From Patescibacteria group bacterium (GTDB lineage Bacteria > Patescibacteriota > Kazan-3B-28): a DNA stretch of 64,000 bases. The position numbers were made by a program, and so were the translations under genes. Below are positions 1 through 64,000 of this stretch, piece by piece. The stretch lies in NCBI GenBank assembly GCA_028717565.1, contig JAQUNP010000002.1, positions 90,054 through 154,053 on the forward strand, given 5' to 3'. Under the pieces are notes generated by a model. It did no database searches. It was not told where the DNA came from and saw only the letters and a list, made by a program, of their open reading frames with translations. Position 1 is the first letter of the stretch; each line of letters begins with the position of its first letter.

Positions 1-666
1 TTGGTTGGTGGCAATTTCCGCAATCTTGATGAGCTTGTTAAGGGTGCCGGATACGAGCGAGTTGGCAGAGTACTATTTGACCTCGGTGTTTCGTCTCTTC
101 AGCTAGACGACGAATCGCGGGGTTTTTCTTTTAACAAAGAGGCCGAGCTGGATATGCGGATGGATAGGCGAGGTAGTTTAACTGCCAAACAGGTGGTGAA
201 CACCTATGGTTATCCTGAATTGGTGCGAATCTTTGAGGAATATGGTGAGGAACGGAAAGCCAAAGAAATTGCCAAGCGGATTGTGGAGGCGCGTAAGTTA
301 AAACCAATTGTGACAACCACAGATTTGGTGACAGTGGCCTTCCCCGAGTTTAGGGGTCAGGCCAGGGGCATACATCCAGCGACAAAAATCTTTCAAGCGA
401 TTCGAATTGAAGTCAACGATGAACTAGCAGCACTGCAGACAGGATTGGAGAAAGGATTCAAAGTTTTAGAGACCGGTGGGCGGATGGCAGTGATTAGTTT
501 CCACTCTTTGGAAGACAGGATCGTAAAAAGATTTTTTAAAAATTTGAAAACTGGGGGGAGTGGTATGCTCTTGACCAAGAAGGCAGTTAAGCCTTCTTGG
601 CCGGAGCGTCAAAGAAACAAACGCTCCCGAAGTGCAAAACTAAGAGTCATAGAGAGAATAAAATGA
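1..666 (+). CDS. rsmH: 16S rRNA (cytosine1402-N4)-methyltransferase RsmH/MraW, C-terminal part (5' end outside window)
   Basis: Conserved RsmH C-terminal block (ISFHSLEDRIVKRFF, RSRSAKLRV). Sits first in the dcw gene order. Stop overlaps the next start (ATGA at 663-666). Confidence 0.9.
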   Translation: MVGGNFRNLDELVKGAGYERVGRVLFDLGVSSLQLDDESRGFSFNKEAELDMRMDRRGSLTAKQVVNTYGYPELVRIFEEYGEERKAKEIAKRIVEARKLKPIVTTTDLVTVAFPEFRGQARGIHPATKIFQAIRIEVNDELAALQTGLEKGFKVLETGGRMAVISFHSLEDRIVKRFFKNLKTGGSGMLLTKKAVKPSWPERQRNKRSRSAKLRVIERIK

Positions 667-1055
667 GACGTAGATTAAATTTACAAATTGGCAATATCGC
701 TAGACGCCTACGAATGCAGCCTAAAACGGTGACGTATTTGGCAATTATCCTCTTTTTTGCTGTGGGGTTTGTTTATGTAGTAGCGGTCAATGTGGTAGCC
801 AACAAGGGTGCGGAATTGCGGCTTTTGGAGGTAGAGAATAAACAGCTCGATGCCGAGGGTGAGCGGTTGGAAGTTGAGGCGGCTCGGTTGGGAGCTTTGA
901 GTGTCATAGAGGACGGAGCGACTCAAGAGGTTCAGGTTGGGGATTTGGAAGAAACTGAAGAAGACAACAAAAAAGTGGTAGTGGTACCCAAACTAGTGCA
1001 GATCCAACAACAAAGATATTTGCCTAGCTATTCGTCGCTGGCGTCGAGGGAATAA
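663..1055 (+). CDS. ftsL: FtsL/DivIC-like cell division protein (single TM plus coiled coil)
   Basis: Lies between rsmH and ftsI. Basic N-terminus, one TM helix (LAIILFFAVGFVYVVAV), then a heptad-like region (LRLLEVENKQLDAEGERLEVEAARL). The start at 663 is translationally coupled to rsmH. Confidence 0.6.
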   Translation: MRRRLNLQIGNIARRLRMQPKTVTYLAIILFFAVGFVYVVAVNVVANKGAELRLLEVENKQLDAEGERLEVEAARLGALSVIEDGATQEVQVGDLEETEEDNKKVVVVPKLVQIQQQRYLPSYSSLASRE

Positions 1056-1093
1056 TTTATAGTCGACAAAAGAATGGCGCTGCCAGGGAGTCC
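1056..1093 (-). terminator. Intrinsic terminator of the small antisense ORF
   Basis: GCGCTGCCAGGGA-G-TCCCTGGCAGCGC is a perfect 13-nt inverted repeat. It is followed on the minus strand by CATTCTTTTG. Confidence 0.7.
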
Positions 1094-1148
1094 CTGGCAG
1101 CGCTGGTTATTCTTGGTCGCGGCTGAACGTGATGACCGGTGCGGTTGG

Positions 1149-1301
1149 TCAGTTCAGCACGCGGGAGATCGCGGTGATCATCGCCTGATCGGATTCCACG
1201 TTGGCCTGGCTGCGGCGGCGCTTCATCCGGTTGTTGTTCTCGCCGAGCCATTGGCGATTGCTGACGGTGATCGACATTGACAACGCCTGTAACACGCGCA
1301 T
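1149..1301 (-). CDS. Hypothetical 50-aa protein in a GC-rich antisense micro-cassette
   Basis: GGAGG lies 6 nt upstream of the ATG at 1301. The ORF MRVLQALSMSITVSNRQW...AISRVLN is followed on the minus strand by a perfect hairpin (1067-1093) and a T-run. No family recognised. Confidence 0.45.
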   Translation of the reverse strand: MRVLQALSMSITVSNRQWLGENNNRMKRRRSQANVESDQAMITAISRVLN

Positions 1302-1389
1302 ATCGCGCCTCCTTTTTTTGGGGCTTGTCCCCGTGAGGAACACTATATTTTTCCTAGCAGACATCTCCAAGGGAGGTGGCTAGATTGTT

Positions 1390-1418
1390 ATTATACCATA
1401 AAAACGGCCTGGTTGCGA
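1390..1418 (-). promoter_or_regulatory. Candidate extended -10 promoter for the antisense micro-cassette
   Basis: The reverse complement reads TCGCAA-17nt-TGGTATAAT. The -35 is weak but the TGn-TATAAT is strong. Confidence 0.4.
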
Positions 1419-1665
1419 GGGGGTGGTAATGGGAGAGAGGGGTTAAATGTGCTGTACAAGCAGCTTTTTAAATTCAGGTATTGCCGAACAGTAGAATGTT
1501 TAGATATTTAGATAAACCTCTAATTTTATTAGGGCAGGGTGGTCCATTAAGGTGTGTGGAGTTGTATGTATCAAAAAACCTTTTTTGATGGAATTCTAAA
1601 TAACTGATTTTTTTGTTTTTTAAGAAATTTGTATGGATTCCTAGTGAGTTATAATAGTAGAACTG

Positions 1666-3390
1666 ATGGAAATCCAAAGCACTCAAGCTGAACAGAAAAA
1701 TCGGATCTCGTTTGTGAGCTCAGCTTTTTTGTTACTGTTTATCGCACTGGTCGGAATGTTGGTCCAGCGACAAGTTTTTGAACACTGGCATTTTGCTGCA
1801 CTGGCTCAGGAACAACATATGACTAGCCAGGTGGTACCAGCCCAGCGAGGCAAGATTTTGGTGGAAGAGAAGGGTGGCGAAGAATTGTACCCACTGGCAA
1901 CCAATGTTACCCTTTTTGCACTCTCGGCAGTACCCAGTCAAATCTCTAGACCAGAGCTCACAGCCACAAAGTTGATGCCTTTTTTGGAAGGAATTGAGGA
2001 GAGCGAATTGATTGAGAAGCTGGACAGCAATGCGATGTACCTACCGCCTCTAAAAAGGAAGATTACTGAGCAGGAAGCCCAACAGATATTGGATTTAGAT
2101 TTAGACGGTATCTTTTTAGTGCCAGAAAAATATCGGTATTTCCCGGAAGAAACTATGGCGGCTCACCTACTGGGTTTTGTGAATCGTGATGGTGTGGGCC
2201 AGTATGGGTTGGAGGGGTATTTCAATGATGAGCTGGGCGGCGAGTCAGGATTTTTAGAGGCAGAGCAAGACAGCTTTGGTCAGCAAATTGCTTTGGGTGT
2301 ACGCCAGAGCGTGGATCCTAAGGACGGCTTAGATGTGGTGGTAACGATTGATCGGGCGGTACAATACTATGTTGAAAAAGAGCTTAAAGCCCAGGTTGAA
2401 GCTACCAAAGCTACCGGCGGCGATGTCATAGTCATGGATCCCAAAACGGGCAAAATCATCGCAATGGCCTCCTACCCTACTTTTAATCCGAATAATTACA
2501 ACACTGAACCGATCGAGAATTTTACTAACCCCAATGTATCTAAGGTTTACGAGCCAGGTTCAGTATTTAAGGTTCTGACTATGGCGGCCGGGATTGATGC
2601 CGGGCTGGTGAGCCCGAGTACGGTATATACGGATACAGGTGAGATTACGTTAAATGAGGAGACCATTCGTAACTCCGATCTGGCAGCTCATGGGCAACAA
2701 ACGATGACCCAAGTGCTAGAGAAATCGTTAAACACTGGTGCGGTTTATGTAGTTCAGAAGCTGGGCCGGGGCCTTTTCAACAAATATCTGCGCAACTTCG
2801 GTTTCTATGAGCCCACCAAGGTTGAAATGTCGGGTGAGGTGGGCGGTCACATTAGAGCACTGCGACAATGGGCGGATATTGATTTGGCCACTATGTCATT
2901 TGGGCAAGGTATTGCTATCACTCCGATGCAGCTGATTACTGCGATGTCGGCTTTGGTGAATGACGGGCGGATGATGCAGCCACATATTATAGACAAAATT
3001 TTATATCCATCTGGAGCTGTGTCGATTGATCCGGTAATGACTGCTCAGGTGGTTTCACCACAGACGGCTCAACAGATTGCAGCCATGATGGTCAGTGTGG
3101 TGGAAAATGGTAACCATGCGACCAAAGCGCGGATTCAGGGCTATCATATTGGTGGCAAGACCGGCACGGCTCAGGTGCCAGATCCAGTTACTGGAGCGTA
3201 TCTGGAAGGTGTGGGTTCAACCATTGGTACCTTTGTAGGTTTTGGTCCAGCCGAAGATCCCAAGTTTACCGTTTTGGTTAGGATTGATCGGCCGACAACA
3301 GTTCAGTATGCTGAATCCTCGGCAGTGCCGTTGTTTGGCAAAATAGCTAAATTTCTGCTAGATTATTGGCATGTCCCTACTACCTATTAA
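1666..3390 (+). CDS. ftsI: Penicillin-binding protein 2/FtsI-type peptidoglycan D,D-transpeptidase
   Basis: N-terminal TM anchor and PBP dimerisation region. Transpeptidase motifs SVFK (SxxK), SLN (SxN) and KTGTA (KTG). dcw context. Confidence 0.92.
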   Translation: MEIQSTQAEQKNRISFVSSAFLLLFIALVGMLVQRQVFEHWHFAALAQEQHMTSQVVPAQRGKILVEEKGGEELYPLATNVTLFALSAVPSQISRPELTATKLMPFLEGIEESELIEKLDSNAMYLPPLKRKITEQEAQQILDLDLDGIFLVPEKYRYFPEETMAAHLLGFVNRDGVGQYGLEGYFNDELGGESGFLEAEQDSFGQQIALGVRQSVDPKDGLDVVVTIDRAVQYYVEKELKAQVEATKATGGDVIVMDPKTGKIIAMASYPTFNPNNYNTEPIENFTNPNVSKVYEPGSVFKVLTMAAGIDAGLVSPSTVYTDTGEITLNEETIRNSDLAAHGQQTMTQVLEKSLNTGAVYVVQKLGRGLFNKYLRNFGFYEPTKVEMSGEVGGHIRALRQWADIDLATMSFGQGIAITPMQLITAMSALVNDGRMMQPHIIDKILYPSGAVSIDPVMTAQVVSPQTAQQIAAMMVSVVENGNHATKARIQGYHIGGKTGTAQVPDPVTGAYLEGVGSTIGTFVGFGPAEDPKFTVLVRIDRPTTVQYAESSAVPLFGKIAKFLLDYWHVPTTY

Positions 3391-3400
3391 TAGTTAAGCG

Positions 3401-4432
3401 ATGGAAGAGGCCTTTTTACAAACATCTCTACTGCGTGTCTTTATTTTGGCGGCGATTGGGTTTTTTGTCGCAATGTTGGCCACACCGTTTTGGGCCAACT
3501 TTTTGTATAAGTACAAATTTTGGAAACAAGCGAAAACCGAGACCATAGACGGTCGTCAGGCCACAGTTTTTCAGAAACTGCATGCAGAAAAACACAAGCG
3601 CAATATTCCCACCATGGCCGGAGTGTTATTTTGGGTCTTGGTGGTTGTTATTTCGCTACAGTTTAATCTGACTCGCAGTCAAACCTATCTACCGATTTTT
3701 TCTTTGGCGAGCGTGGGGATTTTGGGGGCGGTTGATGATTGGTTCAATATTCGAGGTATAGGTGGCATCAAGGGGATTAGAGCGCGGCACAAGATGTGGT
3801 GGCTGTTTGTCATTGCGGCCGTGGGGGCGTGGTGGTTTTATTTCAAGTTGGAGCAGAACTCATTTCATCTGCCGGGGGTAGGTGATTTCTTTGTGGGCTG
3901 GTGGTACATACCTATTTTTATTTTTGTCATCTTGGCCACGACCAATGCTTTTAATATCACAGATGGGCTGGATGGGCTTTCGGGAGGACTGTTTACCATT
4001 GCCTTTGGTTCTTATGGTGTTTTGGCTTTGGCCAACAATCAGGTCTCTTTGGCCATATTTTGCGCTACCATCGTCGGAGTGTTGTTGGCATACCTGTGGT
4101 TTAATATTTTTCCAGCTCGGTTCTTTGGTGGCGATACTTATTCGTTGGCCTTTGGGGCTACGTTGGGTGTGGTGGCTATGTTGATTCCCAATGGAGTGGG
4201 GTTAGCGGTTTTGCCACTGGTGGCTTTTGTCCCCTTGGTGGAGACCTTGTCGGTGATTTTGCAACTAACCTACCGGAAGATCTGTAAACGTAAACTGTTT
4301 TTGGTGGCGCCAATTCATCATCATTTTGAAGCCATTGGTTGGCCGGAAACTAAAGTGACCTCACGGTTTTGGATTATCGGAATGGTATTTGCAGTGGTCG
4401 GCATTGTGGTCGGAATGCTCGGCGCAGGATAA
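3401..4432 (+). CDS. mraY: Phospho-N-acetylmuramoyl-pentapeptide transferase
   Basis: Polytopic membrane protein with the MraY signatures NAFNITDGLDGL and APIHHHFE. dcw context. Confidence 0.95.
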   Translation: MEEAFLQTSLLRVFILAAIGFFVAMLATPFWANFLYKYKFWKQAKTETIDGRQATVFQKLHAEKHKRNIPTMAGVLFWVLVVVISLQFNLTRSQTYLPIFSLASVGILGAVDDWFNIRGIGGIKGIRARHKMWWLFVIAAVGAWWFYFKLEQNSFHLPGVGDFFVGWWYIPIFIFVILATTNAFNITDGLDGLSGGLFTIAFGSYGVLALANNQVSLAIFCATIVGVLLAYLWFNIFPARFFGGDTYSLAFGATLGVVAMLIPNGVGLAVLPLVAFVPLVETLSVILQLTYRKICKRKLFLVAPIHHHFEAIGWPETKVTSRFWIIGMVFAVVGIVVGMLGAG

Positions 4433-4457
4433 CGTTATTTTTTTAAGGGAGGAGTGT

Positions 4458-4820
4458 ATGCAGTTTGGAAAAGCTATATTAACCGGTTTGGTGATTTGGG
4501 CGGTTTTGTTCGCAGCGGCATCTATACTGATGGCGCTAGGCATGGTGACTGGCGGGGCTTGGTTCTTGATCATCATGTGGGCAGTATTACTACTCACGGT
4601 TTGGCTTATAGTCGGTTCTTGGTACAAGCCGACTGGCATGGCTGACGCTCTCGTACTGGGAATTATCTGGTTGGTTGTGTTTGCACTGTTGGATTGGTTT
4701 GTATTGGTTCAATACTTCATGGCTGACCAAGACCCGAGTACATATTATGTTTGGAGTATTTGGGTATCTTATGCGATTTTGCTGCTAAGCCCGTTAATGG
4801 TTAACGCACTTCGCAAGTAG
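4458..4820 (+). CDS. Hypothetical 4-TM membrane protein
   Basis: AAGGGAGG RBS before the ATG at 4458. Four hydrophobic helices. Start is trimmed from the ORF-track 4389. Confidence 0.6.
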   Translation: MQFGKAILTGLVIWAVLFAAASILMALGMVTGGAWFLIIMWAVLLLTVWLIVGSWYKPTGMADALVLGIIWLVVFALLDWFVLVQYFMADQDPSTYYVWSIWVSYAILLLSPLMVNALRK

Positions 4821-4840
4821 AGAACTGAAACTAGCATCAC

Positions 4841-4886
4841 AACTCAACGGCTCTCCGCCAGCCGGCGGATTTTGAGCCGTTGAGTT
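4841..4886 (+). terminator. Hairpin-family terminator variant with a nested GC-rich hairpin in its loop
   Basis: AACTCAACGGCTC...GAGCCGTTGAGTT stem enclosing TCCGCC-AGCC-GGCGGA. T-rich 3' side. Confidence 0.7.
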
Positions 4887-4948
4887 TGACTTGATTTAGG
4901 GTAGCGCTGGGGTATGATGCAGGTAGTTTTGTCTCACGGAGGTGAGCT

Positions 4949-5524
4949 ATGTACCTCAAACGTCTTGCCGTGACGTTGGTAGTCGTTTGTCTGGGTCTTA
5001 TGACGGGGTCAGCAGCAACCGCTAAGGCGTCTACCCAATGGGGTACGGAGCCCTACTTTGTAGGTGAAGGTCTACCGACTATTACGCCTGATACCCTAAA
5101 GCTACAGGGTGAGAACGAGTGCCTACATTGGGTCGTCGATGGCGAAGATGCTGAATATACGCTTGACCAGTTCTATTCAGCGGAAGCGGGGCTTGAGTTG
5201 GATAGTAGCGTACTGCCGGCTGATGCCAGCATTGGTTGTGTTGGTGGGAAGATCATCTTCTTGGATCTCAAGCTTGAGGAGACCTTCCCTGAAACCTTTG
5301 TGCTGGTGCAACGATATCTCGAGAAGCAGTATGTCGATCTCGGTCAAGCCCAGGTGGTGAGTGAGATCGATGGCCTCTACACTAAGGTTTGGGCGGCACT
5401 CGATCTGAACTCGAGCCAACACCGGGGTGTGAGTGTGGTGTGGGCTTGCCAGTCAGATGAATCCACTATCCTGGAAGTGACGTTTTTCGGTCACGATCTG
5501 GTGCGAATCTTCGGTGGCGGTTAA
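4949..5524 (+). CDS. Hypothetical secreted protein
   Basis: GGAGGTGAGCT RBS. Signal peptide MYLKRLAVTLVVVCLGLMTGSAATAKA. No family recognised. Confidence 0.6.
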   Translation: MYLKRLAVTLVVVCLGLMTGSAATAKASTQWGTEPYFVGEGLPTITPDTLKLQGENECLHWVVDGEDAEYTLDQFYSAEAGLELDSSVLPADASIGCVGGKIIFLDLKLEETFPETFVLVQRYLEKQYVDLGQAQVVSEIDGLYTKVWAALDLNSSQHRGVSVVWACQSDESTILEVTFFGHDLVRIFGGG

Positions 5525-5562
5525 CGACTGGAGGAAAGGCTACCTTCAACGGCAAAGAAATG

Positions 5563-5591
5563 AGCTTGCGCTTACGGGCGTGAGCTTTTTT
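5563..5591 (+). terminator. Intrinsic terminator
   Basis: 9-bp stem (AGCTTGCGC/GCGTGAGCT, two G-U pairs), 6-nt loop, then TTTTT. Confidence 0.6.
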
Positions 5592-5669
5592 CGCTTCCAG
5601 AGCTCATTATTCTTGACAAAATTAAGATTTTACGCTAGATTAAAGACAATAGCAGTTCATCATATTTTT

Positions 5670-6527
5670 ATGAAAGACATTGCCAAAAAATTAACCGGAA
5701 TGATTATTTTAGTGGGCCTACTTTTGGGTATGACCACGAGTTCAACTTTTGCGGTTATGCCGCCTGAAGGTGAAGGTATCCACAAAATCTATGTTGATAA
5801 CTTAACTGGTAACGATAACAACGACGGCAGCAAGAAGCACCCCTATAAGACCATTGATTGGGCTTTCCATATAATGAACGCGTCCGGTGCGCCGTGTGTA
5901 GAGATGTACATCAAAGGAACTGGCACACCTTACGAAACTAGTAATGGTTTGGGTATCAAGCGCGACACTGTCACTATTCAGCAATGGAATGGCCGGCCTT
6001 TAATCAGCGGTGTGGTGCCAGAAGGAGCGTGGCATTTAAATCGAGTAGCGATGGATAGCCAAGGTGGTATCACCATCAAAAATATAGACCTCAGTAACAT
6101 AAATTTTGACGCTTACACTTCGTCCTATCAGGGCAACCCTAGCTATGACATCACATTACAAAATCTTACTTTCAAGATTGAGCGTACGGACTTATTGGGC
6201 GATGAACCAGTAGTTTGGTTCCATGAGAGGGGTGCTACTCAATATGGTCAGAGAAGTCTTTTTAACGTTAAGATCGATCAAGTTAAGATTGCTTTGCCAG
6301 CAGATGCCAAAGGCGGTTATGACGCGATTCGTTTGGAAAATGTGGACGGTGCCCAAGTGTATCGTAGTCGATTCTACAGTCCGGTGTGGGATGCAGGCAT
6401 TGTGGTGCACAACAGTGCCAATGTCAAACTGGCTCAAAACACCTTCCCCGATGCCAATGGCGTGAAGATGGCTCTCTATAAATTTGATGAAACGGATGAT
6501 ACGGTAGTTTACAATCAGATGCAGTAA
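5670..6527 (+). CDS. Secreted right-handed beta-helix (DUF1565/pectin-lyase-fold-like) protein
   Basis: Signal peptide MKDIAKKLTGMIILVGLLLGMTTSSTFA. N-terminal YVDNLTGNDNNDGSKKHPYKTIDWA block typical of parallel beta-helix proteins. Repetitive N/G-rich turns follow. Confidence 0.55.
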   Translation: MKDIAKKLTGMIILVGLLLGMTTSSTFAVMPPEGEGIHKIYVDNLTGNDNNDGSKKHPYKTIDWAFHIMNASGAPCVEMYIKGTGTPYETSNGLGIKRDTVTIQQWNGRPLISGVVPEGAWHLNRVAMDSQGGITIKNIDLSNINFDAYTSSYQGNPSYDITLQNLTFKIERTDLLGDEPVVWFHERGATQYGQRSLFNVKIDQVKIALPADAKGGYDAIRLENVDGAQVYRSRFYSPVWDAGIVVHNSANVKLAQNTFPDANGVKMALYKFDETDDTVVYNQMQ

Positions 6528-6553
6528 GATTCCTTCATTTAAACTTTAAGAAA

Positions 6554-6584
6554 TAAACGGCTCGATTCTCGAGCCGCTTATTTT
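6554..6584 (+). terminator. Intrinsic terminator (divergent member of the ACGGCTC...GAGCCGT hairpin family)
   Basis: TAAACGGCTCGA-TTC-TCGAGCCGCTTA followed by TTTT. Confidence 0.75.
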
Positions 6585-6631
6585 ATCCGCTGTGTGTGGT
6601 ATGGTTTTTTTGTTGTAAAGTAATAAACTAC

Positions 6632-6660
6632 TTGACTTGGCGGGAGCAAACAGATACCAT
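6632..6660 (+). promoter_or_regulatory. Sigma70-like promoter driving a ~100-nt leader or small RNA
   Basis: TTGACT-17nt-TACCAT. A terminator at 6740-6767 follows about 80 nt downstream. Confidence 0.45.
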
Positions 6661-6739
6661 TTGGAAAGTGCAAATTTGCCGCACCTTGCGAGGTGAAGTG
6701 CAATCCTTCAGTCAACCCCTTTCATCTCAACCCTCCTGG

Positions 6740-6767
6740 CCCACCGGTCCCCTCGGTGGGTCTTTTT
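6740..6767 (+). terminator. Intrinsic terminator or attenuator immediately upstream of the HEPN-CBS gene
   Basis: CCCACCG-GTCCCCT-CGGTGGG followed by TCTTTTT. It ends 17 nt before the ATG at 6784. Confidence 0.65.
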
Positions 6768-6783
6768 CCTCTATAATGAGTTT

Positions 6784-7491
6784 ATGAGCAATAGTGAAAG
6801 ATTTTTAGCTGCGTTTAATCGGATTGAGAAACATCTGGCTTCGCTGCGTCGTGGCTACGGACATCGAGGGATGCGTGAACTTTTGCGGCGGTTGCGAAAT
6901 CGCTATAAATTAGTGCGGGTGTTTGAGGAAGATTTGCGAGAGTTTTCCGAACTGCGCAATGCCATAGTACATCGGACTACCGGGCAAACTATTGCTGAAC
7001 CCAAACTAGCAACAGTTGACAGAATAGAACACATTGCTCGGGCATTGATCAATCCGCCTTCAGTGATGGAGATTGCGTCCAAACCGGTGTTTGTCTGTGA
7101 CATTAAAACGAGTGTGGACGCGGTGGTGAAAAAAATGGCGGAAAAAGAGTTTGAGCATGTACCGGTGTATAATGGCAAAAATTTTGTGGGCGTTTTCTCC
7201 GATATCTCCATTATGAAGTGGTTGGCGGCCAGGGCTGGTAGTTGTGAACTGAGCCGGCTGACAATGAATGATATGAAGGCCTACCTAGACAAACCGGATT
7301 TAGGCGTCAATGGTTATCAGTTTGTACCGAGGAGGATGGATATATTTGAACTGCAGGATCGGTTTTTGTCTTTTATGGATGAAAAGAAGCAGTTGGGAGC
7401 TCTATTTATTACAGAAACGGGTAAGCGGAGTGAGCCGGTTTTGGGAGTGGTAACACCCAGAAGTTTGCCCAAGATCAAACAACTGAAATAA
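6784..7491 (+). CDS. HEPN-like (Rx4H) N-terminal domain fused to a CBS-pair domain
   Basis: The N-terminal ~95 aa are helical with ELRNAIVH (R58-x4-H63, nt 6955-6972). The C-terminal part has CBS-type blocks (FEHVPVYNGKNFVGVFS, PVLGVVTPRSL). Confidence 0.7.
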   Translation: MSNSERFLAAFNRIEKHLASLRRGYGHRGMRELLRRLRNRYKLVRVFEEDLREFSELRNAIVHRTTGQTIAEPKLATVDRIEHIARALINPPSVMEIASKPVFVCDIKTSVDAVVKKMAEKEFEHVPVYNGKNFVGVFSDISIMKWLAARAGSCELSRLTMNDMKAYLDKPDLGVNGYQFVPRRMDIFELQDRFLSFMDEKKQLGALFITETGKRSEPVLGVVTPRSLPKIKQLK

Positions 7492-8165
7492 TGTCTGGTA
7501 TTTTTCTTATCAACAAGCCGGCGGGGATTACTTCGCACGATGTGGTGGACGTTTTGCGTAAGGTCACACGAGAAAAAAGGATTGGTCATGCGGGGACACT
7601 AGACCCCATAGCGAAGGGTTTGATGATTGTGGCTATTGGTCGAGAATTCACTAAGCAGCTGGATAAATTTATAAAGTTGGATAAAACTTATTTGGCGCAA
7701 GCGACTTTAGGGCAGATGAGTACAACCTATGATAGTGAAGGCGAACTAGCGCATGTGTCTTTAGATGTGCCAAGTGCGACGGCGGTCAAACAAGCTATAG
7801 CTGGTTTGAAGGGGCGGCAAATGCAAACACCTCCGGCCTTCTCGGCTAAAAAGTTGAAGGGGCAACGGGCCTATCGGTTGGCGCGTCAGGGTAGCGAGGT
7901 GAAATTGGAGCCGAACGAGATTGAAGTGTATAACTCCAAACTGGTGCACTATGATTATCCGGTGGTGGAGTTTGAAGTGCACGTTAGCTCTGGGACTTAT
8001 GTGCGGACGCTGATTCATGAATTGGGACAGACACTGGGCACAGGAGCGTTTATGAGCGGTTTAACCCGCACGGCTATTGGTGAGATGAAATTAGACCGCG
8101 CTGTAGCCCTAGGCGATATTCAAGACACTGAGGATATAATAAAAGGGGGCGTGGATATTGGCTAA
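7491..8165 (+). CDS. truB: tRNA pseudouridine(55) synthase
   Basis: TruB motifs GITSHDVV and HAGTLDPIAKGL (catalytic Asp). Length 224 aa. Confidence 0.92.
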   Translation: MSGIFLINKPAGITSHDVVDVLRKVTREKRIGHAGTLDPIAKGLMIVAIGREFTKQLDKFIKLDKTYLAQATLGQMSTTYDSEGELAHVSLDVPSATAVKQAIAGLKGRQMQTPPAFSAKKLKGQRAYRLARQGSEVKLEPNEIEVYNSKLVHYDYPVVEFEVHVSSGTYVRTLIHELGQTLGTGAFMSGLTRTAIGEMKLDRAVALGDIQDTEDIIKGGVDIG

Positions 8166-8181
8166 TCCGAGAGGAGGCGAA

Positions 8182-8667
8182 ATGAGGTATGTATTTTGGG
8201 CTCTGGGGCTCGTAATACTGATCTTGTTGGCGAATTGGACTTATCAAACTTTTACGTCCAACGATGAAATGGATGCAAATACTGCTCAGGTGGAGGTCTT
8301 TTTCAACGAAAATCAACCCACTGATATTGTGCAAGTGGGAGTGGAAAGAACAGTGCCGGCTACTAGCAACGTGGAAGATTTAGCCGAGGCGGCGATGCGT
8401 GAACTTTTGGGTGGGCCGACGGATAAGGAGGCGGAACAAGGCCTAACTACGGCTATTGCTGACGGTACTCATTTAAACTACGTTAACATAGTGGATGGTG
8501 TGGCCACAGTGGATTTCAATGAGGCCTTTGATTTTCAAATAGGTGGTTCGGCTAGGGTAATGGCCATCAGTCAGCAGGTGCAAAAAACCCTGACGCAGTT
8601 TACGGGTGTGAATGACGTAAGGATTACGATCAACCATGGTGCACGTGAGGCGGTGCTGGAACCGTAA
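8182..8667 (+). CDS. GerMN-domain lipoprotein or secreted protein
   Basis: GAGAGGAGG RBS and an N-terminal TM anchor. GerMN-like blocks LLGGPTDKEAEQGLTTAI and DGVATVDF. Confidence 0.65.
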   Translation: MRYVFWALGLVILILLANWTYQTFTSNDEMDANTAQVEVFFNENQPTDIVQVGVERTVPATSNVEDLAEAAMRELLGGPTDKEAEQGLTTAIADGTHLNYVNIVDGVATVDFNEAFDFQIGGSARVMAISQQVQKTLTQFTGVNDVRITINHGAREAVLEP

Positions 8668-8774
8668 CCAGAGGTATGTCGGAGAAGTCCCAACCTACTT
8701 ATAAGAGAAACAACCCAAGGGGTGCCGTGGGTTGTTAGATGTCGCGAACCAGTAGTGGGTTTTTGGTGGGTAAA

Positions 8775-9038
8775 TCAGGGCTTCTTATCAGATTGAGCGA
8801 TGTTGTTTTGCTCTGCCAATTTTTTGCAGTGCAGCAATCGGGTATAGACGCCACCACCCAGAAAAAACTCGCGCTCAGTCATTTCGGGACCACTAATATG
8901 GTCGATAAGTTCGCGGAGAGAAGCGAAGCCGCACTGGCTTGGCAGGGTTTTGAACCCTTGGAAGCCGTAATCCTGAACCATCAGATCAAGTAGTGGTATA
9001 TCACTTTCCTTAATCTTGGAGCCAATTATCTGGTGCAT
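8775..9038 (-). CDS. Hypothetical protein
   Basis: Minus-strand ORF with GAGGTG shortly upstream of the ATG at 9038. No family recognised. A competing + strand ORF at 8739-8993 looks less protein-like. Confidence 0.4.
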   Translation of the reverse strand: MHQIIGSKIKESDIPLLDLMVQDYGFQGFKTLPSQCGFASLRELIDHISGPEMTEREFFLGGGVYTRLLHCKKLAEQNNIAQSDKKP

Positions 9039-9110
9039 GGTCACCTCACAATGTACGAATGGCTTTATTGTACACTATAAAACTCTAATGGTCGTATCTA
9101 TAATGGATCT

Positions 9111-10481
9111 ATGGCAAAAAAGAGTTTTGCAGGGAAACGGATAGCTGTCATCGGGCTCGGCAAAGAGGGTCTGGATTTGGTTATGTTTTTGCATCGTGAA
9201 GGTGCCCAGGTAATGGTATTGGATAAAAGTACACCCAAGGCCTTGGGGGCTAATTATACGGTGGCTAAAAAGGCTGGTGCCAATTTTAACCTAGGTGCCC
9301 ATTATCTAGCCGATCTAGCAAGGTTTGATATCATCTTTCGTTCGCCTGGAGTGCCTTTGGACACCCCGGCACTAAAGGCGGTGGCAAAAAAGGTGCCGAT
9401 GAGTAGTGCTATCCGATTGTTTATGGAGCGGTGTCCGGCAAAGATGGTGGGGATTACGGGCACCAAGGGCAAATCAACTACTACGGCTTTGGTTTATCAT
9501 TTGTTCAAAGGGCATAAACGGGTGTGGTTGGCAGGTAATATTGGTGTGGCGCCTTTGCAGCTTTTAACCAAGTTAAAGAAGAGTGACATAGTTGTTTTGG
9601 AGCTGTCGAGTTTTCAGCTAGAGGATGTAAGGATGAGTCCGCACGTGGCGGTGCTTTTGAATGTAGTGCCGGAGCATTTGGACCGACATGGGACTTTCGC
9701 CAAATACTTAAAAGCTAAACAAAATATTTTTACACATCAGGGTAAAAGTGATTGGCTGGTAGCTAGTCGTGATTTTGAGGTTACTCGTGAAGCTTTAAAA
9801 AAATCTAGGGCTAAAAAATTTGGCTATTCTACTCGCAAGGTTTTGGATCGGGGGTTGTATTTGGCAAAAGACAAGATTGTGTATCGCGATGTGCGCACGG
9901 GCAAACGGCGAGAGGTAATTGATAGAAAAGAGGTGTCTTTATTGGGCGAACACAACCTGCAAAATATTTTGCCGGCGGTGGCGGTAGCACTGACGCAGCG
10001 AGTGCCGCTAAAGCACATTGTTAAAAAACTAAAAACCTTCAAGTCACTTCCCCACCGGTTAGAATTTGTGCGAGAGAAAAAAGGGGTGTTGTTTGTAAAT
10101 GATTCTTTGGGGACTACGCCAGAAGCGGCTATTGCGGCTACGGAAAGTTTTGCTTATACCAACGTGGCGCTCATAGTTGGCGGGGTATACAAAGGAGGAG
10201 ATATTGATGCTCTAGCGAAGGCGGCTCAAAAACACGGGGTCAGGTTTGTGGCCTTGATTGGCAAGTCGACACCACTTTTCTACAAAAGCTTCAAGAGATA
10301 TGCTCCGGATGTAAAGACGGAGGGCTTCCCACACCTGCGTGCGGCAATCAAGGGGGGCTTTGGGGCTGTGAAAGACCGAGGTGGGGTGGTAATATTGGCG
10401 CCAGCCGCTGCTAGCTTTGATATGTTTAAAAATGCTTATGAACGAGGGGATCAGTTTCGGGACTTGGTGAAGAGGTTATAA
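9111..10481 (+). CDS. murD: UDP-N-acetylmuramoylalanine--D-glutamate ligase
   Basis: Rossmann-like N-terminus (RIAVIGLGKEG). Mur ligase P-loop GITGTKGKSTT. dcw order places it before ftsW. Confidence 0.92.
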   Translation: MAKKSFAGKRIAVIGLGKEGLDLVMFLHREGAQVMVLDKSTPKALGANYTVAKKAGANFNLGAHYLADLARFDIIFRSPGVPLDTPALKAVAKKVPMSSAIRLFMERCPAKMVGITGTKGKSTTTALVYHLFKGHKRVWLAGNIGVAPLQLLTKLKKSDIVVLELSSFQLEDVRMSPHVAVLLNVVPEHLDRHGTFAKYLKAKQNIFTHQGKSDWLVASRDFEVTREALKKSRAKKFGYSTRKVLDRGLYLAKDKIVYRDVRTGKRREVIDRKEVSLLGEHNLQNILPAVAVALTQRVPLKHIVKKLKTFKSLPHRLEFVREKKGVLFVNDSLGTTPEAAIAATESFAYTNVALIVGGVYKGGDIDALAKAAQKHGVRFVALIGKSTPLFYKSFKRYAPDVKTEGFPHLRAAIKGGFGAVKDRGGVVILAPAAASFDMFKNAYERGDQFRDLVKRL

Positions 10482-10635
10482 TAGGTAGGTGACCCCGTAG
10501 AGAATTTTAGAATTGTTTTTTATAATGCAATCAGTTTAGTTTTGCACACTTGGATGTGGTGTATGGGTGGGGGTTGGTTTTTATATTAAACTTCAAAAAC
10601 AAAAGCATTATTTTTTTAAAATCTTCTACAGGGTG
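10477..10635 (+). promoter_or_regulatory. Promoter-leader module copy 1 (upstream of ftsW), bounded by an imperfect inverted repeat
   Basis: TATAAT (10477-10482), then CCCCGTAGAGAATTTTAGAAT (10493-10513), then TAAAATCTTCTACAGGG (10617-10633), which abuts an in-frame GTG. A homologous module lies at 57237-57392. Confidence 0.6.
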
Positions 10636-11814
10636 AAAAATTATCACCGACAAGATAACTACTTGGCATTGGTCATACTGGGGCTGGTGATTTTTGGTTT
10701 GATTATGGTGGCATCAGCATCGGTGGTACAGTCCTACGAAGCAGCTGGAACTAATAATTATTATTTGATTCGCCAAGCTATCTTTGCCGGGGTCGGTCTG
10801 TTTTTTTGGTGGGTTTTTCAAAGGATTGATTATAGGTATTGGAAGCGTTATGCTACCATCTTTTTGGCGGTTGGTGTTATCGCATTGTTGCTAGTGCTGG
10901 TGCCAGGTATCGGTGTAGAGGCGGGTGGTGCCAAACGTTGGATAAACTTGGGCTTTTCAACACTGCAGGCCAGTGAGTTAATGAAGTTTGGTTTAATAGT
11001 ATATTTTGCTTACTGGTTTGAGAAAAAGGGTAGGGAAATCGGGGATTTTTATAAAACCTTTTTGCCCTTCTGTGTGATTGTAGGCGCGATATTTCTTTTG
11101 GTCATGCAGGGGCCAGACCTGGGCACAGCTACGTTGATAGCGATTATTGCGGGGGTGATGTACATGGGAGCTGGAGCTACCTGGGGACAGCTGGGTATTT
11201 TATTTTTTGGTGGCCTAAGTGCTATTCTGGTGCTGATAAAAGCGGCGCCGTATCGGTTCAGGCGATTGCTAACTTTTTTGAACCCGGGAGCTGATCCGCT
11301 CGGGGCGGGGTATCATATTAATCAGGCCTTGTTAGCTATCGGTAGTGGCGGCTTGTTCGGTTTGGGATATGGACATAGTCGGCAAAAATATAATTTTTTG
11401 CCGGAAGCGGCCTCTGACTCTATCTTTGCAGTAATTGGTGAGGAGTTGGGGTTGATTGGTACGGTCTTTTTGGTACTTTTGCCATTCGCTTTTATTGTGT
11501 GGCGAGGACTAGTGGTAGCCAGAAGGGCGCCAGATATGTTCGGACGGATGTTGGCTTTGGGTATTACCACTTGGATTGGTTTGCAGGCGGTGCTCAATAT
11601 GGGTGCGACTGTGGGTATGTTGCCGTTAACGGGTGTGCCTTTGCCGTTTGTGTCCTTGGGTGGCAGCTCGCTAGTCATTATGTTGATGGCGGCGGGTGTC
11701 CTCTTGAATATTTCCAAGCAAACTGTTACAACATCTAGAGATGAAAGTCCTTTTAGTGGGTGGTGGAACTGGGGGGCACGTGATGCCGACATTGGCCGTA
11801 GCCGCCGCTCTTAA
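10633..11814 (+). CDS. ftsW: SEDS-family peptidoglycan glycosyltransferase FtsW/RodA
   Basis: 10-TM SEDS pattern (GAKRWINLG, PDLGTA, LPEAASDSIFAVIGEELG, TGVPLPFVSLGGSS). The GTG at 10633 is preferred over the ORF-track start 10567, which lies inside the leader repeat. The 3' end overlaps murG by 74 nt. Confidence 0.85.
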   Translation: MKNYHRQDNYLALVILGLVIFGLIMVASASVVQSYEAAGTNNYYLIRQAIFAGVGLFFWWVFQRIDYRYWKRYATIFLAVGVIALLLVLVPGIGVEAGGAKRWINLGFSTLQASELMKFGLIVYFAYWFEKKGREIGDFYKTFLPFCVIVGAIFLLVMQGPDLGTATLIAIIAGVMYMGAGATWGQLGILFFGGLSAILVLIKAAPYRFRRLLTFLNPGADPLGAGYHINQALLAIGSGGLFGLGYGHSRQKYNFLPEAASDSIFAVIGEELGLIGTVFLVLLPFAFIVWRGLVVARRAPDMFGRMLALGITTWIGLQAVLNMGATVGMLPLTGVPLPFVSLGGSSLVIMLMAAGVLLNISKQTVTTSRDESPFSGWWNWGARDADIGRSRRS

Positions 11815-12847
11815 AGACAAATCTAAAGATATCGTCTTGCTGTATGTAGGTTCGACTAAACCTGCAGATCGCGAGTTGGTAGAGAGCGCCGGAATTGAGT
11901 TCCGGGCGATTTCAGCAGGCAAACTGCGTCGGTATTTTTCGCTGGAAAATGTGGCCGATGTCTTTCGATTTTTCAGAGGTGTAGGCCAGGCAAAAAAGAT
12001 AATTGCGGATTTTGCCCCCGATATCGTATTTGCTAAGGGCGGATATGTTTCTTTGCCAGTGGTCTTGGCGGCGGCACGGGCAGGTGTACCAGTAGTTGTG
12101 CATGAGTCAGACAACCGACTGGGCTTGTCTAACCGACTGTCCTTACGAGCGGCGACCAGAGTGGCGGTAGCATACCCCATTGCGCAATATTTAAAAAACA
12201 ACCCCAAATTATCTCAATATAAGGCCAAGCTGGTTTATACCGGTTTGCCCATGGATGTTGACTTATTGAAAACTCAGCCGCGGACCTTTTTCCATAACCG
12301 ACGAAAAACACTGATGGTGGCAGGTGGTTCGCAGGGAGCTAAGGCGATTAATGAGACCTTTTGGAAGATATTGCCCGAGGTATTGACTAATTATAATGTT
12401 ATCCATCAAACTGGCACTTTAAGTTTTGAACGAGCCAAGGCCGAAAAGACCACTTTGCCCGATACCTTGGCAGAGAACTATTTCATTTTTGATTTTGATA
12501 TTAGAACCTATCGCGAAGGGTTGCTGGCGGCAGACGCCATAGTGTCACGTTCCGGTTCTTCCGTGTTTGATTTTCAGGCCTTTGGTGTGCCTGCCATACT
12601 AATTCCCCTGCCAGGTAGCGCTGGGGATCACCAGGTAAGAAATGCTCATTTTTTGACTGAAACAGGGGCAGCGACGGCTTTAGACCAAAAAAAGCTTACC
12701 CCCGAGAAGCTTTTGGCCATGATTGAACAGGTGTTGAATGAAGACGATGTACGAGAAGTAATGACGCAAAAGATGCAGGAGCTTGGTAAAATAAGTATTG
12801 GAGCCAGTAGTAGTGTAGCCGATCTTATTTTAGGACTTGTTAAATGA
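11741..12847 (+). CDS. murG: Lipid II-forming UDP-GlcNAc transferase
   Basis: N-terminal GGGTGGH and a C-terminal glycosyltransferase-28 block (SRSGSSVFDFQAFGVPAILIP). dcw order. Confidence 0.93.
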   Translation: MKVLLVGGGTGGHVMPTLAVAAALKDKSKDIVLLYVGSTKPADRELVESAGIEFRAISAGKLRRYFSLENVADVFRFFRGVGQAKKIIADFAPDIVFAKGGYVSLPVVLAAARAGVPVVVHESDNRLGLSNRLSLRAATRVAVAYPIAQYLKNNPKLSQYKAKLVYTGLPMDVDLLKTQPRTFFHNRRKTLMVAGGSQGAKAINETFWKILPEVLTNYNVIHQTGTLSFERAKAEKTTLPDTLAENYFIFDFDIRTYREGLLAADAIVSRSGSSVFDFQAFGVPAILIPLPGSAGDHQVRNAHFLTETGAATALDQKKLTPEKLLAMIEQVLNEDDVREVMTQKMQELGKISIGASSSVADLILGLVK

Positions 12848-13434
12848 AGCCATTACACCACGGGGTTAGAACCACAATTTGGGTAGTTGTTATAGCACTC
12901 GTGGCCTTCGTGTTTGCCAACTGGGGATTTTTTGTAAAAAATGTATCCTTTTGGTGGCAACGCGATGTGTCCGGATCTTGGACTGCGCTGGCGGGGGAAT
13001 TGGAGGAGCCCAATCGGATTAGAGTGGCGTCTTTAGATATTGAAGCCCCGTTAATTTATATCGATGAGGTGGGCGAGGGGCCATTTCAGGAAGCGCTAGC
13101 CCAAGGCGTGGTGCACTATCCGGGCACAGCTTTGCCGGGTCAAACTGGCAATGCGTTTTATTTTGGTCATTCATCCGATTTTGCTTATAAGCCCGGGGAA
13201 TATAAAACCGTTTTTGCGCTTTTGCCCCAGGTGGCAGTAGGCGACGTGGTGGAGGTGAGCGATGCGCGGGGGCGAGTGTATAGTTATGAAATTTATAACA
13301 CGATGGTGGTCTCCCCTACTCAAATTGAGGTTTTGGGACAGGGTGATGGCAACGAGCGGTTGTTAACTCTGCAGACGTCCTATCCGGTGGGGACGGCCTT
13401 CAAGCGATTTATCGTTCAGGCAAAATTAATCTAG
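12844..13434 (+). CDS. Sortase-fold protein with Ser replacing the catalytic Cys (TLQTS)
   Basis: N-terminal TM. Sortase pattern HYPGTALPGQTGNAFYFGHSS (His), LLTLQTSYP in place of TLxTC (Ser179 codon TCC at 13378-13380), and a downstream Arg (KRF). ATGA coupling to murG. Confidence 0.72.
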   Translation: MKPLHHGVRTTIWVVVIALVAFVFANWGFFVKNVSFWWQRDVSGSWTALAGELEEPNRIRVASLDIEAPLIYIDEVGEGPFQEALAQGVVHYPGTALPGQTGNAFYFGHSSDFAYKPGEYKTVFALLPQVAVGDVVEVSDARGRVYSYEIYNTMVVSPTQIEVLGQGDGNERLLTLQTSYPVGTAFKRFIVQAKLI

Positions 13435-13441
13435 AAGTTTT

Positions 13442-14809
13442 ATGAAAAAGAAACACTACCACCTGTTGGGGATTGGAGGCGTTGGTATGCAAGGGTTGGC
13501 CGAACTGTTGCATACCCAAGGGCACAAGGTTTCGGGTTCTGATATGCGGGAGTTTGATGCTATGCATCAAATGCGATTTAAGGGCATCGACGTGCAGATT
13601 GGACATAGTGCCAAACATCTGGCCAAGGATGTTGACGAGGTTATTATGTCGGTGGCTATCCCCAAAAACAATCCAGAGCTCAAAGCAGCCGAAGCGAGAA
13701 AGCTACCGGTGAGGCGTCGTCTAGAACTAGTCGGTGAGTTGATGTCGAAGAAAATCGGCATCGCTATTTCTGGTACTCACGGCAAAACTACTACCACCAA
13801 AATGGTGACAATGATATTGCAGGCGGCTGGTCATAATCCCACGGCTTTGATCGGGGCCGAGGTAAAAAATTTGAGTGCGAATGTCGCAATTGGCGATGGA
13901 CCAGAGATGGTGGTAGAGGGCTGTGAGTATGGTCGGTCGTTTCTGGATTTAAAACCAAAAATCGCAGTCATTACAAACATTGAAGCCGATCACTTGGATT
14001 ATTATAAGGACCTAGAGGAGATTAAGGCGGCTTTTCGTGAGTTTGCTCTGAGCGTACCTAAAAAAGACGGTATCATTATTGCTAATGGCGATGACAGGAA
14101 TGTGCGAGAGGTGTTAGCGCAAGTTGACCGGAAAAAGGTGTTCGTGGGTTTTGCAAAAGATAATGATTTGCAGGCAACCAATCTAGAGTTTAAAGAAGGA
14201 CGGTTGTATTTCTCGGTCAATGGAGAGCGACTGCATTTACAAGTACCGGGGCGGCACAACGTGGCCGATGCACTTTTGGCTTGGGCGGTGGCGAGACATC
14301 TCAAGATTTGTGATGCGACAGTCAAACATGTCCTGCAGGATGAGTTTAGGGGTGTAGAACGTCGATTCCAGCTCTTGGGTACGGTCAAGGGCATGACTTT
14401 TATGGATGATTACGCACATCACCCGACCGAGATTAAAGCTACCTTAGAGGGTATGCGAGAGTATTTTGGTAAACGACGGCTGGTGGTGGTTTTTCATCCA
14501 CATCAGTTTAGTCGCACTCGCCTACTGCTAAATGATTTTGCAACTAGTTTCGGGCAGGCGGATTTAGTGGTGGTGGCTCCGATTTATGCGGTACGCGATA
14601 GTGAAGCGGACAAAAAAGCCGTTTCAGCCGAGGGTTTGGTCGAGGTGATTAATCGGGCTGGTGGGCGAGCCAAGTTCGTGGGTGATTTCGATAAAATAAA
14701 ACAATATGTGGTCAAGGAGCTCAAGCCCGGCGACGTGTTACTGACTTTGGGGGCGGGCCGAGCCAATGTTTTTGGTGACGAGCTTTTGAAATATTTGCGA
14801 GACAAGTGA
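13442..14809 (+). CDS. murC: UDP-N-acetylmuramate--L-alanine ligase
   Basis: HLLGIGGVGM N-terminus. P-loop ISGTHGKTTTT. DDYAHHP block. Confidence 0.93.
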   Translation: MKKKHYHLLGIGGVGMQGLAELLHTQGHKVSGSDMREFDAMHQMRFKGIDVQIGHSAKHLAKDVDEVIMSVAIPKNNPELKAAEARKLPVRRRLELVGELMSKKIGIAISGTHGKTTTTKMVTMILQAAGHNPTALIGAEVKNLSANVAIGDGPEMVVEGCEYGRSFLDLKPKIAVITNIEADHLDYYKDLEEIKAAFREFALSVPKKDGIIIANGDDRNVREVLAQVDRKKVFVGFAKDNDLQATNLEFKEGRLYFSVNGERLHLQVPGRHNVADALLAWAVARHLKICDATVKHVLQDEFRGVERRFQLLGTVKGMTFMDDYAHHPTEIKATLEGMREYFGKRRLVVVFHPHQFSRTRLLLNDFATSFGQADLVVVAPIYAVRDSEADKKAVSAEGLVEVINRAGGRAKFVGDFDKIKQYVVKELKPGDVLLTLGAGRANVFGDELLKYLRDK

Positions 14810-14837
14810 TTACATTGAGTCATGGGGTATTAGCGGG

Positions 14838-15722
14838 GTGAAGATAAAAATCAATTTTAATTGGTGGAGGAACTTGCGATTTAGGCGGGCTACGCGCCCA
14901 CGGGTTTTGGGCTACAGGCAAAAACTCAAAGAACGACAACGATTGGGTCGTGAGTTAAGACAAAAAGCGGCGCTGCAATTGACTGGAGCCAAGCTGCGGC
15001 AGGTTAAATTCCAAACCAAAGTGGGCCCGTTTATAAAAGTGGGTGTGGGTGTGGTACTGGTGTTGGTGATTTATTTCATTTTCTTTTCCAACTTCTTTAT
15101 GCTCGACAATCTCAAGATTACTGGCACGCATTTGTTGGAGCCGGAGGAGGTGCAACACGTACTTTTCCCTAAGGGTTTTACAAAAGTTAATGCGATAACT
15201 TTTATGGAGGGGTTGGCCAAACGTAAGCTTTTGAAACAAAACCAAATCGCCGACGTGGCCTTTAGCAAAAATTTAATTTCTAATACGCTAACGGTTGAGG
15301 TGACCGAGCATCAGACCTCAATTATTTGGCAGACCGGTGGACAACAATTTTTGGTGAACCGATTTGGAGTGGTGTATGACGAGGCCGAACCAGGCAGCCC
15401 ATTGCTAGTAGTGGAGGATCTGAAGAATGTGCCAATATCTTTAAGTCAGAAAATCGTGACTACTGAATTCATTGACTTTGTAACCAGTTTTGCGGCGAAC
15501 TTGCCCAGGCGGACGAATATTACAATTCGTCGGATTACTGTCCCCGAGACCACATTTGAAGTGGAAATGGAAACCAAGGACGGTTGGCGAATCATCTTGG
15601 ATACGACAGCTTCATGGGAGGAACAGCTAAATAACTTGGTGCGGGTTTTGAGGGAGATGCCCGATCAACCGCCGAGCGAGTATATTGATTTGCGAGTCGG
15701 TAAAAGGGTTTATTACAAATAA
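14838..15722 (+). CDS. ftsQ: FtsQ/DivIB-like division protein (POTRA domain)
   Basis: Basic cytoplasmic N-terminus, one TM, then a POTRA-like LDNLKITGTHLLEPEEV. Positioned after murC. GTG start is uncertain. Confidence 0.7.
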   Translation: MKIKINFNWWRNLRFRRATRPRVLGYRQKLKERQRLGRELRQKAALQLTGAKLRQVKFQTKVGPFIKVGVGVVLVLVIYFIFFSNFFMLDNLKITGTHLLEPEEVQHVLFPKGFTKVNAITFMEGLAKRKLLKQNQIADVAFSKNLISNTLTVEVTEHQTSIIWQTGGQQFLVNRFGVVYDEAEPGSPLLVVEDLKNVPISLSQKIVTTEFIDFVTSFAANLPRRTNITIRRITVPETTFEVEMETKDGWRIILDTTASWEEQLNNLVRVLREMPDQPPSEYIDLRVGKRVYYK

Positions 15723-15736
15723 GGTAAAATAAGATT

Positions 15737-16018
15737 ATGAATGGTTTGCTGATCATCGTTGGTATCGGGCTGCTAGCATGGATTTGGTTGGGACATCGGC
15801 ATGTACCGGAGTTTGGTGTGCACAGCGAAAAGGAAGAGCGGCTGGCAGCGGGGCTAATGCTGCTGCGTAAAAACAAAAGTTTGACCAACGCTCAGTATCG
15901 CAAGGTGGCTAAGGTGTCGGAAGCCCAGGCCACTCGGGATTTAGATCTGTTGGAAAGGGCAGGAGTAATTGTGCAGCAGGGCAAGGTCGGACGGTTTGTA
16001 AAGTATGTTTTGAGGTAA
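15737..16018 (+). CDS. Small membrane-anchored winged-HTH protein
   Basis: N-terminal TM (LLIIVGIGLLAWIWL). C-terminal LTNAQYRKVAKVSEAQATRDLDLLERAGVIVQQGKVGRFVKYVL resembles a wHTH. Confidence 0.5.
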   Translation: MNGLLIIVGIGLLAWIWLGHRHVPEFGVHSEKEERLAAGLMLLRKNKSLTNAQYRKVAKVSEAQATRDLDLLERAGVIVQQGKVGRFVKYVLR

Positions 16019-16020
16019 AA

Positions 16021-16049
16021 TTCAATGGCTCATTTTTTGAGCCATTGAA
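16021..16049. terminator. Hairpin-family terminator (TTCAATGGCTCA-TTTTT-TGAGCCATTGAA)
   Basis: Perfect 12-bp stem with A/T runs on both sides. Confidence 0.8.
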
Positions 16050-16052
16050 AAT

Positions 16053-16080
16053 TTGACAAATTTTTGACAGGGGCTAGAAT
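16053..16080 (+). promoter_or_regulatory. Sigma70-like promoter of the leader upstream of the aaRS-like gene
   Basis: TTGACA-16nt-TAGAAT. Confidence 0.55.
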
Positions 16081-16145
16081 GTTAGAAGAATTATGAAGAA
16101 ATTTTGCTTTCATTTTCGAGATATTTGCTTAATCCGATGATGATG

Positions 16146-16168
16146 CGGGCCGGGAGGCCCGTTTTTTT
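16146..16168 (+). terminator. Leader terminator or attenuator upstream of the aaRS-like gene
   Basis: CGGGCC-GGGA-GGCCCG followed by TTTTTTT. It lies 40 nt before the RBS and ATG at 16208. Confidence 0.7.
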
Positions 16169-16207
16169 ATGCCCAAAAGATATATTTGTTAAGTTGGAGG
16201 AGGAAGT

Positions 16208-17053
16208 ATGATAGACATATTTGAATACGACTTTGTCGTAGCCAAGATGCGAGAGTTTTTTAAGGCCCGCGGATTTATTGAGGTACCAGTTCAGAGTCGG
16301 GTTTCGATTCTGGCTGCCTGTGAGGATCCCAAAACGGTGGCCAAGTACGACTTTGGAGGAACAATGTGGCCCCTACCCCAAACTGGCCAAGTATGGCTGG
16401 AGATAGAACTCTTAAAACATCCAGAAGTAGCTGGAGTTTTTTGTATTTCGACCAGCTATCGGGATGAGCCAAATCCGATTCCGGGTAGGCATGATAAAAT
16501 TTTCCCAATGGTTGAGTTTGAGAGCCGAGGCGATATGGTGGACTTGATGAAGCTGGAAAGTGAGCTATTGGGATTTCTGGGCTTTTCGAGCCCCGCTATG
16601 GACGTTGCCTATAACAATGTGGCTAAGTTTTATGCGGTTGAGGATTTACAGGCATCTCACGAAACCGACATGCAAAAGGATTTTGCACCGATTGTCTTTT
16701 TGACTCATTTTCCTTTTACCAGTCATCCGTTTTGGAACATGAAGCATATTGACAATGATATCTTCGCTAAGGTCGATGTCATCATTCATGGCATGGAAAC
16801 GATTGGCAGTGCCGAGCGCAGTTGTAGCCCGGAAGAAATGCGTAAATATTTTTATACCGTAAGTGAAGGTGGCTACGCCCAATTGTTATTCGATCTATTC
16901 GGTCGTGAGCGAGTCGAGCGGGAGTTAGAGGCCTATCTGGCTTTACCGATGACCAAGCGCTTTGGTGGTGGTATCGGAGTGACCAGAATGATTCGGGCGA
17001 TGAAGCTAGAGGGAGTGATGCCCAAATTTGCTCAAAAGGTCGGTGTGGCCTAA
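16208..17053 (+). CDS. Stand-alone class II aaRS-like catalytic core (AsnA / AsnRS-AspRS-paralog-like), no anticodon-binding domain
   Basis: Motif 1-like FFKARGFIEVPVQ. Motif 2-like STSYRDEPNPIPGRHDKIFPMVEFE. Motif 3-like GGGIGVTRMIRAM. Only 281 aa. Confidence 0.6.
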   Translation: MIDIFEYDFVVAKMREFFKARGFIEVPVQSRVSILAACEDPKTVAKYDFGGTMWPLPQTGQVWLEIELLKHPEVAGVFCISTSYRDEPNPIPGRHDKIFPMVEFESRGDMVDLMKLESELLGFLGFSSPAMDVAYNNVAKFYAVEDLQASHETDMQKDFAPIVFLTHFPFTSHPFWNMKHIDNDIFAKVDVIIHGMETIGSAERSCSPEEMRKYFYTVSEGGYAQLLFDLFGRERVERELEAYLALPMTKRFGGGIGVTRMIRAMKLEGVMPKFAQKVGVA

Positions 17054-17069
17054 AAACCTTTGACTGGGA

Positions 17070-17097
17070 TTGACTTTTATTGGCTTTCGTGTATGAT
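17070..17097 (+). promoter_or_regulatory. Sigma70-like promoter with a ~110-nt 5' UTR for the RRM protein gene
   Basis: TTGACT-16nt-TATGAT. A second TTGACTGGGA lies 10 nt upstream. Confidence 0.5.
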
Positions 17098-17208
17098 GGC
17101 TCTCGTAAGTGTTTTCGATTTCTTTGCCTTCGAGGTTTAGACCTTAAGTAAGTGTAAAGAGAGAAAAGGTCGCTCTTACTCATATAGAAGATAAGGATTA
17201 AGGCAAAG

Positions 17209-17466
17209 ATGGAAAAGAAATTGTACGTCGGAAACCTTAGCTATGACACCACTACTGATAGCTTGAAAGAAGCTTTCTCTCAGGCTGGTACGGTGGAAGA
17301 TGCTATCGTAATCTCTGACAAGATGTCTGGCCGTTCCAAAGGATTTGGTTTTGTCACTATGGCAACAGAAGACGAAGCTAAAGCTGCCATTGAAATGTTC
17401 GATGGCAAAGAGCTTGATGGTCGCGAAATTCGCGTGAATGAAGCTCGCCCAATGGAACCTCGCTAA
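17209..17466 (+). CDS. RRM-type RNA-binding protein
   Basis: RNP2 KLYVGNLSY and RNP1 KGFGFVTM. 85 aa. Confidence 0.9.
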   Translation: MEKKLYVGNLSYDTTTDSLKEAFSQAGTVEDAIVISDKMSGRSKGFGFVTMATEDEAKAAIEMFDGKELDGREIRVNEARPMEPR

Positions 17467-17485
17467 ATTTTTTAGGAAACTAAAA

Positions 17486-17516
17486 GGACCCCCGAATTTA
17501 TTTTGGGGTTCTTTTA
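17486..17516 (+). terminator. Intrinsic terminator
   Basis: GGACCCC...GGGGTTC stem followed by TTTT. Confidence 0.6.
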
Positions 17517-17562
17517 GTATATAGTGAGGCCAGCTGTTCTTTTCGGCCAGGGAGGCCAAAGT

Positions 17563-17781
17563 ATGTGGGCGATTTGTGAGATTTCTGGATGTACCAATCC
17601 AGCCTCAGATTCTTGTCGAAACTGTGGGAAGACCTGCTGCGATGAGCATCTGTCGACGGAGGGGTTATGTAGCGCCTGTATGTTCGGGGAAGTCGAACTG
17701 GGTGTGAAAAAACCCTTAAGCGCCGGTACGCTCGGTGGCAAAGGTCTTGATCCTGCGGTAGTAATTGGTGGCGAACGTTAG
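17563..17781 (+). CDS. Small Cys-rich (zinc-ribbon-like) protein
   Basis: GGAGG RBS. CxxxxxxxxCxxC-x3-CC and CxxC spacing (CEISGCTNPASDSCRNCGKTCC...CSAC). Confidence 0.5.
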   Translation: MWAICEISGCTNPASDSCRNCGKTCCDEHLSTEGLCSACMFGEVELGVKKPLSAGTLGGKGLDPAVVIGGER

Positions 17782-17798
17782 TTCGCCCCTATTTATTT

Positions 17799-18404
17799 AT
17801 GTATGATGTCCGTATGGAAATAACAGACCAAGTCGTAGCTGCGCTAAGGCAGGGAGGGGTGGGGGTTTTGCCGAGTGATACTTTGTATGGGTTGATGGGG
17901 TTGGCCACTAGCCGACAGGCGGTGGAGCGAATCTATCGGTTGAAAGGTAGAGAGGCCACCCAACCATCGATTATTTTAATTGGTGATATAGCCGATCTGA
18001 CAATATTTGGCGTGGAGCTAGATACGGCTATGCGTGCAAAACTGGAGCGCTTGTGGCCAGCTCGGGTTAGCATAATATTGCCTGTGAAACACAATTTTGA
18101 CTATCTGGTACAAGGGCCTCTTAAAACCCATGCCTTTAGAATCCCGCCTCAACCGCAGCTGAGGGCTTTATTACAGCAGGTGGGACCGTTGGTGGCCCCA
18201 AGCGCCAACTTCTCCGGTCAACCCCCAGCCAAGGATATAGTGGAGGCCAAAGGGTACTTCGGTGATCAGGTGGATTTCTATGTTGACGGCGGTACCCTGG
18301 TGGGCGAACCATCGTCGGTGGTGTTGGTAGAGGCACTGGGGGGTATTACAATAAAAAGAGCGGGGGCGGACTTAGACAAGGTTAGGAAGATATTTATGAG
18401 CTAA
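17799..18404 (+). CDS. tsaC: L-threonylcarbamoyladenylate synthase (YrdC/TsaC family)
   Basis: YrdC-domain blocks LPSDTLYGL, IYRLKGRE, PSANFSG. Confidence 0.85.
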   Translation: MYDVRMEITDQVVAALRQGGVGVLPSDTLYGLMGLATSRQAVERIYRLKGREATQPSIILIGDIADLTIFGVELDTAMRAKLERLWPARVSIILPVKHNFDYLVQGPLKTHAFRIPPQPQLRALLQQVGPLVAPSANFSGQPPAKDIVEAKGYFGDQVDFYVDGGTLVGEPSSVVLVEALGGITIKRAGADLDKVRKIFMS

Positions 18405-18528
18405 TCGGCTCCTTGGTTTTTATATTTAATTGGTGTCCCAATATGACCGAGAAGTAGCACGGAGCCGACAAGGAGCGCTGTGATATGATGGGGTGGCTTA
18501 TATGAGCTTTTGAGGAGGGGCTTGGATT

Positions 18529-20007
18529 ATGCGACAAGCTTGGTACAGAAAGTATCGACCACAAACATTTAGCGAGCTAATTGGCCAAGAGCACATTAAA
18601 GTGACGCTTTTAAATCAGGTTAAAAGTGGGCAGGTGGCACATGCTTATTTGTTTGCAGGGCCAAAGGGTACTGGCAAAACGTCAGTGGCTAGAATTCTAG
18701 CCAAAAGTGTAAACTGCCTAGCTCCTACGTCCCAACATGAGGCCTGTGGGAGATGTGCTAATTGTGAAGCTTTGGCTAACAACACTTTTGTGGATTTGTT
18801 GGAGGTGGACGCCGCTTCGCACACCGGTGTAGACAATATTCGTGAGCTGACTTCGAAAGTAGAGTTGGCACCTAGTTTGGGCAAGTATAAGGTGTATGTT
18901 ATAGACGAAGCGCACATGTTATCAAAGGGCGCTTTTAACGCGTTGCTAAAAACCTTAGAAGAGCCACCAGAGCACGCTCTATTTATTTTGGCTACCACCG
19001 AGCCAAACAAGATACCCGCCACGATCATCTCTAGATGTCAGCGGTTTGATTTTCGGCACTTGAGTATTACGGACGTCACAGCTCGGCTGAAAGTGATCGC
19101 TGGGCATGAGGGGGTAGAGATAGATGATGAGGCGTTAGCGTTTTTGGCTGAGCAGGCCGGAGGAAGTTTGCGAGATGCGGAGAGTTTGTTGGAGCAGGTG
19201 GCTTCGGTTGGTTCAAAAATGGGCAAAGCAGATTTGAGCCGTTGGCTGGGGTTTGTGGATTGGTCGGCAGTGGTCGAGCTAACGGAATCACTGGTGGGAG
19301 CTCACACAGATGCAGTGCTGGCGCGTATCAATCAAATTTATCAGGATGGTTATGACCTTTATCGGCTGGCGGAGATGTGGGCGCGGGTTGTGCGCCAAAT
19401 TTTGGCGATAAAGGTGGGTGCCCAGATAGTGGTTAGTGAGGCGGAGGCAAAAAAACTACAAAATTTGGCTGATAAGCTTCAACTTAACGATCTGGTGTGG
19501 TTGGCTGAGGAGGTAATGGATTTGCCGGTGATGATAAAGCAGGCGGTGTTGCCTCAAATGCCGTTTGAGCTTTTGGCAGTCAGAGCGGCCAATCGCTTCG
19601 GGCATCATCACGATCACGACACTAATGTGCCCCCAGCTCCGGCTGAAGAGTCGGTAGACGACCAAGTTGAGGAGGTGGCCTCGGTGTCTAGCCAGCCGAT
19701 GGCTAGCGCGGTTTTTGATCGCGAGGCCTGGATTAGCGTAGTTGATGAGATCTCTTTGGCCAGTCCGACTATCGGGGCGGCATTGGCAAGAGCAGATGTA
19801 GAGCTGGATGGCGAAGTATTGCGGTTGAAGTTTTCTTTGCCTTTTTACAAAACTGCTTTTGAGCAAAATGGTTATGCTCACCAATTGAGAGATGTTTTAG
19901 TCGGGCGTGGGTTGGAGTGTAAAATAGAATGTGTAGTCGATAGCCGATCGCGGGGGGACGAACAGACCGGGCTTGAGCTGGATGAGGTGAGCAAGGTGTT
20001 TAACTAA
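18529..20007 (+). CDS. dnaX: DNA polymerase III gamma/tau subunit
   Basis: AAA+ clamp-loader motifs GPKGTGKTS, VYVIDEAHML, SRCQRF, and a Zn module CGRCANC. Confidence 0.92.
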   Translation: MRQAWYRKYRPQTFSELIGQEHIKVTLLNQVKSGQVAHAYLFAGPKGTGKTSVARILAKSVNCLAPTSQHEACGRCANCEALANNTFVDLLEVDAASHTGVDNIRELTSKVELAPSLGKYKVYVIDEAHMLSKGAFNALLKTLEEPPEHALFILATTEPNKIPATIISRCQRFDFRHLSITDVTARLKVIAGHEGVEIDDEALAFLAEQAGGSLRDAESLLEQVASVGSKMGKADLSRWLGFVDWSAVVELTESLVGAHTDAVLARINQIYQDGYDLYRLAEMWARVVRQILAIKVGAQIVVSEAEAKKLQNLADKLQLNDLVWLAEEVMDLPVMIKQAVLPQMPFELLAVRAANRFGHHHDHDTNVPPAPAEESVDDQVEEVASVSSQPMASAVFDREAWISVVDEISLASPTIGAALARADVELDGEVLRLKFSLPFYKTAFEQNGYAHQLRDVLVGRGLECKIECVVDSRSRGDEQTGLELDEVSKVFN

Positions 20008-20013
20008 AAGAAG

Positions 20014-21420
20014 ATGGCCGAACTTATGCCCCCGCAAAATTTGGACGCCGAGATCTCCTTACTAGGAGCTTGTTTGTTGGATAAGGACGTGGTTGGGAAA
20101 GTGGCTGATCGGATTCGTCCGGAAGATTTTTACGATGAATATAACGGTCTAGTGTACGCGGCGATTAGTGATTTGTATGAAAACCACCGACCGATTGATG
20201 TAGTGACGGTGACCGATGTTTTGAACTCGAAGGGCCAGTTGAAACAAATTGGTGGAGCTAGCAAGATTGCAGCTTTGACGGCAGGGACGCCCAGTCCAGC
20301 GCATGCTACGCAGTATGCTGAGATAATTGCCAATAATGCCACTTTGCGTCGTTTGATTGCGGCTTCTAGTCAGATTGGTGAGTTGGCTTTGAAAAAAGAT
20401 ATCAAGCTGGATGAAACCTTGGATAAGGCCGAACAACTGCTGTTTAATGTTTCACGCAAACACATGGGTTCGAGTTTTGTGGAGGTCAAAGATGTACTGA
20501 CTGACGCTTTCGAGCGCATTGACTCGCTACATGAGAACCGTGGTTCTTTGCGCGGGATCCCAACTGGTTTCAGAGATTTGGACAGGTTACTCTCCGGTCT
20601 GCAGAAGTCCGATCTCATTATTGTGGCCGCGCGTCCTAGTATTGGTAAAACGTCATTTGCTCTAAACGTTGCCTTGAATGCTGCTCTACATCAGCACTAT
20701 CATGTGGGAATCTTCAGCTTAGAGATGTCCAACGATCAGTTGATTGACAGGTTTTTGTCAGCGCAGAGTGGTATTGACTCATGGAAACTTAGGACGGGCA
20801 ATTTAGCTAAGGAAGATTTCGAATTGCTGTCCGAAGCGATGGGAGAGCTCAGCCAAGCACCGATTCACATTGACGATTCAGCTTTCGTTAATGTCATGGA
20901 GATTCGGACCAAGGCGCGTCGTCTAAAATCTGAAAAAGGCCTAGATCTTTTGATAGTAGATCATATTCAGCTTATGGAAGGTGCGGCTGGGCATTACCAA
21001 GAGAGTCGGGTGCAAGAAATGTCTTTGATATCCCGTTCGCTCAAGGCGTTGGCTAAAGAGTTAGAGATTCCGGTGATGGCTGTATCACAGTTGAGCCGTC
21101 AGGTAGAGCAACGACCACGAAAAATCCCGCAGTTGTCCGACTTGCGAGAATCTGGCTCTATTGAACAAGACGCTGACGTGGTGATGTTTTTATACAGAGA
21201 CGATTATTACAACCCTGACACGGAACGCAAGAACATTGCTGATGTTTTAATTGCTAAGCATAGAAATGGTCCCGTGGGACGTGTGGAGCTATATTTTGAT
21301 GCTCAGCGCATGACTTTTAGAGATTTAGAGCGTGAGCGCCAGGAAGAGCCAGCGCCATTGCCGCCACTGGAACCAGCGACCGAGATGCTCCAGCCGGAAC
21401 CAGAGTTGGTAGTCGAATAA
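20014..21420 (+). CDS. dnaB: Replicative DNA helicase
   Basis: DnaB N-terminus (PPQNLDAEISLLGA). Walker A ARPSIGKTSFALN. Walker B LLIVDHIQLM. RecA-like C-terminus. Confidence 0.95.
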   Translation: MAELMPPQNLDAEISLLGACLLDKDVVGKVADRIRPEDFYDEYNGLVYAAISDLYENHRPIDVVTVTDVLNSKGQLKQIGGASKIAALTAGTPSPAHATQYAEIIANNATLRRLIAASSQIGELALKKDIKLDETLDKAEQLLFNVSRKHMGSSFVEVKDVLTDAFERIDSLHENRGSLRGIPTGFRDLDRLLSGLQKSDLIIVAARPSIGKTSFALNVALNAALHQHYHVGIFSLEMSNDQLIDRFLSAQSGIDSWKLRTGNLAKEDFELLSEAMGELSQAPIHIDDSAFVNVMEIRTKARRLKSEKGLDLLIVDHIQLMEGAAGHYQESRVQEMSLISRSLKALAKELEIPVMAVSQLSRQVEQRPRKIPQLSDLRESGSIEQDADVVMFLYRDDYYNPDTERKNIADVLIAKHRNGPVGRVELYFDAQRMTFRDLERERQEEPAPLPPLEPATEMLQPEPELVVE

Positions 21421-21450
21421 GGGGGTGGGTTTTTAAGGTATACTGGACTC

Positions 21451-22743
21451 ATGAGATACATTTTCCGGCCAGCCTTGGATTTTTTGCGCTGGGATTTGCG
21501 CGCGACCCTAGCGGTGATTTTAGCGTTAGCGGTTTTAGTGGGATGGTCGTTGGCACAAACTCCTCTGTATGTGTTTGATTTTGGTACAGCGTCAGGCAGC
21601 GAACTGGCTAGTGGCGCGATACACGTGAAAGGGGCGCTAACTACTTATCCGACTGTAGGCGTTAAATTAACTTATGGTTGGCAAACAACTGCCGTGCAGG
21701 AATTTAGCAATAAAAATGTTTCCGATCTTTTGAACCGTGATTATAACGGCAGCTCGGGCGCAAATCAGTTCAAGATTAGCGGGCTAGAGGCGGGGGTCTA
21801 TGACGTAAAGTTTGTAGTTGGCGATCCGGCCAACAAGCTGGCTACCCGAATTCAACTGGGAGCTCAGGCGGTAGATGTGGTGGCGGATAAAAAGATCCGC
21901 TCGGTGGTTTTAACCCACGAGGTAAAGAGTGGTGATATGTCGATAGGTTTTTCTAGTGCAGACGGTGCGACCAACTGGGGGGTTAATGCTATCTCGATCA
22001 CTCCTGATACTGGCGGAGCGCCACAGCCAAGTTTCAAAATGTCGTTAACACCAGCTACCCAAACCATAAAAGCCGGTGGAGTGGCCGCCTACATGGTTGG
22101 TTTAACACCAATCGACAATTATGCTGCCAAAGTGAATTTATCGATTTCTGGTCTGGTGTCAGGCATTGCTGCGGAATTTGTACCAGCCCAGATTACGGCG
22201 GCGGGTAGTAGCGAATTGCGACTGAAGACCAGTGGCGGGACGGCGCCTACTACATATGAGTTTTTAGTTACAGCTACGGGTGCGGATGATGCGAATGTTG
22301 TACAAAACGGGATAGTCAAACTGATTGTTCGGAGCGGAGGCACGAGTTTGCCGGTAGACGGTGAGGATGTGATTGACGATAGTACGACCTTGCCAGACGA
22401 AGACGAGATCGAGGCATCCATACCTAGCCGAACCGAGGCCGAGGTAAAGCAAGATTTTGCGCAGGTGGATGAGTTTGTCGAGGAGTATCAGGAGAAAGTT
22501 ATTGCCCAGAAGAAAGATATTAAGTTTATTGAAGGTATCAGCGCCGAGCTTTACGGTGTGCCGATATTGCCGGAGCTGCCTGCAGCTAAAACTCCGTTTG
22601 AAACGGCCTTGCAGAATTTGGTGCAGTCGGGGCTGATTCAATCCACTATCGACAACGCGCCACCAGCGCCAACAGAGCCCACTTATGATCAGGAAAGTTG
22701 GTGGCAAAGATTCAAAAAGACCCTCTTCCCCCCAGCGTTTTAA
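21451..22743 (+). CDS. Hypothetical secreted or anchored protein
   Basis: N-terminal TM or signal (LAVILALAVLVGWSLA). Beta-rich middle and acidic C-terminal part. No family recognised. Confidence 0.6.
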   Translation: MRYIFRPALDFLRWDLRATLAVILALAVLVGWSLAQTPLYVFDFGTASGSELASGAIHVKGALTTYPTVGVKLTYGWQTTAVQEFSNKNVSDLLNRDYNGSSGANQFKISGLEAGVYDVKFVVGDPANKLATRIQLGAQAVDVVADKKIRSVVLTHEVKSGDMSIGFSSADGATNWGVNAISITPDTGGAPQPSFKMSLTPATQTIKAGGVAAYMVGLTPIDNYAAKVNLSISGLVSGIAAEFVPAQITAAGSSELRLKTSGGTAPTTYEFLVTATGADDANVVQNGIVKLIVRSGGTSLPVDGEDVIDDSTTLPDEDEIEASIPSRTEAEVKQDFAQVDEFVEEYQEKVIAQKKDIKFIEGISAELYGVPILPELPAAKTPFETALQNLVQSGLIQSTIDNAPPAPTEPTYDQESWWQRFKKTLFPPAF

Positions 22744-22757
22744 GGTATAATTGGGAT

Positions 22758-22946
22758 ATGAGCATTTTGAGCAGAGAATTTGTAGCCGCCTTCAAGGCCG
22801 AAGCTCGTCGTCAGGAGAATTTTACGAATTCGTTTTGGCGTCAGTTGGCGGTGATTTTGGTATCAATTGCCATTATTAATATTGTTGGTCCGTGGATTAT
22901 TTTTTACGGAACTAATATCACGGCCCAGATTTCGCTGATAGGTTGA
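22758..22946 (+). CDS. Small single-TM protein
   Basis: The ATG lies 6 nt after a TATAAT box. Contains a TM helix LAVILVSIAIINIVGPWIIFY. Confidence 0.45.
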   Translation: MSILSREFVAAFKAEARRQENFTNSFWRQLAVILVSIAIINIVGPWIIFYGTNITAQISLIG

Positions 22947-23034
22947 GGTGATTTTTAAAAATCTGTACCTCTCGAAAGAGAAGGCGGGGTGGTTTTGATA
23001 GTGAGATATTAGTTAATTTATTTTTTAAAAAGAT

Positions 23035-23784
23035 ATGTCGAAACGTTCACGAGAAAGAAAGTTACGAGCTATAGCCGAAAAGCAGGTCTGGCAAAAAGAA
23101 ATTAGAGAGCGTGAGTTAGCACGCACGGCGCCCATGAGAAGTTGGATAAAGCGGATTTCGCTAACTTTGGTTGGTACATTGGTAATTGTGATGGCGCTTT
23201 TGGGTAGTGTATCTGGTATAAAATATTTGGTTTCGGGTCAAATGAATCGGGTAGCGGGTCCTTTTGGCGAGATTAGCAAAGAAGAGTTGGCGGCTAGCCA
23301 GAGCTTAACTTTAAAGACCAGCGAGGGAGATATTACAGTTGAGCTAGATACTCAGCACACGCCGAAGACGGCGGCTAACTTTGTGCTTTTAGCCAAGCAA
23401 GGTTTTTATAATGGCGTTAAATTTCATCGTGTGATTGAAAACTTTATGATCCAAAGCGGTGACCCCAATTCCAAGGATGATGACCCTTCGGATGATGGAA
23501 CTGGTGGGCCGGGCTACACATTCAGCGATGAGGCCATTACTGGTGAATATACCCGTGGCACCTTGGCTATGGCGAATAGTGGTGCCAATACTAACGGTAG
23601 CCAGTTTTTCATTATGCAGGCCGACTATGATTTGCCGAAAAACTATGTCATCTTCGGTCATGTGACAGAGGGGTTGGACGTGGTGGATAAAATCGCGACT
23701 ACACCCGTGGAGAATAATGGCCAAGGTGAAGAGAGCCGACCGTTGAAAGATATAATAGTAGAGTCAGTGGTTATTAATTCATAA
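23035..23784 (+). CDS. Membrane-anchored cyclophilin-type peptidyl-prolyl isomerase
   Basis: N-terminal TM. Cyclophilin blocks FHRVIENFMIQSGDP, GTLAMANSGANTNGSQFFI. Confidence 0.9.
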   Translation: MSKRSRERKLRAIAEKQVWQKEIRERELARTAPMRSWIKRISLTLVGTLVIVMALLGSVSGIKYLVSGQMNRVAGPFGEISKEELAASQSLTLKTSEGDITVELDTQHTPKTAANFVLLAKQGFYNGVKFHRVIENFMIQSGDPNSKDDDPSDDGTGGPGYTFSDEAITGEYTRGTLAMANSGANTNGSQFFIMQADYDLPKNYVIFGHVTEGLDVVDKIATTPVENNGQGEESRPLKDIIVESVVINS

Positions 23785-23843
23785 GGTTTACCCCTTAAGG
23801 CAGATTCGGGGTCGCCGATGACTTGTAAAAGAAAGGAAAGGCG

Positions 23844-24140
23844 ATGTTAGATAAGGCAAAAAAAATGTGGCAAATGCAGGCCAAGGCCAAAGCTATCCAA
23901 CGCGAACTGAAGGACATGCGGTTTGAGGGTGTGGAGCTGGGTGGACGGATCAAGGTGGTAGTAAATGGTGAGCAAAAAGTGGAAAGTATCGAAATAGATG
24001 AGGAGCTGTTTACACCTAGCGAAAAAGACAGTGTGGAACGCTTTTTGAAACAAGCCATGGCATCAGCCGTTTCCAAATCTCAACAAGCTGCGGCCAACAA
24101 GATGAAGGCGGTCGCCAAGGATCTGGGCCTAGGTATTTAA
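23844..24140 (+). CDS. ybaB: YbaB/EbfC nucleoid-associated protein
   Basis: 98 aa. Pattern QMQAKAKAIQRELKD...GGRIKVVVNGEQKVESIEID. Lies immediately upstream of recR, as is usual. Confidence 0.8.
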   Translation: MLDKAKKMWQMQAKAKAIQRELKDMRFEGVELGGRIKVVVNGEQKVESIEIDEELFTPSEKDSVERFLKQAMASAVSKSQQAAANKMKAVAKDLGLGI

Positions 24141-24151
24141 ATTTCTAGGAT

Positions 24152-24763
24152 ATGCATAAACTACCGAAGTCGATAGACAAGCTGATTGTGCAGCTAAGTC
24201 AGTTGCCAGGGGTGGGGCCCAAAACGGCCTCGCGTTTGGTTTTTTATTTAATCAGAAACTCCAATATTGATACAAAGAGTTTAGGTGAAGCGTTCACGAA
24301 TCTAAAAAATGATTTGCAGTACTGTGAGACCTGTCACAATATTACTGACCAAGCTGTCTGTGACATCTGTAGCGATAAAAGTCGTGACGGCTCGTTGATA
24401 TGTGTGGTGGAAGAACCGTTAGATGTCATCGCCCTAGAAAAGGCGGGATACACGGGTCGTTATCACGTGTTGGGTGGACAGATTTCACCATTGAACGGGA
24501 TTGGGCCCAAAGATTTGCATTTTGAAGATCTGCTGATGCGGTTGCAGGGCTCGTCTGAGGTCAAGGAGCTAATTATTGCCACTAATCCCAATGTAGAGGG
24601 CGAAGCCACAGCGGCCTATCTGATGCGGTTACTGGACGGTCTAGATATTAAGATTAGCCGAATTGCCCGGGGTCTGCCGATGGGTGGGGACTTAGAATAT
24701 GCCGATGAACTGACTCTCAGTCGAGCGCTGGAGGGTAGGAACGAAGTGGCGAAAATGAGATGA
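24152..24763 (+). CDS. recR: Recombination protein RecR
   Basis: HhH (LPGVGPKTASRL), C4 zinc finger (CETCHN...CDIC) and Toprim block. Confidence 0.93.
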   Translation: MHKLPKSIDKLIVQLSQLPGVGPKTASRLVFYLIRNSNIDTKSLGEAFTNLKNDLQYCETCHNITDQAVCDICSDKSRDGSLICVVEEPLDVIALEKAGYTGRYHVLGGQISPLNGIGPKDLHFEDLLMRLQGSSEVKELIIATNPNVEGEATAAYLMRLLDGLDIKISRIARGLPMGGDLEYADELTLSRALEGRNEVAKMR

Positions 24764-24773
24764 TAAAAGGGAT

Positions 24774-25691
24774 ATGGCGAAAAAGATAAACAAGCTTCAC
24801 TTCGTTTTCCAGGTACTCTTTGTTATATTCATTTGGTCAGCCGCTCGGATTATCATGAAGATGGGTCTAGAGATTATTCCGCCATACATTTTTGTGGCGG
24901 CGATTCAGCTGGTTGCGTTTTTGTCGGTATGGATTTATTTCTGGTTCAAACGAAAAAAAGACACCTTCAAACTAACTAGACAGGAAATCTATCTGCTAAT
25001 TATTAGCGGGGCGGTGGGCTACGGAGCAGCGAATCTGTTTGCTATTATTGGTCTGCAGTATGTCACTGGTGCGACGGCTGGTTTGCTGTCTGGGACAGGA
25101 GCTGTCTTTGCCTTTGTGATGGCTTATATTGTGCTTAAGGAAAAGCCGAATTTTTGGAAGTATTTAGGGATGCTGATTATGGTCTTGGGCATTTATATAT
25201 TTTTTGCCGGCAACTTTCTATCGGGTACCCTGTTTGGTATTGCGTTGCTTTTAATCGCGGAGGCGGGTTATGCTTTCAATGATGTGTTGACGCGGCTGAT
25301 TGGGCGGGAACCGGGAGATGACGATTTGTTTATTACACTGATTAGCAATGGGGTAGGTGCAGCCATTTTGTTGCCCATCGGGCTGGTGGTAGATGGAGCG
25401 CCAGCGGTATTATTTAGTTGGCCAATGCTGGGGATTATTGTTTTGTTGGGGCTAATTTTTGGCTTCGGGCGCCTCTTGTATGCCGGAGCGTTGGAACAAC
25501 TGCGGGTTTTGGAAGTGCGAGCCATTGGCAACACCATGGTGATCCAGGTGGCCATTTTGTCGGTCATCTTTTTGCACGAGGTTCTAACGGCTGGCAATGT
25601 TTGGGGCGGTTTGTTGGTGGTGCTGGGAGCATTTGCGGTCAATGGTGACATGTTTTTACCGCGGAGATGGCTTAATTTAAAAATCGCATGA
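24774..25691 (+). CDS. EamA/DMT-family transporter
   Basis: 10 TM helices in two EamA-like halves. Confidence 0.8.
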   Translation: MAKKINKLHFVFQVLFVIFIWSAARIIMKMGLEIIPPYIFVAAIQLVAFLSVWIYFWFKRKKDTFKLTRQEIYLLIISGAVGYGAANLFAIIGLQYVTGATAGLLSGTGAVFAFVMAYIVLKEKPNFWKYLGMLIMVLGIYIFFAGNFLSGTLFGIALLLIAEAGYAFNDVLTRLIGREPGDDDLFITLISNGVGAAILLPIGLVVDGAPAVLFSWPMLGIIVLLGLIFGFGRLLYAGALEQLRVLEVRAIGNTMVIQVAILSVIFLHEVLTAGNVWGGLLVVLGAFAVNGDMFLPRRWLNLKIA

Positions 25692-27037
25692 GAGTTTTTA
25701 ATACATTAACTCGTAAAAAGGAAACTATTAAGCCAATCAAAAAGGGTCAGATTTCGATGTATGCTTGTGGCCCGACGGTTTATCAGTCGGCGCATATTGG
25801 CAACCTCAAAACTTATTTGGTGGAGGATTTGCTAAAACGAGCTCTCCAATTTGAGGGCTATAAGGTGAAACACATTATGAATATTACCGATGTTGGTCAT
25901 CTCACTTCCGATGCCGATAGCGGTGAGGACAAGGTGGAAAAAGAGGCCAAACGTCAACGCAAAACTGCTAAGCAGATTACCAAGTTTTACGCAGATGAGT
26001 TTAAGCGGGATTTAAAAAAGCTAAATATTTTGCCGCCAAATAAATTTGCCTGGGCCAGCCAATATATTAAGTCGCAGATAGATTTGATAAAAAAACTCGA
26101 GAAAAAGGGCTATACCTATCGCACGGCTGACGGTATTTATTTTGATACAAGTAAGTTCAAAAAGTACGGCGCTTTGGGGCGGCAAACTACTGGTAAATCG
26201 AGGGTGACCCATGACAAATCCAAGAAGCGGGATGCCGATTTCGCTCTCTGGAAATTTTCGGGTAGTGCCAAAAGACAGCAGGAGTGGCCTAGTCCGTGGG
26301 GTGTGGGCTTTCCGGGTTGGCACATTGAATGTTCAGCGATCTCAACCAAAGAGCTAGGTCAGCCGTTTGATATTCATTTAGGTGGCGAAGATCATATTTT
26401 AGTGCATCACAACAACGAGATTGCACAAAGTGAGGCCGCTTGTGGTAAGCCGTTAGCGCATTACTGGGTACACAGTGCCTTTATGCTCTTGGGTAAAGAC
26501 AAGATGAGCAAAAGCAAAGGCAACTTCATTACTCTAAGTGAATTAGAAAAACGGGGCTGGGACCCAATGGTATTTAGATATTTGGTGATATCGAGTCAGT
26601 ATCGGTCTAAACTTAATTTTTCTGAAACTGCATTGGTATCAGCGCGTAACTCACTCAATAAGATTTACAATTTGTTTGCAGCAAGAAAGACGGGTGGGCG
26701 TGTGTGCAAAAAAAGAACCCGCGCATTTCTGGCGGCACTGCAAGACGATTTGAATATGCCGGCCGCTTTCGAGGTGGTGTGGGAGCTTATCAAAACTGAT
26801 AAAAAGTCACTCGCTGATAAGCAGGCGACTTTGCTGCATTGGGACAAGGTTTTGGGACTGGGCTTAAAGGACTATAAGTTGGTTATTCCGGCCAAGGTCA
26901 AGGAGTTAGTAAAAAAGCGGGAAGTTACGCGCAAGAAGAAAAATTGGTCTATGTCCGATAAGCTGCGGGGTGAAATCCAGAAACAAGGGTTTGATATAAA
27001 AGACACCCCAAGCGGGGCTAAGCTGATAAAACTATGA
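25688..27037 (+). CDS. cysS: Cysteine--tRNA ligase
   Basis: YACGPTVYQSAHIGNL (HIGH) and KMSKSKGN (KMSKS). ATGA coupling at both ends. Confidence 0.95.
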   Translation: MRVFNTLTRKKETIKPIKKGQISMYACGPTVYQSAHIGNLKTYLVEDLLKRALQFEGYKVKHIMNITDVGHLTSDADSGEDKVEKEAKRQRKTAKQITKFYADEFKRDLKKLNILPPNKFAWASQYIKSQIDLIKKLEKKGYTYRTADGIYFDTSKFKKYGALGRQTTGKSRVTHDKSKKRDADFALWKFSGSAKRQQEWPSPWGVGFPGWHIECSAISTKELGQPFDIHLGGEDHILVHHNNEIAQSEAACGKPLAHYWVHSAFMLLGKDKMSKSKGNFITLSELEKRGWDPMVFRYLVISSQYRSKLNFSETALVSARNSLNKIYNLFAARKTGGRVCKKRTRAFLAALQDDLNMPAAFEVVWELIKTDKKSLADKQATLLHWDKVLGLGLKDYKLVIPAKVKELVKKREVTRKKKNWSMSDKLRGEIQKQGFDIKDTPSGAKLIKL

Positions 27038-27435
27038 CGTGTAAATATTGCTATGTAGGTTATTGGATCGCAACTATTCTAGCGCTAGGTGCCTTTGTAT
27101 TTTGTATGACTTTAACCGAGGGATTGGGTTGGGAACTTTCGAGCTACTGCTGGTTGCTCAAAGGCATGATGCTCTCTATTGGTTTGGTGTTGGCAACTGG
27201 TTTATGGCAAATGGAAAAGCGAGCTCATTATATTGCCGCTTGGGTGCTGTCTTTAGTAGGGTTGGGAATCGCGATCTGGCAACTGGCTACGCCGGACTTA
27301 GTATGTACTCAAGCATGCGGCCGAGCACTTTTTGCCTTGGGCAATTTTGGTGTTACACCAATAGTCATGGCAACCACACTTTTTGCTGTGTTGTTTATCA
27401 TGACCAGCATGATGATATTGCGTAATCGCAAATAA
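27034..27435 (+). CDS. 4-TM Cys-containing membrane protein (possible DsbB/VKOR-like thiol oxidoreductase)
   Basis: Four TM helices. CxxC at residues 3-6 and CTQAC in the TM3-TM4 loop. Family assignment is tentative. Confidence 0.5.
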   Translation: MTCKYCYVGYWIATILALGAFVFCMTLTEGLGWELSSYCWLLKGMMLSIGLVLATGLWQMEKRAHYIAAWVLSLVGLGIAIWQLATPDLVCTQACGRALFALGNFGVTPIVMATTLFAVLFIMTSMMILRNRK

Positions 27436-27448
27436 GAGGTTGGGTATA

Positions 27449-28417
27449 ATGGAAAAGATGAATACGGTAGAAAAAATCGGTGCGGTGATTGGTATAGCGC
27501 TCTTGTTGGTGGTTATCTTCTCTTCGCAAACCCCGTGGGATGTACATGGTAGCTTGGCTGCGACCGACAATCTAGACGAAGATGTCTATGTAGATGTTGA
27601 AGCGAGCGATGTGGTCAGTAAGTTGGTTGAGGGCGAGGCGTTTCAGCAGGCCTTTGTTGAATATGCTAAAGAAGCGGGTTGGGACGAAAAATTTGCAGAA
27701 GTTCTGCAAAGCGAGAGCGACGCAGTGTTTTTGCAAGGTGTAGTAAAAGCGGCTGCCCAGCGTAGTGATATTGGGGTAGCAAGTGTAGCTGATGTCATAC
27801 AAGAGCTGGATAGCCAAGAGGTGTCTGTGAGGGCTGACGCGACAATGTCACCGACCACTTCGACTAATTTGTTTATAAAGTTATGGACCGGGCTACGTGG
27901 CTTTTTTGCTAGGTTATTTGGTTTGGCGGCTGCGGATGCCATGGTGGCGCCGGGAGATAACGAAAAGGATGGCGGGTTGAATTTAATTCGTCAGCTTAAA
28001 GCATTACTTGCGGATATTGAAACAGCTCAAGCCGATTGCCCCTGCAAGATATTGATGCCAGCTACTTCACCGATTCCTTTGGTGTCTGATCCTAGTCAAG
28101 GCCAACCCCAGATATGGTTGTGGCCACTGGTTCAAGAATGTGATTGCAAAATTCCGGTTTATTGTCAGCCGGGCGCCAACGAGCAGTTGGCCGAGTGTTT
28201 ACGGCAAAAGAAAGCCAATGAACCCAAGCTGTGTGCGGGTAAGTGCTATAGTATCTATCCACCTTGTCTAGGCCCTGCAGTGGGTGGGCTTTGGACGGGA
28301 GTGATTACTGACCCCGGTTGTTATGAATCGGCTAAACGGGCCTGTTTTGAGGCACAGCGGGACTGTTTAGGGCAAACCGATTCTTATTTCCGTGGCGAGT
28401 TCAAACTAGTGAACTAG
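27449..28417 (+). CDS. Secreted protein with a C-terminal Cys-rich domain
   Basis: N-terminal TM or signal. The last ~110 aa carry 14 Cys. An alternative leaderless start is at 27458, 7 nt after the TATAAT at 27445-27450. Confidence 0.6.
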   Translation: MEKMNTVEKIGAVIGIALLLVVIFSSQTPWDVHGSLAATDNLDEDVYVDVEASDVVSKLVEGEAFQQAFVEYAKEAGWDEKFAEVLQSESDAVFLQGVVKAAAQRSDIGVASVADVIQELDSQEVSVRADATMSPTTSTNLFIKLWTGLRGFFARLFGLAAADAMVAPGDNEKDGGLNLIRQLKALLADIETAQADCPCKILMPATSPIPLVSDPSQGQPQIWLWPLVQECDCKIPVYCQPGANEQLAECLRQKKANEPKLCAGKCYSIYPPCLGPAVGGLWTGVITDPGCYESAKRACFEAQRDCLGQTDSYFRGEFKLVN

Positions 28418-29079
28418 CGCTTGTCTTTCAAGAACCAGACGAAAGACATCAGGACAGGCAGCAGACCGGCAATGATTATGCCAATCATGGGGATGTAAAA
28501 GTTTAGGGGAACTGACAGAAACGGTGTGGCAAAGAAAAGCAGTCCGCCGATTACAAAAGTGTAGGCGCCCAAGCGGTGGGTCTTTTTCCAGTTGTCTTCA
28601 CTCGAGAGGGTCCAGGGAGTGCGAATCCCCATGAAGAAATTGGACTTGATTTGAGTCATGTAGTTACCCAAGATAATAAAAAGTAAACCAACTGCCAACG
28701 GAACGATGGTGCCCATGGGGATCTGTTCGCCGACTAAGCCGCCCCAAGTGGAAACTGCATAGATGAGGGCAAAGAACCCCAATAAAAAGTTTTTGATGAC
28801 GGCGTAAAATCCCCAGGATTGCAAAAAGTGCTGACGGCGTGGCTCTATAAAAGGCAGTGCCAAAAGCAGCAGATAGATGCCTATAAACATGGCTGGCATA
28901 CCTAGGGCGTGTCCGAGTGGAGTGCTGTAACCATCTACCTGCCCCGCGGCGTTCCAATGTGAAGGGACAGGCCCGTCTAGCTGTGGATATGCCCAGACGG
29001 CAATGCCGATGATAATGATTATCATCAAAAGCGCAAACCATTCAGTTTTGAGTGTAAATTTTGGCTTAGATCTTTCCAT
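28414..29079 (-). CDS. sdpI: SdpI/YhfL-family membrane protein (DUF1648 plus SdpI)
   Basis: AGGAGG RBS. HWNAAGQVDGY (DUF1648-like) and GIRTPWTLSSEDNWKKTHR (SdpI-like). 6 TM helices. Confidence 0.72.
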   Translation of the reverse strand: MERSKPKFTLKTEWFALLMIIIIIGIAVWAYPQLDGPVPSHWNAAGQVDGYSTPLGHALGMPAMFIGIYLLLLALPFIEPRRQHFLQSWGFYAVIKNFLLGFFALIYAVSTWGGLVGEQIPMGTIVPLAVGLLFIILGNYMTQIKSNFFMGIRTPWTLSSEDNWKKTHRLGAYTFVIGGLLFFATPFLSVPLNFYIPMIGIIIAGLLPVLMSFVWFLKDKR

Positions 29080-29087
29080 CTTTCCTC

Positions 29088-29357
29088 CTATCTAAAGTTA
29101 TTTAAAAAATTATTCATTACATCGTAAAAAACGGTCGCATTGAGTGAATAATAAATCTTTTGGCCCTGGCGCTCGTCGTCGATTAAATTGGCGTTTTTTA
29201 AAATGTTCAAATGGTGACTGAGCGAAGGTTTGGAGATAGGGAAGTGGATAGCCAATTCGCTCGGGGTCATACTCCTTTTGCGTAGTTTTTTTAAGATGTC
29301 GCGCCGGATCGGGTCACTTAAGGCCCGAAATGCTGCTGAAACGTCTTTGATAGCCAT
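29088..29357 (-). CDS. sdpR: ArsR/SdpR-family transcriptional repressor
   Basis: FRALSDPIRRDILKKL...LSHHLNILKNANLI wHTH. Lies upstream of the sdpI-like gene. Confidence 0.85.
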   Translation of the reverse strand: MAIKDVSAAFRALSDPIRRDILKKLRKRSMTPSELAIHFPISKPSLSHHLNILKNANLIDDERQGQKIYYSLNATVFYDVMNNFLNNFR

Positions 29358-29422
29358 AATTAGATATTTAGATTATCGTCTAAATAATAATGTAAAAAAT
29401 TTTGGTTGTCAAATAGTTTAAA

Positions 29423-29451
29423 ATCAACGGCTCAAAATATGAGCCATTGAT
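29423..29451. terminator. Hairpin-family element (ATCAACGGCTCA-AAATA-TGAGCCATTGAT)
   Basis: 12-bp stem with one G-U pair. Same family as 16021, 41992, 42579 and 55274. Confidence 0.7.
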
Positions 29452-29524
29452 TCCCCCCGCATTTATTGCCCCTGCGAATCATTTAGAGTATCGTGGGGTA
29501 TTGATATAATCTAGATGTTGTCAG

Positions 29525-29559
29525 TGGGGCGTAGTTCCGGTGGACCGGAACAAGGCAAC
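29525..29559 (+). repeat. tRNA-Gln 5' fragment copy 1, interrupted by a hairpin
   Basis: TGGGGCGTAG + TTCCGG-TGGA-CCGGAA + CAAGGCAAC matches tRNA positions 1-10 and the D-arm 3' side of the intact gene at 29683. Confidence 0.75.
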
Positions 29560-29581
29560 CCGAAGGGAGTGTGACAAAGAG

Positions 29582-29633
29582 TGGGGCGTAGCCCCTGGCC
29601 GCGTCCCGCGTCCTGCGGGCAGGCAAGTGGCAA
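29582..29633 (+). repeat. tRNA-Gln 5' fragment copy 2, interrupted by a ~30-nt GC-rich hairpin
   Basis: TGGGGCGTAGCC + CCTGGCCGCGTCCCGCGTCCTGCGGGCAGG + CAAGTGGCAA. Confidence 0.75.
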
Positions 29634-29682
29634 AATTAAATCATTCTGGTAGTAAAGAAAAGTTAGATATCGTTACAAGTAT

Positions 29683-29756
29683 TGGGGCGTAGCCAAGTGG
29701 CAAGGCAACGGGTTTTGGTCCCGTGATCGTAGGTTCGAATCCTGCCGCCCCAGCCA
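29683..29756 (+). tRNA. tRNA-Gln (anticodon UUG), CCA encoded
   Basis: Hand-folded cloverleaf. Acceptor TGGGGCG/CGCCCCA with the U1-A72 pair typical of bacterial tRNA-Gln. Anticodon stem ACGGG/CCCGT with loop TTTTGGT. T-arm GTAGG-TTCGAAT-CCTGC. Discriminator G plus CCA. Confidence 0.93.
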
Positions 29757-29764
29757 GAAGGAAG

Positions 29765-29795
29765 CTCGGATTTTCATCCGAGGTTTCTTCTATTT
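29765..29795 (+). terminator. Terminator after tRNA-Gln
   Basis: CTCGGA-TTTTCA-TCCGAG followed by GTTTCTTCTATTT. Confidence 0.6.
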
Positions 29796-29879
29796 GGGCG
29801 TCGACGATTAGAACGTCCGCAGGGGTTCGCATACGATGTCCCGGTTGAACCGGGACGAGTGGGGGGACCCGCATCGTAG

Positions 29880-31091
29880 ATGTGGGAAACCTTCATTGCC
29901 GCCCCAGCCAAGAAAAAAGCAGGAGCTGGTTATAATGAGCTTGACCGGGAGCTGTTATTTAAATATTGTGAAGAGATCACGGGGGACGGTGATGTTCCCT
30001 TGATAAGGAGGTGTCTTACGGCTAAGGGTAAATTGAGAGTAAACCGTGCTCTAGCACGGCGCGTTTTTGACGCATTACTGGCGGCGCTAGAGCAAAAAGC
30101 ATTCCCTTATAATTTCGCTCAAGTTCCGCATCTGGATGAAAACTTCCCGAAAGGGATGACACTAGGTGGGGTGGAGGAGGCCCGGTTTTTGTTTGTTGTT
30201 TGCCTGTGGATGCGGGGAGGGATAAAAAGCACCACAGCATTTAAGCAGCTAGCGAGGGTATGGGAGGCGAGGGCGAACATTTTTGACCCGAGGTATGTGG
30301 CTGCACGCAAAAATTCGAAGAAGCTGGTGCGGGAGATTTCCGAGCTGCTGCAAGCGTGCGGTTTGAAATACAGGTCGGGCATGGCGTATGCGCCATATGA
30401 ATGGGTGTCCAACCTAACCAAGCTAGAATATTATTGGCACGGAGATCCGCGGCAGCTCTTTTACGGAGAAGGTGCAACCTGGGAAGATGCGTATGCTCGT
30501 ATCATTTCCACATATTCAGGCAACGGTGGCAAATTCGACCCCGATTCACCCAATGGGTTTTTGGGGTTTCGGGAAAAAATGGCCAGTATGCTGGGGTTCT
30601 TCTTGGCCGATCGGGGATTGCTCGATAGCGAGTCCTTTCCCATTCCGGTGGACTTCCACGTGATGCGAGTAATAGTGGAGTGTGGGATTATCGAGCTGCC
30701 GGATAGCTGGACGGGCTATGAATCGGACTGGAGACAGCTAGCTCAGCTGATTCGGGGGTTGACCCAGCAATACTGCGAAAAAGAAGAGCGTGACTGGAGA
30801 CGCTTAGGAGACGCCTTATGGTTGTTGTCGGGGAATGTGTGTAATCTCTACCCAGGCAATACCAGTGTGGTCGGCGAATATAACGCGCGCCAAACCTCGG
30901 TGGACTCTCGGGAGCTTATGTGGACTCCGATGCTGTCGATTAAATACTGGCAAACCTGTGGCCAGTGTCCGATAGAGCAGTTTTGCAAGCATTGTGTTCC
31001 GTCAGCTCTGTATTATCGGCAAGGCCGATTGGACATTAGGGGTAAGCACACTAAACCCCAGGGGCTCTTTTCTGAAATCGACGCCGGATAG
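29880..31091 (+). CDS. HhH-GPD-superfamily DNA glycosylase-like protein with a C-terminal Cys cluster
   Basis: GFREKMASMLGFFLADRGLL...PIPVDFHVMRV resembles the EndoIII/MutY HhH plus VDTHVxRV block. C-terminal CGQCPIEQFCKHC looks like a FeS-cluster loop. GC-rich. Start is uncertain (no clear SD). Confidence 0.5.
   Translation: MWETFIAAPAKKKAGAGYNELDRELLFKYCEEITGDGDVPLIRRCLTAKGKLRVNRALARRVFDALLAALEQKAFPYNFAQVPHLDENFPKGMTLGGVEEARFLFVVCLWMRGGIKSTTAFKQLARVWEARANIFDPRYVAARKNSKKLVREISELLQACGLKYRSGMAYAPYEWVSNLTKLEYYWHGDPRQLFYGEGATWEDAYARIISTYSGNGGKFDPDSPNGFLGFREKMASMLGFFLADRGLLDSESFPIPVDFHVMRVIVECGIIELPDSWTGYESDWRQLAQLIRGLTQQYCEKEERDWRRLGDALWLLSGNVCNLYPGNTSVVGEYNARQTSVDSRELMWTPMLSIKYWQTCGQCPIEQFCKHCVPSALYYRQGRLDIRGKHTKPQGLFSEIDAG
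29897..29910 (+). repeat. 14-nt direct repeat of the tRNA-Gln 3' end (att-like)
   Basis: TGCCGCCCCAGCCA is identical to 29743-29756. It lies inside the first codons of the ORF at 29880. Confidence 0.7.
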
Positions 31092-31119
31092 TCACGGATG
31101 ACTAGCGGCGTCGTTTTTT
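31079..31119 (+). terminator. Intrinsic terminator
   Basis: CGACGCCG...CGGCGTCG 8-bp stem with an inner TAGTCA/TGACTA pairing, then TTTTTT. Confidence 0.8.
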
Positions 31120-31154
31120 GATCTAATAACTGCTCTGGGGGCGACTATTTATTG

Positions 31155-31182
31155 TTGACAACCACAAGGAGTTTGCTAGAAT
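31155..31182 (+). promoter_or_regulatory. Sigma70-like promoter
   Basis: TTGACA-16nt-TAGAAT upstream of 31241. Confidence 0.6.
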
Positions 31183-31240
31183 GCTTTCGCTGGAGGAAAC
31201 ATCTTCTGGCGCAAAATAAATACTGTACCGAGGTGAGGAG

Positions 31241-31603
31241 ATGGACGAGCAGAATGCTGTTCCGGATGAAAAGAAGCCAGCTCACATCGTAATCTGCGAG
31301 ATGCTGGGGGAGGTGGAGTGCACCAGCGACTTGCTTCTGTTGGCCGAAGTGGCGGCGCGGATGAAGATGCCCGACGGCGAGGCCGTCAACATGGTGCTGG
31401 AGGCCCTGGAGGCCGCTGGTGATCGGGTGTGTGGCCAGTTTAACAGCGACTTCGAACTCCTCTTCGCCGAAGTTGCCGGTTTACCTGGTCCCGAGGAGGA
31501 AGAGGAGGAGGCCGAGTACACCGAGGTCGAGACCGGTGAGCCGGCCGAGGAGACGGCGGCTGCTGGGGACACCGACCCCGGCGCGGAGAGGACGGGCGAC
31601 TAG
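31241..31603 (+). CDS. Hypothetical highly acidic protein
   Basis: GAGGTGAGGAG RBS. 120 aa with an acidic tail (PEEEEEEAEYTEVETGEPAEE). GC-rich. Confidence 0.55.
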   Translation: MDEQNAVPDEKKPAHIVICEMLGEVECTSDLLLLAEVAARMKMPDGEAVNMVLEALEAAGDRVCGQFNSDFELLFAEVAGLPGPEEEEEEAEYTEVETGEPAEETAAAGDTDPGAERTGD

Positions 31604-31634
31604 CCCAATCACCTTCTCCACGATCTTGTACCAC

Positions 31635-31668
31635 CCGACCGCATGGTTCGCCCAGCGGTCGGTTTTTT
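31635..31668 (+). terminator. Intrinsic terminator
   Basis: CCGACCGC...GCGGTCGG stem followed by TTTTTT. Confidence 0.8.
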
Positions 31669-31739
31669 ATAACGGCTATTTTATTTTTTTGGTAAAAGTA
31701 GATAATGGAGCCGATGGATATCAGTTTAATTGAGAAACA

Positions 31740-32426
31740 ATGAAAGCATGGGAATGGACAGGGGCAATTGTTGGTTTGCTTTTAGTGGTAGCGGCTGGTG
31801 TGTGGTATTACTATCAGCCAAATGAGCAAACGATAGGTGGGGATACAGACGAACACGGGTGTTTGATTGGTGCTGGTTTTGGTTGGGACGAGGAAGTAGG
31901 CGCCTGTACTCGCAATTGGGAAGTGGCTACAAACGAAGACAAGGCATTGGCCAAGTTGGCGGTTGCAGAAATCGGCAGCACGGACGGTTTGACGGTGACA
32001 AGCATTGAGGCGGCCGACTGTGAAGGTTGCTTTTATGTGTTGCTGAGCCAGGGTGCGGATGATAACCAACGCCGCTATCGGGTGACCATAGTCGACGGCA
32101 AGGTGGAGAAGGTGGGTGATATCACTGACGATCTGGCGGAAGTAGGAAATGACAACCCGGCGATGGTGGAGATTACCAATCTGTTTGCCCAAAAATACAA
32201 TGTTGATGTGTCACAGATTAAACTTAGGTTTGATCAGGACACTGGTACGCATATTCGCGGCGGAGTCAGCATTGGCCATCCGGGAGAAGTGGGCGGTGGC
32301 GGTAATTTCTTTGCGGCGATGGTGGATGGAAAGTATGAGTTGGTTTATGACGGCAATGGGGCTTTTGCCTGTTCACTTTTAGACGATTACGGGTTTCCTG
32401 CAAGCATGCAGGAGGGTTGTTATTAG
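31740..32426 (+). CDS. Hypothetical membrane-anchored secreted protein
   Basis: N-terminal TM (GAIVGLLLVVAAGVWYYY). DEHGCLIGAGFGWDEEVGACTRNWE Cys pair. Confidence 0.6.
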   Translation: MKAWEWTGAIVGLLLVVAAGVWYYYQPNEQTIGGDTDEHGCLIGAGFGWDEEVGACTRNWEVATNEDKALAKLAVAEIGSTDGLTVTSIEAADCEGCFYVLLSQGADDNQRRYRVTIVDGKVEKVGDITDDLAEVGNDNPAMVEITNLFAQKYNVDVSQIKLRFDQDTGTHIRGGVSIGHPGEVGGGGNFFAAMVDGKYELVYDGNGAFACSLLDDYGFPASMQEGCY

Positions 32427-32450
32427 GCGATAAACTCACAACTAGATACA

Positions 32451-32480
32451 AAAAACGGGCGCCCGAAGGCGCCCTGTTTG
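32451..32480. terminator. Bidirectional terminator between convergent genes
   Basis: AAAAAC-GGGCGCC-CGAA-GGCGCCC-TGTTTG. Confidence 0.8.
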
Positions 32481-32546
32481 ATAACGGACCCGTAGTCCTC
32501 GCTTGGTAGAGTTAGAATAGGCATCACCGATACCCCTCGTATGGGG

Positions 32547-32993
32547 TCATGTCGTAGCCGGTGCGTCGCTGCCCTTCATACTCATGGTCGCGCTGTTGTT
32601 GAGGTAGAGGTCGCTCGCCGACGGGGTACTCATGTCGAAGAGTCCGATGTCGACGTCGCTCACATAGATCGCGTAGGGTGCACTCGCCGTCGATGTGTCG
32701 TAGAAATGACATCGATGCGGCGTCGGCTCGGTGGCCATCATGTTGGTGTACGCGGTCACCGTCATCGCGGACTCGTTCGCAGTTGTCCCAGGCCGGGCCT
32801 CGCTGGCGAAGGAGTCGAGGGAGACCGCCCAGTCCGCAGACCACATGATCGCGGGTGCCGGGACGGAAGCACGCATGTCAGCGCCATAAACCGTTGCGTT
32901 CGCGCAAACGGGGCTGGCGCGGTCGGTGGCGGCGCTGACTGGTGTCGCAACCGTCAGTGCCAAAACCATGAAAACCAACAGCAAATAGCGCAT
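32547..32993 (-). CDS. Hypothetical secreted protein (GC-rich cassette)
   Basis: GGAGGT RBS. Signal peptide MRYLLLVFMVLALTVATPVSAA. The opposite-strand ORF at 32541-33032 is Arg-rich and looks like shadow sequence. Confidence 0.6.
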   Translation of the reverse strand: MRYLLLVFMVLALTVATPVSAATDRASPVCANATVYGADMRASVPAPAIMWSADWAVSLDSFASEARPGTTANESAMTVTAYTNMMATEPTPHRCHFYDTSTASAPYAIYVSDVDIGLFDMSTPSASDLYLNNSATMSMKGSDAPATT

Positions 32994-33146
32994 GTCCTCA
33001 ATACCTCCAGGTGCATTTTGACCTTACGCTAGAAGAAGGTATGATCCTCCCCCTAACGTTTTGATAATACTAGACGATACCAGTTTTTGTCAATCAGAGA
33101 GCCAAGTTTTTGGGTGGTCGGCATTTTGGGCGGGAGGCAGGGTATA

Positions 33147-33968
33147 ATGAAATCAATGACGAAAAAGGTTGGTTTAGCATTGAGCGGCGGCGGGGCTAGA
33201 GGTGTGGCACATATCGGTGTGCTAAAGGTTTTGGATGGCAGCGGTATTCCTATAGATTGTATTGCCGGTACTAGCATGGGAGCGTTGGTGGGAGCAATGT
33301 ATGCGCTAGATAGGAACATTGATTTTGTGGAGAAGTTTTTTGAAGAAGAGGGTAATTGGCAATCGGTGCTGGGTTTGGTGGATCCTACTTTACGAGACGG
33401 CCTGATTGATGCGGAGAAGTTTAGGGTGTGGATAAACGATATCTTTCGGGGCGCAACCTTTGAAACACTAAAAATCCCCTTGGCAGTAGCAACTACCGAT
33501 CTTACAACCGGTGAGGTGGTGGAAATTACCAGTGGTGATGTAGCCATGGCAGTATGGGCAAGTATGGCGGTTCCCCCGACTTTTAAGCCGATAGCGTATC
33601 AAGAAAAAGTTTTGGCAGACGGATGGTTTAGTGAGCCACTGCCAGTGGGGTTGGCAAGAAAAATGGGAGCAGAGGTTGTGGTGGCGTCTATGTTGAGCAT
33701 TGGTGGTATGAGACGAGAGTTGGACAGAAAGGCGCGCAATTTGGTAGTGGATGCTACGACTCGGGGATTCAACATCATGGCGCATAATTTAATGCTGCAT
33801 GAGGCCGCAGGAGCCGATGTCTTGCTGTGGCCCCAGATAAAAAACATACCCTTTTTTAGCGAGGCAAGTGAACTAGCACACAGTGAAATGATAGCTGATG
33901 ATATTGCAGCCGGGGTCAGCGAGGCTACGGCAAGATTAGGTGATATTACTAAAGCAGTGGGAGGGTAG
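33147..33968 (+). CDS. Patatin-like phospholipase
   Basis: GLALSGGGARGVAHIGVL (oxyanion GGxR), GTSMGA (GxSxG), and a downstream DG (LADGWF). Confidence 0.88.
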   Translation: MKSMTKKVGLALSGGGARGVAHIGVLKVLDGSGIPIDCIAGTSMGALVGAMYALDRNIDFVEKFFEEEGNWQSVLGLVDPTLRDGLIDAEKFRVWINDIFRGATFETLKIPLAVATTDLTTGEVVEITSGDVAMAVWASMAVPPTFKPIAYQEKVLADGWFSEPLPVGLARKMGAEVVVASMLSIGGMRRELDRKARNLVVDATTRGFNIMAHNLMLHEAAGADVLLWPQIKNIPFFSEASELAHSEMIADDIAAGVSEATARLGDITKAVGG

Positions 33969-33970
33969 CA

Positions 33971-34900
33971 ATGGAAAAGTCATACAACTATGCGAGAGAC
34001 GCATTTATATATTTGCTCTCGTACGCTACTTTGCTGATCGTGGCAGTGGCACTCAATTTTTTGACCAAAGCTCTGATTGGTCGAGTGATTCCGGATGTGG
34101 CTGAAGTGGGTGATTTTATGCATGATGACCGCACTATCATCGGCTTCTTGGCGGCACTGATTATTGCCTTCCCAATATTTTGGTACATCAGTTGGCGGGC
34201 TAATAAAATGTTAGCGAAAAGCGAGATGAAGCCAAACACTGGTGTGCGGTTGTGGCTGATTTATATCACTTTGGTCGTGGTTATATTGGTTATCATTGCG
34301 CAGCTCATTGCTTTGTTTTTAACCTTTTTGCAGGGGGCGGTGGGTTTGAGGGTGCTTTTGGGAGCATTGGTGACGATTGCCATTGCGGTGAGTATATTGA
34401 TGTATCAGTGGTGGCACCTACGCGCTTTTGGTGACAAACCACTTTGGCCCAAAAGTTGGTTCAAGATTTTTGAGTGGAAGGCCCTGATTTTGGTGGCGGC
34501 GGTGGTTGTGTGGGCTTTCGCTAGCGTCGGTAGTCCCTCTGCACAACGGGCTAAGCGGTTTGACGAGATGCGGACGGAGAGATTGCGCAGCATCCAGTGG
34601 GCGGTTGAAGATTTCTACGGCTTAAAAGACAATATCAACTTTGGTCGGCTGCCGAATGCGTTGGAGGAACTCCAGGCCAATAAACGTTACTTTATTGATG
34701 AAGAGAGTCTGATAGATCCTAAAACGGGAGAGGGTTTTGAATATCGCCCATTGAGCGCTACTAGCTACGAACTGTGTGCTGTTTTTGAGACGGCTAGTGA
34801 CGCTGACTCTACGGTGCCACGACTGCCGGAGGAGTCGGGCAAGATTTTGCCGTTTGAGCATGAGGCGGGTCGGACCTGTTTTGAGCTAAGTGTGAAATAG
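33971..34900 (+). CDS. Polytopic membrane protein (DUF5671-like N-terminus)
   Basis: Four to five TM helices. The N-terminal ARDAFIYLLSYATLLIVAVAL pattern supports a tentative family call. Confidence 0.6.
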   Translation: MEKSYNYARDAFIYLLSYATLLIVAVALNFLTKALIGRVIPDVAEVGDFMHDDRTIIGFLAALIIAFPIFWYISWRANKMLAKSEMKPNTGVRLWLIYITLVVVILVIIAQLIALFLTFLQGAVGLRVLLGALVTIAIAVSILMYQWWHLRAFGDKPLWPKSWFKIFEWKALILVAAVVVWAFASVGSPSAQRAKRFDEMRTERLRSIQWAVEDFYGLKDNINFGRLPNALEELQANKRYFIDEESLIDPKTGEGFEYRPLSATSYELCAVFETASDADSTVPRLPEESGKILPFEHEAGRTCFELSVK

Positions 34901-34925
34901 GTCAGAGGTTTGGTTGAATCATCCA

Positions 34926-34957
34926 AACGCCGCCCCCTTTCAGGGGCGGCGTTTTTG
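34926..34957 (+). terminator. GC-stem terminator, copy 1 of a duplicated pair
   Basis: AACGCCGCCCC-CTTTCA-GGGGCGGCGTTTTTG. The same stem recurs at 37226. Confidence 0.85.
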
Positions 34958-34979
34958 CTGTCTGGGAGCTGATTTGGGG

Positions 34980-35008
34980 TTGACAGGGGGGCTGGTTTCA
35001 GCTAAAAT
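34980..35008 (+). promoter_or_regulatory. Sigma70-like promoter of the 35.0-37.2 kb cassette
   Basis: TTGACA-17nt-TAAAAT. Confidence 0.65.
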
Positions 35009-35021
35009 GCTACCATCTTGG

Positions 35022-35042
35022 ACATTGACAGACTGTCAATGT
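35022..35042. promoter_or_regulatory. 21-bp perfect palindrome (candidate operator)
   Basis: ACATTGACAG-A-CTGTCAATGT begins 14 nt downstream of the -10 box. Confidence 0.55.
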
Positions 35043-35073
35043 AAGAGAGCTACTCTATCGAGGAGGTTGATCC

Positions 35074-35331
35074 ATGGGTGACGACCTTCAAACATACGTG
35101 TGTGGGTATGTACAGAAGTCAGCAACATCTGGGCAGGTTGCGCATGTGCGGGTCAAGGACCCGACGAGTAAGCACAACGGTCAGGTGATGCAGGTTTCGT
35201 CTACCTGTGATGGCAAGACCCATTGGTTGGACCAGGGTCTGCATGTCCAGTTTCAGATTGGCTATAAGGAAGGCCCACCGCCACGGAAGAAGAAGATTCC
35301 ATACGCGGTGAAGGTCCGTCTAGCCGATTAG
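35074..35331 (+). CDS. Hypothetical 85-aa protein (possibly OB/cold-shock-like)
   Basis: GAGGAGG RBS. The beta-rich pattern ending LDQGLHVQFQIGYKEG...YAVKVRL loosely resembles a CSD C-terminus. Confidence 0.45.
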   Translation: MGDDLQTYVCGYVQKSATSGQVAHVRVKDPTSKHNGQVMQVSSTCDGKTHWLDQGLHVQFQIGYKEGPPPRKKKIPYAVKVRLAD

Positions 35332-35415
35332 AACGGGCATATTAAAAAACATAAACTCCTAGGACCTAGGAGTTTGCGTCGCGTCATTCGTGTCATTTCG
35401 TCCAAGGAGACGATT

Positions 35416-37191
35416 ATGCATCTCACATTTATTATGATGGCTGTTCTCCTGGTTGTTTCGGCGATCGGGGGAGGTCTGATTTGGTGGATGGTTGATCTGT
35501 CCACCGCAATCCAAGCCATTGTCTGGCTCTGGATCGTTGAGGCGGCTCTCTACATTGGTCTGATTGTCTCGCTTTGGGGCGGTAAGCGCCGAGGTGAGGT
35601 CGATATCAGCCGGGGCTGGATGTACACGGTTCTTCGCTGGGGATACCAGTGGCAACACTGGGATGGCAGCGGAGGTGTCAATTTTTGGACTGGCCGGTGG
35701 CAGCTGTACGAATACGATCCAGACGGTTGGAAACGGGACCTGGGAAGCCAGATGAAATATCGTAACATCTGTTTCTTATGCACTTGTCTTTGTGTCTGTC
35801 TTCATTTCCTACCAGTGCGACTGGTCATCCGTTTGGTCGGCTGGCTGGTGGTAACTCCACTGTGGTGGCTGCTTTGGGCGCCAATACGGCTGCTGGTACT
35901 GATCGTTTATCAACTGATCTACCAGCTCATCCTAACCCCAATCGGCCATGGCTTAGTACGCTGGTTCCCGGGTACGCGGAGATTGCTCGAGCGACCAGTA
36001 TTTGGCTGGGAACCGCTGCCGTGGTGGGTGTTGTTGGTGTGTTTGGGGCTTGGGTGCCTCTACATTGCACCGACGACTCGCTACGCCTTGGCGATTACTC
36101 TGGTCTGGATGATGAGAATATCACTGGGCCTGGGGGTAGTGGCGGCGGTTGGTTATGCCATCGGGTCGGCGTTGAACAGTGAGAAGTTCTGGGCGTTCTG
36201 GTCTGATCTCGGTAAGGCAGTGCGTGACCCTTGGGATTCACAGCTGGTTAAGCTGGGTTTCTGGGTGGTCGTTTCCTTGACCGTTCTGCTGGTCCTAAGC
36301 CCCTTGGCATTTCACTACTGGGCTACGGTCAAAGTGCTGCTCTACATCCTGGACGTTATCCTGAACGTCGGCTTCATGCTAATAGCGGTCTGGACTTGTG
36401 TCATTATCACTAGCTGGCAGAGTCGCAAGATGATCGTTCTTTCCTCTGCTGTCTTTTGGGGCATGACTGCGTTGATGGCCGGCCCGGTTTTTAACTGGTT
36501 GTATACGCAGGTATGCGATTTACTGACTGTTCATATTCCGCTGATAACTGCCGGGGTAGCTGGTACACTTTGGCTATTCTGGCTGATTATACTCGGCCCC
36601 ATCAAGAGTATCGAGACGGCGCTGGAAAGAAAGCGTCTGCTCCAAGAAAGAGCTGCCGCGGCACAACAGCAGACATGGGGAGAATTCAAACGGCGACGCC
36701 CGGTGGTTGAAGGCAAGAAGTACGACAAGGACTTGGAGTATATGAAGGACTTGTTATATATGGCGCTGGGAGTTCTATTCTGCGGCATTCTCTTGGGGGG
36801 GATAGTGACGATCATTTATACCCTGGTCATCCACATCACCTGGAGAGTGGCCATGTGGGTAGGAGCCATTGTAGCCGGAGAGGTTGTGCTGCTGGTGCTA
36901 ATGGTGCGCTGGGCGCCGGCGATGGAACGGTTCTTCGATTGGCTGTACCGACTCGGTGTCTGGGTGGCCATGGGTCCTATTGGAAAGATCGTGGTCTTCC
37001 TAGTTCGCATGGTATGGTGGTGTGTGCTGAGCTGGGCGTTCCGTATCCTGTGGGCTGTCTTGCGAGGCACTGGGTCTTTCCTGCGCAATTGCTGGTATTG
37101 GCTCTGGGACGCTGGAGCTGCCTTGGCGGAAGCTGCTCGGGATGCCAAGGTCGGGCTTTGCCCCCTGGTCAATGTCAAGGTCGAACGATAA
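35416..37191 (+). CDS. Large Trp-rich polytopic membrane protein, unknown function
   Basis: AAGGAG RBS. About 14 predicted TM helices, many W/R-rich loops, and one coiled-coil-like soluble insert (ALERKRLLQERAAAAQQQ). Confidence 0.62.
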   Translation: MHLTFIMMAVLLVVSAIGGGLIWWMVDLSTAIQAIVWLWIVEAALYIGLIVSLWGGKRRGEVDISRGWMYTVLRWGYQWQHWDGSGGVNFWTGRWQLYEYDPDGWKRDLGSQMKYRNICFLCTCLCVCLHFLPVRLVIRLVGWLVVTPLWWLLWAPIRLLVLIVYQLIYQLILTPIGHGLVRWFPGTRRLLERPVFGWEPLPWWVLLVCLGLGCLYIAPTTRYALAITLVWMMRISLGLGVVAAVGYAIGSALNSEKFWAFWSDLGKAVRDPWDSQLVKLGFWVVVSLTVLLVLSPLAFHYWATVKVLLYILDVILNVGFMLIAVWTCVIITSWQSRKMIVLSSAVFWGMTALMAGPVFNWLYTQVCDLLTVHIPLITAGVAGTLWLFWLIILGPIKSIETALERKRLLQERAAAAQQQTWGEFKRRRPVVEGKKYDKDLEYMKDLLYMALGVLFCGILLGGIVTIIYTLVIHITWRVAMWVGAIVAGEVVLLVLMVRWAPAMERFFDWLYRLGVWVAMGPIGKIVVFLVRMVWWCVLSWAFRILWAVLRGTGSFLRNCWYWLWDAGAALAEAARDAKVGLCPLVNVKVER

Positions 37192-37225
37192 ATATGTACA
37201 TCCGATGGTATGGCAAAACCATCAC

Positions 37226-37254
37226 AACGCCGCCCCCAAGGGGCGGCGTTTTTG
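37226..37254 (+). terminator. GC-stem terminator, copy 2 of a duplicated pair
   Basis: AACGCCGCCCC-CAA-GGGGCGGCGTTTTTG. Confidence 0.85.
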
Positions 37255-37369
37255 ATATAAAAGTCCCCTCTCTGGTGGTTGAAAACCCCCCGGTTTTCAG
37301 GTATATTTAAGCAGTATAGAACCCCCCGCAGTGCCAAAACATAGCTTGGTACGCGGCAAGAAAAATCAC

Positions 37370-38425
37370 ATGGAATACGAAGAGGAAAATATTAGCCAGG
37401 AGGAGCTCGAACAGGCCGAGGATGATCGGGAAACAGAAGACGAAGAAGCTGCTCCCAAAAGGGCTGATAGAAAAGAAATAAAAGAACCAGAGGAAGAACC
37501 CATGGTAAGAAGACCTAAAAGTGCAGGACTGTTGCTGACCATCTTTGGGGCGGTTTTAATTGTTTTGATTGGCGGGCTAGCGTCTTATTATTACTACACT
37601 TTTCAGCAAATGGGTCGCAGCAATGAGCGGGTGTTGACGGACGTCTGGGATGAAACAGTGCTGGCGACGATTAATTTAGTAAATAAGTTTGATCAAATCA
37701 GCGAGTTTACTCAGCTGGGCGAGAGCGACTCGGACAATTTTGAAAGTTATGTGAGTGATGCGAATCGAGCTGTGCGGGATGGTGTTTTTGATGTACGTAG
37801 CCAAACTGGACTCGATGTTTCGGCGAGCACGTTTGCAAGCAAACTCAACAGTTTCTTAGATGACTATAGCAACATGCTTGGTGAGCTAAAACGCATAGCT
37901 TCGCGGGCTGATGAGATTGACGATCCCAACGAACTCAAGGAACTAATTGGCTATGGTGATGACATGGAAAGCTCGTACGATGCGCTAATCTTGGCCAGCA
38001 ACAGCTTCATCCAGGCGAATCTCCCGCGGGATATTTTTGATATGCCGGACGATATTTCGACCATGCTTGAAGATAAATTAGAAAGTGATGGTACACTAGA
38101 AGCCCAAGAGAAAGAAAACCGCCAGGCGGCCGAGCAGGTGGCAACTCAATTCGTGCAGGCCTGGAAAGATCGTGATGCTGATGGCATGTCGGCACTGATG
38201 ACGAGTGGTGCCAGAGGGGAATTTAATCGGGGTGTTTTGGAGGATTCTTCAGACATTACAAGTTTTCGGATAATGAGTACGAAGATGGATGCCGATGCGG
38301 CGATCGAGATTTCTGGACGGTTGGAGAAAGAAACACCGGATGGTCAAACCGCCGATGAAGATTGGAAATTTACTTTGATAAAAACCGGGGACAACTGGCT
38401 GATAGATACTTGGAAAAAGGTATAA
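37370..38425 (+). CDS. Membrane-anchored protein with an acidic N-terminus and an NTF2/SnoaL-like C-terminus
   Basis: TM helix LLLTIFGAVLIVLIGGLASYYYY. C-terminal QFVQAWKDRDADGMSALM pattern. Start is uncertain (GTG 37331 or ATG 37370). Confidence 0.55.
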   Translation: MEYEEENISQEELEQAEDDRETEDEEAAPKRADRKEIKEPEEEPMVRRPKSAGLLLTIFGAVLIVLIGGLASYYYYTFQQMGRSNERVLTDVWDETVLATINLVNKFDQISEFTQLGESDSDNFESYVSDANRAVRDGVFDVRSQTGLDVSASTFASKLNSFLDDYSNMLGELKRIASRADEIDDPNELKELIGYGDDMESSYDALILASNSFIQANLPRDIFDMPDDISTMLEDKLESDGTLEAQEKENRQAAEQVATQFVQAWKDRDADGMSALMTSGARGEFNRGVLEDSSDITSFRIMSTKMDADAAIEISGRLEKETPDGQTADEDWKFTLIKTGDNWLIDTWKKV

Positions 38426-38498
38426 AACAAATTTAACCAAGCTAAGCAACAGCCACCTAGATTAATAATCTTGATTGTTTTAGTTTGTGATTTAGCTC

Positions 38499-41375
38499 AT
38501 GGAAGACGATAAATTTCATATAGGGAAAGTTAGTGCCAGGTCGATCGAGCTGGAGATGCGGCAGTCGTATTTGGACTACGCGATGAGTGTAATCGTGTCG
38601 CGGGCTTTGCCGGATGTGCGCGATGGTATGAAGCCAGTGCATCGGCGCATTTTGTTTTCCATGAATGAAGCAGGTCTCAAACACACCGCCAAATATCGTA
38701 AGAGTGCGGAGGTATCGGGTACTGTCATCGCTTTTTATCACCCGCATGGTGATCAGGCGGTGTATGACTCCATGGTGCGTTTGGCTCAACCGTGGAATAT
38801 GCGCTACGAACTAGTGGATGGGCAGGGCAACTTTGGTTCCATCGATGGTGATGGCGCAGCGGCTAACCGCTATACCGAGGCGAGAATGACAAAGATTGCC
38901 GAAGAAATATTGGCCGATATCGACAAAAAAACGGTACCGTTCGTGGATAACTATTCTGGTACCAAACAAGAGCCGACGGTTTTGCCGACCAAAATTCCCC
39001 AGCTGCTTTTGAACGGCACGGTGGGTATTGCGGTAGGTATGGCGACCAATATTCCACCCCACAATCTAAATGAGATTATGAATGCCACCACGGCACTAAT
39101 CGACAATCCGGATGTGGACGTGGATGGTTTAATGGAATACGTGCAAGGTCCAGATTTTCCGACTGGTGGTGTAATTTTTAATATCAAAGATATCAAAGAG
39201 GCCTACGCTACCGGCAAGGGTCGCATTGTGATGCGCGCAGTAGCCGAGATTGTGGAAGGCAAGGCCGGACATCAAATTATCATTAGCGAAATTCCGTACC
39301 AAGTGAACAAGGCAGTCATGGTAGAAAAGATTGCCGAGCTAGTGAAGGTCAAAAAACTAGTGGGGATTGCCGATCTGCGTGATGAATCCGACCGAGATGG
39401 TATTAGGGTGGTAATCGATCTTAAAAAAGATGCGTATCCCAAAAAAATCCTAAACCAGCTTTTCAAGCTGACTCCTATGCAGTCGGTTTTCCATATGAAT
39501 ATGTTGGCGTTGGTAGATGGACTCCAGCCCAAAGTTTTGAATCTCAAGCGGGTTTTGGAGCATTTTATCAATCATCGCCGCGAGGTAGTGACCAACCGCA
39601 CCAAGTTTGAGCTGAACAAAGCTGAAGAGCGGGCGCATATTTTAGAGGGATTCAAGATCGCGCTGGATAATATTGACGCTGTCATCAAGACCATTAAAGC
39701 ATCTGCGACCAAAGAAGAAGCACATGCTAATTTAATGAAGAAATTCAAGCTTTCCGAGATTCAGGCGACGGCGATTTTGGAAATGCGGTTGCAAGCACTG
39801 GCCGGTCTGGAGCGCAAAAAAGTTGAGGACGAGTACAAAGAGAAAATGGCGCTGATCAAGGAGCTCAAGGCACTGTTGGCTGACCCGAAAAAAATCGATG
39901 AGGTAATCAAGGACGAATGCAAGGACATGCAGGATAAATATGGTGACGAGCGCCGCACTCAGGTATCCAGAAAAAATGTGGGCGACTTCACCGATATGGA
40001 TCTAATCCCCAATGAAGAAGTGGTGATTACTATGACAGAGGGTGGTTATGTAAAACGGCAGCCGGTAGCGGAATATCGTCAGCAACGCCGAGGTGGTAAA
40101 GGAGTGATTGGTATGACCACCAAAGAAGAAGACCAGATCAACACTATTCAGGTGGCGATGAACCACAACGATATCCTTTTCTTCACAAACAAAGGCCGCG
40201 TCTTTAAGCAAAAAGTTTTTGAGATTCCTAAGGCCTCGCGGATTGCCCGAGGTACGGCGGTGGTCAACCTGATTCAAACTGCGCCGGACGAACTGGTAAC
40301 AGCCATGTTGTCCCTGCCAGATTTTGATGCAAAAGAGATGTTTGTGATGGTGACCAAAGAGGGAGTGATTAAAAAGACGCTTATTTCGGCCTATGCCAAT
40401 ATTAGAAGCAACGGCTTGATTGCTATCAAGCTAGATGAAGGTGATGAACTTAGATGGGTGCGCCGGGCAATGCCCAGTGACAAGATAATGATTGTGACCC
40501 AAAACGGCCAGTCGATTTTGTTTAAGGAAAGTGATGCTCGTCTCATCGGCCGCTCGGCTCGGGGGGTGCGGGGTATGCGCTTAAGAAAAGGCGATCAGGT
40601 CGTGGGGGCGTCGGTGGTGCCAAATAAGCAGGATGGCAATATGGCTCTCTTGGTTATTTCGGAAAATGGTCTAGGTAAAAAGACACTCATTTCTCAATAT
40701 ACTGTGCAGAAACGCGGCGGCATTGGCCTAAAAACTATGAATATCACCACAAAAACCGGCAAGATCGTGGGCTCGGCTGTGGTGTACAAAGATCTCAAAA
40801 CCGATATCATCATCACCTCGACGGGTGGTCAGATCATCCGGTTGCCACTAAAAGGTGTGTCCACACTTGGTCGTGCCACGCAGGGAGTGCGAGTGATGAA
40901 AATGAAAGGTAGCGACAAGGTGGCTTCATTTACCATCTTGGTGGTGGAGGAGGCCGACGGATCCATGACAGATCCCAATGAGGAGTTGGCAGAGGGCGAA
41001 TCACCAAAGGTACAAACTCTGCCCAAAAATGGCTCTAAGCAGTTGGCCAAAGAGGATTTGAGTGGTGAAGACGAGGAAGACCGCAGTAGTAGAGCGAAGC
41101 TCACTACACGGCAGGGGAAGACAAAGGCCACACCTTCAAAGGCGGCCAAGGCCGGATTTACAAAAAAGAAATTAGCTGGTAAAACTACCAAAGACCGCAG
41201 TGTTAAAGCAAAAGCCAGTCCACGGCAGGGAAAGTCAAAGGCCCCAGCCAAAGCCAAGGCCTTCACTACAAAAAAGCTGGTGGGAAAAACCACCAAAGCG
41301 AAAGTGGTTAGGAAGCCCTCCAGCGCCAAGAGCGCTCCGGGCCAGAAGGGATTTACTAGACGTAAACTAAAATAA
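38499..41375 (+). CDS. gyrA: DNA gyrase subunit A with a ~150-aa Lys-rich repetitive C-terminal tail
   Basis: AAMRYTE-type active-site region ([10 protein letters not shown]), a QRDR-like block, and six beta-pinwheel repeats. The tail from about nt 40930 contains RQGK(T/S)KA...KKL(A/V)GKTTK repeats. Confidence 0.96.
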
Positions 41376-41376
41376 G

Positions 41377-41787
41377 ATGAGTTTTCTAAATATCTTTAAG
41401 CTTTCCTACTATTTCGATAATAGTATTCACTATACCTTCACTGGGATGTGGGTGGTGGCGGTCATCTTGGCGTTGTTGATTATCGCGTGTTGGATAATCA
41501 ATTACAAATTCGCCAAAAAATGGACTTTCCTGAAGAGGATTGTCGCCGAGCGCCTCACTCGGGCTGGTTATATTGTAGGTTGGGTGGGTTTGGCTTGGCT
41601 ATTTTTTAGATACGAATCAATTCCCTACTTTTCGGTGCGGATGTGGCCGCTGTTGCTTTTCATCTATGTAGTGGTAGAGGTGGTCTATCTGATTAAGTGG
41701 GTGAAAAAGGATTATCCTCGTCTGAAGGCGAAGAAGAAAGGGATGGGGGATAAGGATTTATATCTGAGGAAGTTTTTGGGGAAATAG
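41377..41787 (+). CDS. Hypothetical 3-TM membrane protein
   Basis: Starts 1 nt after the gyrA stop. Three hydrophobic helices and a basic C-terminus. Confidence 0.6.
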   Translation: MSFLNIFKLSYYFDNSIHYTFTGMWVVAVILALLIIACWIINYKFAKKWTFLKRIVAERLTRAGYIVGWVGLAWLFFRYESIPYFSVRMWPLLLFIYVVVEVVYLIKWVKKDYPRLKAKKKGMGDKDLYLRKFLGK

Positions 41788-41991
41788 CTTTTTGCCACCA
41801 TTTGTATCGGCAAACGGTGGCCCAAACCTCCCTCCTGGTTCCGTGAGCTGACTCATTGGCTGATTTGTCTTACCGCTAATGGTCGAAACTCGCCTTCAGC
41901 TCAAACATCTCCCCGCGACAACAAATCAGCTCAATGTCGTTTCCATCTCACTCCACAAGTCGGCGTGGTAGGGAAGAAATATCTTAATATT

Positions 41992-42018
41992 TCAATGGCT
42001 CAAGATTTGAGCCATTGA
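41992..42018. terminator. Hairpin-family element (TCAATGGCTCA-AGATT-TGAGCCATTGA)
   Basis: Perfect 11-bp stem. Forms the left flank of the zinc-ribbon cassette. Confidence 0.7.
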
Positions 42019-42070
42019 GTTTTTGGCCAAGGGGGAGAGAAAAGCAGGGTATACTTACTCAATTTTTAAC

Positions 42071-42094
42071 TAATGACGCTATATAGCGTCATTA
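42071..42094. repeat. 24-bp perfect palindrome TAATGACGCTATATAGCGTCATTA
   Basis: Shares the 14-bp core ACGCTATATAGCGT with 48955-48970. Confidence 0.8.
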
Positions 42095-42200
42095 ATCTGG
42101 ATATGGTTTGGCTCTGTTGTGGCAGTGGGAGTTTGGGATAGACCATAGGCCCCGGGATGTCGGGGCCTATTATGGTGGTGCGATGTGGCCGCGGTGGATA

Positions 42201-42497
42201 TCAGCTGGTCTGCCGTATTTTCAGAACGTTTTCTACATAGTCGCCGTAGGTCCAGTCGATATCGGTTGTGCCACATCTTGGGCAGAGCAGATCGTGGTAG
42301 GGGGACCTGGCCGTATAGAATGCTTCCGGTGGGGCGGTGAAGCCGCAGCCGTTGCATCGTGGCGGGTGTTCTACATCTGCGCTTTGGCACTTGGGGCATC
42401 GGGCAGATTGCTGAAGTGGAGTGCAAAGGGGATTGGTGTAGAAGGTGTCGAGATCGCCCGTATGTCCACAAGCTTTACAAGTTGCTGTGTGTGCCAC
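42201..42497 (-). CDS. Triple zinc-ribbon protein
   Basis: AAGGAGG lies 5 nt before the GTG at 42497. Three CxxC...CxxC pairs (CKACGH..CPKC, CNGCGF, CPRCG). GC-rich. Confidence 0.6.
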   Translation of the reverse strand: MAHTATCKACGHTGDLDTFYTNPLCTPLQQSARCPKCQSADVEHPPRCNGCGFTAPPEAFYTARSPYHDLLCPRCGTTDIDWTYGDYVENVLKIRQTS

Positions 42498-42578
42498 TTT
42501 TTCCTCCTTTAACAAACGGAGGTCTCCAAGACCCCCATTGTTGGAATGCCTCCAGAGTACACGTGGTAGCTATTTTTT

Positions 42579-42606
42579 TCAACGGCTCAAGTTTTGAGCC
42601 GTTGGA
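42579..42606. terminator. Hairpin-family element (TCAACGGCTCA-AGTTT-TGAGCCGTTGGA)
   Basis: Same family as 41992 and 55274. Forms the right flank of the zinc-ribbon cassette. Confidence 0.7.
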
Positions 42607-42615
42607 TTTTTGGGT

Positions 42616-42661
42616 AAAAAAGAACCGCACCGGCTGGGTTGGAACCAGCGCATGGTGCGGT
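42616..42661 (-). terminator. 46-nt structured terminator, copy 1
   Basis: The minus strand reads ACCGCACC-ATGCGCTGGTTCCAACCCAGCC-GGTGCGGT-TCTTTTTT. It matches 49011-49056 at 45 of 46 nt. Confidence 0.8.
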
Positions 42662-42687
42662 GTCTTTAATTAGGGAGCGGTTTTGGG

Positions 42688-44172
42688 CTAGAGCTGCAGC
42701 TCGCCTTTGGCTACAAGCTGCCTTAAGCGGTTGAAGGCGAAGTCGTAAGTCCAGGAGCGGTCGAAGGTATTGTAAGGGGACCTTCGCCCACAGAGTGTCA
42801 GGAGCTGCTCGGTTGTGAACTCCAGCTGCTCCATTGTCGACATCAGGACGGTCCGAAGCCCTGTGTTGTCGTTGCTGATGAGCTGGGCTGCAGTCATACA
42901 TTCCTCAGGGGTTGCGGCCAGCTCCACCAGCCGCTTTCTGGAATGCTGGTGAATGCCGGGGTCTTTCAGGCCGGAGGCGTTGAGCTTATAGACCTGGAGC
43001 CACTGCTCAAACCGGCGGGCATAGCCCTTGAGCTTGGTCAGCCCCTCAAGCGAGGGATAGACCTTACAGACCTTGAGGGTCTGGGCGAAGCCGCTGGCTA
43101 CCGACAAGACACGTTCCCCCCGGAGCTTGTGTTTCTCACAGTCCTCTTGGCCGAGGCCGAGCAGCCCGTATTTATTGCACTGCTCCGCTACTAGCGACTC
43201 CTCAACGGTTGAGGCGCACTCGAAGAGCTGCGCATGGGCGTGTTTGGTTACAAACCCATACGCGTGACGAGCGGCGGCGGTTGCGTGAACTTTCAGCCAG
43301 TTGGAGAAGCTGGCTCCGGCATATTCGTCGAGTGTCAGCAGGAGCAGATCGGCATGTGGCCCTCGGTCTCTGGGGCAATCATCCGCAGAACAGGTTCGGC
43401 AGATCTCCAGGCAGACGTCGAGTGAGGTGAGACCGTGTTTCAGTCGAGCCAGCAGGATGAGCCCTTGAGGGGTATCGCACGAATAGATAGAATAGATACT
43501 CTGCCCGAGTAGCTGATAACACTGGACGGGCGTCTCGGCTAATGCCACCAAGAGGGCCTCTAGGCGTATTCGGGTTTCTGTCAGCAGGGTAGGAAGTTTT
43601 TCTTTTTCTCCTTCCTGTGCTTGCTCCCATTCATGCCAAACGTAGTCGCAGATGATCTCACATGCGGCAAGGGTGCTGTCGAAGTCGGTTGCGGACGCTT
43701 CGATTTTGTGAATCAATGCCCCGAGAGTGGACCCTGGGATTTGCCCATATCCATGTCTGATAAGGCGAACCACCTGCTTGAGGTCGTCCAGAGTTTGTGC
43801 TTTTTCCACCAAAGTGAGGAAGGTGATAGCGCCTCGCTCGTGGAGCGAGGCGTAGTCGGAAAACGTCTCAGCAGCTGCGAGAGCTTGTTGCGTGATAAGC
43901 CCCCAGAGGGCGTAGCTCTCCGTCTTGTACTTGCCCAACAGCCCAAGCCATTCTTGGGTTGTCAACTCGAGCGCACGTAGCGCGGTGGTTACTCGATCCT
44001 TGGCGTCTTCTTCGCTGGGATCGAGCAGGTCGTGGAGGCGAACCAGCCACTCGGCTGGGTAACGCTGTCTCTTTAGATTGAGCTTCCCTCCTTTTAGGAG
44101 GAGAAGCAAGGACAAACCCGGCCCAAGAAGGGTCGAGAGCATCTCAGCCAAACGCACGGTGGTTCTGGCCAT
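42688..44172 (-). CDS. Hypothetical 494-aa all-helical protein
   Basis: AAGGAG RBS 7 nt before the ATG. Long amphipathic helices with scattered Cys. No NTPase or nuclease motif seen. Confidence 0.62.
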   Translation of the reverse strand: MARTTVRLAEMLSTLLGPGLSLLLLLKGGKLNLKRQRYPAEWLVRLHDLLDPSEEDAKDRVTTALRALELTTQEWLGLLGKYKTESYALWGLITQQALAAAETFSDYASLHERGAITFLTLVEKAQTLDDLKQVVRLIRHGYGQIPGSTLGALIHKIEASATDFDSTLAACEIICDYVWHEWEQAQEGEKEKLPTLLTETRIRLEALLVALAETPVQCYQLLGQSIYSIYSCDTPQGLILLARLKHGLTSLDVCLEICRTCSADDCPRDRGPHADLLLLTLDEYAGASFSNWLKVHATAAARHAYGFVTKHAHAQLFECASTVEESLVAEQCNKYGLLGLGQEDCEKHKLRGERVLSVASGFAQTLKVCKVYPSLEGLTKLKGYARRFEQWLQVYKLNASGLKDPGIHQHSRKRLVELAATPEECMTAAQLISNDNTGLRTVLMSTMEQLEFTTEQLLTLCGRRSPYNTFDRSWTYDFAFNRLRQLVAKGELQL

Positions 44173-44267
44173 CGGTCGACTCCTTTTTGTAAGGGGCGAA
44201 ACCGCCCCCTACGGTTTTATTAGTATGGTGTCATACTACACAACGTTGCTGGCTAAATCAAGTTTTC

Positions 44268-44296
44268 TTGACTGGGAACGGGTTTTTGCGTATAAA
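44268..44296 (+). promoter_or_regulatory. Conserved promoter module copy 1 (+ half)
   Basis: TTGACT-GGGAACGGGTTTTTGCG-TATAAA. The back-to-back minus-strand promoter reads TTGATT (rc of 44256-44261)-17nt-TAGTAT. Confidence 0.65.
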
Positions 44297-44330
44297 ATAA
44301 GAGGTAATTATAAGTGCTGGGGGTAACGAG

Positions 44331-44630
44331 ATGTGTCGTTGTCCTTTTTATGGATTTGCGGTCATGGTCCCTGAGATAGGGGTTATGCTGCACTCGGGTG
44401 GCAATCAGTGTGCCATTATCACGGGTTCGTATAGCCCCTGTCAGATGGAGGTGGCCGGCGAAATGCCGAACTGGGACGAATGTCCGTTTCAGCGGCAGAG
44501 AGGCCCGGAGCTTTTGGCCAGGGTTAAAGAATTTCGAGTACACCCTGGTGACTCCCATCCCAATGTCCAATGTTCAGAGGACGGCATGTCCTTTGAAGAA
44601 TGGTTCGAGGCGGTGATGGAGGAGGCCTAG
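44331..44630 (+). CDS. Hypothetical 99-aa Cys-rich protein
   Basis: MCRCPFYGF...GGNQCAI...SPCQME...DECPF. Lies downstream of promoter module copy 1. Confidence 0.5.
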   Translation: MCRCPFYGFAVMVPEIGVMLHSGGNQCAIITGSYSPCQMEVAGEMPNWDECPFQRQRGPELLARVKEFRVHPGDSHPNVQCSEDGMSFEEWFEAVMEEA

Positions 44631-44654
44631 GGCTTCCGGTGAACGGTATAAGTT

Positions 44655-44696
44655 AGGGTGGCTGGCGGCAAGGCTTTGTCCAGCTACCCTGCTTTT
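44655..44696 (+). terminator. Intrinsic terminator
   Basis: AGGGTGGCTGG...CCAGCTACCCT followed by GCTTTTG. Confidence 0.65.
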
Positions 44697-44852
44697 GTCA
44701 TGGACATGGAGCCGCGATTGAAGAGAATGATAACTTGTGATAGGAAGCAACAAACATAGCGACTCATCGGTGGAGATTAGAAACGCAGATGTTATTGACC
44801 AGGGGCTGAAAAGTGTGCTACCAATAAGTCATTACAGTAGAGGAGCGGGGAT

Positions 44853-45245
44853 ATGAACATTTTTGTATCGTTGGCATTGGTTACGATCGGGATACTGAGT
44901 TGTGCGTGGGCACAACATGTGGCAATCCTGATCGACCGCTTGGAAGAAACGTTTCCAAGTAAGGGTTTCCGAAGGGCCGCTAATCGTGCTGGGCTGCATT
45001 TCATGGTTCTGTTTGGGTTTCTGCTGTTGGGATCGGCCGGCTGGGGCTGGGAAACAAATCACGTTCTTTGGGCCAAGATGAGTGGGCTAGTCGGCGCGGT
45101 GGGACTATTCCTTATCATCAAGATTGTGGCAGCAGCCATCGTGGCACTTGTGGTAACAAGTGTGCTGGAACTTATCGGCTTACTGAACGTGTTGCTTTGG
45201 CCGTTGGCGCCATTGGTGTATCTGGCCAGGAAACGATACCGCTAA
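44853..45245 (+). CDS. Hypothetical 4-TM membrane protein
   Basis: GAGGAGCGGGG RBS. Four hydrophobic helices. Confidence 0.55.
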   Translation: MNIFVSLALVTIGILSCAWAQHVAILIDRLEETFPSKGFRRAANRAGLHFMVLFGFLLLGSAGWGWETNHVLWAKMSGLVGAVGLFLIIKIVAAAIVALVVTSVLELIGLLNVLLWPLAPLVYLARKRYR

Positions 45246-45403
45246 AAACGGATCAACCAAACAAATTTGTACATAACGGGTCGCCCAGCGATGGGTGGCC
45301 CGGGCTTCATTGTGAGTGCAGTACAAAGTTGAAAATTGGGAGGGGTCTAAGATTTGGGATAGAATGAAGGTTGGGGGTATATGAATAAACCCAAGGAGGA
45401 TGT

Positions 45404-46237
45404 ATGTTAGATTTCTTATCGTGGAATTTTGGCGGATTGATCATTTTGATTTTGATATTATCCATCAAGCAGATTAATCAGTATGAAAAAGGAGTGAGAT
45501 TTACACTCGGTCGGTACTCGGGCATGATGGAGCCGGGCTGGAGATTGATCTGGCCGATTTTCCAGTCGTATCGCAAGGTAGATACTCGCGTGAAGGCGGT
45601 GGATGTGCCAACACAAGAAGCGATTACAAAAGACAATATTTCGGTGAGTGTGAATGCGGTGATTTATTACAAAGTGAGCTCTGCAGAAAAAGCGGTTTTG
45701 GAAGTGGAGAATTTTTTCTATGCCGTGTCCCAACTGGCTCAAACCACCATGCGCAATGCGGTGGGCAAGGTGAATCTGGATGAGCTGCTCTCCGAGAGAG
45801 ATAGAGTATCGGATGAGATAAAAAATATTATCGACAAAGCCACTGACCCGTGGGGGATTCAGGTAATCAATGTGGAGCTCAAAGACATTACTTTGCCAGA
45901 AGAGATGAAACGGGTAATCGGTAAGCAGGCCGAGGCAGAGCGCGAGAAGCGTTCGGTTATCATTAAAGCTGAAGGCGAAGTGGTGGCTTCGGAAAACATG
46001 GCTAAAGCCGCCAAGATGCTTTCTAGTGCGGATGGCGCTCTGCATTTAAGAACTTTGCAATCCATCAATGATTTAAGTTCCGATCAGTCCAACACGGTGA
46101 TCTTTATGGTGCCAATGGAGGCATTGCGAGCACTGGAAGGACTGGCTAAGAAATTCAACGTCGAGCTGGGGAAGCCCCACGTAGTTTCGCCGAAGCCGGA
46201 ATCATCACGACCAGAGCCGCCTATGGCATCCGAATAA
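45404..46237 (+). CDS. SPFH/Band-7 (stomatin/HflK-C-like) protein
   Basis: AAGGAGG RBS and an N-terminal TM. SPFH blocks (VDTRVKAVDVPTQEAITKDNISVSVNAVIYYKV, WGIQVINVELKDI, AEAEREKR). Confidence 0.9.
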   Translation: MLDFLSWNFGGLIILILILSIKQINQYEKGVRFTLGRYSGMMEPGWRLIWPIFQSYRKVDTRVKAVDVPTQEAITKDNISVSVNAVIYYKVSSAEKAVLEVENFFYAVSQLAQTTMRNAVGKVNLDELLSERDRVSDEIKNIIDKATDPWGIQVINVELKDITLPEEMKRVIGKQAEAEREKRSVIIKAEGEVVASENMAKAAKMLSSADGALHLRTLQSINDLSSDQSNTVIFMVPMEALRALEGLAKKFNVELGKPHVVSPKPESSRPEPPMASE

Positions 46238-46251
46238 AATAAATGAGTACA

Positions 46252-46279
46252 AAAGCCGAGGTCTTCACCGCGGCTTTTT
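46252..46279 (+). terminator. Intrinsic terminator
   Basis: AAAGCCG...CGGCTTT followed by TTG. Confidence 0.6.
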
Positions 46280-46280
46280 G

Positions 46281-46432
46281 TTGACTGGCACTCGGGCACG
46301 GATTCTGTTTTCCTATAAAACTCTTGAGCGTTTGCAGCAGTTGTCGATATCGTTTTTTGATAAAACCCCACCGGGCTGGATACGCGAGAGGATCTTTGGC
46401 GGCATCGGAGAGGTCTTTGGGAAAAACTGACT
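46281..46432 (+). pseudogene. Relic fragment of an MsbA-like ABC transporter gene (paralog of 55425-57212)
   Basis: About 150 nt align by eye to 55706-55857 at roughly 85% identity. The frame is intact for 51 codons (LTGTRARILFSYKTLERLQQLSISFFDKTPPGWIRERIFGGIGEVFGKN*). It has no start and is truncated at both ends. Confidence 0.8.
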
Positions 46433-46571
46433 CTGGTGGCTATCAAACACTTGGCTTGCTGGGAATTTCTTGTTAGAGTGAGGGCAGCATACCTTGCTAG
46501 GACAGGCCATCGTTGTAAACGGTGGCTGATCGACAAAAGCAGGGATGACTACAGGATTTGGAGGCAACACA

Positions 46572-47030
46572 ATGTTGCGTGTGTATGTTGTACCTAGGAA
46601 TGACTCTGTTTTCCCCGGACAGGAGGTCTGGGAGATGAGTCCGGATGGTCGGTTGTGGACTACAGTATCTGCCTCAGAAGCACATCGAATCGGCTCGATA
46701 CTAAAGATCCATGGCCGTGCTTTGGATGAGGTCACCGAGGTCGTGCAGATTCCCGGTAGGATGATTCCCAGGGAAGCGCTGGATCGGCTGACGCCCTTTT
46801 GCCCGGAGACGGCCGGAAAACGCGTACTTTACCAGGTGATAGTGCCGATTCGGCTGGACGAGGTGCGACTCGAGCCTGTACCGGGCAACGATCGGTTTCA
46901 TTGGACTTCTACTGATGGGTCGTTCGTGAGCATGATCGCTCGAGCACCCGATCTGGAGACATTGGCCAAGACGCTGTCGGAACATGGCATCAAGTCGTGT
47001 CTGCACACGGAGGATGCAGTACTGCAGTAA
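46572..47030 (+). CDS. Hypothetical protein (GC-rich block)
   Basis: GGAGG lies 7 nt before the ATG at 46572. No family recognised. Confidence 0.5.
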   Translation: MLRVYVVPRNDSVFPGQEVWEMSPDGRLWTTVSASEAHRIGSILKIHGRALDEVTEVVQIPGRMIPREALDRLTPFCPETAGKRVLYQVIVPIRLDEVRLEPVPGNDRFHWTSTDGSFVSMIARAPDLETLAKTLSEHGIKSCLHTEDAVLQ

Positions 47031-47271
47031 GGCCGGTGATCTCTGGACAGTTGATGAAACAGAACCCCCGAGCCCTGACCATGGATGGTCGGGGCTTTCG
47101 CTTGTGATAGATTTTGTAGCAATCTGTTTTTTTCTACGAGTTTGTGAGGAGGATTGGCAGATAAATGAAAACACTTTAGAATTTTGCTATTGCAATTCTG
47201 CGGAAGTTCCTATAATGTTGATAGGTTTTTTATGTAAAAACCTATATTTGCTAAATGTTGGGGGCATAGTC

Positions 47272-47496
47272 ATGGGATCGATTGTTCTAGATGGCGTGGA
47301 GCTTGCTCAAGACGGAGTGGTCTCTCAGGGCGAGACACTAGCCAGCGGCTTAGACAACGCAGCGGGGGGAGATATGACGTCGGCATTTTCCCTAGAGTAT
47401 TTTATCGGCTTGGTTGCCTTGATAGCTTTCTTATATTTTATTTACCGCATGGTAAAAAAGTTGGACAAGAAAGTTCGTCATGAAGATGGCGAATAG
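47272..47496 (+). CDS. Hypothetical 74-aa C-terminal-anchored protein
   Basis: TM helix FIGLVALIAFLYFIY near the C-terminus. Start trimmed from the long ORF-track entry. Confidence 0.4.
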   Translation: MGSIVLDGVELAQDGVVSQGETLASGLDNAAGGDMTSAFSLEYFIGLVALIAFLYFIYRMVKKLDKKVRHEDGE

Positions 47497-47664
47497 GCGA
47501 GGCCCAATTTTTTCGATGACCCTCTGAAGGTTGTGGAGATGGGGTGCGGGCTTTATTGACTAAAATGGGTTATCGGCTTACCCTTTATCTGAAAAAAGGG
47601 AATCTGATGTCGTAACTGGGATATCAGGTTCCGAATATTGTTCATCATAGTGAGGTGCACAGGT

Positions 47665-48081
47665 ATGGATGATTATGTCGCCTTTTGTGAGGATCACTTG
47701 CCGGCTTCGTTAGAGGAGGCGACAAGTCGCAGACGATTGCTGGTAGAGGAAATATCAGCAATCAATATACAGCTGGGCGATCGAAATCGGATTGATCCAG
47801 CTTCTGGACGACGGCTTAGCCACGAGGAGTTCTTTCAGTGGCGGACCAGGGCACTCTGTGCCAAGGCAGCAAAAGAAAGTGAGCTGCAGTTTCTCAAGGA
47901 GTGGATTACACACCAGCACAATGTTCAAAAACGGGTTGGCAGAGACAGGTGCAAAAAACTTCTGCATGAGGCTCACCGAGTATTGGCGCGGCTGCAGGGG
48001 GCGGGGCAGATTACTTCGCCCGCGGAGCTAGATGTGCTGCGAGACATTGAGGTGTATCTCGATAAGGAGCTAGTGTCCTAA
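47665..48081 (+). CDS. Hypothetical helical protein
   Basis: GAGGTG RBS. 138 aa, basic and helical. No family recognised. Confidence 0.5.
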   Translation: MDDYVAFCEDHLPASLEEATSRRRLLVEEISAINIQLGDRNRIDPASGRRLSHEEFFQWRTRALCAKAAKESELQFLKEWITHQHNVQKRVGRDRCKKLLHEAHRVLARLQGAGQITSPAELDVLRDIEVYLDKELVS

Positions 48082-48213
48082 AGGCATCCGGCCCCAAGAT
48101 TTAGGGGATTTCAAGGGCGCTCGAAACCATCAGGGCGCTCTTACTAAAACTGATAGGGGCTGGTCTTTTGTGATACGATGCAGGTACATGTACGGTCCCA
48201 TTTTGGAGGTGTA

Positions 48214-48825
48214 ATGATGCGGATTGTAAGAATCTTGATGCTTGTTGTTATGCTTGGGGTGATGTTCCGGCCCGGGGCCACAGTATCCTCAAGCGCATTG
48301 ACTGCTGATGATCCAGGAAAGGATCAAGCCACTCAATTGGTGAAGACCAACCTGCACAATCTCCAGTTGGCGCTTGAACGTTGGTGTGTTGATCACTATC
48401 CACTGGATAGTGAAGGGCGGGTCGTTGGGTCCCAACCCAATTATCCGGAAAGTATCAGCGCACTGGTCAAGGCCGGATACGTGTCGCCCGGGTTGGCTCC
48501 CAACCCACTGGTCGGTGACGATCCCGGGGAATTCGACACCATGGATGTACCGCCAATCTGGAATGACGATTTGTCCCCTGGCAATTTTACGTATCTGCTG
48601 TGTGATGATGGTCGGGGGTATCTTTTGATCGGGTACGGCGCTACACGGGAGGCCTGTCTGAGTACGCCCCGAAGCATGGATGGTGATAGCATCCCCGATG
48701 GTGTCATCTTGGTGCTGGGATCAAACCCCGAGTTTATGGACTATGATGCGTTGTCTGGTGAGGGAAAGACAATGTTGTGGGGCGGTCGGATGTTTCGGAT
48801 CCAGTTTGTGGATGTGGGCGATTAG
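48214..48825 (+). CDS. Hypothetical secreted protein
   Basis: GGAGG RBS. Signal peptide MMRIVRILMLVVMLGVMF. Confidence 0.55.
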   Translation: MMRIVRILMLVVMLGVMFRPGATVSSSALTADDPGKDQATQLVKTNLHNLQLALERWCVDHYPLDSEGRVVGSQPNYPESISALVKAGYVSPGLAPNPLVGDDPGEFDTMDVPPIWNDDLSPGNFTYLLCDDGRGYLLIGYGATREACLSTPRSMDGDSIPDGVILVLGSNPEFMDYDALSGEGKTMLWGGRMFRIQFVDVGD

Positions 48826-48850
48826 TCGCCTGATTGGTCTAGGCAGTCAT

Positions 48851-48886
48851 ATAAAGCCGGGTGGTGCACTCGGCTTTATTTATTTA
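48851..48886 (+). terminator. Intrinsic terminator
   Basis: ATAAAGCCG...CGGCTTTAT followed by TTATTTAT. Confidence 0.7.
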
Positions 48887-48954
48887 CTTATTTGTTGGAG
48901 CTGAGGCAATTCTATGCCCATTTTTATATCACAATAGAATATCCCGTCACTATG

Positions 48955-48970
48955 TACGCTATATAGCGTA
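48955..48970. repeat. 16-bp perfect palindrome TACGCTATATAGCGTA
   Basis: Shares the core ACGCTATATAGCGT with 42071-42094. Confidence 0.8.
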
Positions 48971-49010
48971 AGTACTATGGTGTTGTTTGATGATCGGGCA
49001 GATTTTGAAT

Positions 49011-49056
49011 AAAAAAGAACCGCACCGGCTGGGTTGGAACCAGTGCATGGTGCGGT
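49011..49056 (-). terminator. 46-nt structured terminator, copy 2
   Basis: Matches 42616-42661 at 45 of 46 nt. Confidence 0.8.
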
Positions 49057-49087
49057 CTTTGTGCCAGTGTTTGGCAGGTGCAGAGGG

Positions 49088-49780
49088 CTAGCTGTTGCCC
49101 TCGGATGCGGGAGTTGTGACGGGCGTCTCGGTTTCGGCCGGGGTGTCGTCGACGCCTGGGCCGACGAACCCCATCCCCGCTGGGAAGTTGACTGGGTCGG
49201 CGGATTCTTCGCTCTTCGTCGAGGTCGTGCCGTCGAGGGGCATACTTCCGGACTGGGGAATTTCCAGGTCCAGCATGTATGCAACATGTATGCCCAGCAC
49301 ACTCCCGCCACAAGCGACAGCTGTGGGGCGGACGATGTGCGGGTAGAAGAGCTCTTCGCCGGAGATCCGGCAGATGAGCTCCTCGAGTTGTTCGATAACT
49401 GCCAAGGTGCAGACCGAACATCCTCGAATGTGCTCAACGACGGCTTGCCGGTAGTCCACAGCTGGGTTGTCGTCTGCGTGGGGGTGCGCAGCCAACAGGC
49501 ACTTCACCGCTTGCTTGGCCAGCTTCTTGGGGCTGGGGTGGCGCGGTGGTGGTGACTGCAGACAGGTCGCAAGGCGTGTCATGCTACTGAGGTTGACGTG
49601 TCCGTTCAGTAGCGACAGGGCCCACCGTTGTAAGGCAAGCCACGCAATTCTTGGGTCGGGCTCCTGAGCTAGGGGCCGAACTGTGACAGACCGCCAGACC
49701 TCGATGCCCAGCATCTCGGCGGCGGTGACCAGCAGGATCAGTGGCAATTGCTGCCACATACTATACTTTTTCAGTTGCAT
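49088..49780 (-). CDS. Hypothetical protein with an HxxxCxxC (zf-HC2/ZAS-like) motif
   Basis: GGGAGA RBS. EHIRGCSVC (H117, C121, C124; nt 49409-49432). Acidic, Pro/Thr-rich C-terminus. Confidence 0.55.
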   Translation of the reverse strand: MQLKKYSMWQQLPLILLVTAAEMLGIEVWRSVTVRPLAQEPDPRIAWLALQRWALSLLNGHVNLSSMTRLATCLQSPPPRHPSPKKLAKQAVKCLLAAHPHADDNPAVDYRQAVVEHIRGCSVCTLAVIEQLEELICRISGEELFYPHIVRPTAVACGGSVLGIHVAYMLDLEIPQSGSMPLDGTTSTKSEESADPVNFPAGMGFVGPGVDDTPAETETPVTTPASEGNS

Positions 49781-49850
49781 CGGTTTCTCCCGGACACTAC
49801 TTGGGTTGACGATAACGTATCAATAGGTTTTTTGGCTGTCAAGGGTTTCC

Positions 49851-49879
49851 TTGACTGGGAGCGGTTTTTTGTTTATTTT
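49851..49879 (+). promoter_or_regulatory. Conserved promoter module copy 2 (+ half)
   Basis: TTGACT-GGGAGCGGTTTTTTGTT-TATTTT. The back-to-back minus-strand -35 is TTGACA (rc of 49837-49842). Confidence 0.6.
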
Positions 49880-49907
49880 AAAATCATCTTTTTGACGGGA
49901 GAGAGTC

Positions 49908-50300
49908 ATGATGGGCGACGAAGGAACAGGTGCACCTCTTATGTTATGGGCAAACATGAGCGAGCCCGAGGTTATGTCAGCTCCGCCAAGAGCGCGGCCG
50001 GTGATGATTGGGGTGGCTACGGTGCTGGTGTTGCCGGAGGTGCAGGAGAGTGCCCCCCTGGGCTTTCGAAAGTTTTTCCAGGAGTACTTCTTGCCGAGCT
50101 GGCTTGGTCAACAGGCCTATGTTTGGGCAAGAGTGGGCGATGCAGCTCTGGCCAAGTTTGGGCCCGGCCGTGCGCCGGCACATCCGGAAGCCGTGGCACA
50201 GTACGGGGAGGATGGCGAGGAACGCAATGTGATTCAGTGGCTGGTGGATTTGTACCGGCGGGATCCTTCTCGCGTGACTATCCTGGGATGGTTTTCATAA
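49908..50300 (+). CDS. Hypothetical 130-aa protein
   Basis: GGGAGAGAG RBS. Downstream of promoter module copy 2. GC-rich. Confidence 0.45.
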   Translation: MMGDEGTGAPLMLWANMSEPEVMSAPPRARPVMIGVATVLVLPEVQESAPLGFRKFFQEYFLPSWLGQQAYVWARVGDAALAKFGPGRAPAHPEAVAQYGEDGEERNVIQWLVDLYRRDPSRVTILGWFS

Positions 50301-50318
50301 GGGGAGGCAAGATGATCT

Positions 50319-50355
50319 TTTGCCCTGGCGCAGCTGCGCCAGGGCAAATTATTTT
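50319..50355 (+). terminator. Intrinsic terminator
   Basis: TTGCCCTGGCGCA-GC-TGCGCCAGGGCAA palindromic stem followed by ATTATTTT. Confidence 0.75.
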
Positions 50356-50369
50356 GATACAATTAACTC

Positions 50370-50894
50370 ATGAATAAGTGGTGGTGGGCGGTGTTGGTAG
50401 TAATTTTGCTGGTAGCTTTGTGGGCGACTGGTTTTTTGGATACCAGCCAAGTGCATGATTTCCGGTCGTGCGTTGAGGCCGGCAACCCGGTGATGGAGAG
50501 CTATCCTCGTCAATGTAGCGACGGTGTTCATACATATACCGAAGACATCGGCAATGTTTTGGAAAAGGCCGATGTGATAGTTTTGGACAATGTAGTGCCA
50601 AATCAAACTATTTCTAGTCCACTAAAACTAGAGGGACGAGCTGTGGGTCAGTGGTATTTTGAGGCCTCATTCCCGGTGGAACTAAAAGACGGTAATGGTG
50701 CGACTATTGTCACAGCTGTGGCTGAAGCGCAAGGTGATTGGATGACAGAAGCGTTTGTACCGTTTGAAGTCACGCTTAAATTTACTACGCCAGTTACATC
50801 CACGGGTACACTGGTTCTGCATAAAGACAACCCGTCTGGCGAAGTGTCCAATGATGACGAGTTGGTAGTTCCAGTAAGTTTTGGGGGAGAGTAA
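50370..50894 (+). CDS. Gmad2 immunoglobulin-like domain protein, membrane-anchored
   Basis: N-terminal TM. ISSPLKLEGRAVGQWYFEASFPVELKDGNG pattern typical of Gmad2. Confidence 0.65.
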   Translation: MNKWWWAVLVVILLVALWATGFLDTSQVHDFRSCVEAGNPVMESYPRQCSDGVHTYTEDIGNVLEKADVIVLDNVVPNQTISSPLKLEGRAVGQWYFEASFPVELKDGNGATIVTAVAEAQGDWMTEAFVPFEVTLKFTTPVTSTGTLVLHKDNPSGEVSNDDELVVPVSFGGE

Positions 50895-50899
50895 ATATT

Positions 50900-51214
50900 A
50901 TGGGGAGGATTAATTTGGTGCCACCGGTCACAGTGGCCAAACAAGCCGAGAAGGGTCTTGAGCTTCGTCGTAGATTTGGCCGAGGGGGAACGGCCGTGGG
51001 TATAGCTCGGGCTCGGGATTTGAAGAACAGAAAAACTTTGACACCAGAAACCATCATGCGGATGGTTTCGTATTTTGCTAGGCACGAAATCGACAAAAAA
51101 GGTAAGGATTTTTATAACAAGGAACGTCCATCTAATGGCTATATTGCTTGGCTGCTATGGGGTGGTGAGCCCGGTAAGACCTGGGCCAATAAAACGAAAG
51201 GGCTTTTGAAATGA
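50900..51214 (+). CDS. Hypothetical conserved 104-aa protein
   Basis: Compact basic protein. ATGA-coupled to the tspO-like gene. Confidence 0.5.
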   Translation: MGRINLVPPVTVAKQAEKGLELRRRFGRGGTAVGIARARDLKNRKTLTPETIMRMVSYFARHEIDKKGKDFYNKERPSNGYIAWLLWGGEPGKTWANKTKGLLK

Positions 51215-51681
51215 AGACAACACTTCCCTATCTACTCATAATAATGTCTGTGTCGGCGGTAGCATTGGTTGGCGGGTGGCTGACATCCCTTGGTATTCCC
51301 GATTGGTATGAAACATTGACTTTGCCAGCAATTGCTCCTGGTGGCAGTGTAATAGGCACGATTTGGACAATTATTTTTGTGCTGGCGGCCTGGGCTGTGA
51401 TGTTGATGTGGCGGGACAGAAAAAAATTTAATAATTTCAATCTTTTGCTAGATCTCTTGCTGATTAATGCGATTTTAAATGTGGGTTGGTCGTGGGTGTT
51501 TTTTGTTCAACATGCTCTTGCGTGGGCAGTGGTAGAGATGATAGTTCTGAATCTTACTACACTCATAATCATTGTGTGGACAATGCGCAAGGTGTCTCTA
51601 GCTGGGTGGTTGTTAGTGCCCTACTTTGCGTGGGTGGGGTTTGCCACTTATTTGGCGTATCAAATTTATATTTTGAATTAA
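51211..51681 (+). CDS. tspO: TspO/MBR tryptophan-rich sensory protein
   Basis: Five TM helices. The WYETLTLPAIAPGG and W-rich helices match the TspO pattern. Confidence 0.85.
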   Translation: MKTTLPYLLIIMSVSAVALVGGWLTSLGIPDWYETLTLPAIAPGGSVIGTIWTIIFVLAAWAVMLMWRDRKKFNNFNLLLDLLLINAILNVGWSWVFFVQHALAWAVVEMIVLNLTTLIIIVWTMRKVSLAGWLLVPYFAWVGFATYLAYQIYILN

Positions 51682-51728
51682 AAACCGCGCAGTCAACCAG
51701 AGCTTGTCTGGCGACCACGCGATTTTTT
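51680..51728. terminator. Bidirectional terminator between tspO and gmd
   Basis: AAAAACCGCG...CCAGA-GCTTG-TCTGG...CGCGATTTTTT. Confidence 0.6.
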
Positions 51729-51745
51729 CAAGGTGACTCGGTGGT

Positions 51746-52837
51746 TTAGGCCGAGGCGGATACGAGAGCGATGTCGTGCTCGACCATTCGTCGGATCATT
51801 TCTTCGAATGAGGTCTGGCGCGGATTCCAGTCGAGCTCCTGAATGGCTCTGGTTGGGTCGCAGCAGAGATAGGGTACTTCCTTGGGCCGGAAGAACCGGG
51901 GATTGATACGGACGCGTACCGCACCGTCAACCCTCAATACGGTGTTCTCGGTACAGCGGCCTGTTGCGTCGTCGCCCTCCCAGACCATCTTGGCGGTGGG
52001 ATACGCCACGCGGAAGGCGGTTTGGACAAGTTCGCGGACCGAGCGGTGTTCGCCGGTACCAATGACATAATCACGGAGCTCGCCCGTCTTTCTGGCACGT
52101 TCCACCATGGCGTGCATGGCCCAAACATAGTCCGGGGCATAGCCCCAGTCGCGTACTGCATCCACATTGCCCAGTTCGATGCATTCCTGTAATCCAGCCA
52201 GGATCATGGCAACAGCTCTGGTGATTTTGCGAGTAACGAACTGAACTCCTCGGATTTCCGACTCATGATTGAAGAGGATGCCACAGACGACTTTGGCCCG
52301 AAAGTGCGGATCGGCGCGGAACATCCGCATGGCGCAGTAGGCGTCATACTTGGACTTGCCATAGACACCTGCGGGTGTGAAGGGCGTGTCCTCGTTTTGC
52401 ACCGGATACTGGCTGAGGTCGGCTTTGCCGAAGAGCTCGGAGGTCAGCGCCTGATACATGTAGCAGGCGGGGCAGACGTTGAGCATGGCTTGCAGCAGAT
52501 TGACGGCTCCGTAATGGTTGGTGGCCTGGACCTCTTCTGGCATCTGCTCCGCGAACTGAACATGAGTGAAGGCAGCCAGATTGAAAAGCATCTGCGGTTT
52601 GTACTTCTCGAGGATATGATGCAGGCTGGTGGGAGACAGGAGGTTGCCCAGTTCCAATACGAACTGGCCTTGAGCCATATAATCACGGAGCTCGAGAAGT
52701 CGAAGACGCCCTTCGGGGTAGTAATCGCTGGTACAGCGAACTAGCCCAACGACAAAGTAGCCCAGCTTCACCAGCAGACGGGTCAGGTAAGCCCCGTCCT
52801 GGCCAGTGACTCCGGTGACGAACGCTCTTTTTTGCAA
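51746..52837 (-). CDS. gmd: GDP-mannose 4,6-dehydratase
   Basis: FVTGVTGQDGAYL Rossmann motif. SDR-extended blocks (ELFGK, YGKSKY, GILFNHES). Start set at the TTG at 52837, 7 nt after GGAGG. GC-rich. Confidence 0.88.
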   Translation of the reverse strand: MQKRAFVTGVTGQDGAYLTRLLVKLGYFVVGLVRCTSDYYPEGRLRLLELRDYMAQGQFVLELGNLLSPTSLHHILEKYKPQMLFNLAAFTHVQFAEQMPEEVQATNHYGAVNLLQAMLNVCPACYMYQALTSELFGKADLSQYPVQNEDTPFTPAGVYGKSKYDAYCAMRMFRADPHFRAKVVCGILFNHESEIRGVQFVTRKITRAVAMILAGLQECIELGNVDAVRDWGYAPDYVWAMHAMVERARKTGELRDYVIGTGEHRSVRELVQTAFRVAYPTAKMVWEGDDATGRCTENTVLRVDGAVRVRINPRFFRPKEVPYLCCDPTRAIQELDWNPRQTSFEEMIRRMVEHDIALVSASA

Positions 52838-52910
52838 GGGAACACCTCCCCCTTGGTTTGACAATACTGGCCTTAGCTTACCATAGGCAAGCTAAATGGC
52901 AACTGAAATA

Positions 52911-52939
52911 TTGACTGGGAGCGGATTTTGCGGTAGGGT
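52911..52939 (+). promoter_or_regulatory. Conserved promoter module copy 3 (+ half)
   Basis: TTGACT-GGGAGCGGATTTTGCGG-TAGGGT. The candidate back-to-back -35 for gmd is TTGCCA (rc of 52897-52902). Confidence 0.55.
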
Positions 52940-52968
52940 GCAAGTATTCTTGTACGAGGAGGTGGGGT

Positions 52969-53631
52969 ATGACTCCCCAACCGTTTAGAATCCCTCAAAG
53001 GATTGCGGATATCAAAGGGTTTGAGGACCCTGATATCTTCATGATTCTGGGGGACATACAGCGTCCCCTGCTGCGCCAGCTTGAGGCGGACATCATCAAA
53101 GCTCCACCGGAAAGACACGGTCACGGCATTCTGCTGCTAATCGAGTCCCCGGGCGGGGACACGCAAACGGCTGGTGTGGTGACGAGTGCTATAAGTCACT
53201 TTATCAACCGGCCGGTAGCCGTACTGGCATTGGGGGCATGCCATAGTGCTGCCTTCAATATCTTCATGGCGGTGCCACCTGAGCATCGATTTGCGGTCCC
53301 CACTGCAACTTTCATGGCGCACCATGGTAGCTACAACATTCTCGACTTGGGGGGAGTGGTGGATGTTGAGCAGGGCACAGTAGGCGGGTTGACCGAAGAT
53401 GAGATGGCACTCAAGGTCCGTCTCTGTCATCGGGAGGCGCTTTACTGGAAACGGTGGCAACTGGCAGTATTGGGGGCGCGGATAGAGGCCGCGTTGCCCG
53501 AAGGTTGCTCGGTGGGGACCTTCCTGAAACTAGATGTCATTATCAATGCCCAGCAAGCATTGGAGATGGGCATCGTCAGGGACGTCATTCCTCCGAATGA
53601 CGACCTGCTTAAATCAGCTCCGGCTCAGTAG
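52969..53631 (+). CDS. ClpP/crotonase-fold serine protease-like protein
   Basis: GAGGAGG RBS. LLLIESPGGDTQTAG, GACHSAAFNIF (Ser), FMAHH (His) and LKLDVIINAQQALEMGIV align by eye to the ClpP catalytic triad regions. Confidence 0.6.
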   Translation: MTPQPFRIPQRIADIKGFEDPDIFMILGDIQRPLLRQLEADIIKAPPERHGHGILLLIESPGGDTQTAGVVTSAISHFINRPVAVLALGACHSAAFNIFMAVPPEHRFAVPTATFMAHHGSYNILDLGGVVDVEQGTVGGLTEDEMALKVRLCHREALYWKRWQLAVLGARIEAALPEGCSVGTFLKLDVIINAQQALEMGIVRDVIPPNDDLLKSAPAQ

Positions 53632-53641
53632 CCGGAGCTGA
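53614..53641 (+). terminator. Hairpin overlapping the stop codon
   Basis: TCAGCTCCGGC-TCAGTA-GCCGGAGCTGA. The T-run is weak. Confidence 0.5.
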
Positions 53642-53697
53642 TCAATTTGTGAACAAAAACAGATTTTGAGTTACAATTTAGATATGGGGGAAGATTC

Positions 53698-54045
53698 GTG
53701 TTAGGTCAGTGGATTATTCAGCATTGGATAGCCGTAGCAATCGCAGCTGTCATGATAGGTGCCGGTATTAGTATTGGTATGGCTGCGGTATCAGATACAC
53801 CGAGTGGCATTGAAATGGACGAGGGAGCAACAGAGGTTTTAGCTCCGTTAGAAAATGAGCCATCGGCTGCAGCTCCACACAGTACACTACCGGCCAAATC
53901 AACTGTTCCTAAATCGACCCCAACACCTACCCCGCCGGTGAGCGAAACTCCTTGGGGTCAGGGAGAAAGCGAACAAGGCACTCCGGCTGCGAGCACTCCG
54001 GTGCCAAATGGGCAGGCCCCATGGGGTGGCGGACCTAGTCAATAA
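53698..54045 (+). CDS. Hypothetical membrane-anchored Pro-rich protein
   Basis: GTG start, one TM, and a low-complexity P/T/S-rich tail. Confidence 0.45.
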   Translation: MLGQWIIQHWIAVAIAAVMIGAGISIGMAAVSDTPSGIEMDEGATEVLAPLENEPSAAAPHSTLPAKSTVPKSTPTPTPPVSETPWGQGESEQGTPAASTPVPNGQAPWGGGPSQ

Positions 54046-54091
54046 AATTCAGTGATACAATGCAAGGGTATATTGGATAATTGTTTTTTAT

Positions 54092-55246
54092 ATGTTTAGA
54101 AAAATATTTTTAAGTGCGACAGCTTTTGTTTTAACTTTGGCGGTCGCTGTGCCGGCCTTGGCCATGCCCAGCTTTTTAGCGACTGAAAATGGAGTGGTCA
54201 GCATTGATAGTCCGATTGGTGATGACGTCTATACTACCGGTGCCAATGTGACTGTCACCAGCGATATCAAAGGCGACTTGTTTGTTTCGGGCGGAATGGT
54301 GGAAGTGGATGCTAATGTGGCCGGCGATATTTTGGTATTTTCTGGCAATGTGTATATTAATGGCACGGTGGGCGATGATCTGCGAATTGGGGCCGGACAG
54401 GTAACAATTCGTGGTACGGTTAATGACGATGTGCTGGTAGGTGGTGGAATGGTGACCGTTTCCGATACAGCTGTGATTAGGGGTGACCTGACTGTTGGAG
54501 CTGGCAGCCTGACGATGTCGGGCAAAGTGCTGGGGAACGTGAAAGCTGGTTTTGGGGATGCAACTATCAAAGGGGACATTGGTGGCAACGCAGATTTGCG
54601 GTACGAGGATGGCAAGCTGACGTTTGGTGATGGTGCTAAGATCGGCGGTAAGCTGGATTACTGGGCGTTCCGGGAAAGTGATGAGTTTGCAGAAGTGGCC
54701 AAAGAGATTGAGTTTCACAAAACTATTAGCACCAAGTCCAGTTGGCCTTTGGCGGCAGCTTTTGTGTTTCCGATAGCGGCAGTCGCTGAGGCGGTCTGGT
54801 CGATAGTCGGAGTGCTGATTATGGGCGGACTTTTGCTTTTGCTTTTGCCTAAATATCTTCCTCGTATAGTTGAAACCACTAGGAAGAAACATTGGACAGC
54901 ATTATGGCAGGGTCTTGTGTTTTTGATTGTGGTGCCAGTATTGGCGGTGATTATCGCGCTGACTGGGTTTGGCTTACCGGTGTCTATCATCATGATGTTG
55001 GCATTTACAATCGTGATGATTTTGGCGAGTATTCCCGTGTCGATGGCAATCGGCAGCTATATGGTGAAATACAAAGATACCGATCGGGGTAGACAGTTCG
55101 GAGCGCTAGTGCTGGGAGTGCTGATTTATACTGTGTTGGGACTGATTCCGGTGATTGGCTGGATACTGAAATTTGCCCTATTTGTAATAGGCGTGGGCAT
55201 TATCTGGATGGACTCGCAAACGGCGATTCGAGACAGTCGGTATTAA
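54092..55246 (+). CDS. Bactofilin-like (polymer-forming beta-helix repeat) domain fused to a polytopic membrane domain
   Basis: Signal peptide. Repeats of the form GD(D/I)...V.V.G.V. over about 150 aa, then 5-6 TM helices. Confidence 0.55.
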   Translation: MFRKIFLSATAFVLTLAVAVPALAMPSFLATENGVVSIDSPIGDDVYTTGANVTVTSDIKGDLFVSGGMVEVDANVAGDILVFSGNVYINGTVGDDLRIGAGQVTIRGTVNDDVLVGGGMVTVSDTAVIRGDLTVGAGSLTMSGKVLGNVKAGFGDATIKGDIGGNADLRYEDGKLTFGDGAKIGGKLDYWAFRESDEFAEVAKEIEFHKTISTKSSWPLAAAFVFPIAAVAEAVWSIVGVLIMGGLLLLLLPKYLPRIVETTRKKHWTALWQGLVFLIVVPVLAVIIALTGFGLPVSIIMMLAFTIVMILASIPVSMAIGSYMVKYKDTDRGRQFGALVLGVLIYTVLGLIPVIGWILKFALFVIGVGIIWMDSQTAIRDSRY

Positions 55247-55273
55247 GACCATTGAATTAATTGAGATGATAAA

Positions 55274-55302
55274 ATCAACGGCTCAAGTTTTGAGCCGTTG
55301 AT
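55274..55302. terminator. Hairpin-family terminator, canonical copy (ATCAACGGCTCA-AGTTT-TGAGCCGTTGAT)
   Basis: Perfect 12-bp stem with A-run and T-run flanks. Confidence 0.8.
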
Positions 55303-55424
55303 TTAGGTATACAAACAGTCGCCGGTTGGCGACTACATATACATTTTAACAAATTGAGTCGGATTTGTCGCGATTGTGCGAATTTGGGTGGCTGGTAGAA
55401 TTGGAGTGTATTTTTAATTTTTTC

Positions 55425-57212
55425 ATGAAAGAAATTAAGCGAATTTGGTTTGAGTCCAAGCCACTTCATCCTGCTTTGTGGGGGATGTTGGGCTTGTCGG
55501 TTTTGGTGGCGCTATTAGATTTGGTAGCCCCCTGGTTTTATCGCGAGTTAGTGAACTTTTTAACTACTGGCCAAGCCAGTCCTTTTTTTGCCAGATTCTT
55601 GCCGACCGAGAATGGAGTGCTGTTTTTGCTGTGGTGGGTAGTTATTTATTTTGGCATTGATTTAATCACTATCACAGCGGGACAGGCCAAGTTTTTTGTG
55701 ATGTCTTTGACTGGTACCCGAGCGCAGATTCTGTTTTCGTATAAAACTCTTGAGCGGTTGCAGCAGTTATCGATATCGTTTTTTGACAAAACTCCGCCGG
55801 GCTGGATACGCGAGAGGGTTTATGGCGGTATCAGAGAGATTTTTGGGATTTTACAGTCCTTGATAGTCGATGTTCTGCCACTGGTTATTAACCTGGTGGT
55901 AGCGGGAGTGGTGTTATTTGTGTTTAACAAGATTTTGGCTTCAGTGTTTATTGCGGTGGCGCCAATGTATGTGGGGCTGTCGATTTGGCGGGCCAAAATC
56001 ATGAGGGCGTGGCAAAAAAAGATTCGGACCAAGGCCGAACAGGAGGGTAAAACATTTTTTGAAAATATCAGTTACTATCAATTGATTCGTGAATTCGCGC
56101 GCGAGGATTTTGAGCTGAAACGACTGGGGACTGTGCAGAGTCAGATTATGAGGTTGCGGCTGAGACAAGAGATGTTCATGCGCTGGAGTGGTTTGGCCAG
56201 AGATTTTTTGCAAATTGTAATTTACGCTTGGGTATACGGCTTTGGAGGGTATTTGGTGTTAACTCAAAAGCTTTTGGTGGGAGATTTGGTATTGTTTATT
56301 GCTTATCTCGGTAGAGCTTTAGGCCCACTGGGGCGGGTGATGCAGATTTATGACAGTATTCAAGTCGGCCTGGTAGCTGTGGGCAGATTATTTATGGTTT
56401 GGGACAAGCGGGATAAGGTTACAGATGTGCCAGATGCCAAATCCTTGGCAGTGAGAGAGGGGAGAATTGAGTTCAAGCATGTAGGATTTGTATATAAGGG
56501 AGGTAGGAGATACAAAGGTGAAAAGACGATTTTCAAAGATTTCAATTTGCATATTAAGCCAAAGGAAATCGTGGCTGTAGTGGGGCCTTCGGGTGTGGGC
56601 AAATCGACTTTAGTTAAGCTGCTGCTACGTTTTTATGACGTAGACAAAGGACGGATATTAGTGGATGGTCAAGATATCAAAAGTGTAACGCAGCAGTCAC
56701 TCAGGCGGCAGGTCTCGGCAGTGATGCAAGATGTGATTACGTTTAATCACACTGTCCAATATAATTTACGCTATGGCAATCCCCGGGCAACGGATCAGGA
56801 GGTGGCGAGAGCTAGCCAAGTGGCGAACTTGTATAACTTCGTTATGTCTCTGCGTAGTAAATTCAAAACCCGGATTGGTGAACGAGGGGTCCGGCTGTCG
56901 GGTGGCGAAAAACAACGTTTAGGTATTGCTCGGGCGCTTTTGAAAGATGCTCCGATATTAATTTTGGACGAGGCAACGTCAGCACTGGATAGTGAAAATG
57001 AAAGGATGGTTCAGGATGCGATGTGGGAATTGATCAAGGGCCGGACGGCAATTATCATTGCGCATCGGCTGTCTACTGTGAAAAAGGCCGACAGGATTTT
57101 GGTGCTGGAGGGGGGTAAGATTATAGAGCAGGGTACGCATCAGGCATTGATGAAGCGAAGTGGGTACTATCGCCGCCTGTTCAAGATGCAAGGAGAGATG
57201 CTCTCAGATTAG
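55425..57212 (+). CDS. ABC transporter, fused permease/ATPase (MsbA-like exporter)
   Basis: Six TM helices plus an NBD with Walker A GPSGVGKST, signature LSGGEKQR and Walker B ILILDEATSALD. Confidence 0.92.
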   Translation: MKEIKRIWFESKPLHPALWGMLGLSVLVALLDLVAPWFYRELVNFLTTGQASPFFARFLPTENGVLFLLWWVVIYFGIDLITITAGQAKFFVMSLTGTRAQILFSYKTLERLQQLSISFFDKTPPGWIRERVYGGIREIFGILQSLIVDVLPLVINLVVAGVVLFVFNKILASVFIAVAPMYVGLSIWRAKIMRAWQKKIRTKAEQEGKTFFENISYYQLIREFAREDFELKRLGTVQSQIMRLRLRQEMFMRWSGLARDFLQIVIYAWVYGFGGYLVLTQKLLVGDLVLFIAYLGRALGPLGRVMQIYDSIQVGLVAVGRLFMVWDKRDKVTDVPDAKSLAVREGRIEFKHVGFVYKGGRRYKGEKTIFKDFNLHIKPKEIVAVVGPSGVGKSTLVKLLLRFYDVDKGRILVDGQDIKSVTQQSLRRQVSAVMQDVITFNHTVQYNLRYGNPRATDQEVARASQVANLYNFVMSLRSKFKTRIGERGVRLSGGEKQRLGIARALLKDAPILILDEATSALDSENERMVQDAMWELIKGRTAIIIAHRLSTVKKADRILVLEGGKIIEQGTHQALMKRSGYYRRLFKMQGEMLSD

Positions 57213-57236
57213 CTTTTCATATCACTTCGGGGAGTT

Positions 57237-57392
57237 TAATATAGGTTTATGCCCCGTAGAGAATTTTAGAATGATTGTGTAGTAATGCTACAGCATACCA
57301 GCGATCATTGGACATCCTCGGGGTTATAATGAGGATAGTGGTTCGGATACGGCATAATCATAAGCATTGCTTTCTAAAATCTTCTACAGGGT
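57237..57392 (+). promoter_or_regulatory. Promoter-leader module copy 2 (upstream of proS)
   Basis: TAATAT (57237-57242), then CCCCGTAGAGAATTTTAGAAT (57252-57272), then TCTAAAATCTTCTACAGGG (57373-57391), with the ATG at 57393. Homologous to 10477-10635. Confidence 0.6.
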
Positions 57393-58856
57393 ATGAGTAA
57401 AAAAGGAACTAACAGCGAGAGTGAAAAAAGTATAACTAGTCGAGAGGCGGACTATGCCCAATGGTATCAGGACGTAATTAGAGCGGCGGATTTGGCCGAA
57501 AACTCGCCGGTTAAAGGCTGTATGATCATCAAGCCCAATGGGTATGCGATTTGGGAAAACATGAAAGAGGTGTTAGATGATCTGATTAAGTCGACGGGAG
57601 TGAGAAACGCTTATTTTCCTCTGCTGATTCCAGAAAGATTTTTGCAGAAAGAAGCGGAGCACGTGGAAGGTTTTGCCCCGGAGATCGCGGTGGTGACTCA
57701 CGCCGGCGGCAAAAAATTGACCGAGCCATACGTGGTGCGGCCGACTTCGGAAACAATTATTAATGATGCCTTTTCAAATTGGATACAGTCACACAGAGAT
57801 CTGCCGATGCTCATTAACCAATGGGCAAATATTGTTCGGTGGGAGATGCGGCCGAGATTGTTTTTGAGAAATACAGAATTTTTGTGGCAAGAGGGTCACA
57901 CTGCACATGCAACGGAAAAGGAAGCGGATGAGCGGGCTTTAATGATGCTAAAAATGTATGAAGATTTTATGCGGGAGTATCTGGCAATTCCAGTTGTGTC
58001 TGGTAGGAAAACTGAAAACGAGCGCTTTGCTGGTGCTAAGGAGACCTATACGGTGGAAGCCATGATGCAGGATGGCAAGGCCTTGCAAATGGGTACCTCG
58101 CACAATTTGGGGCAAAATTTTGCCAAGGCCTTTGACATTACTTTCGCTGATGCCAAAAGTGGTCAGCAGAGCTTTGTGTGGCAGACCAGCTGGGGTGTGA
58201 GTACTCGAATGATTGGAGGTTTGGTGATGGCACATAGTGATGACACAGGGCTAGTTTTGCCACCAATGATAGCTCCAACACAGGTAATAATCGTGCCGGT
58301 GTTGTCCGGTAAGGCCGCGACAGACAAGGCGGTTCTGGCCCAGGCCGACACAATACTGGATGAGTTGGAAAACGAGGTGTTGGTGAGAGTTTTGGTGGAT
58401 ACTAGTGAAGAGCGGGTAGGTGCCAAGTTTTTCAAATGGGAAAAGCAGGGTATTCCACTACGAATTGAATTGGGGGCAAAGGACATGGAGGCCAAGCGGG
58501 CGGTTTTGGTACGGCGGGACACAGGTGAGAAAGAAGAAGTGGCTCTAACTAACCTGGGCGCACGAGTAGCGGATGTATTGGGTGAAATCCAAGCCGAGAT
58601 GCTACAGCGAGCAGAAAAGATGCAAAAGGCCAAGACCAAAACTGCTGATAGCTGGGATGAGTTTGTATCCTTGCTAGAGAGTGGACATTTTGTGTTGGCT
58701 CATTGGTGCGGGGACAGCCAAGTGGAGCGTGAGATCCAAGAAAAAACTGGTGCTACCATTCGCTGCATTCCGTTTAAGCAAAAGGCCGAGAAGGGAAAAT
58801 GCATCCTAACTGGCAAAGCCAGTGGCGGCCGAGTCGTGTTTGCAAAAGCATATTAG
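57393..58856 (+). CDS. proS: Proline--tRNA ligase (archaeal/eukaryote-like type)
   Basis: Class II motifs (FRNTEFLWQEGHTAH, GTSHNLGQNF). C-terminal zinc/ProRS-C1-like domain ending FAKAY. Confidence 0.95.
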   Translation: MSKKGTNSESEKSITSREADYAQWYQDVIRAADLAENSPVKGCMIIKPNGYAIWENMKEVLDDLIKSTGVRNAYFPLLIPERFLQKEAEHVEGFAPEIAVVTHAGGKKLTEPYVVRPTSETIINDAFSNWIQSHRDLPMLINQWANIVRWEMRPRLFLRNTEFLWQEGHTAHATEKEADERALMMLKMYEDFMREYLAIPVVSGRKTENERFAGAKETYTVEAMMQDGKALQMGTSHNLGQNFAKAFDITFADAKSGQQSFVWQTSWGVSTRMIGGLVMAHSDDTGLVLPPMIAPTQVIIVPVLSGKAATDKAVLAQADTILDELENEVLVRVLVDTSEERVGAKFFKWEKQGIPLRIELGAKDMEAKRAVLVRRDTGEKEEVALTNLGARVADVLGEIQAEMLQRAEKMQKAKTKTADSWDEFVSLLESGHFVLAHWCGDSQVEREIQEKTGATIRCIPFKQKAEKGKCILTGKASGGRVVFAKAY

Positions 58857-59193
58857 AACCAAGCGCCGAATTGCGCTTAACCAATCCCACCTTTTTGCTT
58901 GTCCAAAAAGGTGGAAAAAAAGACACCCCGGTCGAGATTGAGCTAAACCAGATGGGATTGATTCCCATCTGAAGCTTTACACAAACTCTTCCGGTAGCTA
59001 TGTAATATATAAGGAAACCGGAATCAAACATGCTACTTCAGATTTGTCCATCAATCCTCATCTGGTAATAGCTAATCTCTCCAACGGGGCCTCTTTGTAT
59101 ATAGAACAGCGACCTTCTATTAAATGGTGGGGGCAAAAAGGAGAGAAGGATTTATATAATGCCAATAAGGATTTTTTGGAGTAGAATGTTTGT

Positions 59194-60600
59194 ATGGAAA
59201 AGTTTTATGTAACCACCCCAATTTATTATGTGAATGATCGACCACATATTGGCCATGCCTATACAACGGTAGCGGCGGATGTGTTTGCGCGCTATTGGCG
59301 AGTGAAACTGGGTGATGACCAGGTCTTTTTTTTAACAGGTACTGACGAACATGGAGCCAAGGTGGCCCAGGCAGCAGAAACGGCAGGTGAGGATCCCCAG
59401 GTCTTTGTGGACAAGATCGCTCAGGAATACATGCGAGCGTGGGAGAAGCTCAACATCTCGCATAACTACTTTATTCGTACAACCGATCCTCGACACACCG
59501 CGGTGGTGCAGGAGGTTTTGCAAAAGCTCTATGATCAAGGTCTTATCGAAAAGCGTCAGTATAAGGGTATGTACTGTGTGGGGTGCGAAAAATATTTAAC
59601 CTCTACCGAGATCAAGGACGGTAAATGCGAACTGCATCCGAATGCCGAACTGGTGGCACAAGAAGAAGAGAATTATTTTTTGAAACTAAGCGAATTGGCA
59701 CCTCAGGTTTTACAGGCCTTGGAGAATAATGATTATAGAGTGTTGCCAAAGGAGCGGCGCGAAGAAATTTTAAGCCGAATCAAAGCCGGGGTAGAGGATA
59801 TCTCGATATCGCGCACTGGGGTGAGCTGGGGCGTGAAGGTGCCATGGGACGAGACTCACACGGTATATGTATGGGTAGATGCGCTTTTGAATTACTTTTC
59901 AGCCACTCAAATTGTGAAGAACAAGCAGGAGTTTTGGGCGCCAGATTTGCAGCTTTTGGCCAAGGATATTTTATGGTTTCACGGATTAGTTTGGGAGGCA
60001 ATTTTAATTGCGCTCAAGATGAAGCTGCCGAAAGATTTGTTTGTTCACGGCTTCTTTAGTATTGACGGGCAGAAGATGAGCAAGAGCTTGGGCAATATTT
60101 TGGAGCCCATGGAGTTGGCCGAGAGATATGGGGTGGACGGATTGAGGTATTTGCTCTTAACCGCCTTTGCATTTGGAAATGATGGAGATATCTCCGTTGA
60201 GAAATTTGATGTAAAGTACAACGCCGATTTGGCTAATGGTTTAGGCAATCTGGTTTCCAGAGTAGCGAAGTTGGCGGAGGATGTGGATTTGAGCGGAGTA
60301 GCCAAGGCGGATGATAGTTTGGACGCCAGAATAGAAGAGGCCTTAAAGAACTATCGGCCGGATGAAGCTCTGGGTGTGATTTGGGGAGAGATCGGGGCTT
60401 TGGACAAACGACTTGATGATGATGAGCCGTGGAAATTGGTAGGCGAGGAAAGAACAAAAAAAGTTTTAAGCTATATCCCCCGTTTGCGCTGGGTGGCTGG
60501 GGCGATTCGGCCATTTATGCCAGAGACCGCTGCCAAGATAGAGAAAGTGTTTGCGGGTGATACGGTGGCAAGGCCAGAAGCGCTTTTCCAGCGCCTGTAA
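59194..60600 (+). CDS. metG: Methionine--tRNA ligase (short form)
   Basis: PIYYVNDRPHIGHAYT (HIGH), CVGCEKY...C knuckle, KMSKSLGN. Confidence 0.95.
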   Translation: MEKFYVTTPIYYVNDRPHIGHAYTTVAADVFARYWRVKLGDDQVFFLTGTDEHGAKVAQAAETAGEDPQVFVDKIAQEYMRAWEKLNISHNYFIRTTDPRHTAVVQEVLQKLYDQGLIEKRQYKGMYCVGCEKYLTSTEIKDGKCELHPNAELVAQEEENYFLKLSELAPQVLQALENNDYRVLPKERREEILSRIKAGVEDISISRTGVSWGVKVPWDETHTVYVWVDALLNYFSATQIVKNKQEFWAPDLQLLAKDILWFHGLVWEAILIALKMKLPKDLFVHGFFSIDGQKMSKSLGNILEPMELAERYGVDGLRYLLLTAFAFGNDGDISVEKFDVKYNADLANGLGNLVSRVAKLAEDVDLSGVAKADDSLDARIEEALKNYRPDEALGVIWGEIGALDKRLDDDEPWKLVGEERTKKVLSYIPRLRWVAGAIRPFMPETAAKIEKVFAGDTVARPEALFQRL

Positions 60601-60673
60601 TCTATTGACTGCTTCAGGGAAGACGGCTATACTGCCTCCATATAGTTCTTATTACATGTAGGTATATCATTAA

Positions 60674-62053
60674 ATGTTCAAGGCGGGTCAGTTTGGGCTC
60701 GTCAGTAATACTATGGTAACTAAAACTCAAATTAATCCGTTTGCGGATCTGCTCGAGAAGGCAGGAGACAATCTAAAGCTTTATGAAGCTGGTGATTTGG
60801 TATCTGGCGTAGTCACAGCAGTCACCAAGAACCGGATATGGATAGATATCGATGACGGTCGGTTTGTGGGCATTATTTCTAATAAAGAGCTAGCCGAAGG
60901 TGGCATCGCGGCACCTAATTTAAAGGCAGGAGACAAGGTTACGGCTAGTGTATTAATGACCGAGAACGACGATGGGTTTATGATATTGAGTTTGAAAGAC
61001 GCTTTGGAGCAGGAGGGCTGGGACGCTTTGTATAAACGTTTCGAAGCCGAGGAGGCGTTTGATGTGAAAGTGGTGGAGGCCAACCGTGGCGGTTTGATTG
61101 TGGAGGCCGATGGTTTACGTGGTTTTCTGCCAGTTTCTCAGTTGGCACCCGAAAATTATCCTCGCGTGGGTAATGATAAGGACGAGATTCTTTCGCGTTT
61201 AGCCAAATTTGAGGGCGAGAAGATGCATGTGAAGATTTTGGACTTGGACAAAAATTCCAGCAAACTTATTTTCTCTGAACGTTCGGCGCGCAAGGAAGAG
61301 TTCGAAGAGTTGGTATCCGATATCAAAGTGGGTGATGTGCTGGAAGGTCGGGTAAGTGGTGTCGTGGATTTTGGGATTTTTGTTTCAGTCGGTCAACTCG
61401 AGGGCTTGGTGCATATTTCTGAGATTTCGTGGGACAAGGTGGAGCATCCCAGTATGTATGCCAAGGTCGGAGATAGTGTGAAAGTGCAGGTTATCGGTAT
61501 TGATGATGACAAGATTTCACTGTCGATGAAACGGCTGACGACCGATCCCTGGTTGGATGTCATTAAGCACTTTAAGATTGGTCAAACTGTGAAAGCAAAA
61601 GTGACTCAAATTATGCCGTTTGGTGTGTTTGTGAAGCTGACGGAGAAAGTTGACGATGTGTCTGAAGGGGTGGATGGTTTGATTCACATTTCGGAGCTAG
61701 CTCATGAACATGTCAGTAGCCCAGAAAATGTGGTGAAGGAAGGCGAAGAAATGACCCTGAAAGTTATCGATTTAGGTCCGGAAAGCCATCGGCTGGGCTT
61801 GAGCTTAAAGGCCATGACTAAAGCTCCAGCACCCAAGGTGGAGGAGGCCGGTGCCATGGCTGCACCTAGTGAAAGCGGACCAACTGATGACGGATTAGAT
61901 GCTTTGAAGATTTCTAGTGGTGCTATCAACAAACTACGCGAAGCTGGTTTGGGCATCAAAGATCTTAAGGGCAAAAGCCAAGAGGAGTTGGAGGCCCTGC
62001 CGGGTATTGGTAAAGTGACAGCAGCCAGAATTGTGGAAGCGATGAACAAGTAA
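60674..62053 (+). CDS. rpsA: 30S ribosomal protein S1 (four S1 domains) with a C-terminal HhH motif
   Basis: Repeated S1 OB blocks (GDLVSGVV, VKVVEANRGGLIV, GDVLEGRVSGVVDFGIFV, GQTVKAKVTQIMPFGVFV). C-terminal LPGIGKVTAARIVEA. Confidence 0.82.
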   Translation: MFKAGQFGLVSNTMVTKTQINPFADLLEKAGDNLKLYEAGDLVSGVVTAVTKNRIWIDIDDGRFVGIISNKELAEGGIAAPNLKAGDKVTASVLMTENDDGFMILSLKDALEQEGWDALYKRFEAEEAFDVKVVEANRGGLIVEADGLRGFLPVSQLAPENYPRVGNDKDEILSRLAKFEGEKMHVKILDLDKNSSKLIFSERSARKEEFEELVSDIKVGDVLEGRVSGVVDFGIFVSVGQLEGLVHISEISWDKVEHPSMYAKVGDSVKVQVIGIDDDKISLSMKRLTTDPWLDVIKHFKIGQTVKAKVTQIMPFGVFVKLTEKVDDVSEGVDGLIHISELAHEHVSSPENVVKEGEEMTLKVIDLGPESHRLGLSLKAMTKAPAPKVEEAGAMAAPSESGPTDDGLDALKISSGAINKLREAGLGIKDLKGKSQEELEALPGIGKVTAARIVEAMNK

Positions 62054-62147
62054 AAAAGCCACTCTGGCTTTATTAAACACGATTTTTATCAAGGGGCTGC
62101 TGTACAATAGAAACAAGTAGCCCTTTGTAATTACAAATAAATTTTAC

Positions 62148-63911
62148 ATGGACGAGAAAAAGGAAATATTATTACCAAATATTTTGACAGTACGAGAGCT
62201 GGCAGACGCTTTTGGTATACCGGTAACAAGAGTGATTCAGCAACTGCTTAAAAATGGTGTTTTAGCCAGCATGAATGACAATATAGATTATGAAACTGCT
62301 GCGGTAGTAGCTGATGATTTGGGCTTTGAGGTGAGTCAGGAAAAAACGGATGATGCCGTGCAAGTTGATGTGGCGGATAACAAAATTGATGTTGATGGTG
62401 AACCCAGGGCTCCGATTGTGACAGTGATGGGGCATGTAGATCACGGCAAAACTTCTCTACTGGACTATATCCGCTCGGCGAAGGTAGCAGAAGGCGAAAG
62501 CGGTGGGATTACACAGCACATTGGCGCCTACCAAGTGGACTATAAGGGTAGAGACATAACCTTTTTGGATACTCCGGGTCATGAGGCGTTTTCGACCATT
62601 CGGGCTCAAGGCACCAAGGTAACTGATATCGTAATTTTGATTGTAGCCGCCGATGAGGGCATAAAACCCCAAACGATTGAAGCGATTGAGTTGATCCGTG
62701 CTTCAGGGGTGCCGTTTGTAACGGCTATTACTAAGGTGGATAAGCCCGAAGCCAACGTGGCACGGGTAGAGCAGGAGCTCGCAGCGCATAATATTATTAC
62801 GCCCAAATGGGGTGGCAAAGATACGATTGTGGGCGTATCCGGCAAGACCGGTGAGGGTGTGGATGAATTATTGGATCTGGTGTTGTTGACAGCCGATCTG
62901 CAGGATTTAAAAGCGCGGAAAGAAGGCCCGGCTTTAGGCGTTGTAATCGAGTCAAAACAGGATCCCAAGGTTGGGATTGAAGCTACAGTTATCGTGCAGC
63001 AAGGCTTGTTAAAGGTGGGCGATCCTTTTGTAATAGGTGAACATACAGGTAAGGTTAGGTCGATGGAGGATGACAGGGGCAAACGAATCAAAATGGCGGG
63101 ACCAGCTACGCCGGTACGCATGACCGGATTCGCTCACGCTCCAAGTGTAGGAGAGGCGGTGAAAGTGGTGGCTAGTGACAAAGAGGCCAAACAGATGGCC
63201 TTGAAAGCAGTCAAAGCGGGCACTGTACGCAAGGCGACTGTCAAAACTTCGGACTTATCGAGGTTGGCTTCGCAGATTAAGGCCTCGCATTCAAACAATA
63301 TTAGTATTGTGTTGAAAGCCGATGTTCAAGGTTCGTTGGAAGCTATCAAAAACCAACTTGCTAAGATTAAGACCGACAAGGGCTCGATTCAGATTATTTT
63401 TGAAGGATTGGGCAATATCGCTGAACATGATGTGTTGGCGGCGGCCGGTAAAAATGCTTTTGTGGTCGGATTTAGGGTAAACATTGGTCCGTCGGTAGCA
63501 AGTATTGCCAAGCGAGATGATATAAAGATTTTGACATATGATGTTATCTACGAGCTCACAGATGATTTGACGAAGATTTTGTTAGAATCCATTGAGCCCG
63601 AAAAAGTGGAAGTAGAAATGGGTGAGGCAATGGTTTTGAAAGTATTTCGTGATACTAAAACGGAAAAGATTATTGGTATGAAGATGGTGGCTGGTAAGGC
63701 GCGCAGTGGCAATGAAGTGAGTTTCTGGCGCGACAAACAGGAGGTGGGCAAGGGAGTTGTTAACCAGATTCATCATTTGGCTGATAAGGTGGAGGCGGCG
63801 ACAGCGGGTGACGATTTCGGTTTTGAGATGAAAACCGATGCCAAGGTTCAGGAAGGCGATAAGGCAACTTTTAAACGGGTGGAGTATCGCAAAGTAGATT
63901 TGCAGGAGTAA
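62148..63911 (+). CDS. infB: Translation initiation factor IF-2
   Basis: G domain VTVMGHVDHGKTSLLD, DTPGHEAF, TKVD. C-terminal IF-2 domains. Confidence 0.95.
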   Translation: MDEKKEILLPNILTVRELADAFGIPVTRVIQQLLKNGVLASMNDNIDYETAAVVADDLGFEVSQEKTDDAVQVDVADNKIDVDGEPRAPIVTVMGHVDHGKTSLLDYIRSAKVAEGESGGITQHIGAYQVDYKGRDITFLDTPGHEAFSTIRAQGTKVTDIVILIVAADEGIKPQTIEAIELIRASGVPFVTAITKVDKPEANVARVEQELAAHNIITPKWGGKDTIVGVSGKTGEGVDELLDLVLLTADLQDLKARKEGPALGVVIESKQDPKVGIEATVIVQQGLLKVGDPFVIGEHTGKVRSMEDDRGKRIKMAGPATPVRMTGFAHAPSVGEAVKVVASDKEAKQMALKAVKAGTVRKATVKTSDLSRLASQIKASHSNNISIVLKADVQGSLEAIKNQLAKIKTDKGSIQIIFEGLGNIAEHDVLAAAGKNAFVVGFRVNIGPSVASIAKRDDIKILTYDVIYELTDDLTKILLESIEPEKVEVEMGEAMVLKVFRDTKTEKIIGMKMVAGKARSGNEVSFWRDKQEVGKGVVNQIHHLADKVEAATAGDDFGFEMKTDAKVQEGDKATFKRVEYRKVDLQE

Positions 63912-63918
63912 CTTTTTT

Positions 63919-64000
63919 ATGCGAGGGATGCGACAAGAGCGATTAAAGGCATTGCTTCAGGCCGAAACGGCTGTTTTTATGATGAACTTACGACAAGATA
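63919..64000 (+). CDS. rbfA: Possible ribosome-binding factor A, N-terminal fragment (runs off the window)
   Basis: Call rests on position after infB and the basic helical start MRGMRQERLKALLQAE. Only 27 codons are visible. Confidence 0.35.
   Translation, partial: MRGMRQERLKALLQAETAVFMMNLRQD

Follow-up and report, generated by a model that had tools for sequence, protein, structure and literature searches.

Genomic context of the window

The window analyzed here, a stretch of 64,000 nucleotides of contig JAQUNP010000002.1, is core chromosome of a Patescibacteria MAG. It contained a dcw cluster (ftsI, mraY, murD, ftsW, murC and ftsQ) as well as dnaX, dnaB, cysS, gyrA, proS and the genes for S1 and IF2; nearly all genes were carried on the + strand, and the GC skew was positive throughout. 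The proteins encoded in the window showed 67-77% identity to those of OY968788.1 (L044; a complete MAG of 560 kb), 54-66% to those of a second Patescibacteria MAG (L022) and 52% to those of a MAG labelled 'Saccharibacteria' (L051).

Three intergenic regions, termed sites A, B and C, were located within a 13-kb stretch of orphan genes (42-55.3 kb), with the gyrA operon on one side and an ABC-transporter gene on the other. On the + strand, site A was followed by a 99-aa Cys-rich ORF (44331-44630), site B by a 130-aa ORF (49908-50300) and then the Gmad2, 104-aa and TspO genes, and site C by a ClpP-like ORF (52969-53631) and then the 115-aa and 384-aa DUF8173 genes. The genes directly downstream of the three sites were all ORFans or near-ORFans. 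On the minus strand, the three sites faced a 494-aa orphan (42688-44172), a 230-aa orphan with an HxxxCxxC motif (49088-49780) and gmd (likely TTG start at 52839-52837, with the gene extending over about 51746-52839), respectively. As had been proposed in the initial annotation, these six flanking genes were GC-rich (0.54-0.61, compared with 0.43-0.49 for most neighbours) and unrelated, as pairwise comparison found no similarity among their six proteins. Searches with the ClpP-like, 494-aa and 230-aa proteins detected no homologues other than the proteins themselves, with the single exception of a Kazan-group protein, and no HTH protein was detected beside the three sites. The 230-aa HxxxCxxC protein was also considered as an anti-sigma factor (ZAS); this identity was rejected, as neither zf-HC2 nor any other Pfam family matched it, even at E <= 1.

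Several non-coding parts were reused within the same stretch. The 494-aa and 230-aa genes were each followed by a copy of a 54-nt bidirectional terminator, the two copies being 94% identical. Two identical copies of a 26-nt hairpin (42579 and 55275) were accompanied by a third, 88% identical, at 41992, and the palindrome ACGCTATATAGCGT occurred at 42069 and 48949. These reused parts support the view that the region of 42-55.3 kb is a rearranging accessory island. A 142-nt repeat was also found at 46281 and 55707, where the copy at 46281 was a fragment of the ABC-transporter gene. This repeat did not represent a DGR, as its mismatches were of the transition type rather than adenine-specific, and tblastn comparison of the window with RT, Avd and DGR target proteins gave no match. 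The window and 36 related loci gave Rfam matches to tRNAs only, with no structured RNA or leader after the box promoters.

Three predicted promoters with a conserved spacer

The initial annotation had described three look-alike intergenic regions, each with a TTGACT hexamer, a conserved 17-nt spacer and a -10 element, and all of these were present in the sequence (Table 1). The 19-mer TTGACTGGGARCGGnTTTT had exactly three copies in the window, starting at 44268, 49851 and 52911, where approximately none was expected. At all three sites, the -35 hexamer TTGACT matched TTGACA at five of six positions, and the -10 element was placed at exactly 17 nt from it, with its final T absent at site A (TATAAA). 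The complete 17-nt spacers were GGGAACGGGTTTTTGCG at site A, GGGAGCGGTTTTTTGTT at site B and GGGAGCGGATTTTGCGG at site C. The -10 elements ended 29-35 nt before the ATG codons of the ORFs beginning at 44331, 49908 and 52969, which were provided with purine-rich ribosome-binding sites. With TTGACT, a 17-nt spacer and a -10 of the form TAnnn(T/A), sites A, B and C are predicted to be promoters of the sigma-70/sigma-A type. The similarity among them ended abruptly after about 32 nt.

Table 1. Predicted promoters and related motif copies in the window.
Feature	Coordinates	Strand	Elements
Site A box promoter	44268..44296	+	-35 TTGACT 44268-44273; box GGGAACGG 44274-44281; T-tract 44283-44287; -10 TATAAA 44291-44296
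Site B box promoter	49851..49879	+	-35 TTGACT 49851-49856; box GGGAGCGG 49857-49864; T-tract 49866-49870; -10 TATTTT 49874-49879
Site C box promoter	52911..52939	+	-35 TTGACT 52911-52916; box GGGAGCGG 52917-52924; T-tract 52926-52929; -10 TAGGGT 52934-52939
Partner promoter A	44233..44261	-	-35 TTGATT 44261-44256; 17-nt spacer; -10 TAGTAT 44238-44233; consensus match only
Partner promoter B	49814..49842	-	-35 TTGACA 49842-49837; 17-nt spacer; -10 TACGTT 49819-49814; consensus match only
Partner promoter C	52875..52902	-	-35 TTGCCA 52902-52897; 16-nt spacer; -10 TAAGCT 52880-52875; consensus match only
Degenerate family member	29941..29969	+	TTGACC, GGGAGCTGTTATTTAAA, TATTGT; spacer 12/17 of site B; HMM E 0.61 (match at 29938), marginal
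Upstream-register variant	34962..35008	+	CTGGGAGCTG 34962-34971; 8 nt; TTGACA 34980-34985; G-rich spacer GGGGGGCTGGTTTCAGC; TAAAAT 35003-35008
Decayed/rearranged copy	17060..17078	+	TTGACTGGGATTGACTTTT; second TTGACT, then TATGAT 16 nt on; HMM E 0.64 (match at 17054)
Orphan motif	42673..42684	+	GGGAGCGGTTTT; no -35; HMM E 2.3

We compared the spacers of the three sites with those of other promoters in the window and with shuffled sequence. The three spacers had 12-13 of 17 positions in common, whereas nine other predicted promoters of the window agreed at 4.4 +/- 2.0 positions, with a maximum of nine. The outcome goes against the refuting condition named in the initial annotation, under which the spacers would agree no more than those of randomly chosen sigma-70 promoters. 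The 14-mer TTGACTGGGARCGG matched the window exactly three times and, at <=2 mismatches, seven times against 1.0 expected; in 0 of 100 dinucleotide-preserving shuffles were seven matches reached. The 19-mer, at <=3 mismatches, gave five window matches against 0.08 expected. A profile HMM built solely from instances outside the window still recovered all three sites, with E-values of 3.1e-8 for site C, 5.8e-8 for site A and 1.5e-6 for site B. The next-best window matches of the same HMM all had E >= 0.6.

Some of these weaker matches were degenerate or variant copies. The degenerate family member at 29941 followed tRNA-Gln and preceded a 403-aa orphan. The upstream-register variant preceded the ORFs at 35074-38425 and was matched by the outside-built HMM at E 6.5 (match at 34960). 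The decayed or rearranged copy was found between the dcw cluster and dnaX, and the relative L022 had an exact box promoter at that position. The orphan motif GGGAGCGGTTTT, 8 nt past the stop codon of the 494-aa gene, is probably a relic. The box was absent from the predicted housekeeping-gene promoters of the window.

Predicted divergent partner promoters

At each of the three sites, a divergent gene pair and a second -35 hexamer on the opposite strand were seen, as first described; the distance between the opposite-strand and + strand -35 hexamers was 6, 8 and 8 nt at sites A, B and C, respectively. The predicted partner promoters in the window contained no GGGAG-type element or box in their spacers. 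Across the family of box promoters described below, a partner promoter was found in only 7 of 39 members and a divergent ORF at 6 of 42. The earlier proposal of a bidirectional module reused as a unit does not hold, as the conserved part extends over about 30-36 nt and points in one direction, and the back-to-back pairing is a local arrangement, or a recurrent sub-architecture, that lies outside the module itself.

In three of the four divergent cases outside the window (L024, L049 and L073), the partner spacer carried a GGGAG-type element. In addition, the 230-aa HxxxCxxC protein of the window was similar to a protein encoded divergently from a box promoter in a Kazan-group genome (pairwise E 4e-6 over 153 residues, the HxxxCxxC motif included). 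The position of this homologue indicates that the arrangement of an HxxxCxxC gene with a box promoter is old.

The promoter family in other genomes

A scan of one genome per species with the pattern TTGACTGGGARCGGNTTTT (596 Gb) yielded 50 loci. Approximately 35 chance matches were expected at equal base frequencies on both strands, and about 35 loci were found within coding sequence of unrelated phyla without a -10 element. The remaining 15 loci, all promoter-like, belonged to 12 CPR MAGs (labelled Patescibacteria, Saccharibacteria, Kazan or 'bacterium'), with three dispersed sites in OY968788.1. In a scan of metagenomes, approximately 26 of 55 loci were promoter-like, and a scan of viral contigs gave 0 matches. 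The motif is thus not confined to one genome, a possibility that the initial annotation had raised.

Among 95 distinct instances of the 19-mer, TAnnnT was present at exactly 17 nt in 32, where 1.5 were expected, and at other offsets in 0-2. All 32 were from loci that were labelled CPR or shared genes with the CPR set. They further revealed an extended -10 TG at -15/-14 (27 instances), a C at -36 (24 instances) and an A-tract at -41 to -39. These features and the -10 element itself lie at positions outside the search pattern. A correctly placed TG was missing from the three window copies. The predicted architecture of the family is that of a canonical strong promoter to which a further block, at -29 to -22, has been added. 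By sequence comparison, the window sites are assigned to a class of promoters that is specific to one clade of Patescibacteria (CPR) with tiny genomes. The trigger factor and YebC proteins of motif-carrying genomes were just 47-60% identical.

Selection on the box and its two registers

The element that defines the class is the asymmetric 10-mer CTGGGAGCGG followed by N-TTTT, whose first two bases are the last two of the -35 hexamer. It is a non-dyad site, and most bacterial operators are dyads. Because the ClpP-like, 494-aa and 230-aa proteins have no detectable homologues apart from the Kazan-group protein, orthologue footprinting was performed on other family members. In four orthologous YkuD promoters, the conserved intergenic block comprised only 36 nt, from C-36 through the -10 element, at protein identities down to 41%; this footprint is partly biased, as all four promoters come from the exact-19-mer search. 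Most instances were gathered with the exact 19-mer, and the invariance inside it and part of the footprint therefore reflect how the instances were selected.

The related genomes were covered as 8-kb pieces. In 317 kb of CPR DNA we found 10 further copies with 1-3 mismatches, compared with 0 in shuffles. Most of the 10 had a recognisable -10 element at about 17 nt, and GGGA, GG and the T-run were kept while other positions drifted. Taken with the footprint, these copies indicate that the box is under selection.

A position-blind scan of the same 317 kb with CTGGGARCGG (<=1 mismatch) revealed two registers. In 46 copies the 10-mer was fused to TTGA, corresponding to the spacer register at -31 to -22. 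Another seven copies were placed exactly 7-8 nt upstream of TTGAC, against 0.07 expected, and 30 copies elsewhere were no more than chance would give (about 35 expected). Of the upstream-register copies, which number only seven, three (window position 34962, L035 and L049) preceded a promoter with TTGACA whose spacer was without the box, and four were from one related DGR-promoter subfamily. The two registers were 21-22 bp apart, which is about two helical turns and places them on one helix face. An upstream direct-repeat copy was not general, as only about 8 of the 40 members had one, and most of these belonged to a single DGR-promoter subfamily.

Genes downstream of the box promoters

The genes that followed box promoters were mostly without Pfam domains and fell into recurrent families. 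Approximately one third were DGR variable-protein (target) genes, which were followed by a bAvd gene and a reverse transcriptase; RVT_1 and bAvd were found in L005. The 3' end of the DGR target gene was repeated 460-475 nt downstream, giving TR/VR pairs of 121-138 nt with 85-86% identity, in which the mismatches fell at TR adenines (18/18 in L005, 15/17 in L063 and 18/21 in L077). In four genomes, the cargo was an Ig-domain L,D-transpeptidase (YkuD) adjoining recA. The remaining cargo included many orphans, small ORFs that follow tig-clpP and, in L044, a Mur ligase gene with a degenerate copy in front of it. None of the instances drove an rRNA, tRNA or ribosomal-protein gene. The motif was found before unrelated genes and across species, as is characteristic of a regulon site.

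What reads the box

Two readings had been offered for the conserved spacer, namely a shared regulator-binding site and common descent from one mobile gene pool. The first has gained strength, as the box stands before unrelated genes in many relatives and in only two registers from the -35 hexamer. Our preferred interpretation, to which we assign a probability of roughly 55%, is that each of these promoters combines a sigma-70 promoter with an asymmetric site for a putative clade-specific factor held in fixed register with RNA polymerase. It builds on the promoter geometry, the membership in a family, the selection on the box and the two fixed registers. In the proposed mechanism, the 10-mer CTGGGAGCGG would be the site for a clade-conserved DNA-binding factor acting in strict register with RNA polymerase, either at -31 to -22 within the spacer or at about -54 to -44. 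Such a factor would group unrelated accessory genes into one regulon, comprising the DGR variable-protein and L,D-transpeptidase genes and the Cys-rich, 130-aa and ClpP-like orphans of the window. The box would accordingly be read by a separate protein rather than by the holoenzyme, and the genes behind it would be co-regulated. The fixed register fits a factor that contacts RNA polymerase and so favours an activator or co-factor; given the 2-bp overlap with a near-consensus -35 hexamer, repression is equally allowed. In a more far-reaching version, put forward tentatively as possible rather than probable, a clade-conserved master regulator, or a dedicated factor associated with sigma, would recognise CTGGGAGCGG and coordinate DGR, cell-wall-remodelling and orphan accessory genes.

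The best-surviving alternative is that the transcription machinery itself reads the box as a promoter element, through a clade sigma-70-family factor, a paralogous group-1/2-like sigma or a contact of the beta'-zipper type; the box would then select or strengthen a subset of promoters, as UP elements, Z-elements and spacer T-tracts do. The initial annotation had described the spacer as something that RNA polymerase does not read, which is too strong a statement in view of the Z-element and T-tract precedents and of the extended -10 TG in 27 of 32 instances. The box was rigidly attached to the -35 hexamer in 46 of 46 spacer-type copies; it remained with the -35 hexamer even at L049 6205, where the -10 element was shifted by one base, and it shares its asymmetry with all core promoter elements. 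The Z-element (-22 to -18), which is read through the beta' zipper (PMC3173786), coincides in part with the position of the T-tract at -20 to -17, and T-tracts in the spacer next to the -35 element tune ECF sigma selectivity (PMC5758882). In L068, moreover, a group-1/2-like sigma gene (8611-9633, minus strand) was situated between two box-like promoters, and a sigma variant with RQRARQ in region 4.2 was seen in L068. On the other hand, the box was missing from the housekeeping promoters of the window, nor was a second sigma gene noted there. The 10-mer was also found 7-8 nt upstream of the -35 hexamer of promoters whose spacer was without the box, and for this register a spacer contact of the holoenzyme is insufficient, whereas an independent factor in register fits. 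On balance, we regard reading by the machinery as unlikely but as a serious rival.

Shared descent alone would mean that a portable promoter moved with accessory cassettes, that its copies are young or homogenised, and that the spacer is unread. The mobile-pool proposal finds partial support in the setting: the cargo often consists of DGR cassettes and ORFans, and the GC-rich island around the window sites has the 54-nt terminator, the three-copy hairpin, the palindrome and the ABC-transporter gene fragment in common as well. The depth of the clade and the sharp edges of the conserved block are at odds with it. Similarity ends at about 32 nt in the window, and at 36 nt in the YkuD promoters, whose proteins are as little as 41% identical; copies span genomes whose trigger factor and YebC have diverged to the extent given above; and degenerate copies hold GGGA, GG and the T-run amid drift elsewhere. 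Neither terminal repeats nor target duplications accompanied the copies, and the viral contigs were free of matches. Descent alone is still less probable as an explanation of the conserved box. Finally, the idea that three ordinary sigma-70 promoters resemble one another by chance, for which nothing speaks except that TTGAC and T-rich spacers are common, is refuted by the motif count unmatched in any of the 100 shuffles, by the agreement of the spacers and by E-values of 1e-6 to 1e-8 with a model from other genomes.

Implications

Patescibacteria are mostly uncultured, with genomes of 0.5-1 Mb that encode few recognisable regulators, and to our knowledge next to nothing has been established about how Patescibacteria/CPR regulate transcription. 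A sharply defined promoter class of 30 nt provides a computable marker for a putatively co-regulated set of genes, including DGR targets, the L,D-transpeptidase and orphans, and its sequence could serve as bait for finding the putative reader factor. In annotation, it helps to set gene starts and the limits of transcription units in CPR MAGs. For the genetic systems now emerging in Saccharibacteria-like organisms, the box promoter may offer a ready-made promoter that is probably strong or switchable. If the master-regulator version were true, it would define the first regulon in CPR bacteria, as far as we found, and would give a handle on when episymbionts switch on hypervariable proteins, which presumably act in host interaction.

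Comparison with known systems

The initial annotation recognised no described element with this architecture, and our text searches for the motif or for CPR/Saccharibacteria promoter motifs likewise found nothing relevant, which is absence of evidence only, as most subscription journals were outside their coverage. By eye, against consensus sequences, the spacing or key bases did not fit ECF-type (GGAAC/GAAAC-N16-17-CGT), SigB-type (GTTTaa-N12-15-GGGtat) or sigma-54 (GG-N10-GC) promoters, and cre, LexA, CtsR, HAIR/HspR, MraZ (TGGGN repeats), the ComK box and the DnaA box gave no fit in the same kind of comparison. An intrinsic terminator was also rejected; GGGAGCGG and its T-run have no complementary 5' arm, and the single weak call (49845-49862) was the -35/box itself.

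Correia-type MITEs resemble the box promoters in that a short promoter-bearing sequence is dispersed before unrelated genes. Identity as a mobile repeat, whether a MITE, an IS end or a recombination site, was rejected, as terminal inverted repeats and target-site duplications were absent and the similarity was limited to 32-36 nt. The box sequence also differs from such repeats in being kept among genomes with core proteins of just about 50% identity.

MerR-family promoters are alike in that a regulator site is fixed between -35 and -10, where co-occupancy with RNA polymerase is possible. MerR operators are dyad-symmetric and lie in over-long spacers of 19-20 bp, whereas the box is asymmetric and its spacer has 17 nt, and a MerR-type spacer operator was rejected on these grounds. 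The MarA/SoxS/Rob boxes (class I/II) are similarly asymmetric, with one orientation and few fixed distances from the -35 element. This likeness is a functional analogy only: Mar boxes are positioned upstream of the -35 element or span it, never downstream in the spacer, and no AraC-family protein was identified here.

Among promoter classes, the Gram-positive-type sigma-A promoters, with their UP-like A-tract and extended -10 (TRTG/-16 region), share TTGAC(T/A), the 17-nt spacer, TGnTAnnnT (27 of 32 members) and the A-tract with the present family; we know of no described sigma-A promoter class with an invariant GGGAGCGG block at -29 to -22. The Z-element and the ECF T-tract are loose and A/T-rich, whereas the element described here is an 8-nt G/C-rich block that is nearly invariant and that is found upstream of the -35 hexamer as well.

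DGR cassettes and their leader in related loci

Complete diversity-generating retroelement (DGR) cassettes were found behind the box promoter, the sigma-70-type promoter with a conserved spacer box after the -35, in three related loci outside the window. Each cassette contained a target gene, a template repeat (TR), the accessory protein bAvd and a reverse transcriptase, and the changes from TR to variable repeat (VR) were adenine-specific. The three cassettes presented one syntenic slot, which was occupied by target proteins from different families. We also found a conserved 5' leader in the DGR target transcripts, with the consensus GGGTGTAAGGTGGACCCTGTGATTTTyAGGGAAATACCC, which was kept in four loci even where the encoded targets differed in family. 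The leader may be an RNA element; it had no match in Rfam.

Coordinates of the features described
Feature	Location	Strand	Remark
Conserved 5' leader, 3' of box promoter	L005 about 1670-1720; L085 about 3100-3150; L004, L044		similar in L004, L044
Complete DGR cassette	L005 1641-4363		behind box promoter
Complete DGR cassette	L063 4609-5842		behind box promoter
Complete DGR cassette	L077 11858-13128		behind box promoter
Terminator repeat, 54 nt	window 42608-42661, 49003-49056	minus (hairpin)	copies 94% identical
Palindromic hairpin TCAACGGCTCAAGTTTTGAGCCGTTG	window 41992-42017, 42579-42604, 55275-55300		3 copies, 2 identical
Palindrome (TAATG)ACGCTATATAGCGT(CATTA)	window 42069-42100, 48949-48980		2 copies
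GC-rich hairpin GGGGCG-AAAC-CGCCCC	window 44186-44206		5' leader of 494-aa gene
104-aa predicted protein	window 42201-42515	minus	multiple CxxC motifs (Zn-ribbon-like); strong ribosome-binding site
340-aa sigma-70-family gene	L068 8611-9633	minus	group-1/2-like

Minus-strand cassettes of the orphan-gene island

The GC skew of the window (1-64000) was positive throughout, at 0.05-0.31 per kb, and the + strand carried nearly all genes; the few minus-strand genes were GC-rich orphans adjoining box promoters. Two of these, encoding the 494-aa and 230-aa proteins, are mutually unrelated, and the 54-nt repeat lay directly 3' of each. Both copies formed the same terminator, the minus-strand hairpin TGCRCTGGTTCCAACCCAGCCGGTGCG with a T-run; therefore, the two cassettes have a terminator and a promoter in common. 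The 230-aa HxxxCxxC orphan (49088-49780) had a homologue on the minus strand of L049, a locus from a Kazan-group genome (1666-2466; pairwise E 4e-6), which was also divergent from a box promoter and whose own promoter in that genome itself had a GGGAG-type spacer.

Other palindromes were observed in this region. The ACGCTATATAGCGT palindrome recurred at the distal end of each minus-strand cassette, and copies of TCAACGGCTCAAGTTTTGAGCCGTTG flanked the 42-55.3-kb island on either side. The GC-rich leader hairpin immediately preceded the ribosome-binding site of the 494-aa gene and was adjoined by the palindrome TAGTATGgtgtCATACTA, inside which the minus-strand -10 fell.

The 104-aa CxxC protein is probably the true gene at its position, and the longer, overlapping + strand ORF (42108-42512) is probably no real gene.

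The intergenic segment 46281-46422 was a 142-nt copy of 55707-55848 (87% identical), which covers roughly codons 115-161 in the ABC-transporter gene. Because the mismatches were mostly transitions, a DGR repeat was ruled out and the segment is a gene fragment, a remnant of rearrangement.

A sigma gene among box promoters

Three box promoters surrounded the sigma gene of L068, another related locus; those at 10156 and 8570 were box-like, and that at 7367 was exact. Region 4.2 of this sigma factor had RQRARQ in place of RERIRQ, and the gene is a candidate lead to the reader of the box.
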